From Macrostomum lignano (taxonomy: Eukaryota), in assembly GCA_002269645.1 (NCBI GenBank), contig NIVC01001817.1:124001-188000 (forward strand): a stretch of 64,000 bases of DNA, in the 5' to 3' direction. This document shows positions 1-64,000 of the stretch, piece by piece. The position numbers were made by a program, and so were the translations under genes. Under the pieces are notes generated by a model. The model was not told the DNA's origin. It saw only the letters and a list, made by a program, of their open reading frames with translations, and did not search any database. Each line of letters begins with the position of its first letter. Within the stretch, counting starts at the first letter, position 1.

Positions 1-1760
1 GGAGCCAGCGTTCGAGGCGACTTCCTACTCTCGGCTGGTCAGAGCGTGGCCCTGCTACCTGGACGAGACGGCACCGCGGCCACGTCGGACGGTGGAATGT
101 CTGGCGGCGGCGGTGGCGGCGGAGGCGGCAGCTTTGTCTGGCTGCAAACCGCTCATGGTTCGACGTTGCTTCAGCTGCTTGTGGCAGCCGGAGGCGGCGG
201 CGGTGCGTCGAGTGTGAAAGCGGGTGAGAGAGCCGAATTGGATGGCTAAACTGTGATGGTTTGAATTTATACTTTACCTTGCAGTAAAATCAGTAAAATG
301 GCATGGCTCGATTCAGAATCTATTTTTTACATGTATGCATCTATTTTTAGCAGTCTTAGCTGACAATAGAGCTTTAATAAAGGCAAAATATTTCAAAATA
401 TGAACACTGCAGGTCTGCCTTCTATCGAAAGCAATAACAATTTAGCTCTGAAAAATGAAAACCTCTTAACTATGTAATGTATTTATTTCGGAAAAACCTG
501 ACACCCAAAATTTAAAATTTTCAAAGCAAAAATCAAAGATACCAGCAGATCCTCAATGAGCTTAGGCTTAAAGCATTTGAGCAACCCCCTATAAGCCAAG
601 CATTTCAGCAATGTCCCCCATGAGCCTTGACATCTCAGCAATGTCCCCCATGAGCCTTGACATCTCAGCAATGTCCCCCATGAGCCTTGACATCTCAGCA
701 ATGTCCCCATGAGCCTTGACATCTCAGCAATGTCCCCATGAGCCTTGACATCTCAGCAATGTCCCCCATGAGCCTTGACATCTCAGCAATGTCCCCATGA
801 GCCTTGACATCTCAGCAATGTCCCCATGAGCCTTGACATCTCAGCAATGTCCCCCATGAGCCTTGACATCTCAGCAATGTCCCCATGAGCCTTGACATCT
901 CAGCAATGTCCCCCATGAGCCTTGGCATCTCAGCAATGTCCCCCATGAGCCTTGACATCTCAGCAATGTCCCCATGAGCCTTGACATCTCAGCAATGTCC
1001 CCCATGAGCCTTGACATCTCAGCAATGTCCCCATGAGCCTTGACATCTCAGCAATGTCCCCCATGAGCCTTGGCATCTCAGCAATGTCCCCCATGAGCCT
1101 TGACATCTCAGCAATGTCCCCCATGAGCCTTGGCATCTCAGCAATGTCCCATGAGCCTTGATCTCAGCAATGTCCCCATGAGCCTTGACATCTCAGCAAT
1201 GTCCCCCATGAGCCTTGGCATCTCAGCAATGTCCCCATGAGAATCTTCTATAATTGACATGGCAACTCTTTCATCGTCGATCTCCAGGCATCAACGCCAC
1301 AGGCGGCATCGACGGCACGCAGTCGGACAGCCTGATGTCCACCCAGGCCGGGCCGGGCGGCGCCAACGGCTCCGCCGGGGCCGCCGGTTCGAGAATCGCC
1401 GCCGACCGAGCTCGAGGCGGCCCAGGCGCCGGCTGGCTGGGCGCCGCCTCCGCCGCCAGCCTCGTCACCGTCGCTGGCGACGCCATGCCGGGCCTGTCCG
1501 GCAGCCAGAACTGGCTCGGCGGTGGCCCAGGCGGCTTCGACGGCGGCTTCGGTGGCGGCGGCGCCGGTTCAGTCAACGGATCGGCTGGTGGAGGTGGCGG
1601 CTTCTCCGGCGGCGGCTCGGGCGGCGCCTACGCTGATGCCGGAGGCGCTGGAGGCTCGTCGTGCGGCGGCGGCGGGCAGAGCTGCCAGATGATTGGTTCG
1701 GCGAATCCACCGGGCGGCGGTTTGGCCTCGATTTGGTACCTGGGCGTCTCCTGCCCGTGA
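1..1760 (+). CDS. 3' part of a gene encoding an ALK/LTK-type glycine-rich domain; exons <1..223 and 1288..1760
   Basis: Frame 1 reads GASVRGDFLLSAGQSVALLPGRDG..GGGGGGGGSFVWL..LLVAAGGGGGA, like the ALK/LTK GRD pattern (ILVGQQG..GGGGGATYVF..LIIAAGGGG). Donor GTGAGA at 224 (phase 1) matches acceptor CAG at 1285-1287. Ends SIWYLGVSCP-TGA. Confidence 0.8.
596..1240. repeat. Intronic minisatellite, 29-30 bp unit CATCTCAGCAATGTCCCC(C)ATGAGCCTTGA, about 21 copies
   Basis: Read directly from the sequence. Confidence 0.95.
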
Positions 1761-2340
1761 CTGGACCGCTTAATTGACGCATTAGAAACTGTGGCAGAAC
1801 AGATGAAGCAACTTCATTTTGGCTGAGATATCGATGGCTGAATATACAGCGACTAGGGCATATTGGCTAGTTGTGTTGCCGATTGATGCGTGGAACATAT
1901 CCTCATACAGGACTGGACTCTCTTTTGACTCAAAATGGCTTGTTGAAGTAGTCTGAAAGCTGAGCTCTCCATCCAGCTTCAGCATCCAGCATCCCCACCT
2001 AGCTATCCCATCCAGCTTCCCTATCAAGATTCCCCATCCAGCTTCTTCATCTAGCCACCTATCCAACTTCACCATCCAGCTTCATCAATCAGCTTCCCGA
2101 ATCGAGCCCTGCAATAATAGCCGGAGATCTTCTATAATTTTCTGTCAATCTAAAGTCAGAGCCTGAAGATAATCACGGTCAACCTTTTAGGACTACAGCT
2201 GACTACTGACAAAAAGATAGAAAAAGTCCAAACATACCCTCGTCTACACCAGTAGTGTGTATATAACACCGTTTTTTTCTAATAATTTTAATGCCTACCT
2301 CATCATGGCCAGCACCAAGGGACGTCGCCAAGGGGCCTTT

Positions 2341-2456
2341 TGGTGCTGGCGCCCCTTGGTGCTGGCGCCCCTTGGTGCTGGCGCCCCTTGGTGCTGGCGC
2401 CCCTTGGTGCTGGCGCCCCTTGGTGCTGGCGCCCCTTGGTGCTGGCGCCCCTTGGT
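2341..2456. repeat. 16-bp tandem repeat GGTGCTGGCGCCCCTT, about 7 copies
   Basis: Read directly; abuts the LINE 5' truncation point. Confidence 0.9.
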
Positions 2457-4790
2457 TCGACAACGTCATCTTCGAGGCCTTTTGCAGAGCCCTGGAATCC
2501 AGGGCCACACACCCTCACCTTGTCCGGTGGATCATGTTCATGATCCGGAACCGCACTGTTGTGGCCCACCTGAACGGCAGCTCTCTTCGGCGCCTGTCCA
2601 GAAAGGGGGCCCCAGGGCGGAGTTCTCACGCCCGTTCTCTGGAACATGGTCATGGATGAGTTGCTTTGCAGTGATCTCCACGACCCCATTCTCAAGGTGG
2701 GCTATGCCGATGATGTGACCGCGATATGCGCGGGCTCCTCGGTTGATACCATCAGAGACCTTCTGCAGGGCTTTCTAGGACGAGCGGAGCGTTGGGCAAA
2801 CCAATGTGGCCTTAGACTCTCAGAGTCGAAAACCACAGCGGTCATGTTTATCAACAAACTGATCTGGACCATTAAGCCCCTCACCCTCTATGGAAAGAAC
2901 ATTTCCATGGAGAAGCAGGTCCGCTGCCCGGGCCTCACTCTGGACCACAGGCTCAACTGGACTCCGCACATTCAAACTAAAGCTTGGAGAAGCAGGTCCG
3001 CTGCCCGGGCCTCACTCTGGACCACAGGCTCAACTGGACTCCGCACATTCAAACTAAAGCTTGGAGAAGCAGGTCCGCTGCCCGGGCCTCACTCTGGACC
3101 ACAGGCTCAACTGGACTCCGCACATTCAAACTAAAGCTTGGAGAAGCAGGTCCGCTGCCCGGGCCTCACTCTGGACCACAGGCTCAACTGGACTCCGCAC
3201 ATTCAAACTAAAGCTTGGAGAAGCAGGTCCGCTGCCCGGGCCTCACTCTGGACCACAGGCTCAACTGGACTCCGCACATTCAAACTAAAGCTTGGAGAAG
3301 CAGGTCCGCTGCCCGGGCCTCACTCTGGACCACAGGCTCAACTGGACTCCGCACATTCAAACTAAAGCCAAAAAAGCCCTGGTGTCTGGCTCAGATCAGG
3401 CGCGCCGTGGGCACCACCTGGGGGCTCACCCCCAGGAAGCTGTGGTGGATTTACACTGCCATTATCCGCCCCTCGATCAGTTACGCCAGCCTCGTGTGGG
3501 CTAGCGGTCTGGGCGTCAAGAGCAACCTCGACGCTCTCTACAAAATCCATGGCAGAGCCTGCCGCATGACTATGGGCGCTCCACCCTCTACTCCTTTTGA
3601 AGGCATGAATTCCTTCCTCTGTGCCCCTCCTCTGGATATTTATATCAAAGGAGAGGCGGCGAAGAGCACCCGGCGTCTTCTGGATGCTGGGGTGGCCTTC
3701 AAAAAAGTGCGGGCCTTTAAGAAGCGGTCGCTTATCCCGCACTCTGACCTCTGCCTCAAGGCTCTCGAGGAGTGTGGCGGGCTTAACATCCTCACGGACT
3801 CAATCCCTCTGCCGCAGCACCGCCAGCTCCAGGTCCGTCCTGGACTGCAACACCCAGCTCAACGGGCTTGCGCTAGGCAACCAGGTGGAGCTCAGATGGA
3901 TCCCGGGCCACGCCGGCTTCGTCGGCAACGAGCGCGCTGACCTGCTGGCCAAGGCTGGCTCCGCCGGCGCGCTGCTGGGGCCGGGCCTGGGAGCCCCCAT
4001 CCCCGCCTCGGTGATCAACTCCCGCGTTAAGCGCTGGACTGACTCCGAGCATCTCCGCAGGTGGCACGACACCCGGAATTGTAGGCAATCCCGTGCGGCC
4101 GTCCCCTGCCCCTCTCCTCTCCTGCGTAGAGCCCTCCTCAGGCTCAACCGCAGAGACCTCAGAGCAGTTAGCATGGCCCTCTCCGGGCATGGCTGCTTCT
4201 CTCGCCACCGCTTCCTTCAGGGCCAAGTACCCGAGGAGCGGTGCCCCTTCTGCCGCTCAGGCAGTGAAAACGCCGAGCACTTTATCTGCCACTGCCCGCG
4301 GTTTTCACCAGGGCCAGGCTCACTCACCTCGGGCCAAACCCGGTTCTCTCCGACGTTTGCAGGCCCGAGAGCATCCCGCTGCTCGCCCGGTACCTCAGGG
4401 ACACGGGTCGAGCTGAGTTCTTCCCCACCACCGGTGAGGAGGACCGCGCTGCAGGCGAGACTGACGGGTCCCCCTGAGCGACGTACGTCACTTCGATGGA
4501 AGTCTTTGGTCGCCAGGGGCTAGCGGAATGGGCGGTCTCCTCCGCCTCCTCGCTGCATCCGCCGGACGCCCCCTGCAGCTAAGTCAAAGTGTACAACCCC
4601 TCTCGCCAAACACGCGCACTCACTAGGCCCAAATCCAGCAGCCCCCTCGGGAGTGCTAATTAAGCTGGTTCGCTGATCGGCATGCCTCAGAGCAAACCAT
4701 GCAAAAGCATTTGCCGACATCGTCCACGCGCTGCGACAATTAGGCCCATTCCACCGACTCCAGGGCACAATGTAAGCTAAAGCTTCATTG
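2457..4790 (+). mobile_element. 5'-truncated, frameshifted non-LTR retrotransposon (RT + partial RNase H + CCHC; LOA/R1/I group)
   Basis: RT motifs FDNV, PQGGVL, YADD, KT.AVMF; RNase H C-terminus WIPGHAGFVGNERADLLAKAG; zinc knuckle [19 protein letters not shown]. The N-terminal part of RNase H is missing after TDSIP. Confidence 0.9.
2908..3369. repeat. 77-bp segment of the LINE RT present in six tandem copies
   Basis: Identical ORF starts recur every 77 bp (2907, 2984, 3061, 3138, 3215, 3292). Confidence 0.95.
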
Positions 4791-5817
4791 TAGCCATTAA
4801 GCCACGTACCAATTAACTGTATGCAGGCACGCGCACCCCATGCAGGCCAAATTTTTGTACACAAGTCGTTTGATTGTTTCTGAAATTCCTATTTTAATCA
4901 AAGTCTGCAGTCAGGTAGGCGCAAGATTTAGAAGCTATTACGCATGTACCTGAATGTACCTGCAAGTACAGTATTATATAGTAGCAACTTTGTCTGACGC
5001 ATGTTTATTTAGAAATGTATGTACATGCGCAAGTTTTATACACATTGCACAACGGTAGCAAAATTGAGTAGTCTACACATTTCACAACCTATACGAATCA
5101 AATCAAGGCGAATTTGGATGTGTATGACTCAAGCGTAAAAATGCTTAGCTTTATGGATAAAAGTTAATTCAAAGGAATCAAAAAAGTACCTAACATTGTA
5201 ACATTTCTATTTTTTATTCAGTCTTTTATAGTGGCTCTAAAGGGTCGTGCTCGTACTAATTCACTCCTTATTATTTAATTATTATTGTACATCTATACAT
5301 ATAACATGTAAGTCATTCAGGTCTTGGCGCCTATTGGAGTTTTTGCTAAAAAATTATACCAAAACATTTGTGCTGGGTTAATTTGTGTTTTTCGAAGTAC
5401 GACTCGCGTTCGTCGTCCGAGGAAAACTTACAAATTGTCTTTTGAAACTCGTAATTCGTGTTGTACACGCGGCGCTTTGCTTATAGGCGGACGAATAAAT
5501 GCTAATAACGTACGGAAAGATTGTTATAAAATAAAACAAAGCAGTATAAATTGTTAAAAAAGTTCGATTTTAAACAGGAAATTTAAAGTAACTGTTAGTT
5601 TAAAAATATCAAGCAAAGTCTTTAATTTTTTTATTATTTCATGCTTTGTAACTCGACTTTAATAATTTTACGTAAAGCTAACAATTTGATCGAGCTCAAT
5701 GCTAACTAAATATTTGTGTACGAAAATTCTGACTGAATTTTGTCCTCTTAGCAACCTAGGAATCCTAGGTTATTTTCTAGGATCAAGAAAAAGGAACTCT
5801 GTAGCATCGCTAGCAGC

Positions 5818-8800
5818 ATGTATATGACAAACCTTTTTGTTTTGGTCAGTATCTTCTTACTCTTTGTTGTCAATAACTGTGTCTGTGTTGATGAAGAAGA
5901 TTTTTCTGAGGAATTAGTGCTGTCTGACTTAGGCAATGGATACTCCTACTTTGGATTTAACTTTGTTTTTACCCGACAAGTTAACGACTTTAACTTTGTC
6001 ATTAAAGCAACATCTAGTAAGTTAAGCCTATATTTATGTGTTTTGTGTGGGCTTATTCAACTTGTTCAACTTGTTGCTTTTAATTTTAATAGATTTTATT
6101 ATAATGCTATTATTTTGTTTTGCTGATATAGTCTGTCTACTTAAATTTTGCATCTGAATTTTTTGAGGTTTATATTAAGCCAAGGTATATTGTGTGTACT
6201 AGGGAATACAATCCTAGGATCTCAATGTCTACACTCCTAACACTAGAACCATTGCACTGGTTCAACCAGTAGCCTACCAAAAATAAAAGGCAGTGCTTAT
6301 TTAGCCGGCACCGGTCGAATAAGTTCGCTACTATTTAGCCGGCACCGGTCAAATAAGCGCGTCACTATTTAGCCGGCAGTCCTACCCCACTGCCGGTCAA
6401 ATAAGCTCGTCACTATTTAGCCGGCAGTCCTGCCCCACTGCCGGTCAAATAAACGCGTCACTATTTACCCGGCAGTCCTGCCCCACTGCCGGTCAAATAA
6501 GCTCGTCACCATTTAGCCGGCAATCCTGGCCCCAATGGCCACGCTGGTCAAAATACATTTATATATTTTATAACTGCGCATTGCTCGTCATGACCTTGAA
6601 TTAATAATTTAACATACTACAAGCTAATTACTTAAACTACAATTTTGGAGTTTTTCGATAAAGGTGTTTGCAGTGGTTTTTTGGCTTTAATGAGTGGTTT
6701 TGATTCAGAGATTAAAGTGAAAGTAAAACATGCATAATTAATTTTTTATTTGTTTATGTGTCTTCTGCTGCTACAAATAATTTCCGGAATTTTGTTGTTG
6801 CCCTTCCCCACTGTTTAGCATCTCTGAGATCGGTGAGATGCAAGACTTTCAGAAACAATTAAACAAACTTGAAGGCAAGTAATAAATTGTACTGAATCTG
6901 CATTGATCTATATTCGCTGTACCTACTTTTGTATTGCCCAAAGTTTAAATATCTCGAATAAATATATATAATCGCGTGGCCATTGGGGGCCAGGATTGCC
7001 GGCTAAATAATGACGAGCTTATTTGACCGGCAGTGGGGCAGGACTGCCGGCTAAATAGCAGCGAACTTATTCGGCCGGTGCCGGCTAAATAAGCACTGCC
7101 AAAATAAAATACAGGAAAAAACAAAAATTAATCAAAAAATGTCTAAAATGTTTGGGTTAGGGTTAGGGTACAAAATCACCTCTAGTAATTGAGGTGAGGG
7201 TGGAGAAAAGAAATGGAAAGTTTCTTTTTCTTTTGGTTCTAAGGTTTGAATTTGGTTTGCTGTCACCAATGAGATAGGCAGATTCCATGTTTGAATTGCC
7301 GCCAATGTTGAGTTCGCACAAATTAAATCTGGAAATCGCGCAGACAAATCACAACAAAATTCTTTTCTCCAGTTTTACTCTGACTGCCAAGGTCCTCAAT
7401 TCCGGGGAGAGGGTAATCATATTCATAGCAGAGCAGTCGCTGAGCGGCATAGTCATTTAGTTGGTAAGACACCAAAGATTTGACACTGTAAATTAACGTG
7501 TCATTTTGTCAAACTTGCTACTTTCAGTAGGGTAGTTGTTGCTACCACTGTAATTTACATATTACAGAACGTAGAATTCTCAGAGCTTTCTTTGAGATGA
7601 GAACTTTTGGTTGTTTTACGCCCCACTTGCAAATGATTCAATAAAATGATTCAACCACAACTGTTAATTATTAAGTTGCAGTTTATTATTTGTTGTTGAC
7701 AATTCAAGATAAATATTAAAAGGTTAAAGAGAGAGACGGCCTAACTGCGACATGAGATCCGGCATGCCGGATACTGAATAAATATTAAGGTTTAATGTAA
7801 CGCAAATGTGAGCAAGCAATCAAAAGGGAATAAAACCAATAAAGGAGAGCACGAGAGAGAGAGCAAGCAAGTGAGCAAGCAAGCGCATGAAAATCAAGCA
7901 TCTACAACAGGCTATAAATATTAGTTTCTTCTTGCCAGAGGGTGGGGCACCTGGGGATTCAATAGGTGGTAAATGGGTAGCCACCACTGGATTCCTCAAC
8001 TGGCAGTAACTTAAAGCAATAAAGAAAAATAAAAACAGGGAAATGGCATTGCATGGGGCTGCCATTGGGGCATAGCATAGAGACAAAACCAATTGGTGGG
8101 GCAGCACATGGGCCATCAAGTGGCATGATGTCAGAAAAATAATTCACAGGGCAACTCGTGCAATAACAAATTAAAAATTAAATTCAAGAAAAATATAATT
8201 ATGAAATTCATGCAAATATTTGGGAACTTAAGCAAATTTGATAAACGAATGGATTAATGGGGAGTTCACTGGGGGCAAAATAGATCCAAACCGACAGTCT
8301 CAAGCATCCGTGGTAGACGCAACTACCACACAATTATTTATACATTATCATACCAGGATAGAATTTTTGCTTGGGGGTAGGAAAATGCGCGCACACGTTT
8401 TTAAAGCAGTGCGCAAGCGTGCACGCCATCTGTATAAAAAGTCATAATGCAGATCATGGCAGGCCTATGTGCTAAAAAATAAAATTTCTAGTTTTTCAAT
8501 TCTTACGCCAACATAAATTAGAAAGTTGTACTTTAAGTGTAAAGTAGCTTGAACACTAATTTTTTAAGAAAATTATTTAAAAATTATAAAAGATTCACTA
8601 AACTTTAAAGAAACTGTTTTTACTAAAAACTATTTTTCTTTGTTTACTTTTGTTTTTACCAGTATAAAAACAACCTTCTGGACTATGAAAAGTAGAACTT
8701 GAGTGTGTATACACTACATGGCACATAACCATGTTGAATGCATGTAAAAGTCAAATCCTGTCTGTGATTCTGCAGCAAACAGCTTCTTTGCAAGCGCATA

Positions 8801-11800
8801 TGATGGAGTGCGCACACCTTCTTTAAGAGCGCACAAGTAAGGTTCTTTTTCAGCGCAAGTGTGCAAGAATTTGACAAGCGCGCACAAACGCATAACAACT
8901 TTTGTGCAACAATTCCATCCTGGTTATCATAGGGTATAGGGCCTAGTAAATTTCATTTGAACCACTTTTATATCATATACTATATAAATTTTCATATAGC
9001 AAAATAATGGGCATAATTTAGGTTTCTTGTTCTAAAATCTAAATTATTTTCTGGATTCTTTTAAACTTTCAGTCTAAAAATGTAAAAGAAACAAGCAAAA
9101 AGTCAACAAATTACACAAGTTAATAGTCCAAAGCATGTGATTGAAACTGGTTTATAAATTCCTTATCTAGAAATGCTGGAAAATAATCCATAACACAGGT
9201 TTTAAAGCAATAAAGTAATAATGCCAAAAAATCTAGAAAATAATTTAGAGCAGGAAACCAAAATTATGCCAATAAAAGACTTTGCTAATATGATACCTTT
9301 AAATATTTAAACACAAAAATTATATTTTAATTAAATCAAAAAACAAAAAAAATTGTAAAACAGACCAAACAATACTACTTTTATTGGATACTAAAAACTA
9401 TACATATAAAAAAGTTGATATCTAGTAAATTTCAATGCAAAAATGACTATAGTGTACTTTGGCAAAATATATTATGAGGGTTGTTGGTATAAAACTGAAA
9501 GTTGAAATCTGGAAGGAAATAACCAATCTAGAAGCTTGCAAGATAGGTGCCATTAGGAAAATAATGTCTGATCCCTCTATATCTTAGTATTAGTACATTG
9601 GGCCATAGCTTAATAAGTTATCATTCTATAAGTTATATCACAATCAAGTGTGATTTTCTTAAGCTGCAATCTTTTATGTTAGCCTCAACATATCATATTC
9701 CAATTCAAAGCTTTAATTATCACCTATCAAATTTGCAAATCATGTTTGTAAAATCTTTTATTCTATTCTACTTTTATCATTGAAAGCCTTTTAAAATCAG
9801 GTTAAATGTTAAACCATAAACTAAGCTTCAAGCTTTATCAACCAAAATTGTACCCCACTAAGATTAAAAACATTTTCAATCCATAGGATCCTAGGAATAG
9901 GATTGGCAAAGTTTGGCCTGCATATTGAAAATGTCTATTGCATATTGAATATTGAATATTAAATCTATTGAATCTATGAATATTCAATCTTGAAAATACT
10001 AGGATTGGCAAAACTTGGGATTTTGTATCCCTTAATTTATACAAGTGCAATTAGAAGACACCTTAAATATTTTACTTTCTAGGCTTATACTAGACTTAAG
10101 AAAGGCTCAAGATACTAGAAAATTCTAGTATATATATATGGATCTGGCATATATTCTATATAAAAATATTTTTTCAAAATTCTGCAAAAATCTGTTTTTG
10201 CAAATTAAAGGGAAATTTAAAGGTTTTTAGGACAGTTTTTCACTTATATGATAAAGCAAAATTTTCTAGGAAATACCAAATCACTGTGCAATGCTCTTAT
10301 AACTAAACCTTACCTGCTTCAAGGAATATAATAATAACCTGCATATCTTAATCCAGCTCCTTCACAAGAGATCTTCTTTGATTTTCAGCTATAAGCCACA
10401 TTCTAAGTAGGCAAAGTAGGTTAAATAGACAAAAAGTATGATAAAAAGTAGGCTAATTATATGTAGTCAAAGTAAAGTAGGTACTACATATATTTAAAGC
10501 TAGGAAAGTTTGTATTGTAGAAGTAAGCAAAATATGCAGAAAGAAAGTCAATAAACCAAGTTAGACAAAATCATCTTATCAATGTTTGTAGGGACCTCCC
10601 AAAAACTTCTAGATTAGCAGTTTTAATGATGTTTCAATTGATGTTAGGTCAAAATGTACATGAATATATAGATCAATTTGTGGGTCAATATGTAGTTCAA
10701 TATGTTGGTCAAAATATAGGTCAATATGTAGGTCAATATGTAGTTCAATATGTAGGTCAGTACGTAGGTCAATATGTAGGTCAGTATGTTGGTCATTATG
10801 TAGGTTAATATGTAGATTAATATGTAGGTCAATATGTAGGTCAATATGTTGGTCAAAATGTAGGTCAATATGTAGGTCAAAATGTAGGTCATTTTGTAGG
10901 TCAATATGTAGTTCAATATGTTGGTCTATATGTAGGTCAATATGTAGGTCAAAATGTAGGTCAATATGTTGGTCTATATGTAGGTCAATATGTAGGTCAA
11001 AATGTAGGTCATTTTGTAGGTAAAAATGTAGGTCAAAATGTTCAATATGTTGGTCTATATGTAGGTCAATATGTAGGTCAAAATGTAGGTCAATATGTAG
11101 GTCAATATGTAGTTCAATATGTTGGTCAAAATGTAGGTCAATATGTAGGTCAAAAATCAAAATGTAGGTCAATATGTAGGTCAATATGTAGTTCAATATG
11201 TTGGTCTATATATAGGTCAATATGTAGGTCAAAATGTAGGTCATTTTGTAGGTCAAAATGTTCAATATGTTGGTCATTATGTAGGTTAATATGTAGGTTA
11301 ATATGTAGGTCAATATGTAGGTCAATATGTAGGTCAATATGTTGGTCAAAATGTAGGTCAATATGTAGGTCAAAATGTAGTTCAATATGTTGGTCTATAT
11401 GTAGGTCAATATGTAGGTCAAAATGTAGGTCATTTTGTAGGTCAAAATGTAGGTCAAAATGTTCAATATGTTGGTCTATATGTAGGTCAAAATGTAGGTC
11501 AATATGTAGGTCAATATGTAGTTCAATATGTTGGTCTATATGTAGGTCAATATGTAGGTCAAAATGTAGGTCATTTTGTAGGTCAAAATGTAGGTCAAAA
11601 TGTTCAATATGTTGGTCTATATGTAGGTCAATGTGTAGGTCAATACGTAGGTCAATATGTAGGTCAGTATGTTGGTCAAAATGTAGGTCAAATTTGAGAT
11701 AGTCCTGACCAGATCTCAGCAGGCCTCTACATACCACTCGTCAGGATTGACTATTGACAAAAATGAAAACATAAAAGTTTCGACTCTTGAAAGCCTACCT

Positions 11801-14800
11801 ATCCTAGACTTGACTTGCTAATCTTCAACGCATCATCATCATATTTTCGCACCCGCCAGGCCACAAGCACTTCAACCTATTTCCTCGCAGTATCAGCGAT
11901 CTGGCCGCCAGATTTCGGGTGTCGGAGTTTCATCTGACCCTCAGCCAGGGCTACTGGAACCATGCAGCCTGGGGCTACGCCAGCCAGCCGCAGCCGCAGG
12001 GCGCCGAGCTTTGGGCTTGGCTAGGAAGTCACGGCTCAGAATCGGACAAAGTTGAATCGAATTGGCGCGAGTTTGTCTCAGCCGTGTCCGGTATGTTCTG
12101 CGCGTCGGTTAACGCTATGGCTACTGGGGCGGTGGCCACCAGTCCCGCATGGAGCTACCGACCAGAGGGTCTGTCTCAGCGTGGCCGCGAGCCGCGGACC
12201 CTGCGACTAGCCCAGATTGTCAATCAAGGCGTTTGCACGGAAAATCTGACACCCTGGTCGCGTCTGTTGCCATGCAAAAAGCAGGCTGGTATTGGACAGT
12301 TATTAAATGCTGTTAAATTGCACGATTCGGCTTATAATTCGGTGCAGGTGCACTTTAAACCCACGCATCGGGGCTTAGCGTTGAGACTGGCATTTACGGC
12401 TGTTATTGACAGACGAATTGCTCAGCTGGGCAAGGCTGACTGGTGAGTAAAAAAAATTTTTCTAGTAGTTGTAAATGTAACTATATTGAATTATATGGTT
12501 TTGAATAAACATGTGTGATAAAGTTGTGAATCATTCACCTGTGTGATAAAGTTGTGAATCATTCACCTGTGTGATAAAGTTGTGAATCATTCACCTGTGT
12601 GATACAGTTGTGAATCATTCACCTGTGTGATACCGTTGTGAATCATTCACCTGTGTGATACCGTTGTGAATCATTCACCTGTGATACAGTTGTGAACCAT
12701 TCACCTGTGTGATACAGTTGGGAACCATTCACTTGTGTGATACAGTTGTGAACCATTCACCTGTGTGAAACAGTTGTGAACCATTCACCTGTGTGATACA
12801 GTTGTGAACCATTCACCTGTGTGATAAAGTTGTGAAACATTCACCTGTGTGATAAAGTTGTGAAACATTCACCTGTGTGATACAGTTGTGAACCATTCAC
12901 CTGTGTGATACAGTTGTGAACCATTCACCTGTGTGATACATTTGTGAGCCATTCACTTGTGTGATAAAGTTGTGAACCATTCACTTGTGAGATACAGTTG
13001 TAAACCATTTACCTGTGTGATACAGTTGTAAACCATTTACCTGTGTGATACAGTTGTAAACACTTCACCTGTGAGATACAGTTGTGAATCATTCACCTGT
13101 GTGATACAGTTGTGAACCATTCACCTGTGTGATACAGTTGTAAACACTTCACCTGTGTGATACAGTTGTGAACCATTCACCTGTGTGATAAAGTTGTAAA
13201 CACTTCACCTGTGTGATACAGTTGTGAACCATTCGCCTCTTTGATACAGCTGTGAGCCTTTCACTTCTGTGATACAGTTGTGAACCATTCACCTGTGTGA
13301 TACAGTTGTGAATCATTCACCTGTGTGATGCAGTTGTAAACCATTCACCTGTGTGATACAGTTGTGAATCATTCACCTTTGTGATGCAGCTGTGAACCCG
13401 ACTGTTATATTAACCCGCACGCCTGTCCGTCTCACCCAGGTCAGTTCACAGTCTCCTCAGCCGAGCCGTGTCCTTGCCCTGCTCCCTGGCAACCGGCCAA
13501 ACCGGTTCTCGCCTGTTGGTCTTGAAGCGAACCGCCCCAGACCCTGACCAATCAGCTGTGCAGCCCGAGCCGCTGCAATCGTACAACTTGGCCAATGGGC
13601 TCAAACTATTGGACTACAATCTCACTAAAATGTTGGATGACGAAGCCAAAGATTCTGTGGATGTGAAATTTAATTTTCCCTGGACTTGGGTGCCAGTCGA
13701 AAGGCTGCAGTCGCCACCTGTTGTTGCGCAGAAGTATCAGGTTAGATAGCGAATCTCAGTAGTTCACTGCTACTGAAATACGACTACTACTATTAATAAT
13801 ACTTATAGTATAGTAGTACTTCTTTAGTAGTATATTGTGTAATACAGAATATAGATATAGAATATAGTGTCATACTATACTAGTACTACTACTACTACTA
13901 CTACTACTCTTACCTACAAATTATCATTAATATTTTCACAGATCGGCACAGGCAGCGAGATGGGAGGAGTTGTAGTTGCTATTAGCAACCGGCATCCAAG
14001 TCAAGCAATTAACGTTATCATACTGGAGATTGTGCCCTGGCAACTAAGGATGCTGTTTCACACGCTGGAATTGACGCTGGGAGATAACTTGGCTCACAAA
14101 GCCAATAAGGTAGGAGAGTAGCGCTGTGTATTGTATTGCTGAGATGGTTTTTATCAGAGCAGAGCTAAGGTAGATTAGAGGCGAAACAGAGGCCTGGTTA
14201 TGGGTAATTCAGAGGTAGATTATGGGCGGATCGGAGGGTAGTTTAGGGGCGGATCGGAGGGTAGATTAGGGTCAGATGGGAGGGTAGATTAGGAGTGGAT
14301 CAGGGGGTAGATAAGGAGTGGATCAGAGGGTAGATTAGAGTGGATCAGAGGGTAGATTAGGAGTGGATCAGAGGGTAGATTAGGAGTGGATCGGAGGGTA
14401 GATTAGGAGTGGATCAGAGGGTAGATTAGGAGTGGTTCAGAGGGTAGATTAGGAGTGGATCAGAGGGTAGATTAGGGTCAGATCGGAGGGTAGATTAGAG
14501 GCGGATCAGAAGTTAGATTAGGAGTGGATCGGAGGGTAGATTAGGAGTGGATCGGAGGGTAGATTAGGAGTGGATCAGAGGGTAGATTAGGGTCAGATCG
14601 GAGGGTAGATTAGAGGCGGATCAGAAGTTAGATTAGGAGTGGATCGGAGGGTAGATTAGGAGTGGATCGGAGGGTAGATTAGGAGTGGATCGGAGGGTAG
14701 ATTAGAGGCGGATCAGAAGTTAGATTAGGAGTGGATCGGAGGGTAGATTAGGAGTGGATCGGAGGGTAGATTAGGAGTGGATCGGAGGGTAGATTAGAGT

Positions 14801-15620
14801 GGATCAGAGGGTAGATTAGGGGCGAATCAGAGGGTAGATTAGGAGTGGATCAGAGGGTAGATTAGGGGCGAATCAGAGGGTAGATTAGGGGCGAATCAGA
14901 GGGTAGATTAGGAGTGGATCAGAGGGTAGATTAGGAGTGGATCAGAGGGTAGATTAGGAGTGGATCAGAGGGTAGATTAGGAGTGGATCAGAGGGTAGAT
15001 TAGGAGTGGATCAGAGGGTAGATTAGGGGCGGAACAGAGGCAGATTAGGGCGGATAAATCAGATGCAAAAACATGTGTATACATAAAAAATCGCCCCAAC
15101 CCCCCAGGTGCACTACCAGCAAAGCGTGGACCGGGTCAGGCCAGCCAAACTCGAACTGTTAGTAACCGTGCCGCCCCGAACCAGCCTACGCGTGAGCTAC
15201 CGTTTCACAAAGCAGCTGGTTCGATGGAACGAATTCCCGCCTGACGCAAATCACGGCCTGTACCTGCCGCCAACCGTCGTGTCATTTGTTGCACCATCCG
15301 ATTCGAGTCTTCGCCTGCCAGTGCTGCCCCAGACGGTTCTGTCCATCGCCGAGTTGACTGCTAACAGAAACGCCACTACTCCAGAGCCAATATTCGTCCG
15401 CCTGTACACCGAAGCTCTGCTAGTGAATGCGCCTAAACCGGATTTCAGCATGCCCTACAATGTACTGTGCTTAGTTTGCACTGTACTGGCTATTGGTTCC
15501 GGTTTCATGCACAATGTCGCCTGCAAACTGGCCTCGGTTTCCAATCCGAATCCGGCGGACAAGGACGCCACTTTGATGGGGCGATTGAAAAAAATGCTGA
15601 CGCCATGGCGCAGGCAATAG
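5818..15620 (+). CDS. PIGT: GPI transamidase component PIG-T; join(5818..6016,11860..12442,13440..13740,13942..14109,15108..15620), about 587 aa
   Basis: Signal peptide, FSEELV, HFNLFP, EFHLTLSQGYW, CTENLTPW, PPDANHG, PDFSMPYNVLCL. All introns are GT-AG with consistent phases (1,2,0,0). Confidence 0.95.
6289..7100. mobile_element. Non-autonomous TIR element (Mutator/Foldback-like MITE) in PIG-T intron 1
   Basis: Long inverted arms starting GGCAGTGCTTATTTAGCCGGC; 9-bp direct repeat AAAATAAAA at 6280-6288 and 7101-7109. Confidence 0.85.
10640..11695. repeat. 12-bp minisatellite AATATGTAGGTC in PIG-T intron 1
   Basis: Read directly from the sequence. Confidence 0.95.
12510..13400. repeat. 28-bp minisatellite GTGTGATACAGTTGTGAACCATTCACCT in PIG-T intron 2
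   Basis: Read directly; unit contains the inverted motif GTGAA..TTCAC. Confidence 0.95.
14200..15050. repeat. 23-bp minisatellite GAGGGTAGATTAGGAGTGGATC(A/G) in PIG-T intron 4
   Basis: Read directly from the sequence. Confidence 0.95.
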
Positions 15621-15633
15621 AATCTAATAATTA

Positions 15634-15855
15634 GGTAAACGGCGGGAGTAATCTAATTTTAAATAAGTAATTTTTATACTTCGCCATCTGATTAGGTCTA
15701 AACTTCAGGTAAATGGCCGGAGCAGCTATCTATTAGCATATAAAGCGGTATTGCCTCGCCATCTAATTAGTTTCTTATTTTATGTGAAGATTGGGTAAAC
15801 AGCAAGAGTAACTATCTGTAAGGTATAAACCGTTGATGCCTCGTCATCTAATTAG
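15634..15855 (+). repeat. Three tandem degenerate copies of a 62-nt 28S rRNA segment (R2 target region) at 15634-15695, 15708-15770 and 15794-15855
   Basis: Arms GGTAAACGGCGGGAGTAA and ATGCCTCGTCATCTAATTAG match the conserved eukaryotic LSU sequence recalled from memory. Confidence 0.85.
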
Positions 15856-16384
15856 CTATAAAAGCAATTTCTGGAAAAAGCATTTTCGGTTCCTTAAGTA
15901 GGAAAGAAATTGAGAAGAATTTTTGTGTTACTTGTATCAATTTGCTTTGTTTTCTCATTTTTGTATTTTTCCTTATTCTGTTAAATCTTTCTCTTGTGTT
16001 GTCAGTGAGCAACGATGCTGTCAGTGAAATAACTATATTTACTTGAATTAAAAAAATATTCTTCGCGTTTAAAATATACTGCTGTCCTAAGAATAAAAAT
16101 CTATCCAATTTTCTCAAATGCCAAAATTGCACCCGTTATGGTGCGCCTCTTCAATTTGCTGCCTTTGCTCTATCTACTGTTCCTTTCTGTTACAAGTAGT
16201 ACAGTACACTGAAATTTGAAGGCTTATTGCTTCTGTCAAACATGAGTCAGTAAAATGAAATAAATATACGAGCTTCGAGCGTAGTGTAGCCGCTGACTTT
16301 TTGTTAATTATAGTTGCTAAAAATTCTGAAACCTGTTTAACTACTGACTGCAGTTGAAAATTCTGTTGTTTGTGGGGTTTTGTA

Positions 16385-17168
16385 TTGGGGGCTGAGGGGC
16401 GATTTTTTTATTAGGGAGTGAAGGGCGATTCTTTTACCGGGGACTGCGGGGCAATTCTTTTATTGGGGACTGAGGGGCGATTCTTTTATTGGGGACTGAG
16501 AGGCGATTCTTTTATTGGGGACTGAGGGGCGATTCTTATATTGGGGACTGAGGGGCGATTCCTGTATTGGGGACTGAGGGGCGATTCTTTTATTGGGGAC
16601 TGAGGGGCGATTCCTTTATTAGGGACTGAGGGGCGATTCCTTTATTGGGGACTGAGGGGCGATTTTTTTATTGGGGACTGAGGGGCGATTCTTTTATTGG
16701 GGACTGAGGGGCGATTCCTGTATTGGGGACTGAGGGGCGATTCTTATATTGGGGACTGAGGGGCGATTCCTGTATTGGGGACTGAGGGGCGATACTTGTA
16801 TTGGGGACTGAGGGGCGATTTTTTATTGGGGACTGAGGGGCGATTCTTGTATTGGGGACTGAGGGGTGATTTTTTATTGGGGATTGAGGGGCGATACTTG
16901 TATTGGGGACTGAGGGGCGATTTTTTATTGGGGACTGAGGGGCGATTCTTGTATTGGGGACTGAGGGGCGATTCTTGTATTGGGGACTGAGGGGCGATTT
17001 TTTTATTGGGGACTGAGGGGCGATTCCTTTATTGGGGACTGAGGGGTGATTTTTTATTGGGGACTGAGGGGCGATTCTTTTATTGGGGACTGAGGGGTGA
17101 TTTTTTATTGGGGACTGAGGGGCGATTCCTTTATTGGGGACTGAGGGGTGATTTTTTATTGGGGACTG
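16385..17168. repeat. 25-26 bp minisatellite GAGGGGCGATTCTTTTATTGGGGACT
   Basis: Read directly from the sequence. Confidence 0.95.
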
Positions 17169-17920
17169 CTAGAAGTATGAATCGCAAGATTCTAACCCTG
17201 CTACGGCAATGCGATTTCGCGGTTACTAATTCTCACGCATCGGAAACAGCCGGCCTAAGTCGCATGAAAATGCTTAGCAGGATTGACACGCGAAAATCCA
17301 TCTGTAATGTGTCTAACAGTAGAACTACCAAGAGGGGGGAAATTCCCCCCTGACAATTTTTTTTGCTGCGCCGGAACGGAGCAACACAGGCACACGAAAT
17401 TCAAGAACACGGGCTAACTTTTTGTTGCGCACCTTCTCAAACAATAATCAAGTCGCCAGCCCTCCGGATCGTCGAGATATTCGATGATTCTGCCAGAAGG
17501 TCGGATTGTTTTCATAAGCGCCAGTGTATTCAGTACATCCCTGTGCGCCAATTAGCACTGCGCCTCAGTGCAGCCTTGCCAAGTCTCCAAATTTCATCAG
17601 CACGTCGACCACATGTGTCTGCATCAGCTGTGACTTCGTTGGTCACTAGCCTTCACCCAGGTGGAGCTTCTGGACCCTCAACAGCTGTGGCACCAGGTGA
17701 CTATGGACACCCTGATGGGGATTTCTCTAGTTTCGCCGATCAAGCCTCGACAGTGGGCAAACCTCAACTGCCGGACATTCTGGACTGCCGGACGTTCAGT
17801 CAGTTGAAATATTGGCATGTCATGCTTAGTCCGTCTGCAAATGTTTAGCGTGTAAGTACTGAGTTTATACGAGTACTACATCGGGTCTGGGAAAAATATC
17901 GATAAATTTTCTCTAGATTG
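17165..17920 (+). repeat. Dispersed repeat copy A (unclassified), homologous to 22699-23008
   Basis: Shared motifs CTGCTAGAAGTAT, GCATCGGAAACAGCCG, GCAGGATTGACAC, GGCATGTCATGCT, CTCTAGATTGACA. Confidence 0.75.
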
Positions 17921-18099
17921 ACAAGCAACTATGCCTGAAGCTGAAAGCTAAAATACGAGTATATCGATGAATGACCGGAGCAAAGGCTGCGCTCAGAATT
18001 CAGGATGTGTGATTCACACCCATGAGGATCAAAACCCAAATCACTATTTGTGCGAGCGCCTGTATGAGTGCCAGCCTGCGTACAATATTGAAGTTTAAC

Positions 18100-19870
18100 A
18101 ACTGCTAAATCACCTACTTTCACAACCGCGAAACTTCACAACTGCTAAATCACCTACTTTCACAACCGCGAATTTCACAACTGCTAAATCACCTACTTTC
18201 ACAACCGCGAAACATCACAACTGCTAAATCACCTACTTTCACAACCGCGAAACTTCACAACTGCTAAATCACCTACTTTCACAACCGCGAAACTTCACAA
18301 CTGCTAAATCACCTACTTTCACAACCGCGAATTTCACAACTGCTAAATCACCTACTTTCACAACCGCGAAACATCACAACTGCTAAATCACCTACTTTCA
18401 CAACCGCGAAACTTCACAACTGCTAAATCACCTACTTTCACAACCGCGAAACTTCACAACTGCTAAATCACCTACTTTCACAACCGCGAATTTCACAACC
18501 GCTAAATCACCTACTTTCACAACCGCGAAACTTCACAACTGCTAAATCACCTACTTTCACAACCGCGAATTTCACAACCGCTAAATCACCTACTTTCACA
18601 ACCGCGAATTTCACAACCGCTAAATCACCTACTTTCACAACCGCGAATTTCACAACCGCTAAATCACCTACTTTCATAAGCGCGAAACTTCACAACTGCT
18701 AAATCACCTACTTTCATAAGCGCGAAACTTCACAACTGCTAAATCACCTACTTTCACAACCGCGAAACTTCACAACCGCTAAATCACCTACTTTCATAAG
18801 CGCGAAACTTCACAACTGCTAAATCACCTACTTTCACAACCGCGAATTTCACAACTGCTAAATCACCTACTTTCACAACCGCGAAACTTCACAACTGCTA
18901 AATCACCTACTTTCACAACCGCGAAACATCACAACTGCTAAATCACCTACTTTCACAACCGCGAATTTCACAACTGCTAAATCACCTACTTTCACAACCG
19001 CGAAACTTCACAACTGCTAAATCACCTACTTTCACAACCGCGAAACATCACAACTGCTAAATCACCTACTTTCACAACCGCGAAACTTCACAACTGCTAA
19101 ATCACCTACTTTCACAACCGCGAATTTCACAACTGCTAAATCACCTACTTTCACAACCGCGAAACTTCACAACTGCAAAATCACCTACTTTCATAAGCGC
19201 GAAACATCACAACTGCAAAATCACCTACTTTCATAAGCGCGAAACATCACAACTGCAAAATCACCTACTTTCATAAGCGCGAAACTTCACAACTGCAAAA
19301 TCACCTACTTTCACAACCGCGAAACTTCACAACTGCAAAATCACCTACTTTCACAACCGCGAAACATCACAACTGCTAAATCACCTACTTTCACAACCGC
19401 GAAACTTCACAACTGCTAAATCACCTACTTTCACAACCGCGAAACTTCAAAACTGCAAAATCACCTACTTTCATAAGCGCGAAACATCACAACTGCAAAA
19501 TCACCTACTTTCACAACCGCGAAACATCACAACTGCTAAATCACCTACTTTCACAACCGCGAAACTTCACAACTGCTAAATCACCTACTTTCACAACCGC
19601 GAAACTTCACAACTGCTAAATCACCTACTTTCACAACCGCGAATTTCACAACTGCTAAATCACCTACTTTCACAACCGCGAATTTCACAACTGCTAAATC
19701 AGCTACTTTCACAACCGCGAAACTTCACAACTGCAAAATCACATACTTTCATAAGCGCGAAACTTCACAAACGCGAAACTTCACAACCGCTAAATGTCAT
19801 CTACTTTCATAAACGCGAAACTTCGCAACCGCTAAATGTCATCTACTTTCATAAACGCGAAACTTCACAA
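18100..19870. repeat. 39-40 bp minisatellite CTGCTAAATCACCTACTTTCACAACCGCGAAACTTCACAA, about 44 copies
   Basis: Read directly from the sequence. Confidence 0.95.
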
Positions 19871-20162
19871 GACTGCAGTATATAAAAGTAAGTGCAAAAA
19901 TTTTAGCGGTTGTGAAGTTTCGCGTTGGTGAGTTTTGCGTTTATATTTGAGCCAATTATAACTCATCCGAATTACGAGCTAAATAGACTTGACAATTTTA
20001 AAAAAGCTGGAAATATCGTTAAAATTTAGTTCAAGGTATAGATCGCAATATATGATCATGGACCTAATACGAGTATAAATAAAGCTAAAAATTATCAGAA
20101 TAATATTTTTGCAAAATGAACATTACTGATACCTCGTATCGAAGTACAAGCTCTTCTGTATT

Positions 20163-20977
20163 TCAGCACAGCCCCTTCAGCAGAGCAACTTCAGCGTCGC
20201 TCAGAGCTCTCTCTGACACTCCGAAGCATCTCATGAAGCCCTCGAAGACGCGGTTGTGATCGGCACTGCGAGTGATGGCTCCGATCTGCACGTTGCTGCC
20301 GAAGTTCGCGCACGAGGTCAAAGCGGTAGCCGAGCCGCTGGTGGCCTGTCGAGTTCCGTTGACGAGGATCCTGATTTCCGGTGTCTGCTTGTCGTACACC
20401 GCGGCGATGTGGGTCCAACCGCTGGCCGTGTCGGTGAGTCCGGACACTGAGACCCTCGATGCAACATGGAACATGATGTCGGCAGCCGTAGGAAAAAGCC
20501 AAAACCGAGTGTGGCATGAAGAAGGCATGGTGAGGCCCTCCAGCAGAGGCATCGAACCTCTCGCTAGGCTGGTGACCTTGACCCACACTGACATGCTGAG
20601 GCTGGTGAGACACACTGAAGTCAGCTGGTCAATGTTGAACCACTCTGACACACCCGACTGACCAGTGAAGTTGACGGAGCTGTCCGTGTACTGCATCGGG
20701 ATGTTCTCCTGCAGGTCGAGATGGCCGCTGTTCGAGACCGCATTGCGAGTCCGAGTGGCGTTGCTCATGGGCCAGAAGGCGACGAGGCCGAGCTGACGAA
20801 GTGACGAAGCTGAGAGCACAGGAAGGCGCAAATGAGGGCGCTCGAGGCCGCCAGCGAGTGCTGCGGAGTCTGCGGCACCACGCAGCCGCCGAGCGAGATG
20901 TTGCTGTGCAGCTCGCTGCCGGCTTGGGTGATGGCGGGCAGGACGAAGAGAATGAGCAGAAGAGGAAAGCTGCTCAT
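20163..20977 (-). pseudogene. Intronless secreted LamG/concanavalin A-like domain gene with a frameshift (about 268 aa if repaired)
   Basis: Signal peptide MSSFPLLLILFVLPAITQA lies in one frame; LVAFWPM, SMSVWVK, WTHIAAVYD, ILVNG, FEGFMRCF, ALSDAEV lie in another. The two frames join if an 8-bp duplication is removed. Confidence 0.75.
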
Positions 20978-21599
20978 TTTGCTGTTGCAACAGTTCTGTC
21001 TGCTGACTTTTTTAATGAATGGAGGAATGAAGAAAAATTTTTGGCCTGCTTTCTCGTCCTGCTAATATGCTAATATTGCATCCATCAGCCAATCCCCTTC
21101 CAGTTCCGTAGATTCGTTTTCGCGCTGGTTTGAGGGACCTTAATTGGCGCATCAGTTTTCTGAATTATCGTTCCTAGCGATCCGAGTAGGAAGTTTTTCT
21201 ATTTCCTGTGAGTGTTTTTTTTAAGTTATTATTTGTTCCCCAGGAACTTTATAATTGCATGTCGGTGCATCTACAGGAAATCTACAAATTAATTACAGGG
21301 AAGGGATGGGAATAGGAATGATTGAGACTCCCGATGAGGAATGCTTGTTCAAAAAGGAGAATCATCTCGGAGTCGCGGCCGGTTGAAGCTTTGGCTTTTC
21401 GAAGAGTTTCGTCTAGATGAGTTTCTTCAAGATCGAAGGCAAATCACACAGTAAATGACTTCCGCTTCACATGCAGGTAGATGGCCTATTTTGCATTATG
21501 TACGTCATAGTTGAATTTTCAGTAGAGCCAGAAGTACTTGAGGTACGCTTGGTCAGCGACGAAGCTTTAAAAAATAGCACTGAGATTTTTTCCGCACAC

Positions 21600-22459
21600 A
21601 GTCACTACATTGACGGATGGCACGCCAATCTCTTTCCCACTACCACAGAGGACTGTGTCAATTTACGGCTCAAGAAATTCCCATAGACTACTGACTGGCT
21701 TACTTAACTATTGAGTTCCAACTGTCCTAAAATTTGCGCTTGACTGATACTACAGTTTATTTTAGAACTTCTATGGTAAAAACAGTCCAGAATCATGTAG
21801 TAAATTCTTCCTGATACCACAAACTTGTCGAACTTTACTGTATAATTAATTCAACTTATGCGAGACTCAAAATGGCTAACAAAATTGTCGAGGCCGCAAT
21901 TGCAATTATGGAAGGTTCCCTTGTTTTCACCAGCGATGGCAGCGACAGCGAATATGTGAGTGTCGATGAGAGTTGCTGGACGAGGAAGATGGTGAGAGCA
22001 ATGCGGAAGTAGCTGAGCATGGAGTCGAGTTCGCCAAAACTGTGTACTTGCTGGACACGAACGGTGTTGCTGAAAGCACGGAAGTAGTGAGGCGAGTGAT
22101 CCGAGGCGGAGCGGAGGAGTCAGTTTTAAAGCCGAATTCGGTGCTGCAGTACAATAAGAACATGGGAGGCGTTGATCGCCTTGATGCATTAAATATTGTT
22201 TACCTAATTGTTTTTTGTTCTGTTGTCCTTTTTTAAAGTTTTTATAGTTTTTGTTATCTATCCTGTACTTGCAGTCAAATATAGTTGAAAAATTACATTA
22301 TGAAAAAATAGCATGGTACGCACAGCATACCATCCGTAACTTATAGAGATGTCAAAGAGTCATATCTGTGCTAAACCATCTAGGCCATAGACACGTATTC
22401 TCTGCATATGGTTAAAATGAGACTCATGGCGTGCCATCAGTGTTGGGGGGGGGGGTTAA
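21600..22459 (+). mobile_element. Internally deleted piggyBac-like transposon remnant
   Basis: KPNSVLQYNKNMGGVDRLD motif; acidic N-terminal region; right end GGG-TTAA at 22453-22459; inverted 12-mer GATGGCACGCCA at 21616-21627 and 22427-22438. Confidence 0.75.
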
Positions 22460-22698
22460 AGAACTGCCTACTACTGCCACTGCTACTACTGCTACACTAC
22501 TACTACTAGATTACTACTACTACTACTAGTACTACTACATTACTACTACTACTACTAGTACTACTACATTACTACTACTACTACTAATACTACTATTATT
22601 ACTACTCTACCTCACCGTCGGGACCTCCAACAGGTGGCACCAGATGACTATGTATGCATCGAAAGAGAATACATGTATACAGTGACCGCCTCTTAGGC

Positions 22699-23008
22699 AC
22701 TGCTAGAAGTATAAATACATGTAGTAGGATTCACATCCTGATGCAATAGCAAACTGCATTCGCGGATATCTCTCGTGCATCGGAAACAGCCGCTCAAGTC
22801 GTAAGAAATTAATTTGCAGGATTGACACTCGAAAAGAAACATCTGTATGCTTCCAAAATATTCTCACAAAAGCATTTGCTGGGAGAATTTTGTTGAGTTA
22901 TTCGGGAGATAGGCATGTCATGCTGGCTTGTCTATACCGAATCCATCCGTTATTGACACCGGAAGTCGAAACAAAACATCGATAACTTTCTCTAGATTGA
23001 CAGACAAC
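22699..23008 (+). repeat. Dispersed repeat copy B, a shorter homologue of 17165-17920
   Basis: Same collinear motifs as copy A. Confidence 0.75.
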
Positions 23009-23087
23009 TTGAAAATTTGCTGAAAACTGTCAGTCAATTTTGAGAAACAGATCTCTTCAGCGGAATGGGCAAAACTGCCTCAGCGCT

Positions 23088-23970
23088 GGGACTGAGTGGC
23101 GATTTTTGTATTGGGGACTGAGGGGCGATTCTTTAATTGGGGACTGAGGGGCGATTCTTTTATTGGGGACTGAGGGGCGATTCTTTTATTGGGGACTGAG
23201 GGGCGATTCTTTTATTGGGGCGCGACTGAGGGGCGATTCTTTTATTGGGGACTGAGGGGTGATTCTTTTATGGGGACTGAGGGGCGATTCTTTTATTGGG
23301 AACTGAGGGGCGATTCTTTTATGGGGACTGAGGGGCGATTCTATTATTGGGAACTGAGGGGCGATTCTTTTATGGGGACTGAGGGGCGATTCTATTATTG
23401 GGAACTGAGGGGCGATTCTTGTATTGGGGACTGAGGAGCGATTCTTTTATTGGGGATTGAGGGGCGATTCTTTTATTGGGGACTGAGGGGCGATTCTTTT
23501 ATTGGGGACTGAGGAGCGATTCTTTTATTGGGGATTGAGGGGCGATTCTTTTATTGGGGACTGAGGGGCGATTCTTTTATTGGGGACTGAGGGGCGATTT
23601 TTATATTGGGGACTGAGGGGCGATTCTTATATTGGGGACTGAGGGGTGATTCTTTTATTGGGGACTGAGGAGCGATTCTTTTATTGGGGACTGAGGGGCG
23701 ATTCTTTTATTGGGGATTGAGGGGCGATTCTTTTATTGGGGATTGAGGGGCGATTCTTTTATTGGGGATTGAGGGGCGATTTTTATATTGGGGACTGAGG
23801 GGCGATTTTTATATTGGGGACTGAGGGGCGATTTTTATATTGGGGATTGACGGGCGATTTTTATATTGGGGATTGAGGGGCGATTTTTATATTGGGAATT
23901 GAGGGGCGATTTTTATATTGGGAATTGAGGGGCGATTTTTATATTGGGAATTGAGGGGCGATTTTTATAT
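23088..23970. repeat. 25-26 bp minisatellite, same family and orientation as 16385-17168
   Basis: Read directly from the sequence. Confidence 0.95.
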
Positions 23971-24566
23971 TATGTATACAAAGCCAAGAAGCACAATTGG
24001 GAAATTCCGTATCAAAACAGTTTGGCGTGAAATTATTTTGCTTCCAATGTAAACAAGCAGGTAAAAGAATACTATTACGAGCGCAGGTTTATTTACAAAC
24101 TAATATTCTATAATAACGCGTACATTCAATCACAAGAGTCTTAGAAATGAAAATTATTTGACCAGAAATTATGAAAATCAATTCTAAACAGGTGCATATT
24201 AATCAATAATTCGATTCGTATTTAATAATACATGCAATATACAGGCATACATTTAATACACCCAACAACCAATAGTTATAATAATAGTAGGTTATATAGT
24301 ACGTAAAAATATAGTAAAATGTTAATAAAAACACAATTTTTGATCGCAACTTGGGCAAGCTTAGAGGAAGACAATTTAAATAAAAAATGTAACAACTAAA
24401 AAGACAAATGTCACCGCCGATTTACCAATGAAAGATAATTTTTTTACAACGGAATGAATGATACAACACAGTAGAGTCATGCAAGCGCATTGAAGTGCAA
24501 ATGTATTTGAGAAAGAATTTTAAATCTATGTTGACATTAGGATGGTCTGAGTGATCGTAAAAGAGG

Positions 24567-25251
24567 ACTGAGTGGCGATTCTTATCAGTGACTGAGTGGC
24601 CATTCTTATCAGTGACTGAGTGGCGATTCTTATCAGTGACTGAGTGGCGATTCTTATCAGTGACTGAGTGGCGATTCTTATCAGTGACTGAGTGGCGATT
24701 CTTATCAGTGACTGAGTGGCGATTCTTATCAGTGACTGAGTGGCGATTCTTATCAGTGACTGAGTGGCGATTCTTATCAGTGACTGAGTGGCGATTCTTA
24801 TCAGTGACTGAGTGGCCATTCTTATCAGTGACTGAGTGGCCATTCTTATCAGTGACTGAGTGGCCATTCTTATCAGTGACTGAGTGGCCATTCTTATCAG
24901 TGACTGAGTGGCCATTCTTATCAGTGACTGAGTGGCCATTCTTATCAGTGACTGAGTGGCCATTCTTATCAGTGACTGAGTGGCCATTCTTATCAGTGAC
25001 TGAGTGGCCATTCTTATCAGTGACTGAGTGGCCATTCTTATCAGTGACTGAGTGGCCATTCTTATCAGTGACTGAGTGGCGATTCTTATCAGTGACTGAG
25101 TGGCGATTCTTATCAGTGACTGAGTGGCGATTCTTATCAGTGACTGGGTGGCGATTCTTATCAGTGACTGAGTGGCGATTCTTATCAGTGACTGAGTGGC
25201 CATTCTTATCAGTGACTGAGTGGCGATTCTTATCAGTGACTGAGTGGCGAT
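24567..25251. repeat. 24-bp minisatellite GAGTGGC(G/C)ATTCTTATCAGTGACT, about 28 copies
   Basis: Read directly from the sequence. Confidence 0.95.
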
Positions 25252-25384
25252 TTGTATATATTCGTATATAACTTCCGAAATAACGAATGAAAGAGGAAAA
25301 GACAAATGAGGTTAAATCGAATTCGCATAAGCGGTGGAAAAAAATTATCAACAGCGGGAATCGAAACATGTAATTGCTTTAAAG

Positions 25385-27805
25385 CTAAACGTCCGGTTCA
25401 GCGTCGTCCTTGGTTCGAGCCTTGGCGTAAACCAAATCCCATCGATAGGGAAACCTGGAACAACAGAATCGAAAGCAATTCCTACAATAGCCTTCGTGGA
25501 ATGGATTAAAGGCGTCGGATGACAAATACTTGAGATAGCTAATCCGTTCGCGAGACACCTGCTCCCAGGTGGTGGAATTGCTACATGCCAGGTAACAGTG
25601 GAACAGGCCCAAGAATAGCAGCGGCACGCCAGATATCAGGGCGATGCCCAGGCCGCCAACGTAGGGCCAGTTGAACCAGAGCCATCGGCCTGGCTCCGTG
25701 TGCTGCTCCATGGACTGCCTGCGGGGGGACATGCGTTACAGGGCGATTGTTGTAGGAAATGAGGGGCGATTTTTGTAGGTACGGAGGGGCGATTTTTGTA
25801 GGTACGGAGGGGCGATTTTTGTAGGTACGGAGGGGCGATTCTAGGTAGGTACTGAGGGGCGATTCTAGTAGGTACTGAGGGGCGATTCTTGTAGGTACTG
25901 AGGGGCGATTCTTGTAGGTACTGAGGGGCGATTCTTGTAGGTACTGAGGGGCGATTCTTGTAGGTACTGAGGGGGCGATTCTTGTAGGTACTGAGGGGCG
26001 ATTTTTGTAGGTACTGAGGGGCGATTCTTGTAGGTACTGAGGGGCGATTCTTGTAGGTACTGAGGGGCGATTCTTGTAGGTACTGAGGGGGCGATTTTTG
26101 TAGGTTCGGAGGGGCGATTCTTGTAGGAAATGAGGGGCGATTCTTGTATTGTGGAATGAGGGGCGATTCTTATCTTGTGGACTTAGGGGCGATTTTGAAA
26201 GGTAGACTGAGGGGCAATTCCTGTATTGGGGACTGAGGGGCGATTCTTATCTGTGACTGAATGGCGATTCTTATTAATGGCTGAGTGCCGATACTTATTT
26301 AAAAACGAGTGGCGATTGTTAAAGAAGACTGAGGGGCGATTCTCAGGGGATTAAGAGGCCAATTGTAATACTAGCAGATCGTCAATTCTAAGTTACTGAG
26401 GACAATCTAAAGAAACACAAAGCTGGTTTTTCATTCGTTCAAGCTACTAATAGTAGGATCACAACCAACCAGAGCAATCCGACAGTCCAACAGTTGAGCA
26501 CAAACTGGCAAACAATGAATGCCAGGAATAAAGAGTGATTCCGCTCGCCGATGCAGTTCTCCACCCAGGGACAGTGATGATCGAATCTGGCCACGCATCT
26601 GTGACAGTCTTCGCAGTGACGCGATCTCAGCGGCTGCTCCTGCATGCAGTGCCGACAGAATCGTAGCTGAACAACCGACTCGACAGGCGGCGCAGCAGCA
26701 GACGGCATTTGGATCTTCTTCGTTTTGTTCTTCTTCTGTCTGCTCGGCAGTTTCTTCTTGGTAGACAGCAGGCCCCGGCCGATTCCAACGCCTAGGCTAC
26801 CGGCTCCGCCGTTATGCACGGAGCTCAGCATCCCGGATGTGCTGCGAATGTCGTCTTCATCCTCATCGGTGTCGCCTTCAGACTCGTCATTGTAGCAGAC
26901 TTCGTCTATATTGGACTCAGCTTCCAGATCCGCGTCTGCACTGTCCAGCTCGTCATCGGATGCTGAGCTCGTGCGAGCGTTCGACTGAGGTAAAAAGGTA
27001 AGTTTTCTATTAATCCAGGACTTATGATATAATCTGATGACTCTGGATCTAATCTAAGGGTTTTGGAATCTAATATGGGGTTTTGGGATCTAATCTGATG
27101 ACTCTGGATCTAATCTAAGGGTTTTGGAATCTAATATGGAGTTTTGGGATCTAATCTGATGACTCTGGATCTAATCTAAGGGTTTTGGAATCTAATATGA
27201 TAATCTAATATCTGAGGATCTGGGATCCAATCTGAGGATCTGAGATCCAATCTGAGGATCTGGGATCCAATCTGAGAATCTGGGATCTAATCTGAGGATC
27301 TGGGATCCAATCTGAGGATCTGAGATCCAATCTGAGGATCTGGGATCCAATCTGAGGATCTGGGATCTAATCTGAGGATCTGGGATCCAATCTGAGGATC
27401 TGAGGATCTGGGATTAAATCTGAGGATCTGGGATCCAATCTGAGGATCTGAGGATCTGGGATTAAATCTGAGGATCTGGGATCCAATCTGAGGATCTGGG
27501 ATCCAATCTGAGGATCTGGGATGGAATCTAATGTGGGAATCTGAGATGTACGTCTCTAATCTAATAATTGGAGATCTGGAACTGCATAGGTGCCAACTCA
27601 CAGGCAACATGTCCTTAGTAACGTAACCGGGATCAATCAGACTAGTAGCAAAGTACAGACAGAGAGTGACGGCAAACAGCAGCAGAAATGCCACTCCCTG
27701 GACAATGTCCCGATGAAAGAACAAATTAACGTGCAGCCTGGATGTGGACTTCACTAGCAGAGCAGCCAGTACACAGCAGCAGAGAGTGGCGTGGCCAATC
27801 CGCAT
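25385..27805 (-). CDS. ZDHHC12: DHHC palmitoyltransferase; complement(join(25385..25718,26470..26984,27602..27805)), about 350 aa; start codon uncertain
   Basis: [13 protein letters not shown]; [41 protein letters not shown]; SNSTTWE..RISYL..NPFHEG. These match the ZDHHC12 pattern and the splice phases are consistent. Confidence 0.88.
25760..26345. repeat. 23-bp minisatellite GAGGGGCGATTCTTGTAGGTACT in ZDHHC12 intron 2, degenerate at its right edge
   Basis: Read directly from the sequence. Confidence 0.9.
27020..27535. repeat. Composite minisatellite (about 20-bp CTGGGATCCAATCTGAGGAT plus a longer derivative unit) in ZDHHC12 intron 1
   Basis: Read directly from the sequence. Confidence 0.9.
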
Positions 27806-28059
27806 CAGCCAAGACTTTGGCCGGCATTGGCGGCGCCTATCGCCATCGCCGCCGCTATCCGTACCTACTGAAGAATCCAGTCGCAGCAAGTAGAATATGG
27901 CGAGTGTGGCGAGTAAAATTCGAAAGGCAAATAAAAAAAGAATTCTACATCAAGTGGCAATAAAATTCGAACTTTGCCAGCAGAAAAAAATAACGTCACA
28001 CACACACGAGGAGTGTTGCAAAAGTTTCCGCGGATAGTCGTTTACTGTGTGATCTAAGC

Positions 28060-28280
28060 ACAGGGAGAGGTGGGCTAACGGCCCCGACTGTATGGCTGTT
28101 TTGCCAGGCATCGTCACCCCCCAGGGAAAAATCCGCAGCAAGGAATTCCCTTCCTGCCTCTCCGGTGTCGAGAATGCGGAGCACTTCATCTGTGAATGCC
28201 CCGCCTTTACTCAGGACAGGCTCACCTTCCTCGGCCCAAACCCGCGGAGCTCTATACGACATTTTCAGCCCATTGAAAAC
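28060..28280 (+). mobile_element. Short LINE fragment (zinc-knuckle region) with an internal deletion
   Basis: [16 protein letters not shown]; highly similar to the reverse complement of about 49760-50070, but lacks the block between GACTG and ATGGCTG. Confidence 0.8.
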
Positions 28281-29254
28281 GATACCGTGACCAAAATCGC
28301 GAAAAAAGTTTGTTGCTTTGGGGTGGGGCGATTCTTGCGACTTGTTTACGACTCAAAAACGCGTCTAATGCGACGAAAAGGCGACACAAGCGCGTCACGT
28401 CAGTTGTAGGATCGTAAAAATACTTTAAAATCTCCCTGCGCGACACTGCAGCACCTGCGACGCCTTCCTGGTGGCAATATAATTTTCAATTTTCAAATCC
28501 TACTATAAAACACATGCATAATTGCGCAAGGAATTGCGGCTATAATGTTTTTAGACACTCCTATCGATTTAAAACACAATCCGCAGAAAATTTTGCAACA
28601 CACAGAGCTCACTCTAAACACATATTCTTATAGTCATTTGTATTAATTGGTTTTTCACAGAATTACAGTATTGCATTTGACGCGAAAAATCTGACATTAG
28701 TACTATTAAATTTATTATAGCAGTAGTACACTTGTATATAAGGATTATTATTTGATACAGAGAAGAAATTTACAATGGATAGATATTATACATTACCTTT
28801 ACTCCCTATACTGTAATTACAAAGTTTAAATAAATAAATAAATAAAGAAGCATAAAGCAGATAACCCAATGCTACCACAGACAAAACCACAGCTTGGAAA
28901 CGTGGACAGACGGAAAATGAAAAAATCAATTAATAAAATTAGAGTACATAATACACTATAACTTAGTTGGCCGATTTGCGAGAAGTTACAGGAAACAAAA
29001 GGTATCTAATTGAGTTAGACTGAGTACAATTACGCACATTATAGCATAATAATAGCATTAAGCAGCACAACAAACTGCAGCAACACCAGACAGACAGAAT
29101 AAATACAAATTAATTTATTACAAATCTATAATAAATAACAGCAAATGTGTGAGCTGATAGAATCGGAAATTAAAACTAGAAAATATGAATAAATAATGGT
29201 GGGTGCCAGTGACTTTTAAATCTAAAAGCGCGTTAAATTCTTAAAAGTCTGAAA

Positions 29255-29985
29255 CCCTACCCTACAATGTCACTCTCAGAACCTCAAAACCTACAATGTC
29301 ACTCTCAGAACCTCAAAACCCTACAATGCCACTCGCAGAACCTTAAAACCCTACAATGTCACTCTCAGAACCTCAAAACCCTACAATGCCACTCTCAGAG
29401 CCTCAAAACCCTACAATGTCACTCTCAGAACCTCAAAACCCTACAATGTCACTCTCAGAACCTCAAAACCCTACAATGCCACTCTCAGAACCTCAAAACC
29501 CTACAATGTCACTCTCAGAACCTCAAAACCCTACAATGTCACTCTCAGAACCTCAAAACCCTACAATGCCACTCTCAGAACCTCAAAACCCTACAATGTC
29601 ACTCTCAGAACCTCAAAACCCTACAATGTCACTCTCAGAACCTCAAAACCCTACAATGTCACTCTCAGAACCTCAAAACCCTACAATGTCACTCTCAGAA
29701 CCTCAAAACCCTACAATGTCACTCTCAGAACCTCAAAACCCTACAATGCCACTCTCAGAACCTCAAAACCCTACAATGTCACTCTCAGAACCTCAAAACC
29801 CTACAATGTCACTCTCAGAACCTCAAAACCCTACAATGTCACTCTCAGAACCTCAAAACCCTACAATGTCACTCTCAGAACCTCAAAACCCTACAATTTC
29901 ACTCTCAGAACCTCAAAACCCAACAATGTCACTCTCAGAACCTCAAAACCCACACACAATGTCACTCTCAAAAACCCTACAATGA
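29255..29985. repeat. 30-bp minisatellite CTACAATGTCACTCTCAGAACCTCAAAACC
   Basis: Read directly from the sequence. Confidence 0.95.
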
Positions 29986-30829
29986 TTAGTCTCGGGACGG
30001 GAGCTGAAAACATAGGAAGAAGTCCTGTTTAGAATAAATAGTTTATAAATAACAATGACCATAATGAATTAAACTTAATATGCAGGTTAATGCGCGCAGG
30101 AATAACACAGGTGCACCATTTGTATATAACATACGAATGCAAGGTAGCATGGGTTAGATAGGTAGCACTGTACAAGCACATTTTATATATGTATATATAG
30201 TGATATTTGAAATAAAACATCTATTAATAATTTCATGCAGCCATTATTACAATAAGCTTCAGACACTGAAAATGATGAGAATTCAATAGTAATATTAATG
30301 ATTTTTTTAAAAACTGAAGAGACTTAGATATGTATATAATAATAGTCATCATGCACGTATTATACTACTTGCTAGGCGCAATTATCAATTAATAGTAGTA
30401 GCGTGAATTTTAAATAAGAAATCGTTGACAGGCTTAGGTGAAGTTGACAAAATTAGGAAAATAAAACAAAAATATGTTACTTTTAGTAGCGCACTGAAAG
30501 ATTTAAGGCGAAATTTTAGCAGACAAAATTAAAACCATTACACACACAATACTACAAGCTGGAAGTTTTTTTATAAAACGCGCATAACATTCTATTCTAG
30601 ATTTACGGAACTAACAATAAATTATGTTAGATATTATATTGCACAGGCCAGAAAATTACTTCTGAAAATATTTTAATTATTGTTATTGTTTTTGTGTGCC
30701 AAGGTTAACTTACAGCGAAGAGTGCAAAAAATGTACATATCTACACTTTCTTGGGTGTACATTTTTACTAATTTTATTACGGGTTTTGATACTGAATTTT
30801 ATGCGTTTAATCTGGAAGTCTGGAATCTG

Positions 30830-31115
30830 GAACTTTAGGATGATCATAGAGTACATCCTGTACTTTAGGATGATCATAGGGTACTTTCTGTACTTTAGGA
30901 TGATCATAGAGTACATCCTGTACTTTAGGATGATCATAGGGTACTTTCTGTACTTTAGGATGATCATAAGAGTACACCCTGTACTTTAGGATGATCATAG
31001 GGTACTTGCTGTATTTAAGGGTGATCATAGGGAATATTCTGCACTTTAGGATGATCATAGGGAATATTCTGCACTTTAGGATGATCATAGGGTACTTGCT
31101 GCACTTTAGGATGCT
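30830..31115. repeat. About 30-bp minisatellite with core TACTTTAGGATGATCATAG
   Basis: Read directly from the sequence. Confidence 0.9.
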
Positions 31116-31327
31116 ATTACTGTATTACATACATTACTTGCTGTATTATCAGATGCTATTACACAAGCACTTGCTGTACTTTAAGATTCAGAAATGAATA
31201 GTACTCCGTGTACTTAAACGTAGAATTTCCAAATTATATATAAACTAACTAACCATCAACGGAGCAAAATTAAGGATATTAAAAAAGAATCAATTAGTTT
31301 AGACTTGAAACAAGGAAGCCGCATTGA

Positions 31328-34300
31328 TCAAGACTTGTAGATGAGCACGGCAACCAGAGCGGCTAGAAAAGCCACAGCCAGTCCGAACACATAGTACAGC
31401 GGCACTTTAGTATTGACCACCCGATCAACGCCTTCCATCATCATTTCGGCTTCGTCAGCCGACATATCGTCCGGGGACGAGGCGGCCGAGTTGCTCTCCG
31501 CTTCCGGCCCGAAATTGACATCTTCCGGGGACAGATCGGTTGAAAAGAAATAAGCTAAGCGGTCCAGCACATCCTGCGACGTCTCCCCGGGAAAAGAATA
31601 GTCGGAGAGTACAGCCTGAGGACAGCGCGGGTGACGCACAAGTACGCGACGAGGCAGACGCAGGGCCGGCGATTTGCCTTCAACGAACAAGCCGCTAGAG
31701 ATGCTGAGCTCCTGAGCAGCCAGGTACAGCCTGGCGTCCAGGCCGCGGATTAGGTCGGATTTTAGGGCACGCGAGACGTCCAGGCCGGATGAGCCGGAGC
31801 GGATCAGGGCGAATAGCGGGAAACAGCCGGTCACCTGGGGGAGATGGGGGTTGGTACAGATCTTTCATAGACGCCGTTATGCCGGATGGATTTCATTTGC
31901 ATCAATAGCTATCGGAGTGAGTCTAGCTAGACAATAGAGTGACTCTCATTAAATAGTAGAATATAGGTCATTAAACAAACAGAGTGACTTGTGTTAGACA
32001 CTTGAGTGACTTGTGTTAGACACTTGAGTGACTTATATCAGACACTGGGGTGACTTATATCAGACACTGGGGTGACTTATATCAGACACTGGAGTGACTT
32101 ATTTCTGACACTGGGGTGACTTATATCAGACACTGGGGTGACTTATATCAGACACTGGAGTGACTTATATCTGACACTGGAGTGACTTATATCAGACACT
32201 GGAGTGACTTATATCAGACACTGGGGTGACTTATATCAGACACTGGAGTGACTTATATCAGACACTGGAGTGACTTATATCAGACACTTGAGTGACTTAT
32301 ATCAGACACTGGGGTGACTTATATCTGACACTGGAGTGATTTATATCAGACACTTGAGTGACTTATATTAGACACTTGAGTGATTTATATCAGACACTGG
32401 AGTGACTTATATCAGACACTGGAGTGACTTATATCAGACACTTGAGTGACTTATATCAGACACTGGAGTGACTTATATCAGACACTGGAGTGACTTATAT
32501 CTGACACTGGAGTGACTTATATCAGACACTGGAGTGACTTATATCTGACACTGGAGTGACTTATATCAGACACTGGAGTGACTTATATCAGACACTGGAG
32601 TGACTTATATCTGACACTGGAGTGACTTATATCAGACACTGGAGTGACTTATATCAGACACTTGAGTGACTTATATTAGACACTTGAGTTACTTATATCT
32701 GACACTGGAGTGACTTATATCAGACACTGGAGTGACTTATATCAGACACTGGAGTGACTTATATCTGACACTGGAGTGACTTATATCAGACACTGGAGTG
32801 ACTTATATCAGACACTGGAGTGACTTATATCAGACACTGGAGTGACTTATATCTGACACTGGAGTGACTTATATCAGACACTGGAGTGACTTATATCAGA
32901 CACTGGAGTGACTTATTTCTGACACTGGGGTGACTTATATCAGACACTGGAGTGACTTATATCAGACACTTGAGTGACTTATATTAGACACTTGAGTGAC
33001 TTATATCTGACACTGGAGTGACTTATATCAGACACTGGAGTGGCTTATATCTGACACTGGAGTGACTTATATCTGACACTGGAGTGACTTATATCAGACA
33101 CTGGAGTGACTTATATCAGACACTGGAGTGACTTATATCAGACACTGGAGTGACTTATATCTGACACTGGAGTGACTTATATCAGACACTGGAGTGACTT
33201 ATATCAGACACTGGAGTGACTTATATCAGACACTGGAGTGACTTATATCTGACACTGGAGTGATTTATATCAGACACTGGAGTGACTTATATCTGACACT
33301 GGAGTGACTTATATCTGACACTGGAGTGACTTATATCAGGCACTGGAGTAACTTATATCAGACACTGGAGTGATTTATATCAGACACTGGAGTGACTTAT
33401 ATCAGACACTGGAGTGACTTATATCAGACACTTAAGTGACATATCAGACACTGGAGTGACTTATATCAGACACTGGAGTGACTTATATCAGACACTGGAG
33501 TGACTTATATCAGACACTGGAGTGACCTATATCTGACACTGGAGTGACTTATATCAGACACTGGAGTGACTTATATCTGACACTGGAGTGACTTATATCA
33601 GACACTGGAGTGACTTATATCAGACACTGGAGTGACTTATTTCTGACACTGGGGTGACTTATATCAGACACTGGAGTGACTTATATCAGACACTTGAGTG
33701 ACTTATATTAGACACTTGAGTGACTTATATCTGACACTGGAGTGACTTATATCAGACACTGGAGTGGCTTATATCAGACACTGGAGTGACTTATATCTGA
33801 CACTGGAGTGACTTATATCAGACACTGGAGTGACTTATATCAGACACTGGAGTGACTTATATCAGACACTGGAGTGACTTATATCTGACACTGGAGTGAC
33901 TTATATCAGACACTGGAGTGACTTATATCAGACACTGGAGTGACTTATATCAGACACTGGAGTGACTTATATCTGACACTGGAGTGACTTATATCAGACA
34001 CTGGAGTGACTTATATCTGACACTGGAGTGACTTATATCTGACACTGGAGTGACTTATATCTGACACTGGAGTGACTTATATCAGGCACTGGAGTGACTT
34101 ATATCAGACACTGGAGTGACTTATATCAGACACTGGAGTGACTTATATCAGACACTGGAGTGACCTATATCAGACACTTGAGTGACTTATATCAGACACT
34201 GGAGTGACTTATATCAGACACTGGAGTGACTTATATCAGACACTGGAGTGACTTATATCAGACACTGGAGTGACTTATATCTGACACTGGAGTGACTTAT

Positions 34301-37240
34301 ATCAGACACTGGAGTGACGTATATCAGACACTGGAGTGACTTATATCAGACACTGGAGTGACGTATATCAGACACTGGAGTGACTTATATTATTTAACAC
34401 TGGGGTGACTTATTAGACACTGGGGTGACTTATTAGACACTGGAGTGACCTATTAAGACGTTGTGACTCATAAAACATTGTGGAGTAACTCTCATTAGAC
34501 ATTAGTGATTCTTACTAATTAGATAAAAAAAAATCGATTTAGGCCTGACCTCAAGTCGTTTAGACCCAGCTGGAATCTCTTTAGCGTAGGGAATTTCCTG
34601 CTCAGATTTCTGCAACAATTCCACAAAAACCGGCTCAGAAAACGAGGCGGCCGCGGAGTCGCCGCCAACGCCGCAGTCGAACGGCAACGGAGGCGAGTCA
34701 GGCAGGGCGGCTCCTTCGTATAGCGGCGAGAAATCCAGCGCGCGTTCCACAGCCGGCTGCAGGGCGCTGTGCAGCTGATCGGTGAGATTGTTGTTAGCGG
34801 CAGACTGGGCCGAGACGGCGAACCGGCTGTTCAAAGTGAAACGCGAAGTAACGCAGAGCCAGGCCTGTTTAGTGGACTGCTCGCACCGGCTGATACGGCT
34901 AGTGCCGCCAACTGGATTGGCCGCGTCTGTTGCTAGGCAACTGATACTAAAATTACGAGGTTAAACGCTAGATAAGCTATGATTGGTTGGAGGAAATTAT
35001 TGCAGAAATGACGTCACCAAGGTGAGCTACGATTGGTTGGAGGAAATCAATGCAGAAATGACGTCACTAAGACGAGCTACGATTGGTTAGAGGAAATCAA
35101 TTCAGAAATAACGTCACTAAGACGAGCTACGATTGGTTAGAGGAAATCAATTCAGAAATAACGTCACTAAGACGAGCTACGATTGGTTAGAGGAAATTAA
35201 TGCTAGAAATGACGTCACTAAGGTGAGCTACGATTGGTTAAAGGAATTCAATGCAGAAATGACGTCACCCAGGTGAACTACGATTGGTAGAAATAAACTA
35301 ATGGAGAAATGAGGCAGTCAAAATAACCTAAGATTGGATAGAAAGTCAGTAATAACCTCACTGAACCTTGAAACCAACTATTTACAAAAAGGTCTGTGTT
35401 TTCCACAAACAGTCATGTACTTACTCATTAGCATCAGAGCTGACTAGAAGAATAATTTTCTGCGAACAGATTTTATCCTTAGTTAATTTTGATGTGCCAG
35501 TAAACTCGTGAACTCGGCCTAATGCCTGGAAGAGATTAAAATATTTAGTAATGAGTATATTAGACAATTGATTACAATAATATGTGCCCTCGACAGCGTT
35601 CAATAACTTACAGTTTTAAACTGAGCCACTTGTTCGTCGCTAGCCGAAGCTTTCTGACTGCACAAAAATAGGCCAACAATGTCCAGCCCTCCTGGCAGGG
35701 ACCTGGACACCTGTAAAATTAGTCAGCTTTTTATTGTCACTTCTGACTAAATTACGCGTTGCATTTACTGGGTCAAAAGTTTCCAAAATCTAGGCAAACT
35801 TATCTATGATAATCTCTACAAATTCTGGGCAAAATATATGACAATCTCTACAAATTCTGGGCAAAGTGATCTATGATAATCTCTACAAACTCTTGGCAAA
35901 GTGATCTATGATAATCTCTACAAATTCTGGGCAAAATATATGACAATCTCTACAAATTCTTGGCAAAGTGATCTATGATAATCTCTACAAACTCTTGGCA
36001 AAGTGATCTATGATAATCTCTACAAATTTTGGGCAAAATCTATGATAATCTCTACAAATTCTTGGCAAAGTGATCTATGATAATCTCTACAAATTCTTGG
36101 CAAAGTGATCTATGATAATCTCTACAAATTCTTGGCAAAGTGATCTATGATAATCTCTACAAATTCTGGGCAAAGTGATCTATGATAATCTCTACAAATT
36201 CTGGGCAAAGTGATCTATGATAATCTCTACAAATTCTTGGCAAAGTGATCTATGACAATCTCTACAAATTCTGGGCAAAGTGATCTATGACAATCTCTAC
36301 AAATTCTGGGCAAAGTGATCTATGACAATCTCTACAAATTCTGGGCAAAGTGATCTATGATAATCTCTACAAATTCTTGGCAAAGTGATCTATGATAATC
36401 TCTACAAATTCTGGGCAAAGTGATCTATGATAATCTCTACAAATTCTGGGCAAAGTGATCTATGATAATCTCTACAAATTCTTGGCAAAGTGATCTATGA
36501 CAATCTCTACAAATTCTGGGCAAAGTGATCTATGATAATCTCGACAAATTCTGGGCAAAGTGATCTATGATAATCTCTACAAATTCTTGGCAAAGTGATC
36601 TATGATAATCTCGACAAATTCTGGGCAAAGTGATCTATGATAATCTCTACAAATTCTTGGCAAAGTGATCTATGATAATCTCTACAAATTCTTGGCAAAG
36701 TGATCTATGATAATCTCTACAAATTCTTGGCAAAGTGATCTATGACAATCTCTACAAATTCTGGGCAAAGTGATCTATGATAATCTCTACAAATTCTTTA
36801 GGAGATTTAATGCAAGGTAATATTAACCACAATTAAAAACAATGCAATTTATCCAAAAGTTAACCATAAATTGTTAACTATTTGATACTTACATTCTCAG
36901 CATGCCGTCCAATCCACTCACTATCAAGCAGGGGCAAACCAGCTGTCTGTTGTTGTTGCTTGGCAGCAAATTTATCCTGCTTCTGTGGGCTGGCAGAGGC
37001 ATCGCCAGCTGCTCTATCAGGTGTTGCACAGTGCAATAGTACCCTGATGTCAGTGTCTGAGTCATACTGAATGGACAGAAATGATTGAAGGATGAAAGTA
37101 AATTTCAAATAATCATTATACAACTATATTGATGCATTTGAGAACAAATTGTTTACCTGTCCAATCACCAATCCAAATTGTCCAGGCAATAACAACTGCG
37201 GACTAAATGCATTCTTATCAATGATAACATGCTCAATCAT
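31328..37240 (-). CDS. ODR4: ODR-4 homolog (ER membrane protein); complement(join(31328..31834,34550..34946,35425..35525,35612..35710,36893..37066,37157..37240)), 453 aa
   Basis: GLVIGQ, LDSEWIGRHAENVSRSLPGGLDIVGLF, ALKSDLIRGLDARL, LPRRVLV..LSDYSFPGET, C-terminal TM helix. All introns are GT-AG and in phase. Confidence 0.92.
31985..34450. repeat. 22-bp minisatellite GACACTGGAGTGACTTATATCA, about 110 copies, in ODR4 intron 5
   Basis: Read directly from the sequence. Confidence 0.97.
34970..35295. repeat. About 50-bp tandem repeat, about 6 copies, in ODR4 intron 4
   Basis: Unit GAGCTACGATTGGTTAGAGGAAATCAATGCAGAAATGACGTCACTAA. Confidence 0.9.
35795..36798. repeat. 35-bp minisatellite CTCTACAAATTCTGGGCAAAGTGATCTATGATAAT in ODR4 intron 2
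   Basis: Read directly from the sequence. Confidence 0.95.
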
Positions 37241-40200
37241 TTTATTAATCAGATATTAAATTATTTATTGCTGATCAAGGAACACAAGTTAGTTTTGGAA
37301 TCAAGCATGAAAGGAAATAAATTGCATAAAATATAACTCTAACTGTTAGTATTAATTAACAAAAAATTATACTAGCCTATCATTATTATAATGACAATTA
37401 AACAAATCTACACTTTTATACAATTTAGTCCTTAAAGAATTATCTTTCATAAAACAATACTCCTAAAATTCTATTTGTAAATATAGCCACTTATATCACT
37501 TACCTTTAGCTTAATTAAATATATGTATATTATATATATATATATTTAAGATTGGAAAATTGCAATTATCTATAAAAAATACTAAGTGCAACTTGTAAGA
37601 CTAAAAGACCTTCAAGTAAAAGGCATTAAATTTAAATCAATTCTAAAATCCTAGTTATAATAGCAACAATTATTAATTTTAATTTTTTAAAAATTGCAAG
37701 TTTGATAAAATAGCTTGCTAATAATAGCCTACTAATACAAAAGTAAGTTAAAAAAGAAGTTTTTATTTCAAAAATACAACTGTTTAACTTACTACAAAAA
37801 CCTAGCTATCCTTTACCACTTTGCCATACTGGTCTACTCCAAGTTACTTAAAATATAAAAAATAACAGGAAAATATACTAACCATATTATGCTTTTAGGC
37901 CTATAGCTATATAATATTTAAAGAAATATCCAATGCAAATAGTCTAAATATGTTATCATAGTCAAAATTAAAATAATATTGTAGTAGGCTTAGAGACTTG
38001 AGAGTGTATTTTGCCCCTAGGTAGGCTAGTCTATATATTAGATATCCTATATGCAATCTAGACTCTAAGTAAGGGTATATCATTAGCTTTTCTTTTTAGC
38101 ATAGGATAAACTAACTTATCCTTAGTAGGATCTATATGTTTGGGAGCTAAGGGAAACAGGGAAAAGGTTTTATATTGCATTAACCATAAACTCTTAGACT
38201 AGGCCTATTAAGCTATAGAACTAAAAACATTGTACAAAATAAAAATTTTGTAAATTTAATAATTACTTTATAAGCCTTTAATAATAAACAAAAATAATTA
38301 TTTCAAAACAACTTTGAATGAATAATAAATTACTAGTCTAGGCCTAGGCCTATAAAAAATCTAGCCCATGGCCTGGGATAGCCAAAATAGTTTAACAAAC
38401 CATTATAAAAGGATAGGAGGCCTAGCTGCAACTGCAAGTTGAAGTTTGTCTATGTTATTATTTATATTCGATATATATCAAGTCACGTTATTAAAATAAT
38501 AAAAAGCTCAAATATTAAATAGGCAATAGAGTAAAGGTGTTAATAGAGCTAGGCCTACTCTTACCTAAGCCTAGCTAGAAATTTTTGGCTTAGGCCTAGC
38601 CTACCTAGGCCTATTTTATGGTAATACTAACAGTCCACTTCAGTAGCAAGTGGGAATAATATTTAATATGTATTAATTGATATGCTCTGAAAGGATGTGT
38701 AAACAAACTTTAAAGAAAGAACAACAAAACACATGCATATCTACATGTGTTTAACTTGTTTAAAAGTGTTTTAACTAATCTATTTTAATTTCTAGATGAG
38801 TCAGATACATGCACCCAAGACATCCTGTAATTGACCAAATATCAATTTGTGTACCATATACATTAGAATCTTTGATCTAGTTAGTAAAAAGCAACTTAAA
38901 ATTACAGAATCTACTTTTTTCTTCATTAATTATTTTATTTTTTTAATTTCAATGTATATATACAAGCTTACTTTGCTTAATTTTCTTTGGCTTTAAATTT
39001 TTACAAAGTTAATGCACAAGTTTAAACAAAGTATAATACAGTTTAACTAGAAATACTATCCTCCTATCATATATGATATTATAGGGTCTAATATATAGTA
39101 GCAGGTAGGCCCTAATCCAAGTATATATTTGAGTTGTAGAATCTAATAGACTGGTGATATGCCCTATACTAATACAAGTAGTTGAAGATGCATATATATT
39201 TTTGCCACCAGTGAATAGGCTTCTTTTTAAGATGTGGGTCTTCATCATACTACTTGTTAAACCTAGTTTTGTACCGATGAAAAAGAACTTTGAGAAGCTC
39301 AAGAAAAATATAAATATCTATTTCTCCCATTTTATCTCTTTGTCTGTTCTGTTTCTCTCCTCTATAATCTCTTTCTAGTCTCCCCCTCTCCTCTCACTTC
39401 TCTCTTGTCTTATCTCTTATCTCCTCTTCTCTTCTCCCTCTATTCACTTTCATTTCCTCTCATTTGGGCTGTAGCCATGAGCTAGATTCTTCTCTAATAA
39501 TCCTTTGAAGTCTACCTAAGTCTGCCTAAAGTCTACAGATTGTAACAGGGTTATACCCAATGATGATTTGGTGCAAGATCCTCTTAGCAATTAGCATCAA
39601 CTTAAGTGCTTAGAAAGTCAGGCCAGTTTTGTGGGACATAATACTTGTACTCTCAATTAGATAGTATAGTAAACTGGCATAAGATACCCCAAGCCTTTTC
39701 TCCAATGGGGTTGCTAAAAAAGCTATAAATAAAATCATTCCAAAACACTGTGCATAGCTACTTCATAAGCCATATCTCACCTTTTGGTCTAGGAAAGGGA
39801 TTATACACACAGTGACTTGGAGCTTGCCCCGCCAAACTTTGTACTAGGCTTACAGTTCAAATGTGCAGTTAAAGAGCTAAATTTAATGCTAAGTTCTAAT
39901 CACGTGACTCCCATTTATTGATCTAATTTTCTTTGGTCTGTGCACAAAGCAAATGAAGCTCTATTAAAACCCTCTGGCCCCTGCCTTCATGCCATGGCCC
40001 CTACTTAGAAGGGACAAGAGTGTACATTGTATTTACAATTATTCCTTGCTTTCCTTTCTAATCAACTTAACTTAGCCCAATGCCAAAGCCATGCAAGCAA
40101 TTGCATTGCATGCAAATGAAAATTATGCAAAGTGGTATGCAGCTTAATCTGATGAATTTTGGTGCAAAAAATGTGTTTTTACCTAAGAAAAACATTGAAT

Positions 40201-42402
40201 GGTTATGAAACTCAAGAAATTTGTTAAATTAACTGTCTAGAATACCTTGCATTGGTTTCAGTGCAAAATTTCTACTATTTACCAGTTATTTAGCCCCTGG
40301 AAGTACTCATAACAAAAGAGTCACAAATCAAGTTTTCAGTTTATTATTGATAGTTTTTTACCCAATGAACCAAATCTCTAGAAACTGCACACAAGTATGC
40401 CTCATTATGTGGGAAATCAGGCATTATAGATAAAAATAATGTCATCCGATTGTCTTTTTCCAATCATTTTTGACATATGAGCACTTGTTGCAGACACTCA
40501 AAAACTTGGTTAATTTTAGCCAGATTATAGTACAACCCATTGCAGTGTCTGCCTTTGATCTGTTATTCTTTTAAAGTTTTAATCATCCTTTTTCAGGCAT
40601 CTAATCAGCCAAAAATCACTAATCATTGATTTCTGATTGATTTTTCAACCTGAAAGCAGCAAAATCAGATGGCAACATTTTAAACTAATGTAGTAAAGCA
40701 ACTATGCTATAGAAATTTGAAATCAGATTATACGCACCATGTTCTCAAAATTATAATGAGCAATAATATGAAAGTTATGATTTTTTGAAGAATCAATTTT
40801 TGTCAATTTTCTCAGCACTGCAGAATCATAGGAAAGCTAAACTTTTGACACTTGTAGATTTTGCATTTTGCATCCAACTGCACCGCTTTAAAGCCCAAAC
40901 TCATAAAGCTTTGTAGGAAAGTGGCAAAATAATAAAATGAGAGCATTTTTATCCAAAAAAACCACAAAAACTGCATAAAGATGCCAAAATAAATCAAAGC
41001 ACTATATACCATTTTGTAGGAAATTTAATTTGACAACTTTGATCTTCAGATGATGAAGCCATATCTTGTAAGATGTACCAGAATTTTGAGATCTCTGGGA
41101 AGCACTTTTGAAAAAACCGTCTTTCCAATTAATTTATGGCTCAGTTAAAAATCCCTGCACTTAAAAGTACATTCATTTGATAGATCTAAAAGTTTTCTAT
41201 CAATTGACAGCTCAATCAACTCAATTTGTGCAGTGGTTGCAAAACAGGAGCACTTTTTTGGCAAAAAAACATGAAATTTCAAAATGCATTGCAGTCTAAC
41301 TTATATACTTGTAAATACTTTCTAAATTATTAAAAAATAAATACTAAAATTAAAAGTTTTATATTATTTACTTGCCCTTGGCCCCTAATCTTCTAATGGG
41401 GCCTTGGGTTCTCTTGCTCTCGCCAGACGACGCCTTTGGTAGGCTTACTATTACTAGGCTTAGCTAGGCTTAGCTAGCGGCTATCGCCCTAGCTAGCACC
41501 CTGACCTAGGTACCAGACTAGAATAGCGGATTAGGCCTAGCGGCCCTAGCCTAAGTGATATTGATAATAGGAGGATGATAGTGATAAGTCTATGACAATA
41601 ATGACAGGTACCAGTACGCCTAGCAGCAGCAGTTGCCGTAGCAGTAAAACAGAGGTATTTACATTCTAAATCATATCAGTTGATACACGCGCTGTTTGCC
41701 AAGTGTTTACTAGTCGTAGGCCTACATCATGCACGGCATTGCACGCCAATCCAAATCATGAAAGTATAAATTGTTCGTAGCTAGATGTCGTGTAAAAACT
41801 ATACGCAACACTGTTTGTAACATAAAAGCATATGATACATTGTTGCTTAGTTAAATCAGTTATAATAGTTGTAAAATTTATTATTAGAACTTAAGGATTC
41901 AAGGTCATATATATATTGTTTTAATAGTATCGTTTTTTATAAAACGAGGGAACTTTCAAATTAGGTGTTTTATATTTTTTTTCCGGGCATGGAAATGGAA
42001 AACTTCAAAAAACTTTCTAAATTACATTGACTTATATAAGCCAAACAGGCTTCTCGAATGAGGCAAACTCTTACTACTTCTACTAGGCCCCTAATGTATA
42101 TAATGTTCAATAATTTTACTTTAGTAATAACAATAATAATATGCAAAGTTGACAAAATCTGCTGTATAGGTCATAGACTCATAGACTCATAGACATAGGC
42201 CTAGCTTTTTTACACTGCCGAAGTTAAGGCAAATCAAATAGAATAGGCCCCTAACTTTTTAGGAACGAAGGAGCAAAAAAAGTTGCAACAGTATACCAAT
42301 GCGTTAGGCTTATTATTTATATAGATAATTAGGGCCTATCCCTATATCTATTTTGTTGTAAGAGAATATGATTAAGTGAGGTCTTTGGGGGGTACAGGTC
42401 AA

Positions 42403-45044
42403 GGTTTCCATGCATTTCGGTGCCCATGCTTTTCAGTGCCAGGCATTTCGGTGCCCCAGTTTGCTTTTCAGTGCCAAACTTGAAATATGACACCAAATCA
42501 GTAATTGATAAGTTATATTAAGATATACCCACTATGAAAAACAATGTCAAAACGACGTTGTTTTGCGATGTCATTTCGACGTTGTGGTTTGTCCCCGCCC
42601 TACTACATCGTTTCAACATTGTATTTATATCATTTCAACGTCGTATGTATGTCATTTCAACATTGTATGTACGTCGTTTTTACATCGTATGTATGTCGCA
42701 ATGTTGTATTGATGTCATATTCATTTTCATGTAGTTTTTGCGGCCCTAGCATGTCGTAAAATGCAATTTAATCTATCTGCTGCTGATTGATAATGTCTTG
42801 CTAAAAATTTCTAAGCCATAAAAACTATCATATACAAATAGAATAGCTTAAAATGATTCTTTGCTAGATGGTAAATGTACTATTGGTTCAATTTTACTCG
42901 AGCTCTAGTATAAAATAACAGACAAGTGCACAGAATGAATCACACAGATCATACAGACATACCATTTTGTGCCAGTACACTATAGCTTGTTATAGAAAAA
43001 CCAGTAAATTCAATTATTGTGCAAGTTACAAATATTGAAAGGAGTAAAGGGATGTGGGGAGACTAGGGTGAGATAAGAGGTTAAACTGGGGTGAGATACA
43101 GGTTAGACTGGGGTAAGATTATGTAAGACAAACTATTTTTAGTATATGGACAATATAATCACGTGTTTTAATATAATGGCACACAAGGTAACAGCAGAAG
43201 ATGAATTACAAAAAAGTATAATTTGTATTATTATTCTGTAAACTACGAGCTTTTTGGTAACAGTGACAGTGATAACAGTCAACTAACTGCATAAAAAATT
43301 GAAGCATAGATAACAGGGCTCAATGAGCTATAGCAAGCATTATAGATGAACTGTGAAAACATTGCACTGCAAAATAAAGAGGAAAACTTCTTTGAAAAAG
43401 AAGAAAAATCAAATTCGATAACAGCAAACAGCAAGATCGACCAAAAAGCAAAATGAGGCACCAAAATGCCTGGCACCAAAAAGCACAGGCACCAAAAAGC
43501 GTGGATACCCAGGTCAAAAGGGCAACAGATAAAAAAGGCAACAGTCAAAAGGGGCAAGGGTGACAATCAATACATGTGTTGGAATTACAAGTTCATAGGC
43601 CTAATGCATTAGACTTATAGTTATTTTGTTAATACTAATAGGCCTATTCTACATCTGAAATTCAACAGTCCCTTTTTATTGCCAAAATTTAAAGCAATGG
43701 GTACATGTATACATGTGAGCTTAACATTAGGTCTAGGTCTAATTTATAGGGCCTGGACATAGTGGATGTGCCTTGCACAGCCTATGAATATAGGGCCAAA
43801 TATAACAATTCAGTGAATGCAGCATTGTCCAACTGGTTTTTATGCATTTTGATTTCAATACCCATGTTTTTCAGTGCCTAGCATTTTGGTATCCTAGACC
43901 AGATTGCTTTTTGGTACCCTAGTTTATGACAGCAAAATAATAATAAAATGCAATCTTATAGCAAATATAATAAAAACTTTACAAAACATTTATGATTTCT
44001 AATGTCAATGAAGACAGTATCCATTTTGTTAAACTAGGCCTAGAATGATTCCTAAATTTTGAAAAATCTAGTGAATTTAATTGCATGTATTTGCTATATC
44101 TTGTATTATAGGCCTATTACAATTGCAAGGCTCAACTTAGCATGTATGCTAAGAATAGTTATTTAGGAAAAATATAATTTATCAACAATGCTAGGCCCTA
44201 AAAATAGGGTATCCACCCTTTTCAGTGCCCGTGCTTTTCGGTGCCCATCATTTCAGTTTCGGTGCCCAAATTATACATTAGAATTGGACACAAAATATAG
44301 AAATTGAGCTCTAATTCAGCAGTAAGTGCTTTGTCTTTGCGGTACTTATTTACTTTAAAAAATAAGGTATTATTCATTTAGTTAAGCTGACCTGCTGTTT
44401 TAATGAATTCAAAAAATGGTTTTCAATTAGGCCTACTCTATTAGATTTACTTCCATGTCGCTATAGCTGCGCGTCTCAGCTACATCAAAATTTTAAACTA
44501 ATGCCCCAAATGCGCTTGTAATAAAATCTTATAGATTATGGTCCAATAGTTATGCCCAAAAAGATTTCAGTTCATTAAATAATACTTGCTTTATTTCCTA
44601 GGCAGTTTTATGAAATAAAACATGATTAGATGATACAAAAAATCAATACTAACTAAAATACATATAGACTTGTCACATTTCATAATTTCGATCAAAACTA
44701 TATGTAGCATTGTTGATGGATTTTAAGTTTCCTAACTAAGTCTTCATAGCACTAGCACGCTTGCTGAGTGCAGCCAGCTTATATTGTGTATACAGGATAC
44801 AGCAAATGTATGCAATTAAATTGAACGGATTTTTCCAATTTAAAGAAATGTGCCAGTTTAACAAAATTAATACTGCTTTTATTAAAAATATCAAACATTT
44901 TGTAAAGTTTTTATTATATTTGTTATAGGATTTCTTTTTTATTATCATCATTTTGGCGTAATATAAACTAGGGCATTGAAAGGCAATCTAGGGCACTGAA
45001 ATGCCAGGCACCAAAAAGCACAGGAACCGAAATGCATGGAAACC
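42403..45044. mobile_element. Old non-autonomous TIR element or nested remnants
   Basis: Inverted ends GGTTTCCATGCATTTCGGT / ACCGAAATGCATGGAAACC; internal GGCACC(A/G)AAA motif clusters; no clear TSD. Confidence 0.6.
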
Positions 45045-46025
45045 AAATATAGTTTTGATTTGAAATTATGAACAAGTGTTGTGACAAATCTATTTTAATA
45101 TTGATCCTGTTTTATTTCTTGAGAAATCAAATCAAAAGAAATTCAAATGAAATAAAAACATTTTTTAATTAAAACATCAAGTCAACTTAACAAAATGAAT
45201 AATACCTTAGTTTTTTTAACAAATAAGTACTACAAAGCACTTAGGCCCTAATGCTAAATTAGGGCTCATTTTCTATATTTTAATGTTAATTCTAATTAAT
45301 ATAGCCTACTTTAGCCTAGGCATAAAAAAACAAACTGGGGCACCAAAATGCAGGCACCAAAAAGTGTAAATACTGTCCAAGCATTCTGAGTCAATAAGCA
45401 ATTTAGATGATTTAGTTGTTTTTTCATAACCTATATATGACAATCTTAAATGAGTCATATAATGACTTTGGCTAGAGCCTTAAAGCTGTATGAATAGCAT
45501 TGTGTCTATAACTACTCCATTCTTATTAGTGTATATTTATTAAAATATGCATAGTTAAAATGTGTAATTAAGATAGTTTGTATATTTTAAAAATCAAAAT
45601 GTATGAGTTATTCATTTTAAGGAAATCAAATGTAGCTTTAAAAAATAGGCCTATGTCCTACTATTCAGTATTCATTATTCAGCAAGTTGGTAAAATCTGA
45701 TATTCCTTCTATCTCTACTAATAGATATCTTAATGATTGAGACAGGAGTAAGCCTAGTGCCTAGGCCCTATAAATTTTCAACTTTTGCACTCTTGTCATT
45801 TTTTATAATCTTTATAATCTAATTTATCATAATTGTATACATAGTTGTTTAATTGTCTAATCCCTATTGCAATATTGGAATCAAATCACTAAAAACTTAT
45901 AGGCATCACGCTATAAATTATTTCAAAGGGCTATATCTACATAGCCATATTAGAATAAGTGGCTTGGACACTCCTATGCAAGACAAAAAAGAATAAACTT
46001 ACTTATGTGCATGCATATACAACTA

Positions 46026-46614
46026 GGTAAATGGTAGAAATAACTCTGATAGTCTTATTAAGGCTAAATGTCTCATCATTTAGTTAGTACTATTTTTATA
46101 TTCTTTTTGGTTAGGCATTTTTGCAATTTATCCCTAGTCTATCACAATTTATAGTGCCTATATTGGTCAGATCAACTAGCAGTTATGTATATGTATTGAT
46201 AATGAAGATCTTGTCTAACCTTTATGCCTATTGACAATTGCCAAAAGTTATGATTTTCTAAAGAAATAGTTGAATATGCAAAACTAATTTTACTATTTTG
46301 TCATTTTTGTTAATGCAAGTATTTTCATTTTTTGGGTTGTTTTTTTTCAATATTAAATAATTCAATTTTTGAATTTACCTTGATTAGACCTTTTGCCACC
46401 TAGCCAAGTAGGCTAGGTTTGGGTGTTAGGTGTGTTTATATATAAGTATAAATATAGGTAGCAACCATATATATGCAATACCTGGCTGATCTAGCTAGCT
46501 AGTGAGAGTAAAGTTAAGTTGCAAAAATGCCTACTTATAAATAGACAAAGTACTAATTAGATGACAAAGCATTTAGTTTTAATAATATAGTAATAGTGAC
46601 TAATGTCATTTATC
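46026..46614. mobile_element. Foldback-like element whose inverted arms begin with the 28S-like 62-mer
   Basis: Forward copy 46026-46087 and reverse copy 46553-46614; the inverted match continues inward (TAGGCATTTTTGCAA / TTGCAAAAATGCCTA). Confidence 0.65.
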
Positions 46615-46982
46615 CAAAATTATATTATTGCAAAGTTTTTTCATAGGTAAGTTACATTTTTGGTCAAAAAATAAATCACATGGTTATTATAAATCAGTAT
46701 AAATCAATAATATAAATCAATTTGTCAATAGACATAAATATAAAAAATTGTTTAGAAATAAGAGAATTTGTTTATAGGCCTACTTAAATGCTAAAGTCTA
46801 GTCTAGTAATCTAGTCTAGTAATGATACTAGTTTAGCAATATTGGTCACTTAGTTTAGCTTATTTAGAATTGGTTCATGCGATTTTATATATAAGGCCTC
46901 AAGCACTTTTAGTCTATACTCATTTGTACTCAAAAGTGCTTGAGGCCCTGTACATAAAATCACGTAAACAAATTCTAAATAA

Positions 46983-47768
46983 GGCTCATTCCATATAAGC
47001 ATGGTTGTAACATGACAGGCTATTTTTACTTATAAAATGAAATATAATAATAGAATATACTAAACCAATATTTTAAATGAAAGATAATTTTGTCAAAAAT
47101 ATTTTTATAGTTTCATGTAGATATCATCATTAGTATAGATGCTATTAAACCTTGAATGGCACTTATGGTCGTAACAACAGGATTTTTGACATATAGAAAC
47201 TAAAAGGTAAAAGTCTTATAACATTTTTATTTTTGATATTTTGCAATACATTTTTTAAAATTTGACTAAGAACATCTTTAGTAATCATACTCTTTTTGTA
47301 GAATATATAAACTCAAAAAGGCAACAAAGATACAAAAGAAAAGGCAGCCTTATGGTCGTAACATTATGGTTGTAACATATTTTTTTTCTGTCAATTCAGT
47401 AACTTTGAGGTACCAATATATTAAAAATATAATAGATTATTTGGTCACCAATACTTTTATCTGATGATGCAAGTACTATACTTTTATCTATAGTTTGTTT
47501 CAACCTTCCAAAGCTTTCTATTTGTTTTTAAAAGGTACACAAACTTAATGATGTCTTTTGCTTAGAAAAATGTCTAAATTTTTACAAAAATGACTTTTTG
47601 CCACTTGATAGCATACTAATCTAACATTTTATCATTCATTTATTCTTAGATTGTAGATATTACACATAAAAAACATTTGGTAAAAAAATTGGCTGATAAG
47701 GCAATGGCAAGCAAAAATATTGACTTTTTTCTATTTTCCAAAAATGTCCATCTTATATGGAATGAGCC
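46983..47768. mobile_element. Probable MITE with 17-bp TIR GGCTCATTCCATATAAG
   Basis: Perfect inverted 17-mers at 46983-46999 and 47752-47768; TSD ambiguous. Confidence 0.65.
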
Positions 47769-47829
47769 ATAAGCAACTTTCCAATCATGGTTCTAGTGCC
47801 CTATGTGTATTCTAGGTATATACTTGTGC

Positions 47830-47844
47830 TTCTCTCTCTCTTTC

Positions 47845-47932
<88 letters not shown>

Positions 47933-47937
47933 TTCTC

Positions 47938-48015
<78 letters not shown>

Positions 48016-48020
48016 TTCTC
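47830..48020. repeat. (CT)n microsatellite
   Basis: Read directly from the sequence. Confidence 0.97.
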
Positions 48021-48377
48021 TTTATCTTTCCCCCTCATTGCAACTCAGTGAGTTCTCTGTTGGACTATGCAATCTATTGTTAATTTATATACAATTTCTG
48101 ACTTTTATTGACCCATTCTTGTCTAAATTGCTAAATATAAGTAAATAAACAAATAAATTATAACTAAATTTTAAAAGCATGAGGATGCCTGATGCAAGGC
48201 AAAATATGTTGCATAACAAAAAATGATAGCGCTCACATTTTTAATTTTGCTTATCATCAGACTTGCAAGTTGCAACTTTACTACAAAAATATTAGCTATT
48301 GAAGTACTAATAGACATAGGCAATAACATAATAGGTACAAGTTAAAAATGCATTTCTATTATCTATTATTAATTTTA

Positions 48378-48439
48378 GGTAAACGGTAGGAGTAACTATG
48401 ACTATAGTATTAGTGCTTAATGCCTCATCATCTAATTAT
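48378..48439 (+). repeat. Solo 28S-like 62-mer
   Basis: GGTAAACGGTAGGAGTAACTATGACT...AATGCCTCATCATCTAATTA. Confidence 0.85.
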
Positions 48440-48988
48440 TACTTATTAGACAGTTAAAATGTCTTTTAAGTTTGAATTTTTGTGACCTACCTTGGCCAGA
48501 CCTCTTACTCTCCATGTGACCCAATTGGAGGGTCAGCCAGGTGTTGGGCATGTATTTTCTGATAGTCTCTTTGCTACAGAGAATCTTTGGTAGCCTGTTG
48601 ATTACAAAAAAATTCTACAACCAAGTTTACTATTAGACTAGCTTTAAGACCCTAGCCATTAGAAAGATAGTTGTATACAAAATTTAAATAGTTATATCCA
48701 TGCTGCTATGTATACTGCTGGAAGTAGTCTCTAGACACACCAGTACTATGATTCATTTTATCCCCACCATCCAATCCTAGACTGCTTTATAATTTTTTTC
48801 AACAGCTAACCAATAGAAAAGCCAGCTTAGCTCATTCTTTGATAAAAAAGAATGTACAGTTTGTCAGTATAAAGTGTACACGCTGTCATCTATGTATATG
48901 CTTAACTCCGTTTCACTCATTCAGAGATTTCAATCTCAACCATCGTCCCAAACGATACAACAAAATTGTTCTATATCCTATTTGTACA

Positions 48989-51900
48989 ATGGACAAAAAT
49001 GGACCAGACCAGTCTCAACCATTGCGCCGGGCTCCAGTGCCATCAATTGAACTGACTCAGGCTGCCAACACTCACCCTGGCGAGGACAGCCCTCTAGTCT
49101 CTAAACTATCAGTTGAAGAGAAAGATAAAACCTACGAACAATATCAGGAGATTAAGAAAGAGCAGACTGGCAATTTGAATGGCGTGTTAGCCGTATCGGC
49201 ATTCGGTATCTCATTGGGTCTGTCTCTGCCGCATGGATTCAACACTGGCGTGCTCAATCCGCAAGAGCTGCACGTTAAAGAGTTTCTTAACGATAGCTAC
49301 GTTGAACGATATGGCGATGTGCCAACTAGAGCTTCGTTGGAATTGATGTGGTCGCTTGTTGTATCGATCTATCTTATAGGCGGCATGGCTGGTTCGCTGT
49401 CGTTTGGTTTGATTTCGGATAGACTTGGCAGGCGAGTGATGCTATGTTTTGTGCCATCTTTATTAATTAGCTTACAATTCCAATGGACTCCTGTTCGACA
49501 TGCTCAGGCCTTGTGGCTAACCCTGATGGGTGTGAATCGTGGTGGGACTTTTTTGACTCAGCTGCAGGGGATCCGGGCATCCGGATGCGGCGAGGAGGCG
49601 TTGTCGCCAATTTCGCTAACCCCTGGCGACCACAGGCAGCTAGTGCTGCGGTGTCAAGCAGGGAGATCCGGTGGTCCCCCTCCGGACAGTCCAGGTGGTA
49701 GATGGTCGCTCGTCCGGTAGTTTTTAGGTAGCGGACGAGCTAGCAGAGATTATAGGGCCTGAAAATATTGGGGAGGTCCAGATTTGGGCCGAGGTAGGTG
49801 TGCCTGTTCTGATTAAATACGGGGCATTCGCAGATAAAGTGCTCCGCATTCTCGACACCGGAGAGGCAGAAAGGGCATTCCTCGCTACGGTTTTTTCCCT
49901 GGAAGTGATGAAGCCTGGCAAAACAGCCATGTCCCAAGAGGGCCATGATCACCACCCTGATGTCCCTGCGGCTGAGTCCAAGCTGGGCCCTGCGGAGGGC
50001 GGAGGAAGGACAGGGGACAGTCGCTCGGGATTGCCAGCAGTCGGGGGCGTTAGCCCACCCCTCCCTGTCGTTGTGGGATAGTCAGATGCTTTTACCGTTA
50101 AGCTGCTCTGCCCCATCACTCGCCTGTGTTCAAAGCTTATTTTTACGCCTAAATCGGTTTTTTGACGGATAAAATCTGCAGATGACATTTTACCCTTTTT
50201 TATTGCTAGCAGAGTTTTCTACAAGTCAAACAGTAATTCAAATTCATATTGCAGCGCTAATGAAATCTGTTTAATTATAATAAGGCTTCAGTTCTGCAGG
50301 TTTCGGAAAAGATTAATCTCCTGCTTTTTTGAGGATTAGTCAAGGATGTCTAATTTATTTCCTGTTGCTAGGCCAGCGCAGGGATTCGATCTAATTACTG
50401 ATGAAGCTCTCTCTTCGTCGCCTAGGCCTTTTCCGTTGCAATTATATCTCCGAATCCTCACTCTGTGCTAGCCCTAATGAACTCTCAATTAATTAATGAT
50501 AATTGAACAATTTAAACAGGAAAAAGGCTGCCTACGTGTTTCTAGCATTTGTGGCACTAAGTTCTGTATTCTATGCCCTGTGCAAGGTAGCCAATTCAAT
50601 GGAGATGCTATTCTTGGCTAGACTGATCTCCGGGTTCGGGTGCGGTAAGTCCTATTATTATAATACTGAGCTGATTGACAGCTCTGTGCGTGAAGCGTGC
50701 ATGTCAAATCTATATAGTTTTCTGTATAAGGGGAAAAATCCCCCTTTCACAGAATAGAGCTTTGAATGAATGCCTCTTTCTTATATGGCTTCCTTTTTGA
50801 ACATAAAAATCTCGCCCATTTATTATAATCGTCATTAATATATTTATTTTTGAAACCGTTGGCACTCGTTTTTCTTTTGTGCGTTTAAGTGGCGCGGGTG
50901 TGTCTGATGCACTGTCTACTTTATCTCTGTCTGTCTGCCTTTGTAGCCTTGCCTCTCGAGATTTTGTTCACCCTATAGTCGCTGTAAACGCTTCGCTGCG
51001 CAACGTCCACGGGGTAATAATGTCTACATCGGGAGGCCGGGAGGCCACACCATCTTTATGTTAATATATATATATTGTCCTATTCTACTCTGTGTCTTGA
51101 CTGAAGCGATTCTTTAGCGCACAGAACAAAAGCTTTTTTCTTTAACTAACTGCCCCACCCCATCTTTTATTCTCATCTTTCATTCTCTCTCTCTTTCTCC
51201 ATGTGCATTTCTCTGTGGGCCCATTGCACTCTTAACCAGAAAGAATCTAGTCAGTCATTATACAATGGCTTAGGTTAGGTAATACAACCTTATTATTATA
51301 GCCTCTGGTTTTGAGGCTTCTTTTTTCTATCTATCTGCTTGCATACATGTATATGCGCTAAGCAAGTTAAGGATATAGTAGAGTGAACTACAGTTTGGCA
51401 AAAATGTGGGAATAGAAACTAGTTTGGGATAATGATGGTGCGGGATTTTCTCGCTTTCGTCGACAGCACGTGACTGTGTGCACTTGTGTGTGTCCGTGGG
51501 CCCGTGTTAGAGGACTCCCTAATCCTCTCTCTCCCTTCTGGTTGGGCTTTGCCCCCCCCTCTTCCCACTTTTTCTCTAGGCCACGCCTTTTCCTTTCGTC
51601 TATCGTGTCCTCTCCCTGTCCTCGCACACCCTCTTTGCCCGTCCCCACTCGGTCGGCTTCGGTCGATGCGTTCAGCTAAAAAAAGCATGCGGAGGCGGCG
51701 CAGGTCTTCTATGTGCGAAGACTTAGGGGAAGCTGTAGTTCGTTCAGGCACGCTTTCTACACTCGAAAGCAGATTTGTTTGAAACCGATACCCTAACTGG
51801 GTGTTATATTTCTATCTATCTAAATGCATTTGAATCAGTTTTCCTGCATTCGCTTTTGTAAGAGTTAGAGTCGCAGGGTTGCGTGCGTTAGTAAAGTTAT

Positions 51901-54196
51901 ACTCGAATCTGACTTTCTCATCGCTTAGTGAAAACATATAGATAAGCTAGTAACATTCAAGTCGGACAAAATCAATGCGAGTTTGTTGTTGGATCAATTT
52001 TAAAATAAATCATTTTTTGGCTTCTTCGTTTTAGGCGCAGTAATGAACTAGAAGTCCTATCTGATAAACTGTGTTTCTTTCTAACACGATTTTGCTACTG
52101 GCATCGTTTGGAAGCCTTTAAAAAGTTCTGGAATGTACTATTATTAACTGCCTTGACAAGAAAACCGAGAGCCAAACTACATTAAGCTCGTAATTGAGTG
52201 TTGCTATAGATGCCTAGAAGCTGATAAGAGCATTTCGTAGGATAATGGGATAGATCGCTGCTAGTTTGATTTGGTCCGGTTTGAACGGAGTCTATGCTAG
52301 CGAGAAATAACGAGGTCTGCCATAGAAGCCGAGTCCCATAAGCGTGGCCAAAGCCTAAATAGAAACATCTCATTTTTAGCATACTAATAGTATTGCTTTT
52401 GTCAGCCTAACTGAGAATAAAGCCACCCAAAATGAGAACCCTGCCTACGCTGACTGCGAAGGGCCTAGCTGCGTGCAGCCTTAGTCTATGGGCCATAGAC
52501 AATAGGACAAGCAAAGTGATAAAAAGCCATCCAATGTGAGAATCGATTGGTCTATGCGTCGTATTCTTTTATTTTTATACCTTCTGAGCTTCTGAGCCAT
52601 ATGACTAGCCAATCCTAGCTTATCCTTTATAGTCTATGGCTCATAGGCTAGGCTGGACGCAGCTAGGCCCTTCGTATTCAGCGTAGGCAGGATTCTCACA
52701 TTGGATGGCTTTTTATCACTTTGCTAATCCTTTATAGTCTATGGCCCATAGACTAAGGCTGCACGCAGCCAGGCCCTTCGCAGTCAGCGTAGGCAGGATT
52801 CTCACTTTGGATGGCTTTATTCTCAGTTAGGCTGACAAAACCAATACATTAATACCCATGCTTTAAGGGCGTTAATGGGAAAATCGGAGGGCGCCATTTA
52901 TTCGAGTTTTTTTATTAACTTAGCGCGACGAATCGTTAGAAAAGAAAAGCATCTTGTCTCTGTGAAAAGCTCAAACCGTTTCTTCTATTTTGGCTCATCG
53001 TTCCATATTGCATGACAAATTAAGTTGTCTATGGCTTACTGTCTCGACTTGATTCAAGCGCTGGGCCATAGAACCCCATGGGCCGTTCCGTTTTAGATGT
53101 CCCCAGTTCCATATAGCATGACAAAAGGAATAGCTCTTTTACACTGTAGATTCTGATTTAAGTGTGACCGTGCGAAAACAAATAAATGAAATAAACAGCT
53201 AGACCATAGACTATTGCACCAGTGCAAGTGAGATGTAAACACTATTCTGTAGTCTATGGCCGGGTCCAAGCTGAGATTGATTAGTGCCCACTGCTTTCAA
53301 TCGAGCAGCAGCCTCTGGCTTATAACTGCACTAGGCCATAGACGATACTACTCGTAAAGCCAATCAATTTATTGCCCTGAGTACCCAGCTGCACTCTCCC
53401 ACAGACTGCAAGCAAAGCAAGCTTTTTATGACTCTATTACTGGTTAGAATACAATCAAGTAAAGAATTACAAAGCAAAATACTCTGGCCACAGAACTATG
53501 ATTAGCTTTATTGGTCTTGTCAAGTGCAGTTCTATGCCAGCAAATGGGGATTTTTAATTTAATCGGTTCAATCATTAACTTCAGTGACAAATGGGCAGAT
53601 ACTAATGTCGTGCTATTTTGGAAAAGTAATCCATCAAAATGGTAAAAATTTCACTAAAAAAGAACCCTATGACAGTTTTCGACGATGGGGTTTATTGTGT
53701 AATTTCCTACACTTACGAGTAACTGCTTTGTCTGCCCTTCCTGTACCATTAAGATAACAATCCAAGTTACATACACTTAATTAGCAATGCTTGATTCTAG
53801 TTAGCTTAGTTTACTGATGAAAAATTCCATCTATTTTGGAGGAATGATTTATCTTTTAGCCATGTCTTTTTGTACTTTAATAACAATATATTTGTAATAC
53901 GCCATCTATATTTTCTCACAGCATGCCGTTTCGTCTGTTAGTTGCTTGTCCGTCTGTACTTTTGTGTGGATTGGAAGGAGTTTGTGGGTCTTATTTCTCC
54001 GCCTGACTGTCTGATCTGCTGTCGTTAAGTTTTCTGCCTTTAGCCAAATGCCGTCGCCCGTCTTGTCCTAGCTTATTGGCTTTCTAACGGGAGTTTACTT
54101 GTACAGCTACAATGTTGTAGTTTCTGTTTTTAGTCTGCCTGTCTGTCTGTATGTGTCTGTGTGTGTGTGTGTATGTCTGTTTGTGTCTGTCTTTCC

Positions 54197-54227
<31 letters not shown>

Positions 54228-54228
54228 G

Positions 54229-54273
<45 letters not shown>

Positions 54274-54293
54274 GCCTGTCCTGTCTGTCTGCC

Positions 54294-54326
<33 letters not shown>

Positions 54327-54395
54327 GCCTGTCCTGTCTGTCTGTCTGTCTGTCTGTCTGCCTGCCTGTCTGTCTGTCTGTCTTTTTGTCTTGCC

Positions 54396-54450
<55 letters not shown>

Positions 54451-57400
54451 GTCTGTCTATGTCTGTCTATGTCTGCCTATCTGTCTGTCTGTCTGTCTGT
54501 CTGCCTGTGTGTCTGTCTGTGTCCTACCTGCCTGTTTTCACTCGCCCATGTCCGTCTGAATGATCAGAGTTATTTATTAAATTATTGCTTTTCAAAATCT
54601 AATTGCCCCCTGCTTTCAAGTAAAAAATCTACAGGTTTTTTCCTTACTACAGGTTCCTCAATTTGCTAATTTATAGGTTCTCACAGCGCATGAAATACTT
54701 CGAATATATTTCTACTACTGAAGCTGACCCATCTATATTATAAATTCCCCTATAATTTATGACCTAATTACCAGGCGCGGGCTCCGGCCTATCTCCTCTA
54801 TTCTTAACCGAAATCGCTCCTGTGAACATTCGCGGCGCTATGGGCGTCCTGCACCAGCTTATGCTCACTGTTGGCATCCTGGTATCGCAGCTGCTTGGCC
54901 TCAGCCAACTGCTAGGCCAATCCGACACCTGGCCTTACCTGTGCGCCCTTGTCTCCGCTCCCTGCCTATTCTGCCTGGCCGTAGTGCCATTCATACCGGA
55001 CTCGCCGCGCTACTTAGTGGTACAATTAAATGACGAAATTGCCGCGGAGAAAGCGTTGAAGAAGCTTCGCAAAAATGAGCACGTCTCCGCTGCTATGCTA
55101 GAATTGCGGATGGATCGCAGGCGCGCTGAACTGCAACCTCCTTGGACTATCGGCATGATTCTGAAGGAGAAGAACTTCCGTTTACCCCTGCTGCTAGTGG
55201 TTGGGGTTAATCTTGCCCAGCAGTTGTCCGGCATTAACGTAGCTTTCTACTATAGTCACAATGTGTTGAAACGGTCCGGCATTCCTCTTGATGCTATTCA
55301 ATACGCTGTTATTGCTATTGGCGCGATCAATGTGGCTATGACTGGTGTGTCGGTAAGTAGCATTTGCTCATTATTTTCTCATATCAGTTTTTTTCTCTAT
55401 CAATGTTTGGCATGCTCTGATTGGTGCTATGTAGAAATGTAGAAAAGTGAAGCCGAGTATGACCAAAATCTTCAAATCCTTAATTAGTATCACCTCCCTA
55501 TTTCCCTAATCCTAAATGGGGACTAAATTCTACTTTCTCTAATCCCTATTGGGACTGAATTCCAATTTATCTAATTCATAATTGGGACTAAATCCCACTT
55601 TCTCTAATCCCTTAGTTTGGGCTGAATCCAACTTTCTCTAATCCCCTAATTGGGACTGAATCCCACTTTCTTTAATCCATTATTGGGACTAAATCTCACT
55701 TTCTCTAATCCCCTAATTGGGGTTGTATCTCACTTTCTCTAATGCCCTAATTAGGGCTGTATCCCTTTTTCTCTAATCCTCTAATTGGGGCTGTATCTCA
55801 CTTTCTCTAATCCCCTAACTGGGGCTGTATCCCTCTTTCTCTAATCCTCTAATTGGGGCTGTATCTCACTTTCTCTAATCCCCTAATTGGGGCTGTATCC
55901 CTCTTTCTCTAATCCCCTAATTGGGGCTGTATCTCACTTTCTCTAATCCCCTAATTGGGGCTGTATCCCTCTTTCTCTAATCCCCTAATTGGGGTTGTAT
56001 CTCACTTTCTCTAATCCCCTAATTAGGGCTGTATCCCTCTTTCTCTAATCCCCTAATAGGGGCTGTATCTCACTTTCTCTAATCCCCTAATTGGGACTAA
56101 ATCTCACTTTTTCTAACCCTCAACCAATACTAAACACGTGTCCCTCTAATCAAAACTAAATTGTACCTTCCTCGATCCCTATTTTGTTTTAAATGTGTAA
56201 TTTTTCTAATCTTTAATTAAATAATTTAATTACGGCTTGGATGCTTTCTTTTAACTCGTTAATATCTAGCTAGCTACCTATTGTATTCTTATGTGTGCTT
56301 TAATCCCACTTGGCAACATGCTAAACATTATATAAACTTTTTATTATATTTGTTGTACTGTTTGTCAACTAAGTGTGTCACTAAGTGTTATACTGTAAGT
56401 TCTTAACGTTTTCTTTCAGAAATTTAGAGTTTGTTGTGTCCCTTAATCGTTGGTAAGACCATAAACGGTTTGTATCGGTTTAATTTTGCGTTCATTCATA
56501 AATTAAGAACATTAAGTAATTATTGATTAAGTAATAAATTATTAAAGCTATAATTATTGATTCGCAATGGAACATGATGATTTACTAATTAATTAATTAT
56601 GTACTTTTTCATAGGCAACTTCACCTCAAATAAGGAGATTCTCAAGTATAAAAGTGCATTTATTCATTCAGTTCATACAGTTTCATAGTTTTATTGTCTG
56701 TCGCAATATTTGCAGCTAGAATTACCACCAATTTTACAGCTTGCTTGAGGGCCATTGGACACAGCGCAAGAAAAAAAGAATAGAACAGTTTTGCGTCAGT
56801 GTAAATTTCAAGTATTCAGCTCTAATAGATACAAAAGATGCAGCTCATATCTGTGTATGTGCCCTGTTGCGGAGTATTTATAGTTATACAAGTGTGAGAT
56901 ATACAGCCTATGGCGCAGTGGGTCAATTGTGTATAGAGCAATACTGGGGCTATTTTTCTGTGCAAAATGGTTACTGATAAATAACTCTTGTCTTTCTGGA
57001 CACTGAGGCTAAGACTGGGCTAAGTTTGTGGCAATCTTTTTTTTCTCCAAGCTGCTGACCTCATTTGATTGACAGGACTCGCACAATTTCTTTTTCTGTT
57101 GTGTAAGCATTGTGTTTTTGTCAGCTGTTTTTTAAGAAAGAGAAAAAAACAAAAAATAAAGGTGAAAATCTAATGGTAATTTATCATCCTACTTTTAGTA
57201 GTGCAATGATTGCAATGATCGTGTTTTTTTTGAATTTTGAAATTATTCTTAAGCGCTAATGATTAATGATGCGAAAATATGTTTTTTAAATCGAGTCATC
57301 TTCAGTGCTTAAAAACCGTTTTTAAGGTACCATTTTTGTTAAAATATTGTTTATCAGAGTGCATTAAATTTGAGTGCATCTAAAGTAAAACAAATTCTAA

Positions 57401-59143
57401 AAAAAAAAAAATACGAATTAGTAAACGAATTTCACAAAGTACAAAGTAATAAAACACATATTGGATAGTAAAGCGATAAGTTAAATACAAACAATTAGTA
57501 ACCAGTTGGAAGTAATAAAAAGTACTATCATATTATCGAAGTATAAAAATTGAATTCTAATCTACTGCAGGTTGCACTAGTTGAAAAGTTTGGTCGCAAG
57601 CTACTACTATTAGTATCGCACGTTGGCATGTTCATCGCCGCCTGCCTACTGACCGTGGCCCTAAATGCTATGACTCACTTCGATGCGGATTGGATGGCCT
57701 ACGTTGCCGTGATATCATTGGTTAGTTTTGTTGTCATGTTCGCTAGCGGCCTGGGCTGCATTCCGCAGTTTCTCGGCTCCGAGCTGTTCCTGACTGGGCC
57801 AAGGCCTGCCGCCATGGCTCTGGCCGCTTTTGGCAATTGGCTGGGAAATCTCTTTGTGGGATTGCTGTTCCCATTTATGGCCGTGAGTGTTCACATATTG
57901 CATAGCTCCCTTGTGTCTTTTATTGCATTCACACCATATAACTAGAATTCACATACATGCTTCACACATACTGTATCGTGTTCGCATATTGCATAGTTTC
58001 CCCTGTGTCTTTTATTGCATTCACATCATATGACTAGAATTCACATACAGGCTTCTCACATACTGTATAGTGTTCACATATTGCATAGCTCCCTTGTGTC
58101 TTTTATTGCATTCACATCATATAACTAGAATTCACATACATGCTTCACACATACTGTATCGTGTTCGCATATTGCATAGTTTCCCCTGTGTCTTTTATTG
58201 CATTCACATCATATGACTAGAATTCACATACAGGCTTCTCACATACTGTATAGTGTTCACATATTGCATAGCTCCCTTGTGTCTTTTATTGCATTCACAT
58301 CATATAACTAGAATTCACATACATGCTTCACACATACTGTATCGTGTTCGCATATTGCATAGTTTCCCCTGTGTCTTTTATTGCATTCACATCATATGAC
58401 TAGAATTCACTTACATGCTTCACACATACTGTATAGTGTTCGCATATTGCATAGTTTCCCTTGTGTCTTTTATTGCATTCGCATCATATGACTAGAATTC
58501 ACATACAGGCTTCTCACATACTGTATAGTGTTCGCATATTGCATAGTTTCCCTTGTGTCTTTTATTGCATTCGCATCATATGACTAGAATTCACATACAT
58601 GCTTCTCACATACTGTATCGTGTTCACATACATCATATATAGTGTTCACGTCTATCATATAGTATAGTATATATAGTATATGATCTATATTATAGTATAG
58701 TATAGTATATATAATATACGTTCACATCTATTCTATATAGTGTTCACAGTTCACAAATTCTACTTTCACTTTTCCTGTTCCAGCCTTCACGTAGTTAATG
58801 TATTAACAAAATACCTAAATGCAATACCGCTACCTCACAGGTATTCATGGGCAACTGGTGTTTCGTACCGTTCCTACTATGCTTGGCCGCCTCATTCGTG
58901 TTTCTATTTATCAAACTACCCGAGACCAAAGGTCGCACACCCGACGACATGGCCGCTCTGTTTGGCACGGACTATGGCATGCCGAAAATAACCAGTCGCA
59001 GTTCAAACATGCTAGAAGTGGTCAGCGATCACCTCGTGCACATGCACAACGACGAGGACACCAATAATAGAATGCCAGTGCCGGACAAAGCTATTAAAGA
59101 GTACATCGCGTCCCAGAATAGCGTGAGAAAGGTGGAAGTTTAA
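48989..59143 (+). CDS. Facilitative sugar transporter (GLUT/SLC2A family); join(48989..49431,50520..50644,54775..55352,57571..57882,58841..59143), about 586 aa
   Basis: [58 protein letters not shown]. Phases are consistent if intron 1 uses a GC donor. Confidence 0.92.
49450..50110 (-). mobile_element. 3' end of the same LINE family, antisense in GLUT intron 1
   Basis: Minus strand reads [44 protein letters not shown], followed by a 3' UTR and AATAAA. Confidence 0.85.
52391..52846. mobile_element. Foldback MITE with about 140-bp inverted arms in GLUT intron 2
   Basis: TATTGCTTTTGTCAGCCTAACTGAGAATAAAGCC.. is mirrored at ..GGCTTTATTCTCAGTTAGGCTGACAAAACCAATA; compatible with a TA TSD. Confidence 0.8.
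54135..54530. repeat. (CTGT)n microsatellite
   Basis: Read directly from the sequence. Confidence 0.97.
55520..56115. repeat. About 34-bp minisatellite CCCCTAATTGGGGCTGTATCTCACTTTCTCTAAT in GLUT intron 3
   Basis: Read directly from the sequence. Confidence 0.9.
57885..58625. repeat. About 91-92 bp tandem repeat with a 183-bp dimer period, in GLUT intron 4
   Basis: TTGCATAGCT recurs at 57898, 58081 and 58264. Confidence 0.9.
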
Positions 59144-59235
59144 AATCTGATTTTCTGCCCTTAGGATCGGATTAAGAGATCACCCGATCATAATTTTTTA
59201 TACAGTGGAACTACTCAAGGGGAAATTTGTTAATA

Positions 59236-59785
59236 CCTGATCTAAGTACAGTGAGATTAGATATATCTGATCTAAATATACTGAGAATAGATATCTCTGA
59301 TCCAAATACAGTGAGATTAGATATCTCTGATCTAAATACAGTGAGATTAGTTATATCTGATCTAACTAAAATGAGATTATATATCTCTAATCTAAATATA
59401 GTGAGAATAGAAATCTCTGATCTAAATACAGTGAGAATAGATATCACTGAACTAAATACAGTGAGAATATATATCACTGATCTAAATACAGTGAGATTAG
59501 ATATATCTGATCTAAATACAGTGAGATTAGATATCTCTGATCTAAATATACTGAGAATAGATATCTCTGATCCAAATACAGTGAGATTAGATATCTCTGA
59601 TCTAAATACAGTGAGATTAGTTATATCTGATCTAACTAAAATGAGATTATATATCTCTAATCTAAATATAGTGAGAATAGAAATCTCTGATCTAAATACA
59701 GTGAGAATAGATATCACTGAACTAAATACAGTGAGAATATATATCACTGATCTAAATACAGTGAGATTAGATATATCTGATCTAA
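59236..59785. repeat. 30-bp minisatellite with a 270-bp higher-order duplication, just 3' of the GLUT stop
   Basis: The variant block CTGAGAATAGATATCTCTGATCCAAATACA occurs at 59281 and 59551. Confidence 0.93.
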
Positions 59786-61550
59786 GACAAAAAAGAAATT
59801 CTAATTTTTCATACTTACAATGATACGAACAGTAATCTTGTGTTATTACTGGTTGGTAACTTTTTACCTCGGATGTTGAAAAGTGGTAACAATCTTATGT
59901 TTTTAATTAGTTACAGGTAATCTCAGTATATCAGATTGCCACGAAATGCACGAATCTTTTTGTTTTAATTGCAGTGAAGATATGGATTGAGAGTTTGTCC
60001 ACTTTTATTTGCGCACGTTGACGTTTGTTTTTAGCGCTGTAGTATTTTTATTACTATTGTTGAGTATGTAGTTTTATCAACTGTTTTTTGTTATCATAAT
60101 TATCTTTTATGTGAATAAAAAACCGGAAAACCATTTTCTTCTTTTTAAAACATTTTCAATCAACTAAACAACGGTTTCAGATTTACGTAAAAGCACAATA
60201 CATCTAAATTTTACGTCCATATCTAGTCACTCGTAGTAATGTAGTTGGTTATTAAAAGTACACATTAATTATACTTTTACTGTAATATTATGTATTATTT
60301 GTAAATATTTTGTATTTTGTATCTTAGGCGAGGTGAACAGAAAAAAATGTTAATTTGGTGTGTTAAGCGTACCGTGTTTTTTGTTATTATTTTTCAAACC
60401 ATTTGAATCTCTGTATCAGGTGTTTTCAACTATACAATTTGTTTATATAATGCTAATATTCATAATTGATTACTAATCATTTGGCGTGTTATTTTATTGT
60501 GTTTGAAATATTGTGTTAATCAATTAATTTTTGTGTCATATTTTCCCTATCACAATCTCTCTCTGTTTCACACAAATTTGAGTTCCCTAATAAACTATAT
60601 TATGTTAACGCAATATATATTTACTACTAATCAAGTTGGCACTGTTGCTTTATTTTTGTCAGGATCTTAGTAGTATATTATACTTTATGTTGTTCAGAGT
60701 TTTCAGGTTTTTTTGTAATGCATTGTATATTGTATGAAGTTATTGGCTCAATTTTGCATATTAATAATCAAGTTACTGTGTTGTTTCTATTACACTATAC
60801 CAATAGTAATTCTGATGATGCTCTGAATGGTACACACAATCATACATATTATTTTGAAGTATAAATACTTTTAGGAATTGGTTTTGTTGAATTGAATATA
60901 GGTTTCAATGTAGCAGTAGATGCAATGATTCTTGCCGTATAAGTTATTGACTTTGTCATGATACCGTTATTATGTTTAAATCATATTTAGAAACATCTCT
61001 GTATATAGATATAGATAGATCATACTCGTATATATAGTCTTTCCGTTCCGTCTCGATTATACAAATTAAAATACTCGTATTGAAAACCAAGTATGCTCAT
61101 TGCACCCATTCTTATATCTGTGAAACCCAAATACTCGTATTGTATAAATATTTTTAAAATCTGAATAAATATCCCAAAACAGCTGTTTCCTGTAGATTTA
61201 ATTTTTTATTTAGTAGAAACCCGCGCATTCGACTTAGTTGGTATTATAACTGTTAGACTATGCACCAGCTGTGTTGCAGTTTATAGAACTGTTGCTATGC
61301 ATAATTGCATGTTGTTGTTGAATAGTTAGTTAAAGAGGATAAATAAAAAGATGGCCTAGATTTTGTGCACAACTAGCTGTTTAGTTAAATCTAGATTTAT
61401 CTTGGACTTTGTTATTTTTAAAATAAAAATATTTATTTTAGGATAGGACGAGTTTAAAAAAGCCAAATCTAGTGTGTGTGCATAACTAAAAAGAGAGAAA
61501 GGGGATGGCGCCCCAGCCGGCGTTCATCTTGCCAGCTTGTTATGTTAACA

Positions 61551-61770
61551 CTGACTTCGACCTCTCTCCTCACTGCTCACTCATTGGCTGAGCTCGATTA
61601 AGCCTGCCCTCTATATTGAGTTTCGTCCGTCTGACTTTGACCTCTCTCCGTACTGCTCTCTCATTGGCTGAGCCAGATTGGGCCTGCCCTATAGACTGAG
61701 TTTCGTCCGTCTGACTTTGACCTCTCTCCTCACTGCTCTCTCATTGGCTGAGCTAGATTGGGCCTCCCCC
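61551..61770. repeat. 80-bp repeat, about 2.8 copies
   Basis: CTGACTT(C/T)GACCTCTCTCC starts at 61551, 61631 and 61711. Confidence 0.9.
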
Positions 61771-62213
61771 AGACTGTCTTGCGTTCACTTGTGTACGTGT
61801 TAAAAGCTCATTCACACCCAATATGCTCCTGACCCCGCAAACACCGAGGAAGGCAAGGCAATTTTAGCTTCCTCGTTAAATTGAAGTGACACTGCGCAGA
61901 CAAAATACTTAAAATAGTAAATGCTCTACTTTTATCTTAAATTTAATTAGCAGTGACATCTAGTTTTTCGAGAATTTGTGATTTCTTCTTATAGTGGATT
62001 TCCAACAATTTTTCTCAAGTGTAAACAATCAATAAAAGGGATAATTATTTGAATAGTTCTGGACTTTATAAGCAGAAAATACTGACATTAGCGAATTAAA
62101 TATTTTCTAGAAATTATTAACTTCCAGTGTTTCTCATCGTTTAATTTTAACTACTATTTATACTCCTAGCGTCCAAATTAGAGTCACGAGTTTAGAAAAA
62201 TCCATTTAACTTC

Positions 62214-62412
62214 ATGCTGACAAACTGGGCCTTGCATTATCAAATGTCGAATTCTTCAGGACAGCCACAGCAACCACCGCACAATGAATTCGCGGAGCCG
62301 CAGTTTTCCGATTTAGATATGATGATTACCAGGAAATTGGTCAGCTTGGTTGAATGGAGTAAGTTTGATCTGTCTTTCTATTTATCTGTCTATCTATCTG
62401 TCTGTCTGTCTT

Positions 62413-62447
<35 letters not shown>

Positions 62448-62496
62448 GTCTATCTGTCTATCTGTCTATCTATCTATCTATCTATCTGTCTATCTG

Positions 62497-62547
<51 letters not shown>

Positions 62548-62556
62548 GTCTATCTG

Positions 62557-62643
<87 letters not shown>

Positions 62644-62929
62644 TTCTATCTATCTGTCAATCAATCAATCTATCTATCTATCTATCTATCTATATCTATC
62701 TATCTATCTAGCTTTATAATCTATCTATCTATCTATCTATCTATCTGTCTGTCTGTCTCTTTCTATCTATCTGTCAATCAATCAATCTATCTATCGATCT
62801 ATCTATCTATCTACCTATCTTTATAATCTATCTGTCTATCTATCTATCTATCTGTCTGTCTGTCTGTCTTTTTATCTATCTGTCAATCAATCAATCTATC
62901 AATCTATCTATCTATCTGTCAATCAATCA

Positions 62930-63021
<92 letters not shown>

Positions 63022-63087
63022 CTCTGTCTGTCTTTCTATCTATCTATCCGTCAATCAATCTATATATATATATATATATCCATCTAA

Positions 63088-63121
<34 letters not shown>

Positions 63122-63284
63122 GTCTGTCTTTCTATCTATTTATCTGTCAATCAATCAATCAATCAATCTATCTATCTATCTTTATAATCTATCTGTCTAT
63201 CTATCTATATGTGCTCACAGGTTTTCCGAGTTCTATTAATTTGAGAAAGTGCTCAAATTATCTGCAGGCCATCCCTCACCAGAG
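62214..63284 (+). CDS. Possible coding exons (62214..62358, 63221..63284) of an unidentified gene
   Basis: ATG-initiated non-repetitive ORF; strong donor GTAAGT at 62359 and acceptor CACAG ending at 63220 join in phase; downstream continuation unresolved. Confidence 0.3.
62370..63210. repeat. (TCTA)n/(TCTG)n/(TCAA)n compound microsatellite
   Basis: Read directly from the sequence. Confidence 0.97.
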
Positions 63285-64000
63285 GTCAGCGCTCCGATGT
63301 AGCTCTTCATTTTTATTAATGTTGTTAAAATAATTATCAAAAATTAAATTTATACAGGTAATCCGATCTGCCTGGTCCTGCTACCTCTGCTGATAGTTGG
63401 CATCTTTCTATCTGTGACAGTTGATATATTCCTAATGTGCCTCAGCGCACCTCCACAGCAGCAGCTGCCTACCAGTTGTCATAATAGTCATCAGGCATCT
63501 AATGACAATGCATGCCAGACAGATAAAGCTGATTGAATTTGTGCAGTAATACACAGAAGTCAATCTGGCTTGATCTAGTCTTCGTCTAAGTACTTTTTTA
63601 ATTTTATAGAAAGCGTATATATAAAAATTTTTTTCCACATTTTACAAATATACATCCTATCTCATTCGCAATGTTTTTTTGCATTCCGTATTTTGTGCGA
63701 CTCAACTTTTCTTGTGTATTTTATACTTTGTAATTTTTCAATGCTTAAAATCTGTTCTGTGGAAATGCGTTTTAAATTGTAGATCATAATATATGTAGAA
63801 ACAAAAAATTTTATTTCAGTAAAATACATTGTCAAAAAGCAAGCACATTATAAGCTTTTTAACTCAGTATTTTGACTAAGTTTGTGTTATTATTTTGTTT
63901 TTGAACACCCTGACTTCTAAATTAGCAGATTATCTTGATTGCTACTACTATGCCTATGATAGCTGCGGGAGAGACACTCCCTGAGTCATAGACACCCATT

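Follow-up and report, generated by a model that had tools for sequence, protein, structure and literature searches.

Three short units directly after the stop codon of a gene for the GPI transamidase subunit PIG-T, and three further copies in the window (the whole 64-kb stretch of DNA that was analysed), are on balance probably members of an old interspersed repeat, the core of which was captured from 28S rRNA or rDNA and which was tripled locally beside PIG-T. The comparisons below show that this core is 28S-derived over its whole length, and a 62-nt 28S-derived core with a centre that changed early, and differently in two lineages, is an accurate description of the family. The copies scatter through the region, and the repeat is not a gene-specific device. 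The analysis of the family is based on six copies in two lineages from one 64-kb window.

The array downstream of PIG-T

The open reading frame of the last PIG-T coding exon ends in a TAG codon at 15618-15620, as read from the sequence, and the 13 nt that separate it from the first unit (15621-15633) read AATCTAATAATTA. A previous inspection of the letters without database searches (hereafter the sequence-only reading) had placed three copies of 62, 63 and 62 nt from 13 nt past the TAG, and these coordinates were reproduced when the sequence was read again. The features of this locus are as follows:

11919-12446: earlier PIG-T exon
15108..15620, + strand: last coding exon of the GPI transamidase subunit PIG-T/Gpi16 (Pfam PF04113, E = 3e-39, profile positions 435-567 of 571)
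15634..15695, + strand: c1, 28S-like core, 62 nt; arms kept, centre decayed and AT-rich
15708..15770, + strand: c2, 28S-like core, 63 nt
15794..15855, + strand: c3, 28S-like core, 62 nt

All three units have the same orientation on the plus strand, with spacers of 12 and 23 nt and start-to-start periods of 74 and 86 nt. The array was not called by TRF, because its copies are less than 70% alike. Relative to 28S, c1 is identical at 18/22 positions of the left arm, 6/20 of the centre and 16/20 of the right arm; c3 retains the complete right arm (20/20) and 19/22 of the left. A derived CGCC in the right arm is common to c1 and c2, and the spacers that precede these two units are also similar (TCTAATAATTA and TCTAAACTTCA). 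Since the earliest AATAAA or ATTAAA signals past the stop codon are found at 16047 and 16092, the array probably lies within the PIG-T 3' UTR.

The sequence around c1 has two further properties. The 13 nt that precede c1 are similar to the end of the right arm (ATCTAATTA), and the 12-nt spacer that follows it (15696-15707, GTCTAAACTTCA) to the beginning of the left arm. Additional units that have since eroded may formerly have belonged to the array.

A core derived from 28S rRNA

Real eukaryotic 28S sequences on metagenome contigs (L001-L004, L008 and L012) read GGTAAACGGCGGGAGTAACTATGACTCTCTTA, a single T and GGTAGCCAAATGCCTCGTCATCTAATTAG, then TGACGCGCATGAATGG; the single T is a variant that was selected by the search pattern. 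The LSU 62-mer on which the sequence-only reading relied is correct, as it matches the real 28S on these contigs. In the window, a left-arm pattern allowing up to 3 mismatches yielded 3 hits against 0.00 expected and a right-arm pattern 4 hits against 0.04 expected, far above chance, and a profile built from c4-c6 matches real 28S at E = 6e-14. The proposed derivation of the units from 28S is upheld by these results, and sequence comparison confirmed that c1-c3 are degenerate forms of the stretch of 28S that surrounds the R2 insertion site. Over all six copies, identity to 28S is 80% at positions 1-22, 39% in register at positions 23-42 and 88% at positions 43-62, and the earlier observation of kept arms and a poorly matching centre holds.

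The resemblance to 28S is restricted to this segment. When rDNA contigs were compared with the window by blastn, the matches were confined to the 62-nt units, and profiles of the flanks had no match in 9-11 kb rDNA contigs. The alignment of the profile to 28S ends at the edges of the core and the boundaries are sharp; neither profiles nor blastn with rDNA contigs detected collinear 28S similarity past the 62-nt segment. Extensions of the 28S likeness into the flanks that had been seen by eye (GTGAAGATT upstream of c3 and CAGCCA downstream of c4) were unsupported by profile searches. The whole window returned 0 Rfam hits at the gathering threshold and contains no rDNA other than the 62-nt units.

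The loss of helix 69 pairing, which the sequence-only reading had claimed, is also apparent: the helix 69 stem (GGGAGU / ACUCUC) can pair in 47% of cells, no better than in shuffles (50.5%) or in controls slid along the sequence (36-50%). A conserved RNA fold was found on neither strand, the RNAalifold consensus reaching only -0.3 kcal/mol with no helix 69 predicted. A genuine LSU rRNA gene or a long rDNA pseudogene is therefore out, since the similarity ends at the core and helix 69 is lost.

Copies elsewhere in the window

A profile search of the 64-kb window recovered three more 62-nt copies besides the array, bringing the total to six:

45984..46662: inverted pair of c6 and c5 with their flanks; arms ~45984-46255 and 46382-46662, roughly 65% identical
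46026..46087, + strand: c6, 62 nt, facing c5, in AT-rich intergenic DNA
46553..46614, - strand: c5, 62 nt, in AT-rich intergenic DNA
48378..48439, + strand: c4, 62 nt, 82% identical to real 28S over 62 nt
48440..48556, + strand: non-rDNA sequence 3' of c4 that is common to c5, with the blocks TTACTCTC and TCAGCCAGGTRTT..GCATRTAT

A sugar-transporter gene has its likely start codon ~550 nt downstream of c4, and c6 was recovered at E = 4e-4 by a profile made without it. The 28S-like core is present at four or more separate places and on both strands within 64 kb, and c4-c6 are located outside any visible 3' UTR. The presence of an array beside PIG-T, as reported by the sequence-only reading, is real; a tie of the units to the PIG-T 3' UTR is not supported, as c4-c6 lie elsewhere and on both strands. 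Its suggestion that the units exist as 3' UTR targets for small RNAs is likewise argued against by the copies in AT-rich intergenic DNA.

The inverted structure formed by c5 and c6 measures 680 bp, with no duplication seen at its ends, and is explained either by a tail-to-tail arrangement of two copies or by an inverted duplication at this locus. When the family was tested for MITE- or TIR-like organization, c4 and the array were found to stand alone and not as inverted pairs.

The copies share states that are absent from 28S. The derived arm states GGTAG and CTCATC are common to c4 and c6, and TAT is found at positions 31-33 in 5/6 copies; because these states are shared, the copies are shown to go back to an ancestor that had already departed from 28S, and not to 28S directly. 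In c4-c6 the core lies at the 5' edge of further non-rDNA sequence that these copies have in common, ~117 nt or more in length; together with the core, the shared unit measures ~180 nt or more. The likeness of the downstream flanks is significant in shuffle tests that exclude the core (c4-c5, p = 0.002; c5-c6, p < 0.002). Similarity of the upstream flanks was not significant in the shuffle test, and a larger element with a conserved upstream flank, suggested by eye from CTTAYTTATGTG, was rejected on the same grounds. The flanks of c3 have no significant match to those of c4-c6, so the array is linked to the other copies only via the core.

No hallmark of a transposon has been demonstrated for the repeat. 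ARAGORN identified 0 tRNAs in the window, and Rfam scans of the array and of 45900-48800 gave no tRNA, 5S or 7SL head at E <= 10 around the copies and nothing on any unit. A-rich stretches occur ~+165 to +235 nt from the core, with blurred boundaries and no clear poly(A) tail. Candidate direct repeats surround c4 (13/15 matches; p~0.1 against shuffles) and c5 (18/20 columns with one gap; p~0.1 against shuffles), and a search against shuffles found no significant target-site duplications around either copy. The imperfect repeats of c4 are at 48363-48377 and 48746-48760 (CTATTATTAATTTTA / CTATGATTCATTTTA) and those of c5, on the minus strand, at 46625-46644 and 46310-46328 (ATGAAAAAACTTTGCAATAA / ATGAAAATACTTGCATTAA). 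In both cases they are ~300-370 nt apart and are possible target-site duplications, at p~0.1 each.

Conservation of the arms and of the centre

The contrast between arms and centre differs among the copies. Compared with 28S, c3 matches at 39/42 arm positions and at 3/20 centre positions (p = 1e-9), but the low in-register score of its centre is largely due to an indel pair: the centre is the 28S sequence moved by a -5/+5 pair around a retained CT-GTAAGGTA. The 5-nt deletion offset by a 5-nt insertion, which the sequence-only reading had noticed in c3, is thus evident in the alignment to 28S. For c1-c3 the arms-versus-centre contrast reaches only p = 0.01-0.07 and is inflated by indels. In c5 and c6 the arms match 28S at 32-33/42 positions and the centre at 11/20 (p = 0.08-0.14), and the centres of c4-c6 agree with 28S in register at 10-11/20 positions (50-55%). 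Among themselves, c4-c6 match at 12-14/20 centre positions, which makes their centre as conserved as their arms (p = 0.12-1); in pairwise comparisons their whole core scores 0.65-0.77 versus 0.30-0.45 for the flanks. The idea of an unconstrained centre is not supported, since in c4-c6 the centre is conserved like the arms and still recognisably 28S-derived. Constraint on unit length and spacing, also proposed, holds in that all units measure 62-63 nt; strong evidence of constraint is not provided by one compensated indel pair in one lineage.

Substitutions in the arms are concentrated at CpG sites and many are CpG transitions, as expected for passive decay. The arm CpGs are better kept in the array than in c5 and c6. 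Between the two lineages, the arms are 68-78% identical versus 39%, a difference in favour of the arms for which passive decay alone does not account.

Relation to the R2 target site

The unit corresponds to positions -35..+27 in Bombyx R2 numbering, and the sequence-only reading was right that the units span the R2 / I-PpoI / Pokey site. The Bombyx R2 protein has a footprint of ~60 bp, about -40..+20, that comprises upstream and downstream half-sites (PMC11204384). That the boundaries of the core coincide with this footprint is notable and is not predicted by random capture. Two motifs have been defined for the Bombyx system: the RUM at -34..-22, with the consensus A-31 WWW GC NNN A-22, and the RASIN nick motif TTNANN/T, in which the slash marks the nick; any shorter distance between RUM and RASIN blocks R2 cleavage in vitro (PMC10499050). 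The left arm contains the RUM, as had been proposed, with -34..-22 at unit positions 2-14 and the consensus from A-31 to A-22 at unit positions 5-14.

Judged by the Bombyx rules, from which those of the host may differ, the RUM consensus is intact in c1, c2 and c3. Its GC is broken in the other copies, reading GT in c4 and c6 (C-26>T) and AC in c5 (G-27>A). The outer positions A-31 and A-22 are invariant in 6/6 copies; overall, RUM-critical positions are kept at 21/24 and non-critical positions at 40/54, which is not significantly different. Within the RASIN, A-3 is kept in register in 1/6 copies and T+1 in 0/6, and c3 carries GTAAGG/TA shifted 5 nt towards the RUM. The predicted loss of the cut site is accordingly seen throughout, the RASIN being absent in register in 6/6 copies. 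The units agree with the sequence-only reading's description of a putative R2 target that would not be cut, and this agreement remains a correlation.

R2-like or Pokey-like elements and rDNA were not found in the 64-kb window, nor were copies interrupted by an insertion, all arm hits in the 64 kb pairing into uninterrupted units. The sole retroelement in the window (2646-4523) encodes a reverse transcriptase and an RNase H, which is not the layout of R2. R2 is known from macrostomid flatworms, and planarians carry several further 28S-specific non-LTR elements.

Collections of metagenome, genome and viral contigs yielded no more members of the family. Among the metagenome matches, L009 is a diverged 28S-like sequence and L005 matches by chance; all others are either true 28S that carries a TTATGG variant or 28S copies that are interrupted or break off close to the R2 site. 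The genome and viral scans gave nothing, or the same 28S variant in a MAG. The variant 28S contigs (L001-L004, L008, L012 and L013, e.g., L013 6301-6362) are eukaryotic and carry CTCTTATGGTAGCC; the near-universal form of 28S at that site is CTCTTAAGGTAGCC. They stem from metagenomes of soil and other sources and, in one case, from the bin of a Sphingobacterium MAG; the A>T change falls on RASIN position -3, which is relevant to cleavage by R2Bm. On L007 (97-128 and 4320-4345), unrelated sequence meets the 28S right arm exactly at the nick, immediately before TAGCCAAATGCC, and the left arm is ~4.2 kb from the right arm. On L010 (775-805), unrelated sequence also abuts 28S, and the match starts a few bases further downstream. 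The L007 and L010 junctions look like R2-type insertions in eukaryotes. L006 and L011 are 28S with a truncated left arm.

Origin of the repeat and alternative explanations

The origin of such a repeat could be envisaged as follows. A piece of 28S would have been joined to the 5' end of a retroposed RNA, by template switching of a reverse transcriptase onto rRNA or by a similar capture; template switching is the most plausible route, given the sense orientation of the 28S piece and its place at the 5' edge of the unit that the copies share, and it has been proposed both for LINE-1/28S chimeras and for the 5S heads of SINEs. The chimera would then have spread through the genome, its nick-site centre being altered early in the history of the family. 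An intact R2 target would draw R2 insertions, and loss of the centre may represent an escape from these. One insertion beside the PIG-T stop codon would have been tripled locally, in a window crowded with tandem arrays (TRF lists 65 rows of minisatellites, among them arrays on either side of the last PIG-T exon). On the interspersed-repeat reading, the array probably has no dedicated role for PIG-T and rides in its 3' UTR.

Readings that assign the copies a role at the DNA level centre on R2. The units could be mimics of an R2-type target site that present both half-sites at native spacing and no nick site, and that would be bound uncut by the R2 protein or another rDNA-specific one, or would serve as additional landing pads for a relative of R2 with a changed preference at the nick. 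The extent of the unit (-35..+27 against a footprint of about -40..+20; PMC11204384), the uniform length of 62-63 nt, the intact RUM of c1-c3, and the invariance of A-31 and A-22 in all six copies are consistent with this idea, as are the loss in register of A-3 in 5/6 copies and of T+1 in 6/6, the displacement by 5 nt of TAAGG/TA in c3 (a shortened RUM-RASIN distance blocks cleavage in vitro) and the existence of R2 lineages in flatworms, the likely source clade. Yet half of the copies fail the RUM consensus (C-26>T in c4 and c6, G-27>A in c5), RUM-critical positions (21/24) are not kept significantly above non-critical ones (40/54), CpG decay explains the left-arm pattern equally well, the window lacks R2, rDNA and any interrupted copy, and the rules applied are those of a silkworm D-clade protein and not of the host's own element. 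Such mimicry is therefore quite unlikely. Its wider form, a dispersed family that would soak up R2 protein genome-wide or provide non-rDNA landing pads for a relative of R2 that differs in nick preference, is a slim prospect; if it were true, the copies may outnumber the rDNA units. Two conserved arms flanking a divergent core also bear a superficial resemblance to recombinase sites, and c5 and c6 form an inverted pair, as might be seen if the units were att-like sites for a site-specific recombinase or for a DNA transposon with this stretch of rDNA as its target. Neither arm is an inverted repeat of the other, however, the mobile-element reading frames of the window encode reverse transcriptase and RNase H only, with no recombinase or transposase gene, and target-site duplications are not demonstrated, all of which makes this reading extremely improbable.

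Other readings concern the source of the copies or an activity of their RNA. Fragments might have been repeatedly re-derived from variant or pseudogenised (orphon) rDNA, or from a small rRNA-derived RNA, and inserted independently. There are precedents in SINE28, which is "frequently rederived" from LSU rRNA (PMC4994717), and in mammalian 28S fragments with preferred start points that were retro-inserted (PMC13174262); moreover, the arms are nearer to 28S (80-88%) than to one another (69-79%), and the flanks of c3 are unlike those of c4-c6. Independent origins are nevertheless unlikely in view of the derived arm states shared by c4 and c6, the TAT at 31-33 in 5/6 copies and the non-rDNA downstream sequence common to c4, c5 and c6, and identical boundaries would require a discrete 62-nt source molecule, of which none is known. 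The position of the array, 13 nt past the stop and upstream of the first AATAAA/ATTAAA, together with its three copies in a single orientation and its arm CpGs, which are better preserved than those of c5 and c6, would suit a regulatory element of the PIG-T mRNA, the sense rRNA arms of which would titrate, or be targeted by, rRNA-directed small RNAs or snoRNAs, or would bind factors of ribosome biogenesis. Against this, the copies outside the array lie between genes or upstream of one, and one of them has antisense orientation; the units have neither a conserved fold nor an Rfam hit, and the contrast within c1-c3 is only p = 0.01-0.07 and indel-inflated, which leaves an mRNA element very unlikely. 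Conserved arms at fixed spacing around a freer centre would also fit bipartite pairing by an antisense RNA from the minus strand, which would pair with 28S to either side of helix 69 as a snoRNA-like guide or a primer-binding module, and c4 and c6, read as reverse complements, include a perfect C-box-like heptamer (ATGATGA). This heptamer is the product of a CpG transition in the 28S sequence itself, though, there is no D box (CUGA) or terminal stem, RNAalifold finds nothing on the minus strand, and no snoRNA or other family is hit even at E <= 10; an antisense RNA is thus scarcely credible. A minus-strand box C/D snoRNA in the strict sense was rejected, the C-box-like heptamer being limited to c4 and c6 and the D box being absent.

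Other features of the window

Minisatellites with units of 20-40 nt occupy 14209-15049, 16383-17168, 23088-23971, 24566-25252 and 25741-26343. A related G-rich minisatellite unit (GGGACTGAGGGGCGATTCTTTTATTG and variants) forms separate arrays at at least 5 places, including both sides of the last PIG-T exon, and these G-rich arrays look like a dispersed minisatellite family.

The retroelement fragment at 2646-4523 (with 2340-2456 and 2908-3368) has a GC content of 55-57% and encodes a reverse transcriptase (RVT_1) with an RNase H behind it. The RNase H part shares 87-88% identity with a segment of a Macrostomum lignano protein, which makes a macrostomid flatworm the likely source of the window. 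Internal tandem repeats in the fragment (77 nt x 6 and 16 nt x 7.3, each with 100% matches) are odd in a coding region.

Just past c5, at 46859-46983, lies a 125-nt near-perfect hairpin with 52-nt arms that are 87% complementary. It has sub-threshold matches to MITE-like miRNA precursor models (mir-5014, 48.8 bits against a gathering threshold of 101) and is probably a small foldback element.

Further coding fragments were recognised:

20163-20990, - strand: Laminin_G_3 / concanavalin-like exon
31328-31834, - strand: ODR4-like exon
48839-57945, + strand: MFS sugar transporter, three or more exons

In the protein collection searched, the Laminin_G_3, ODR4-like and MFS transporter fragments have no close relative, and the same was found for the exons of PIG-T and of the transporter.

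Comparison with known systems and significance

Sequences derived from rRNA are already known in mobile elements, as 5S heads, SINE28 and Pokey IGS repeats. SINE28 derives from the 3' end of LSU rRNA (PMC4994717) and, like the present family, consists of short dispersed LSU-rRNA-derived copies. SINE28 stays nearly identical to its source, whereas the family described here has a diverged centre and an internal 62-nt segment; a test for a SINE28-type origin placed this segment in the H69-H71 region and not at the LSU 3' end. The LINE-1/28S chimeras carry a sense 28S fragment at their 5' end, with a favoured region at 28S 3,636-4,115 (PMC13174262). Their layout is that seen here, with sense 28S at the 5' edge of the unit. 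The H69-H71 segment presumably falls inside this region of human 28S. Unlike SINE28 and the LINE-1/28S chimeras, the present repeat resides in an invertebrate host, probably a flatworm.

In comparison with the genuine R2 target in 28S rDNA, the unit covers -35..+27 with the RUM correctly placed, and c1-c3 fit its consensus, but the units lack an in-register RASIN, lie outside rDNA and carry no insertion. Some fish R2 lineages and R2Hm-B have 28S-like sequences in their 3' UTRs (PMC5035012), which are likewise degenerate 28S from near the R2 site that is carried by a mobile element. Those copies comprise ~110-130 bp upstream of the site and form the 3' end of a full R2, with genuine downstream 28S directly adjacent, whereas the units described here hold both sides of the site in one 62-nt piece that is followed by non-rDNA, with no R2 coding sequence nearby. 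A further parallel is offered by SINE superfamilies such as CORE, V, Deu, Meta and others, which have highly conserved central domains (PMC4824008). There, too, a block of ~60 nt is far better conserved than the remainder of a short repeat, but the heads of these SINEs derive from tRNA or 5S, and no rRNA-like character is reported for their domains, a comparison made by description only. The literature searched describes no 28S-like SINE domain or flatworm repeat of this kind, and a dispersed repeat that retains an R2-recognition core with a destroyed nick site is absent from it, including the table of rDNA-derived transposable element sequences in a 2024 review.

The significance of the family depends on whether its arms are under selection. 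If they are not, it is one more rRNA-derived repeat, the array beside PIG-T is an incidental local triplication, and annotators should mask this array and not call it regulatory. If the arms are under selection across the genome, the family would provide a natural means of testing whether hosts or other repeats can titrate the protein of a site-specific retrotransposon, and how relatives of R2 gain new targets.
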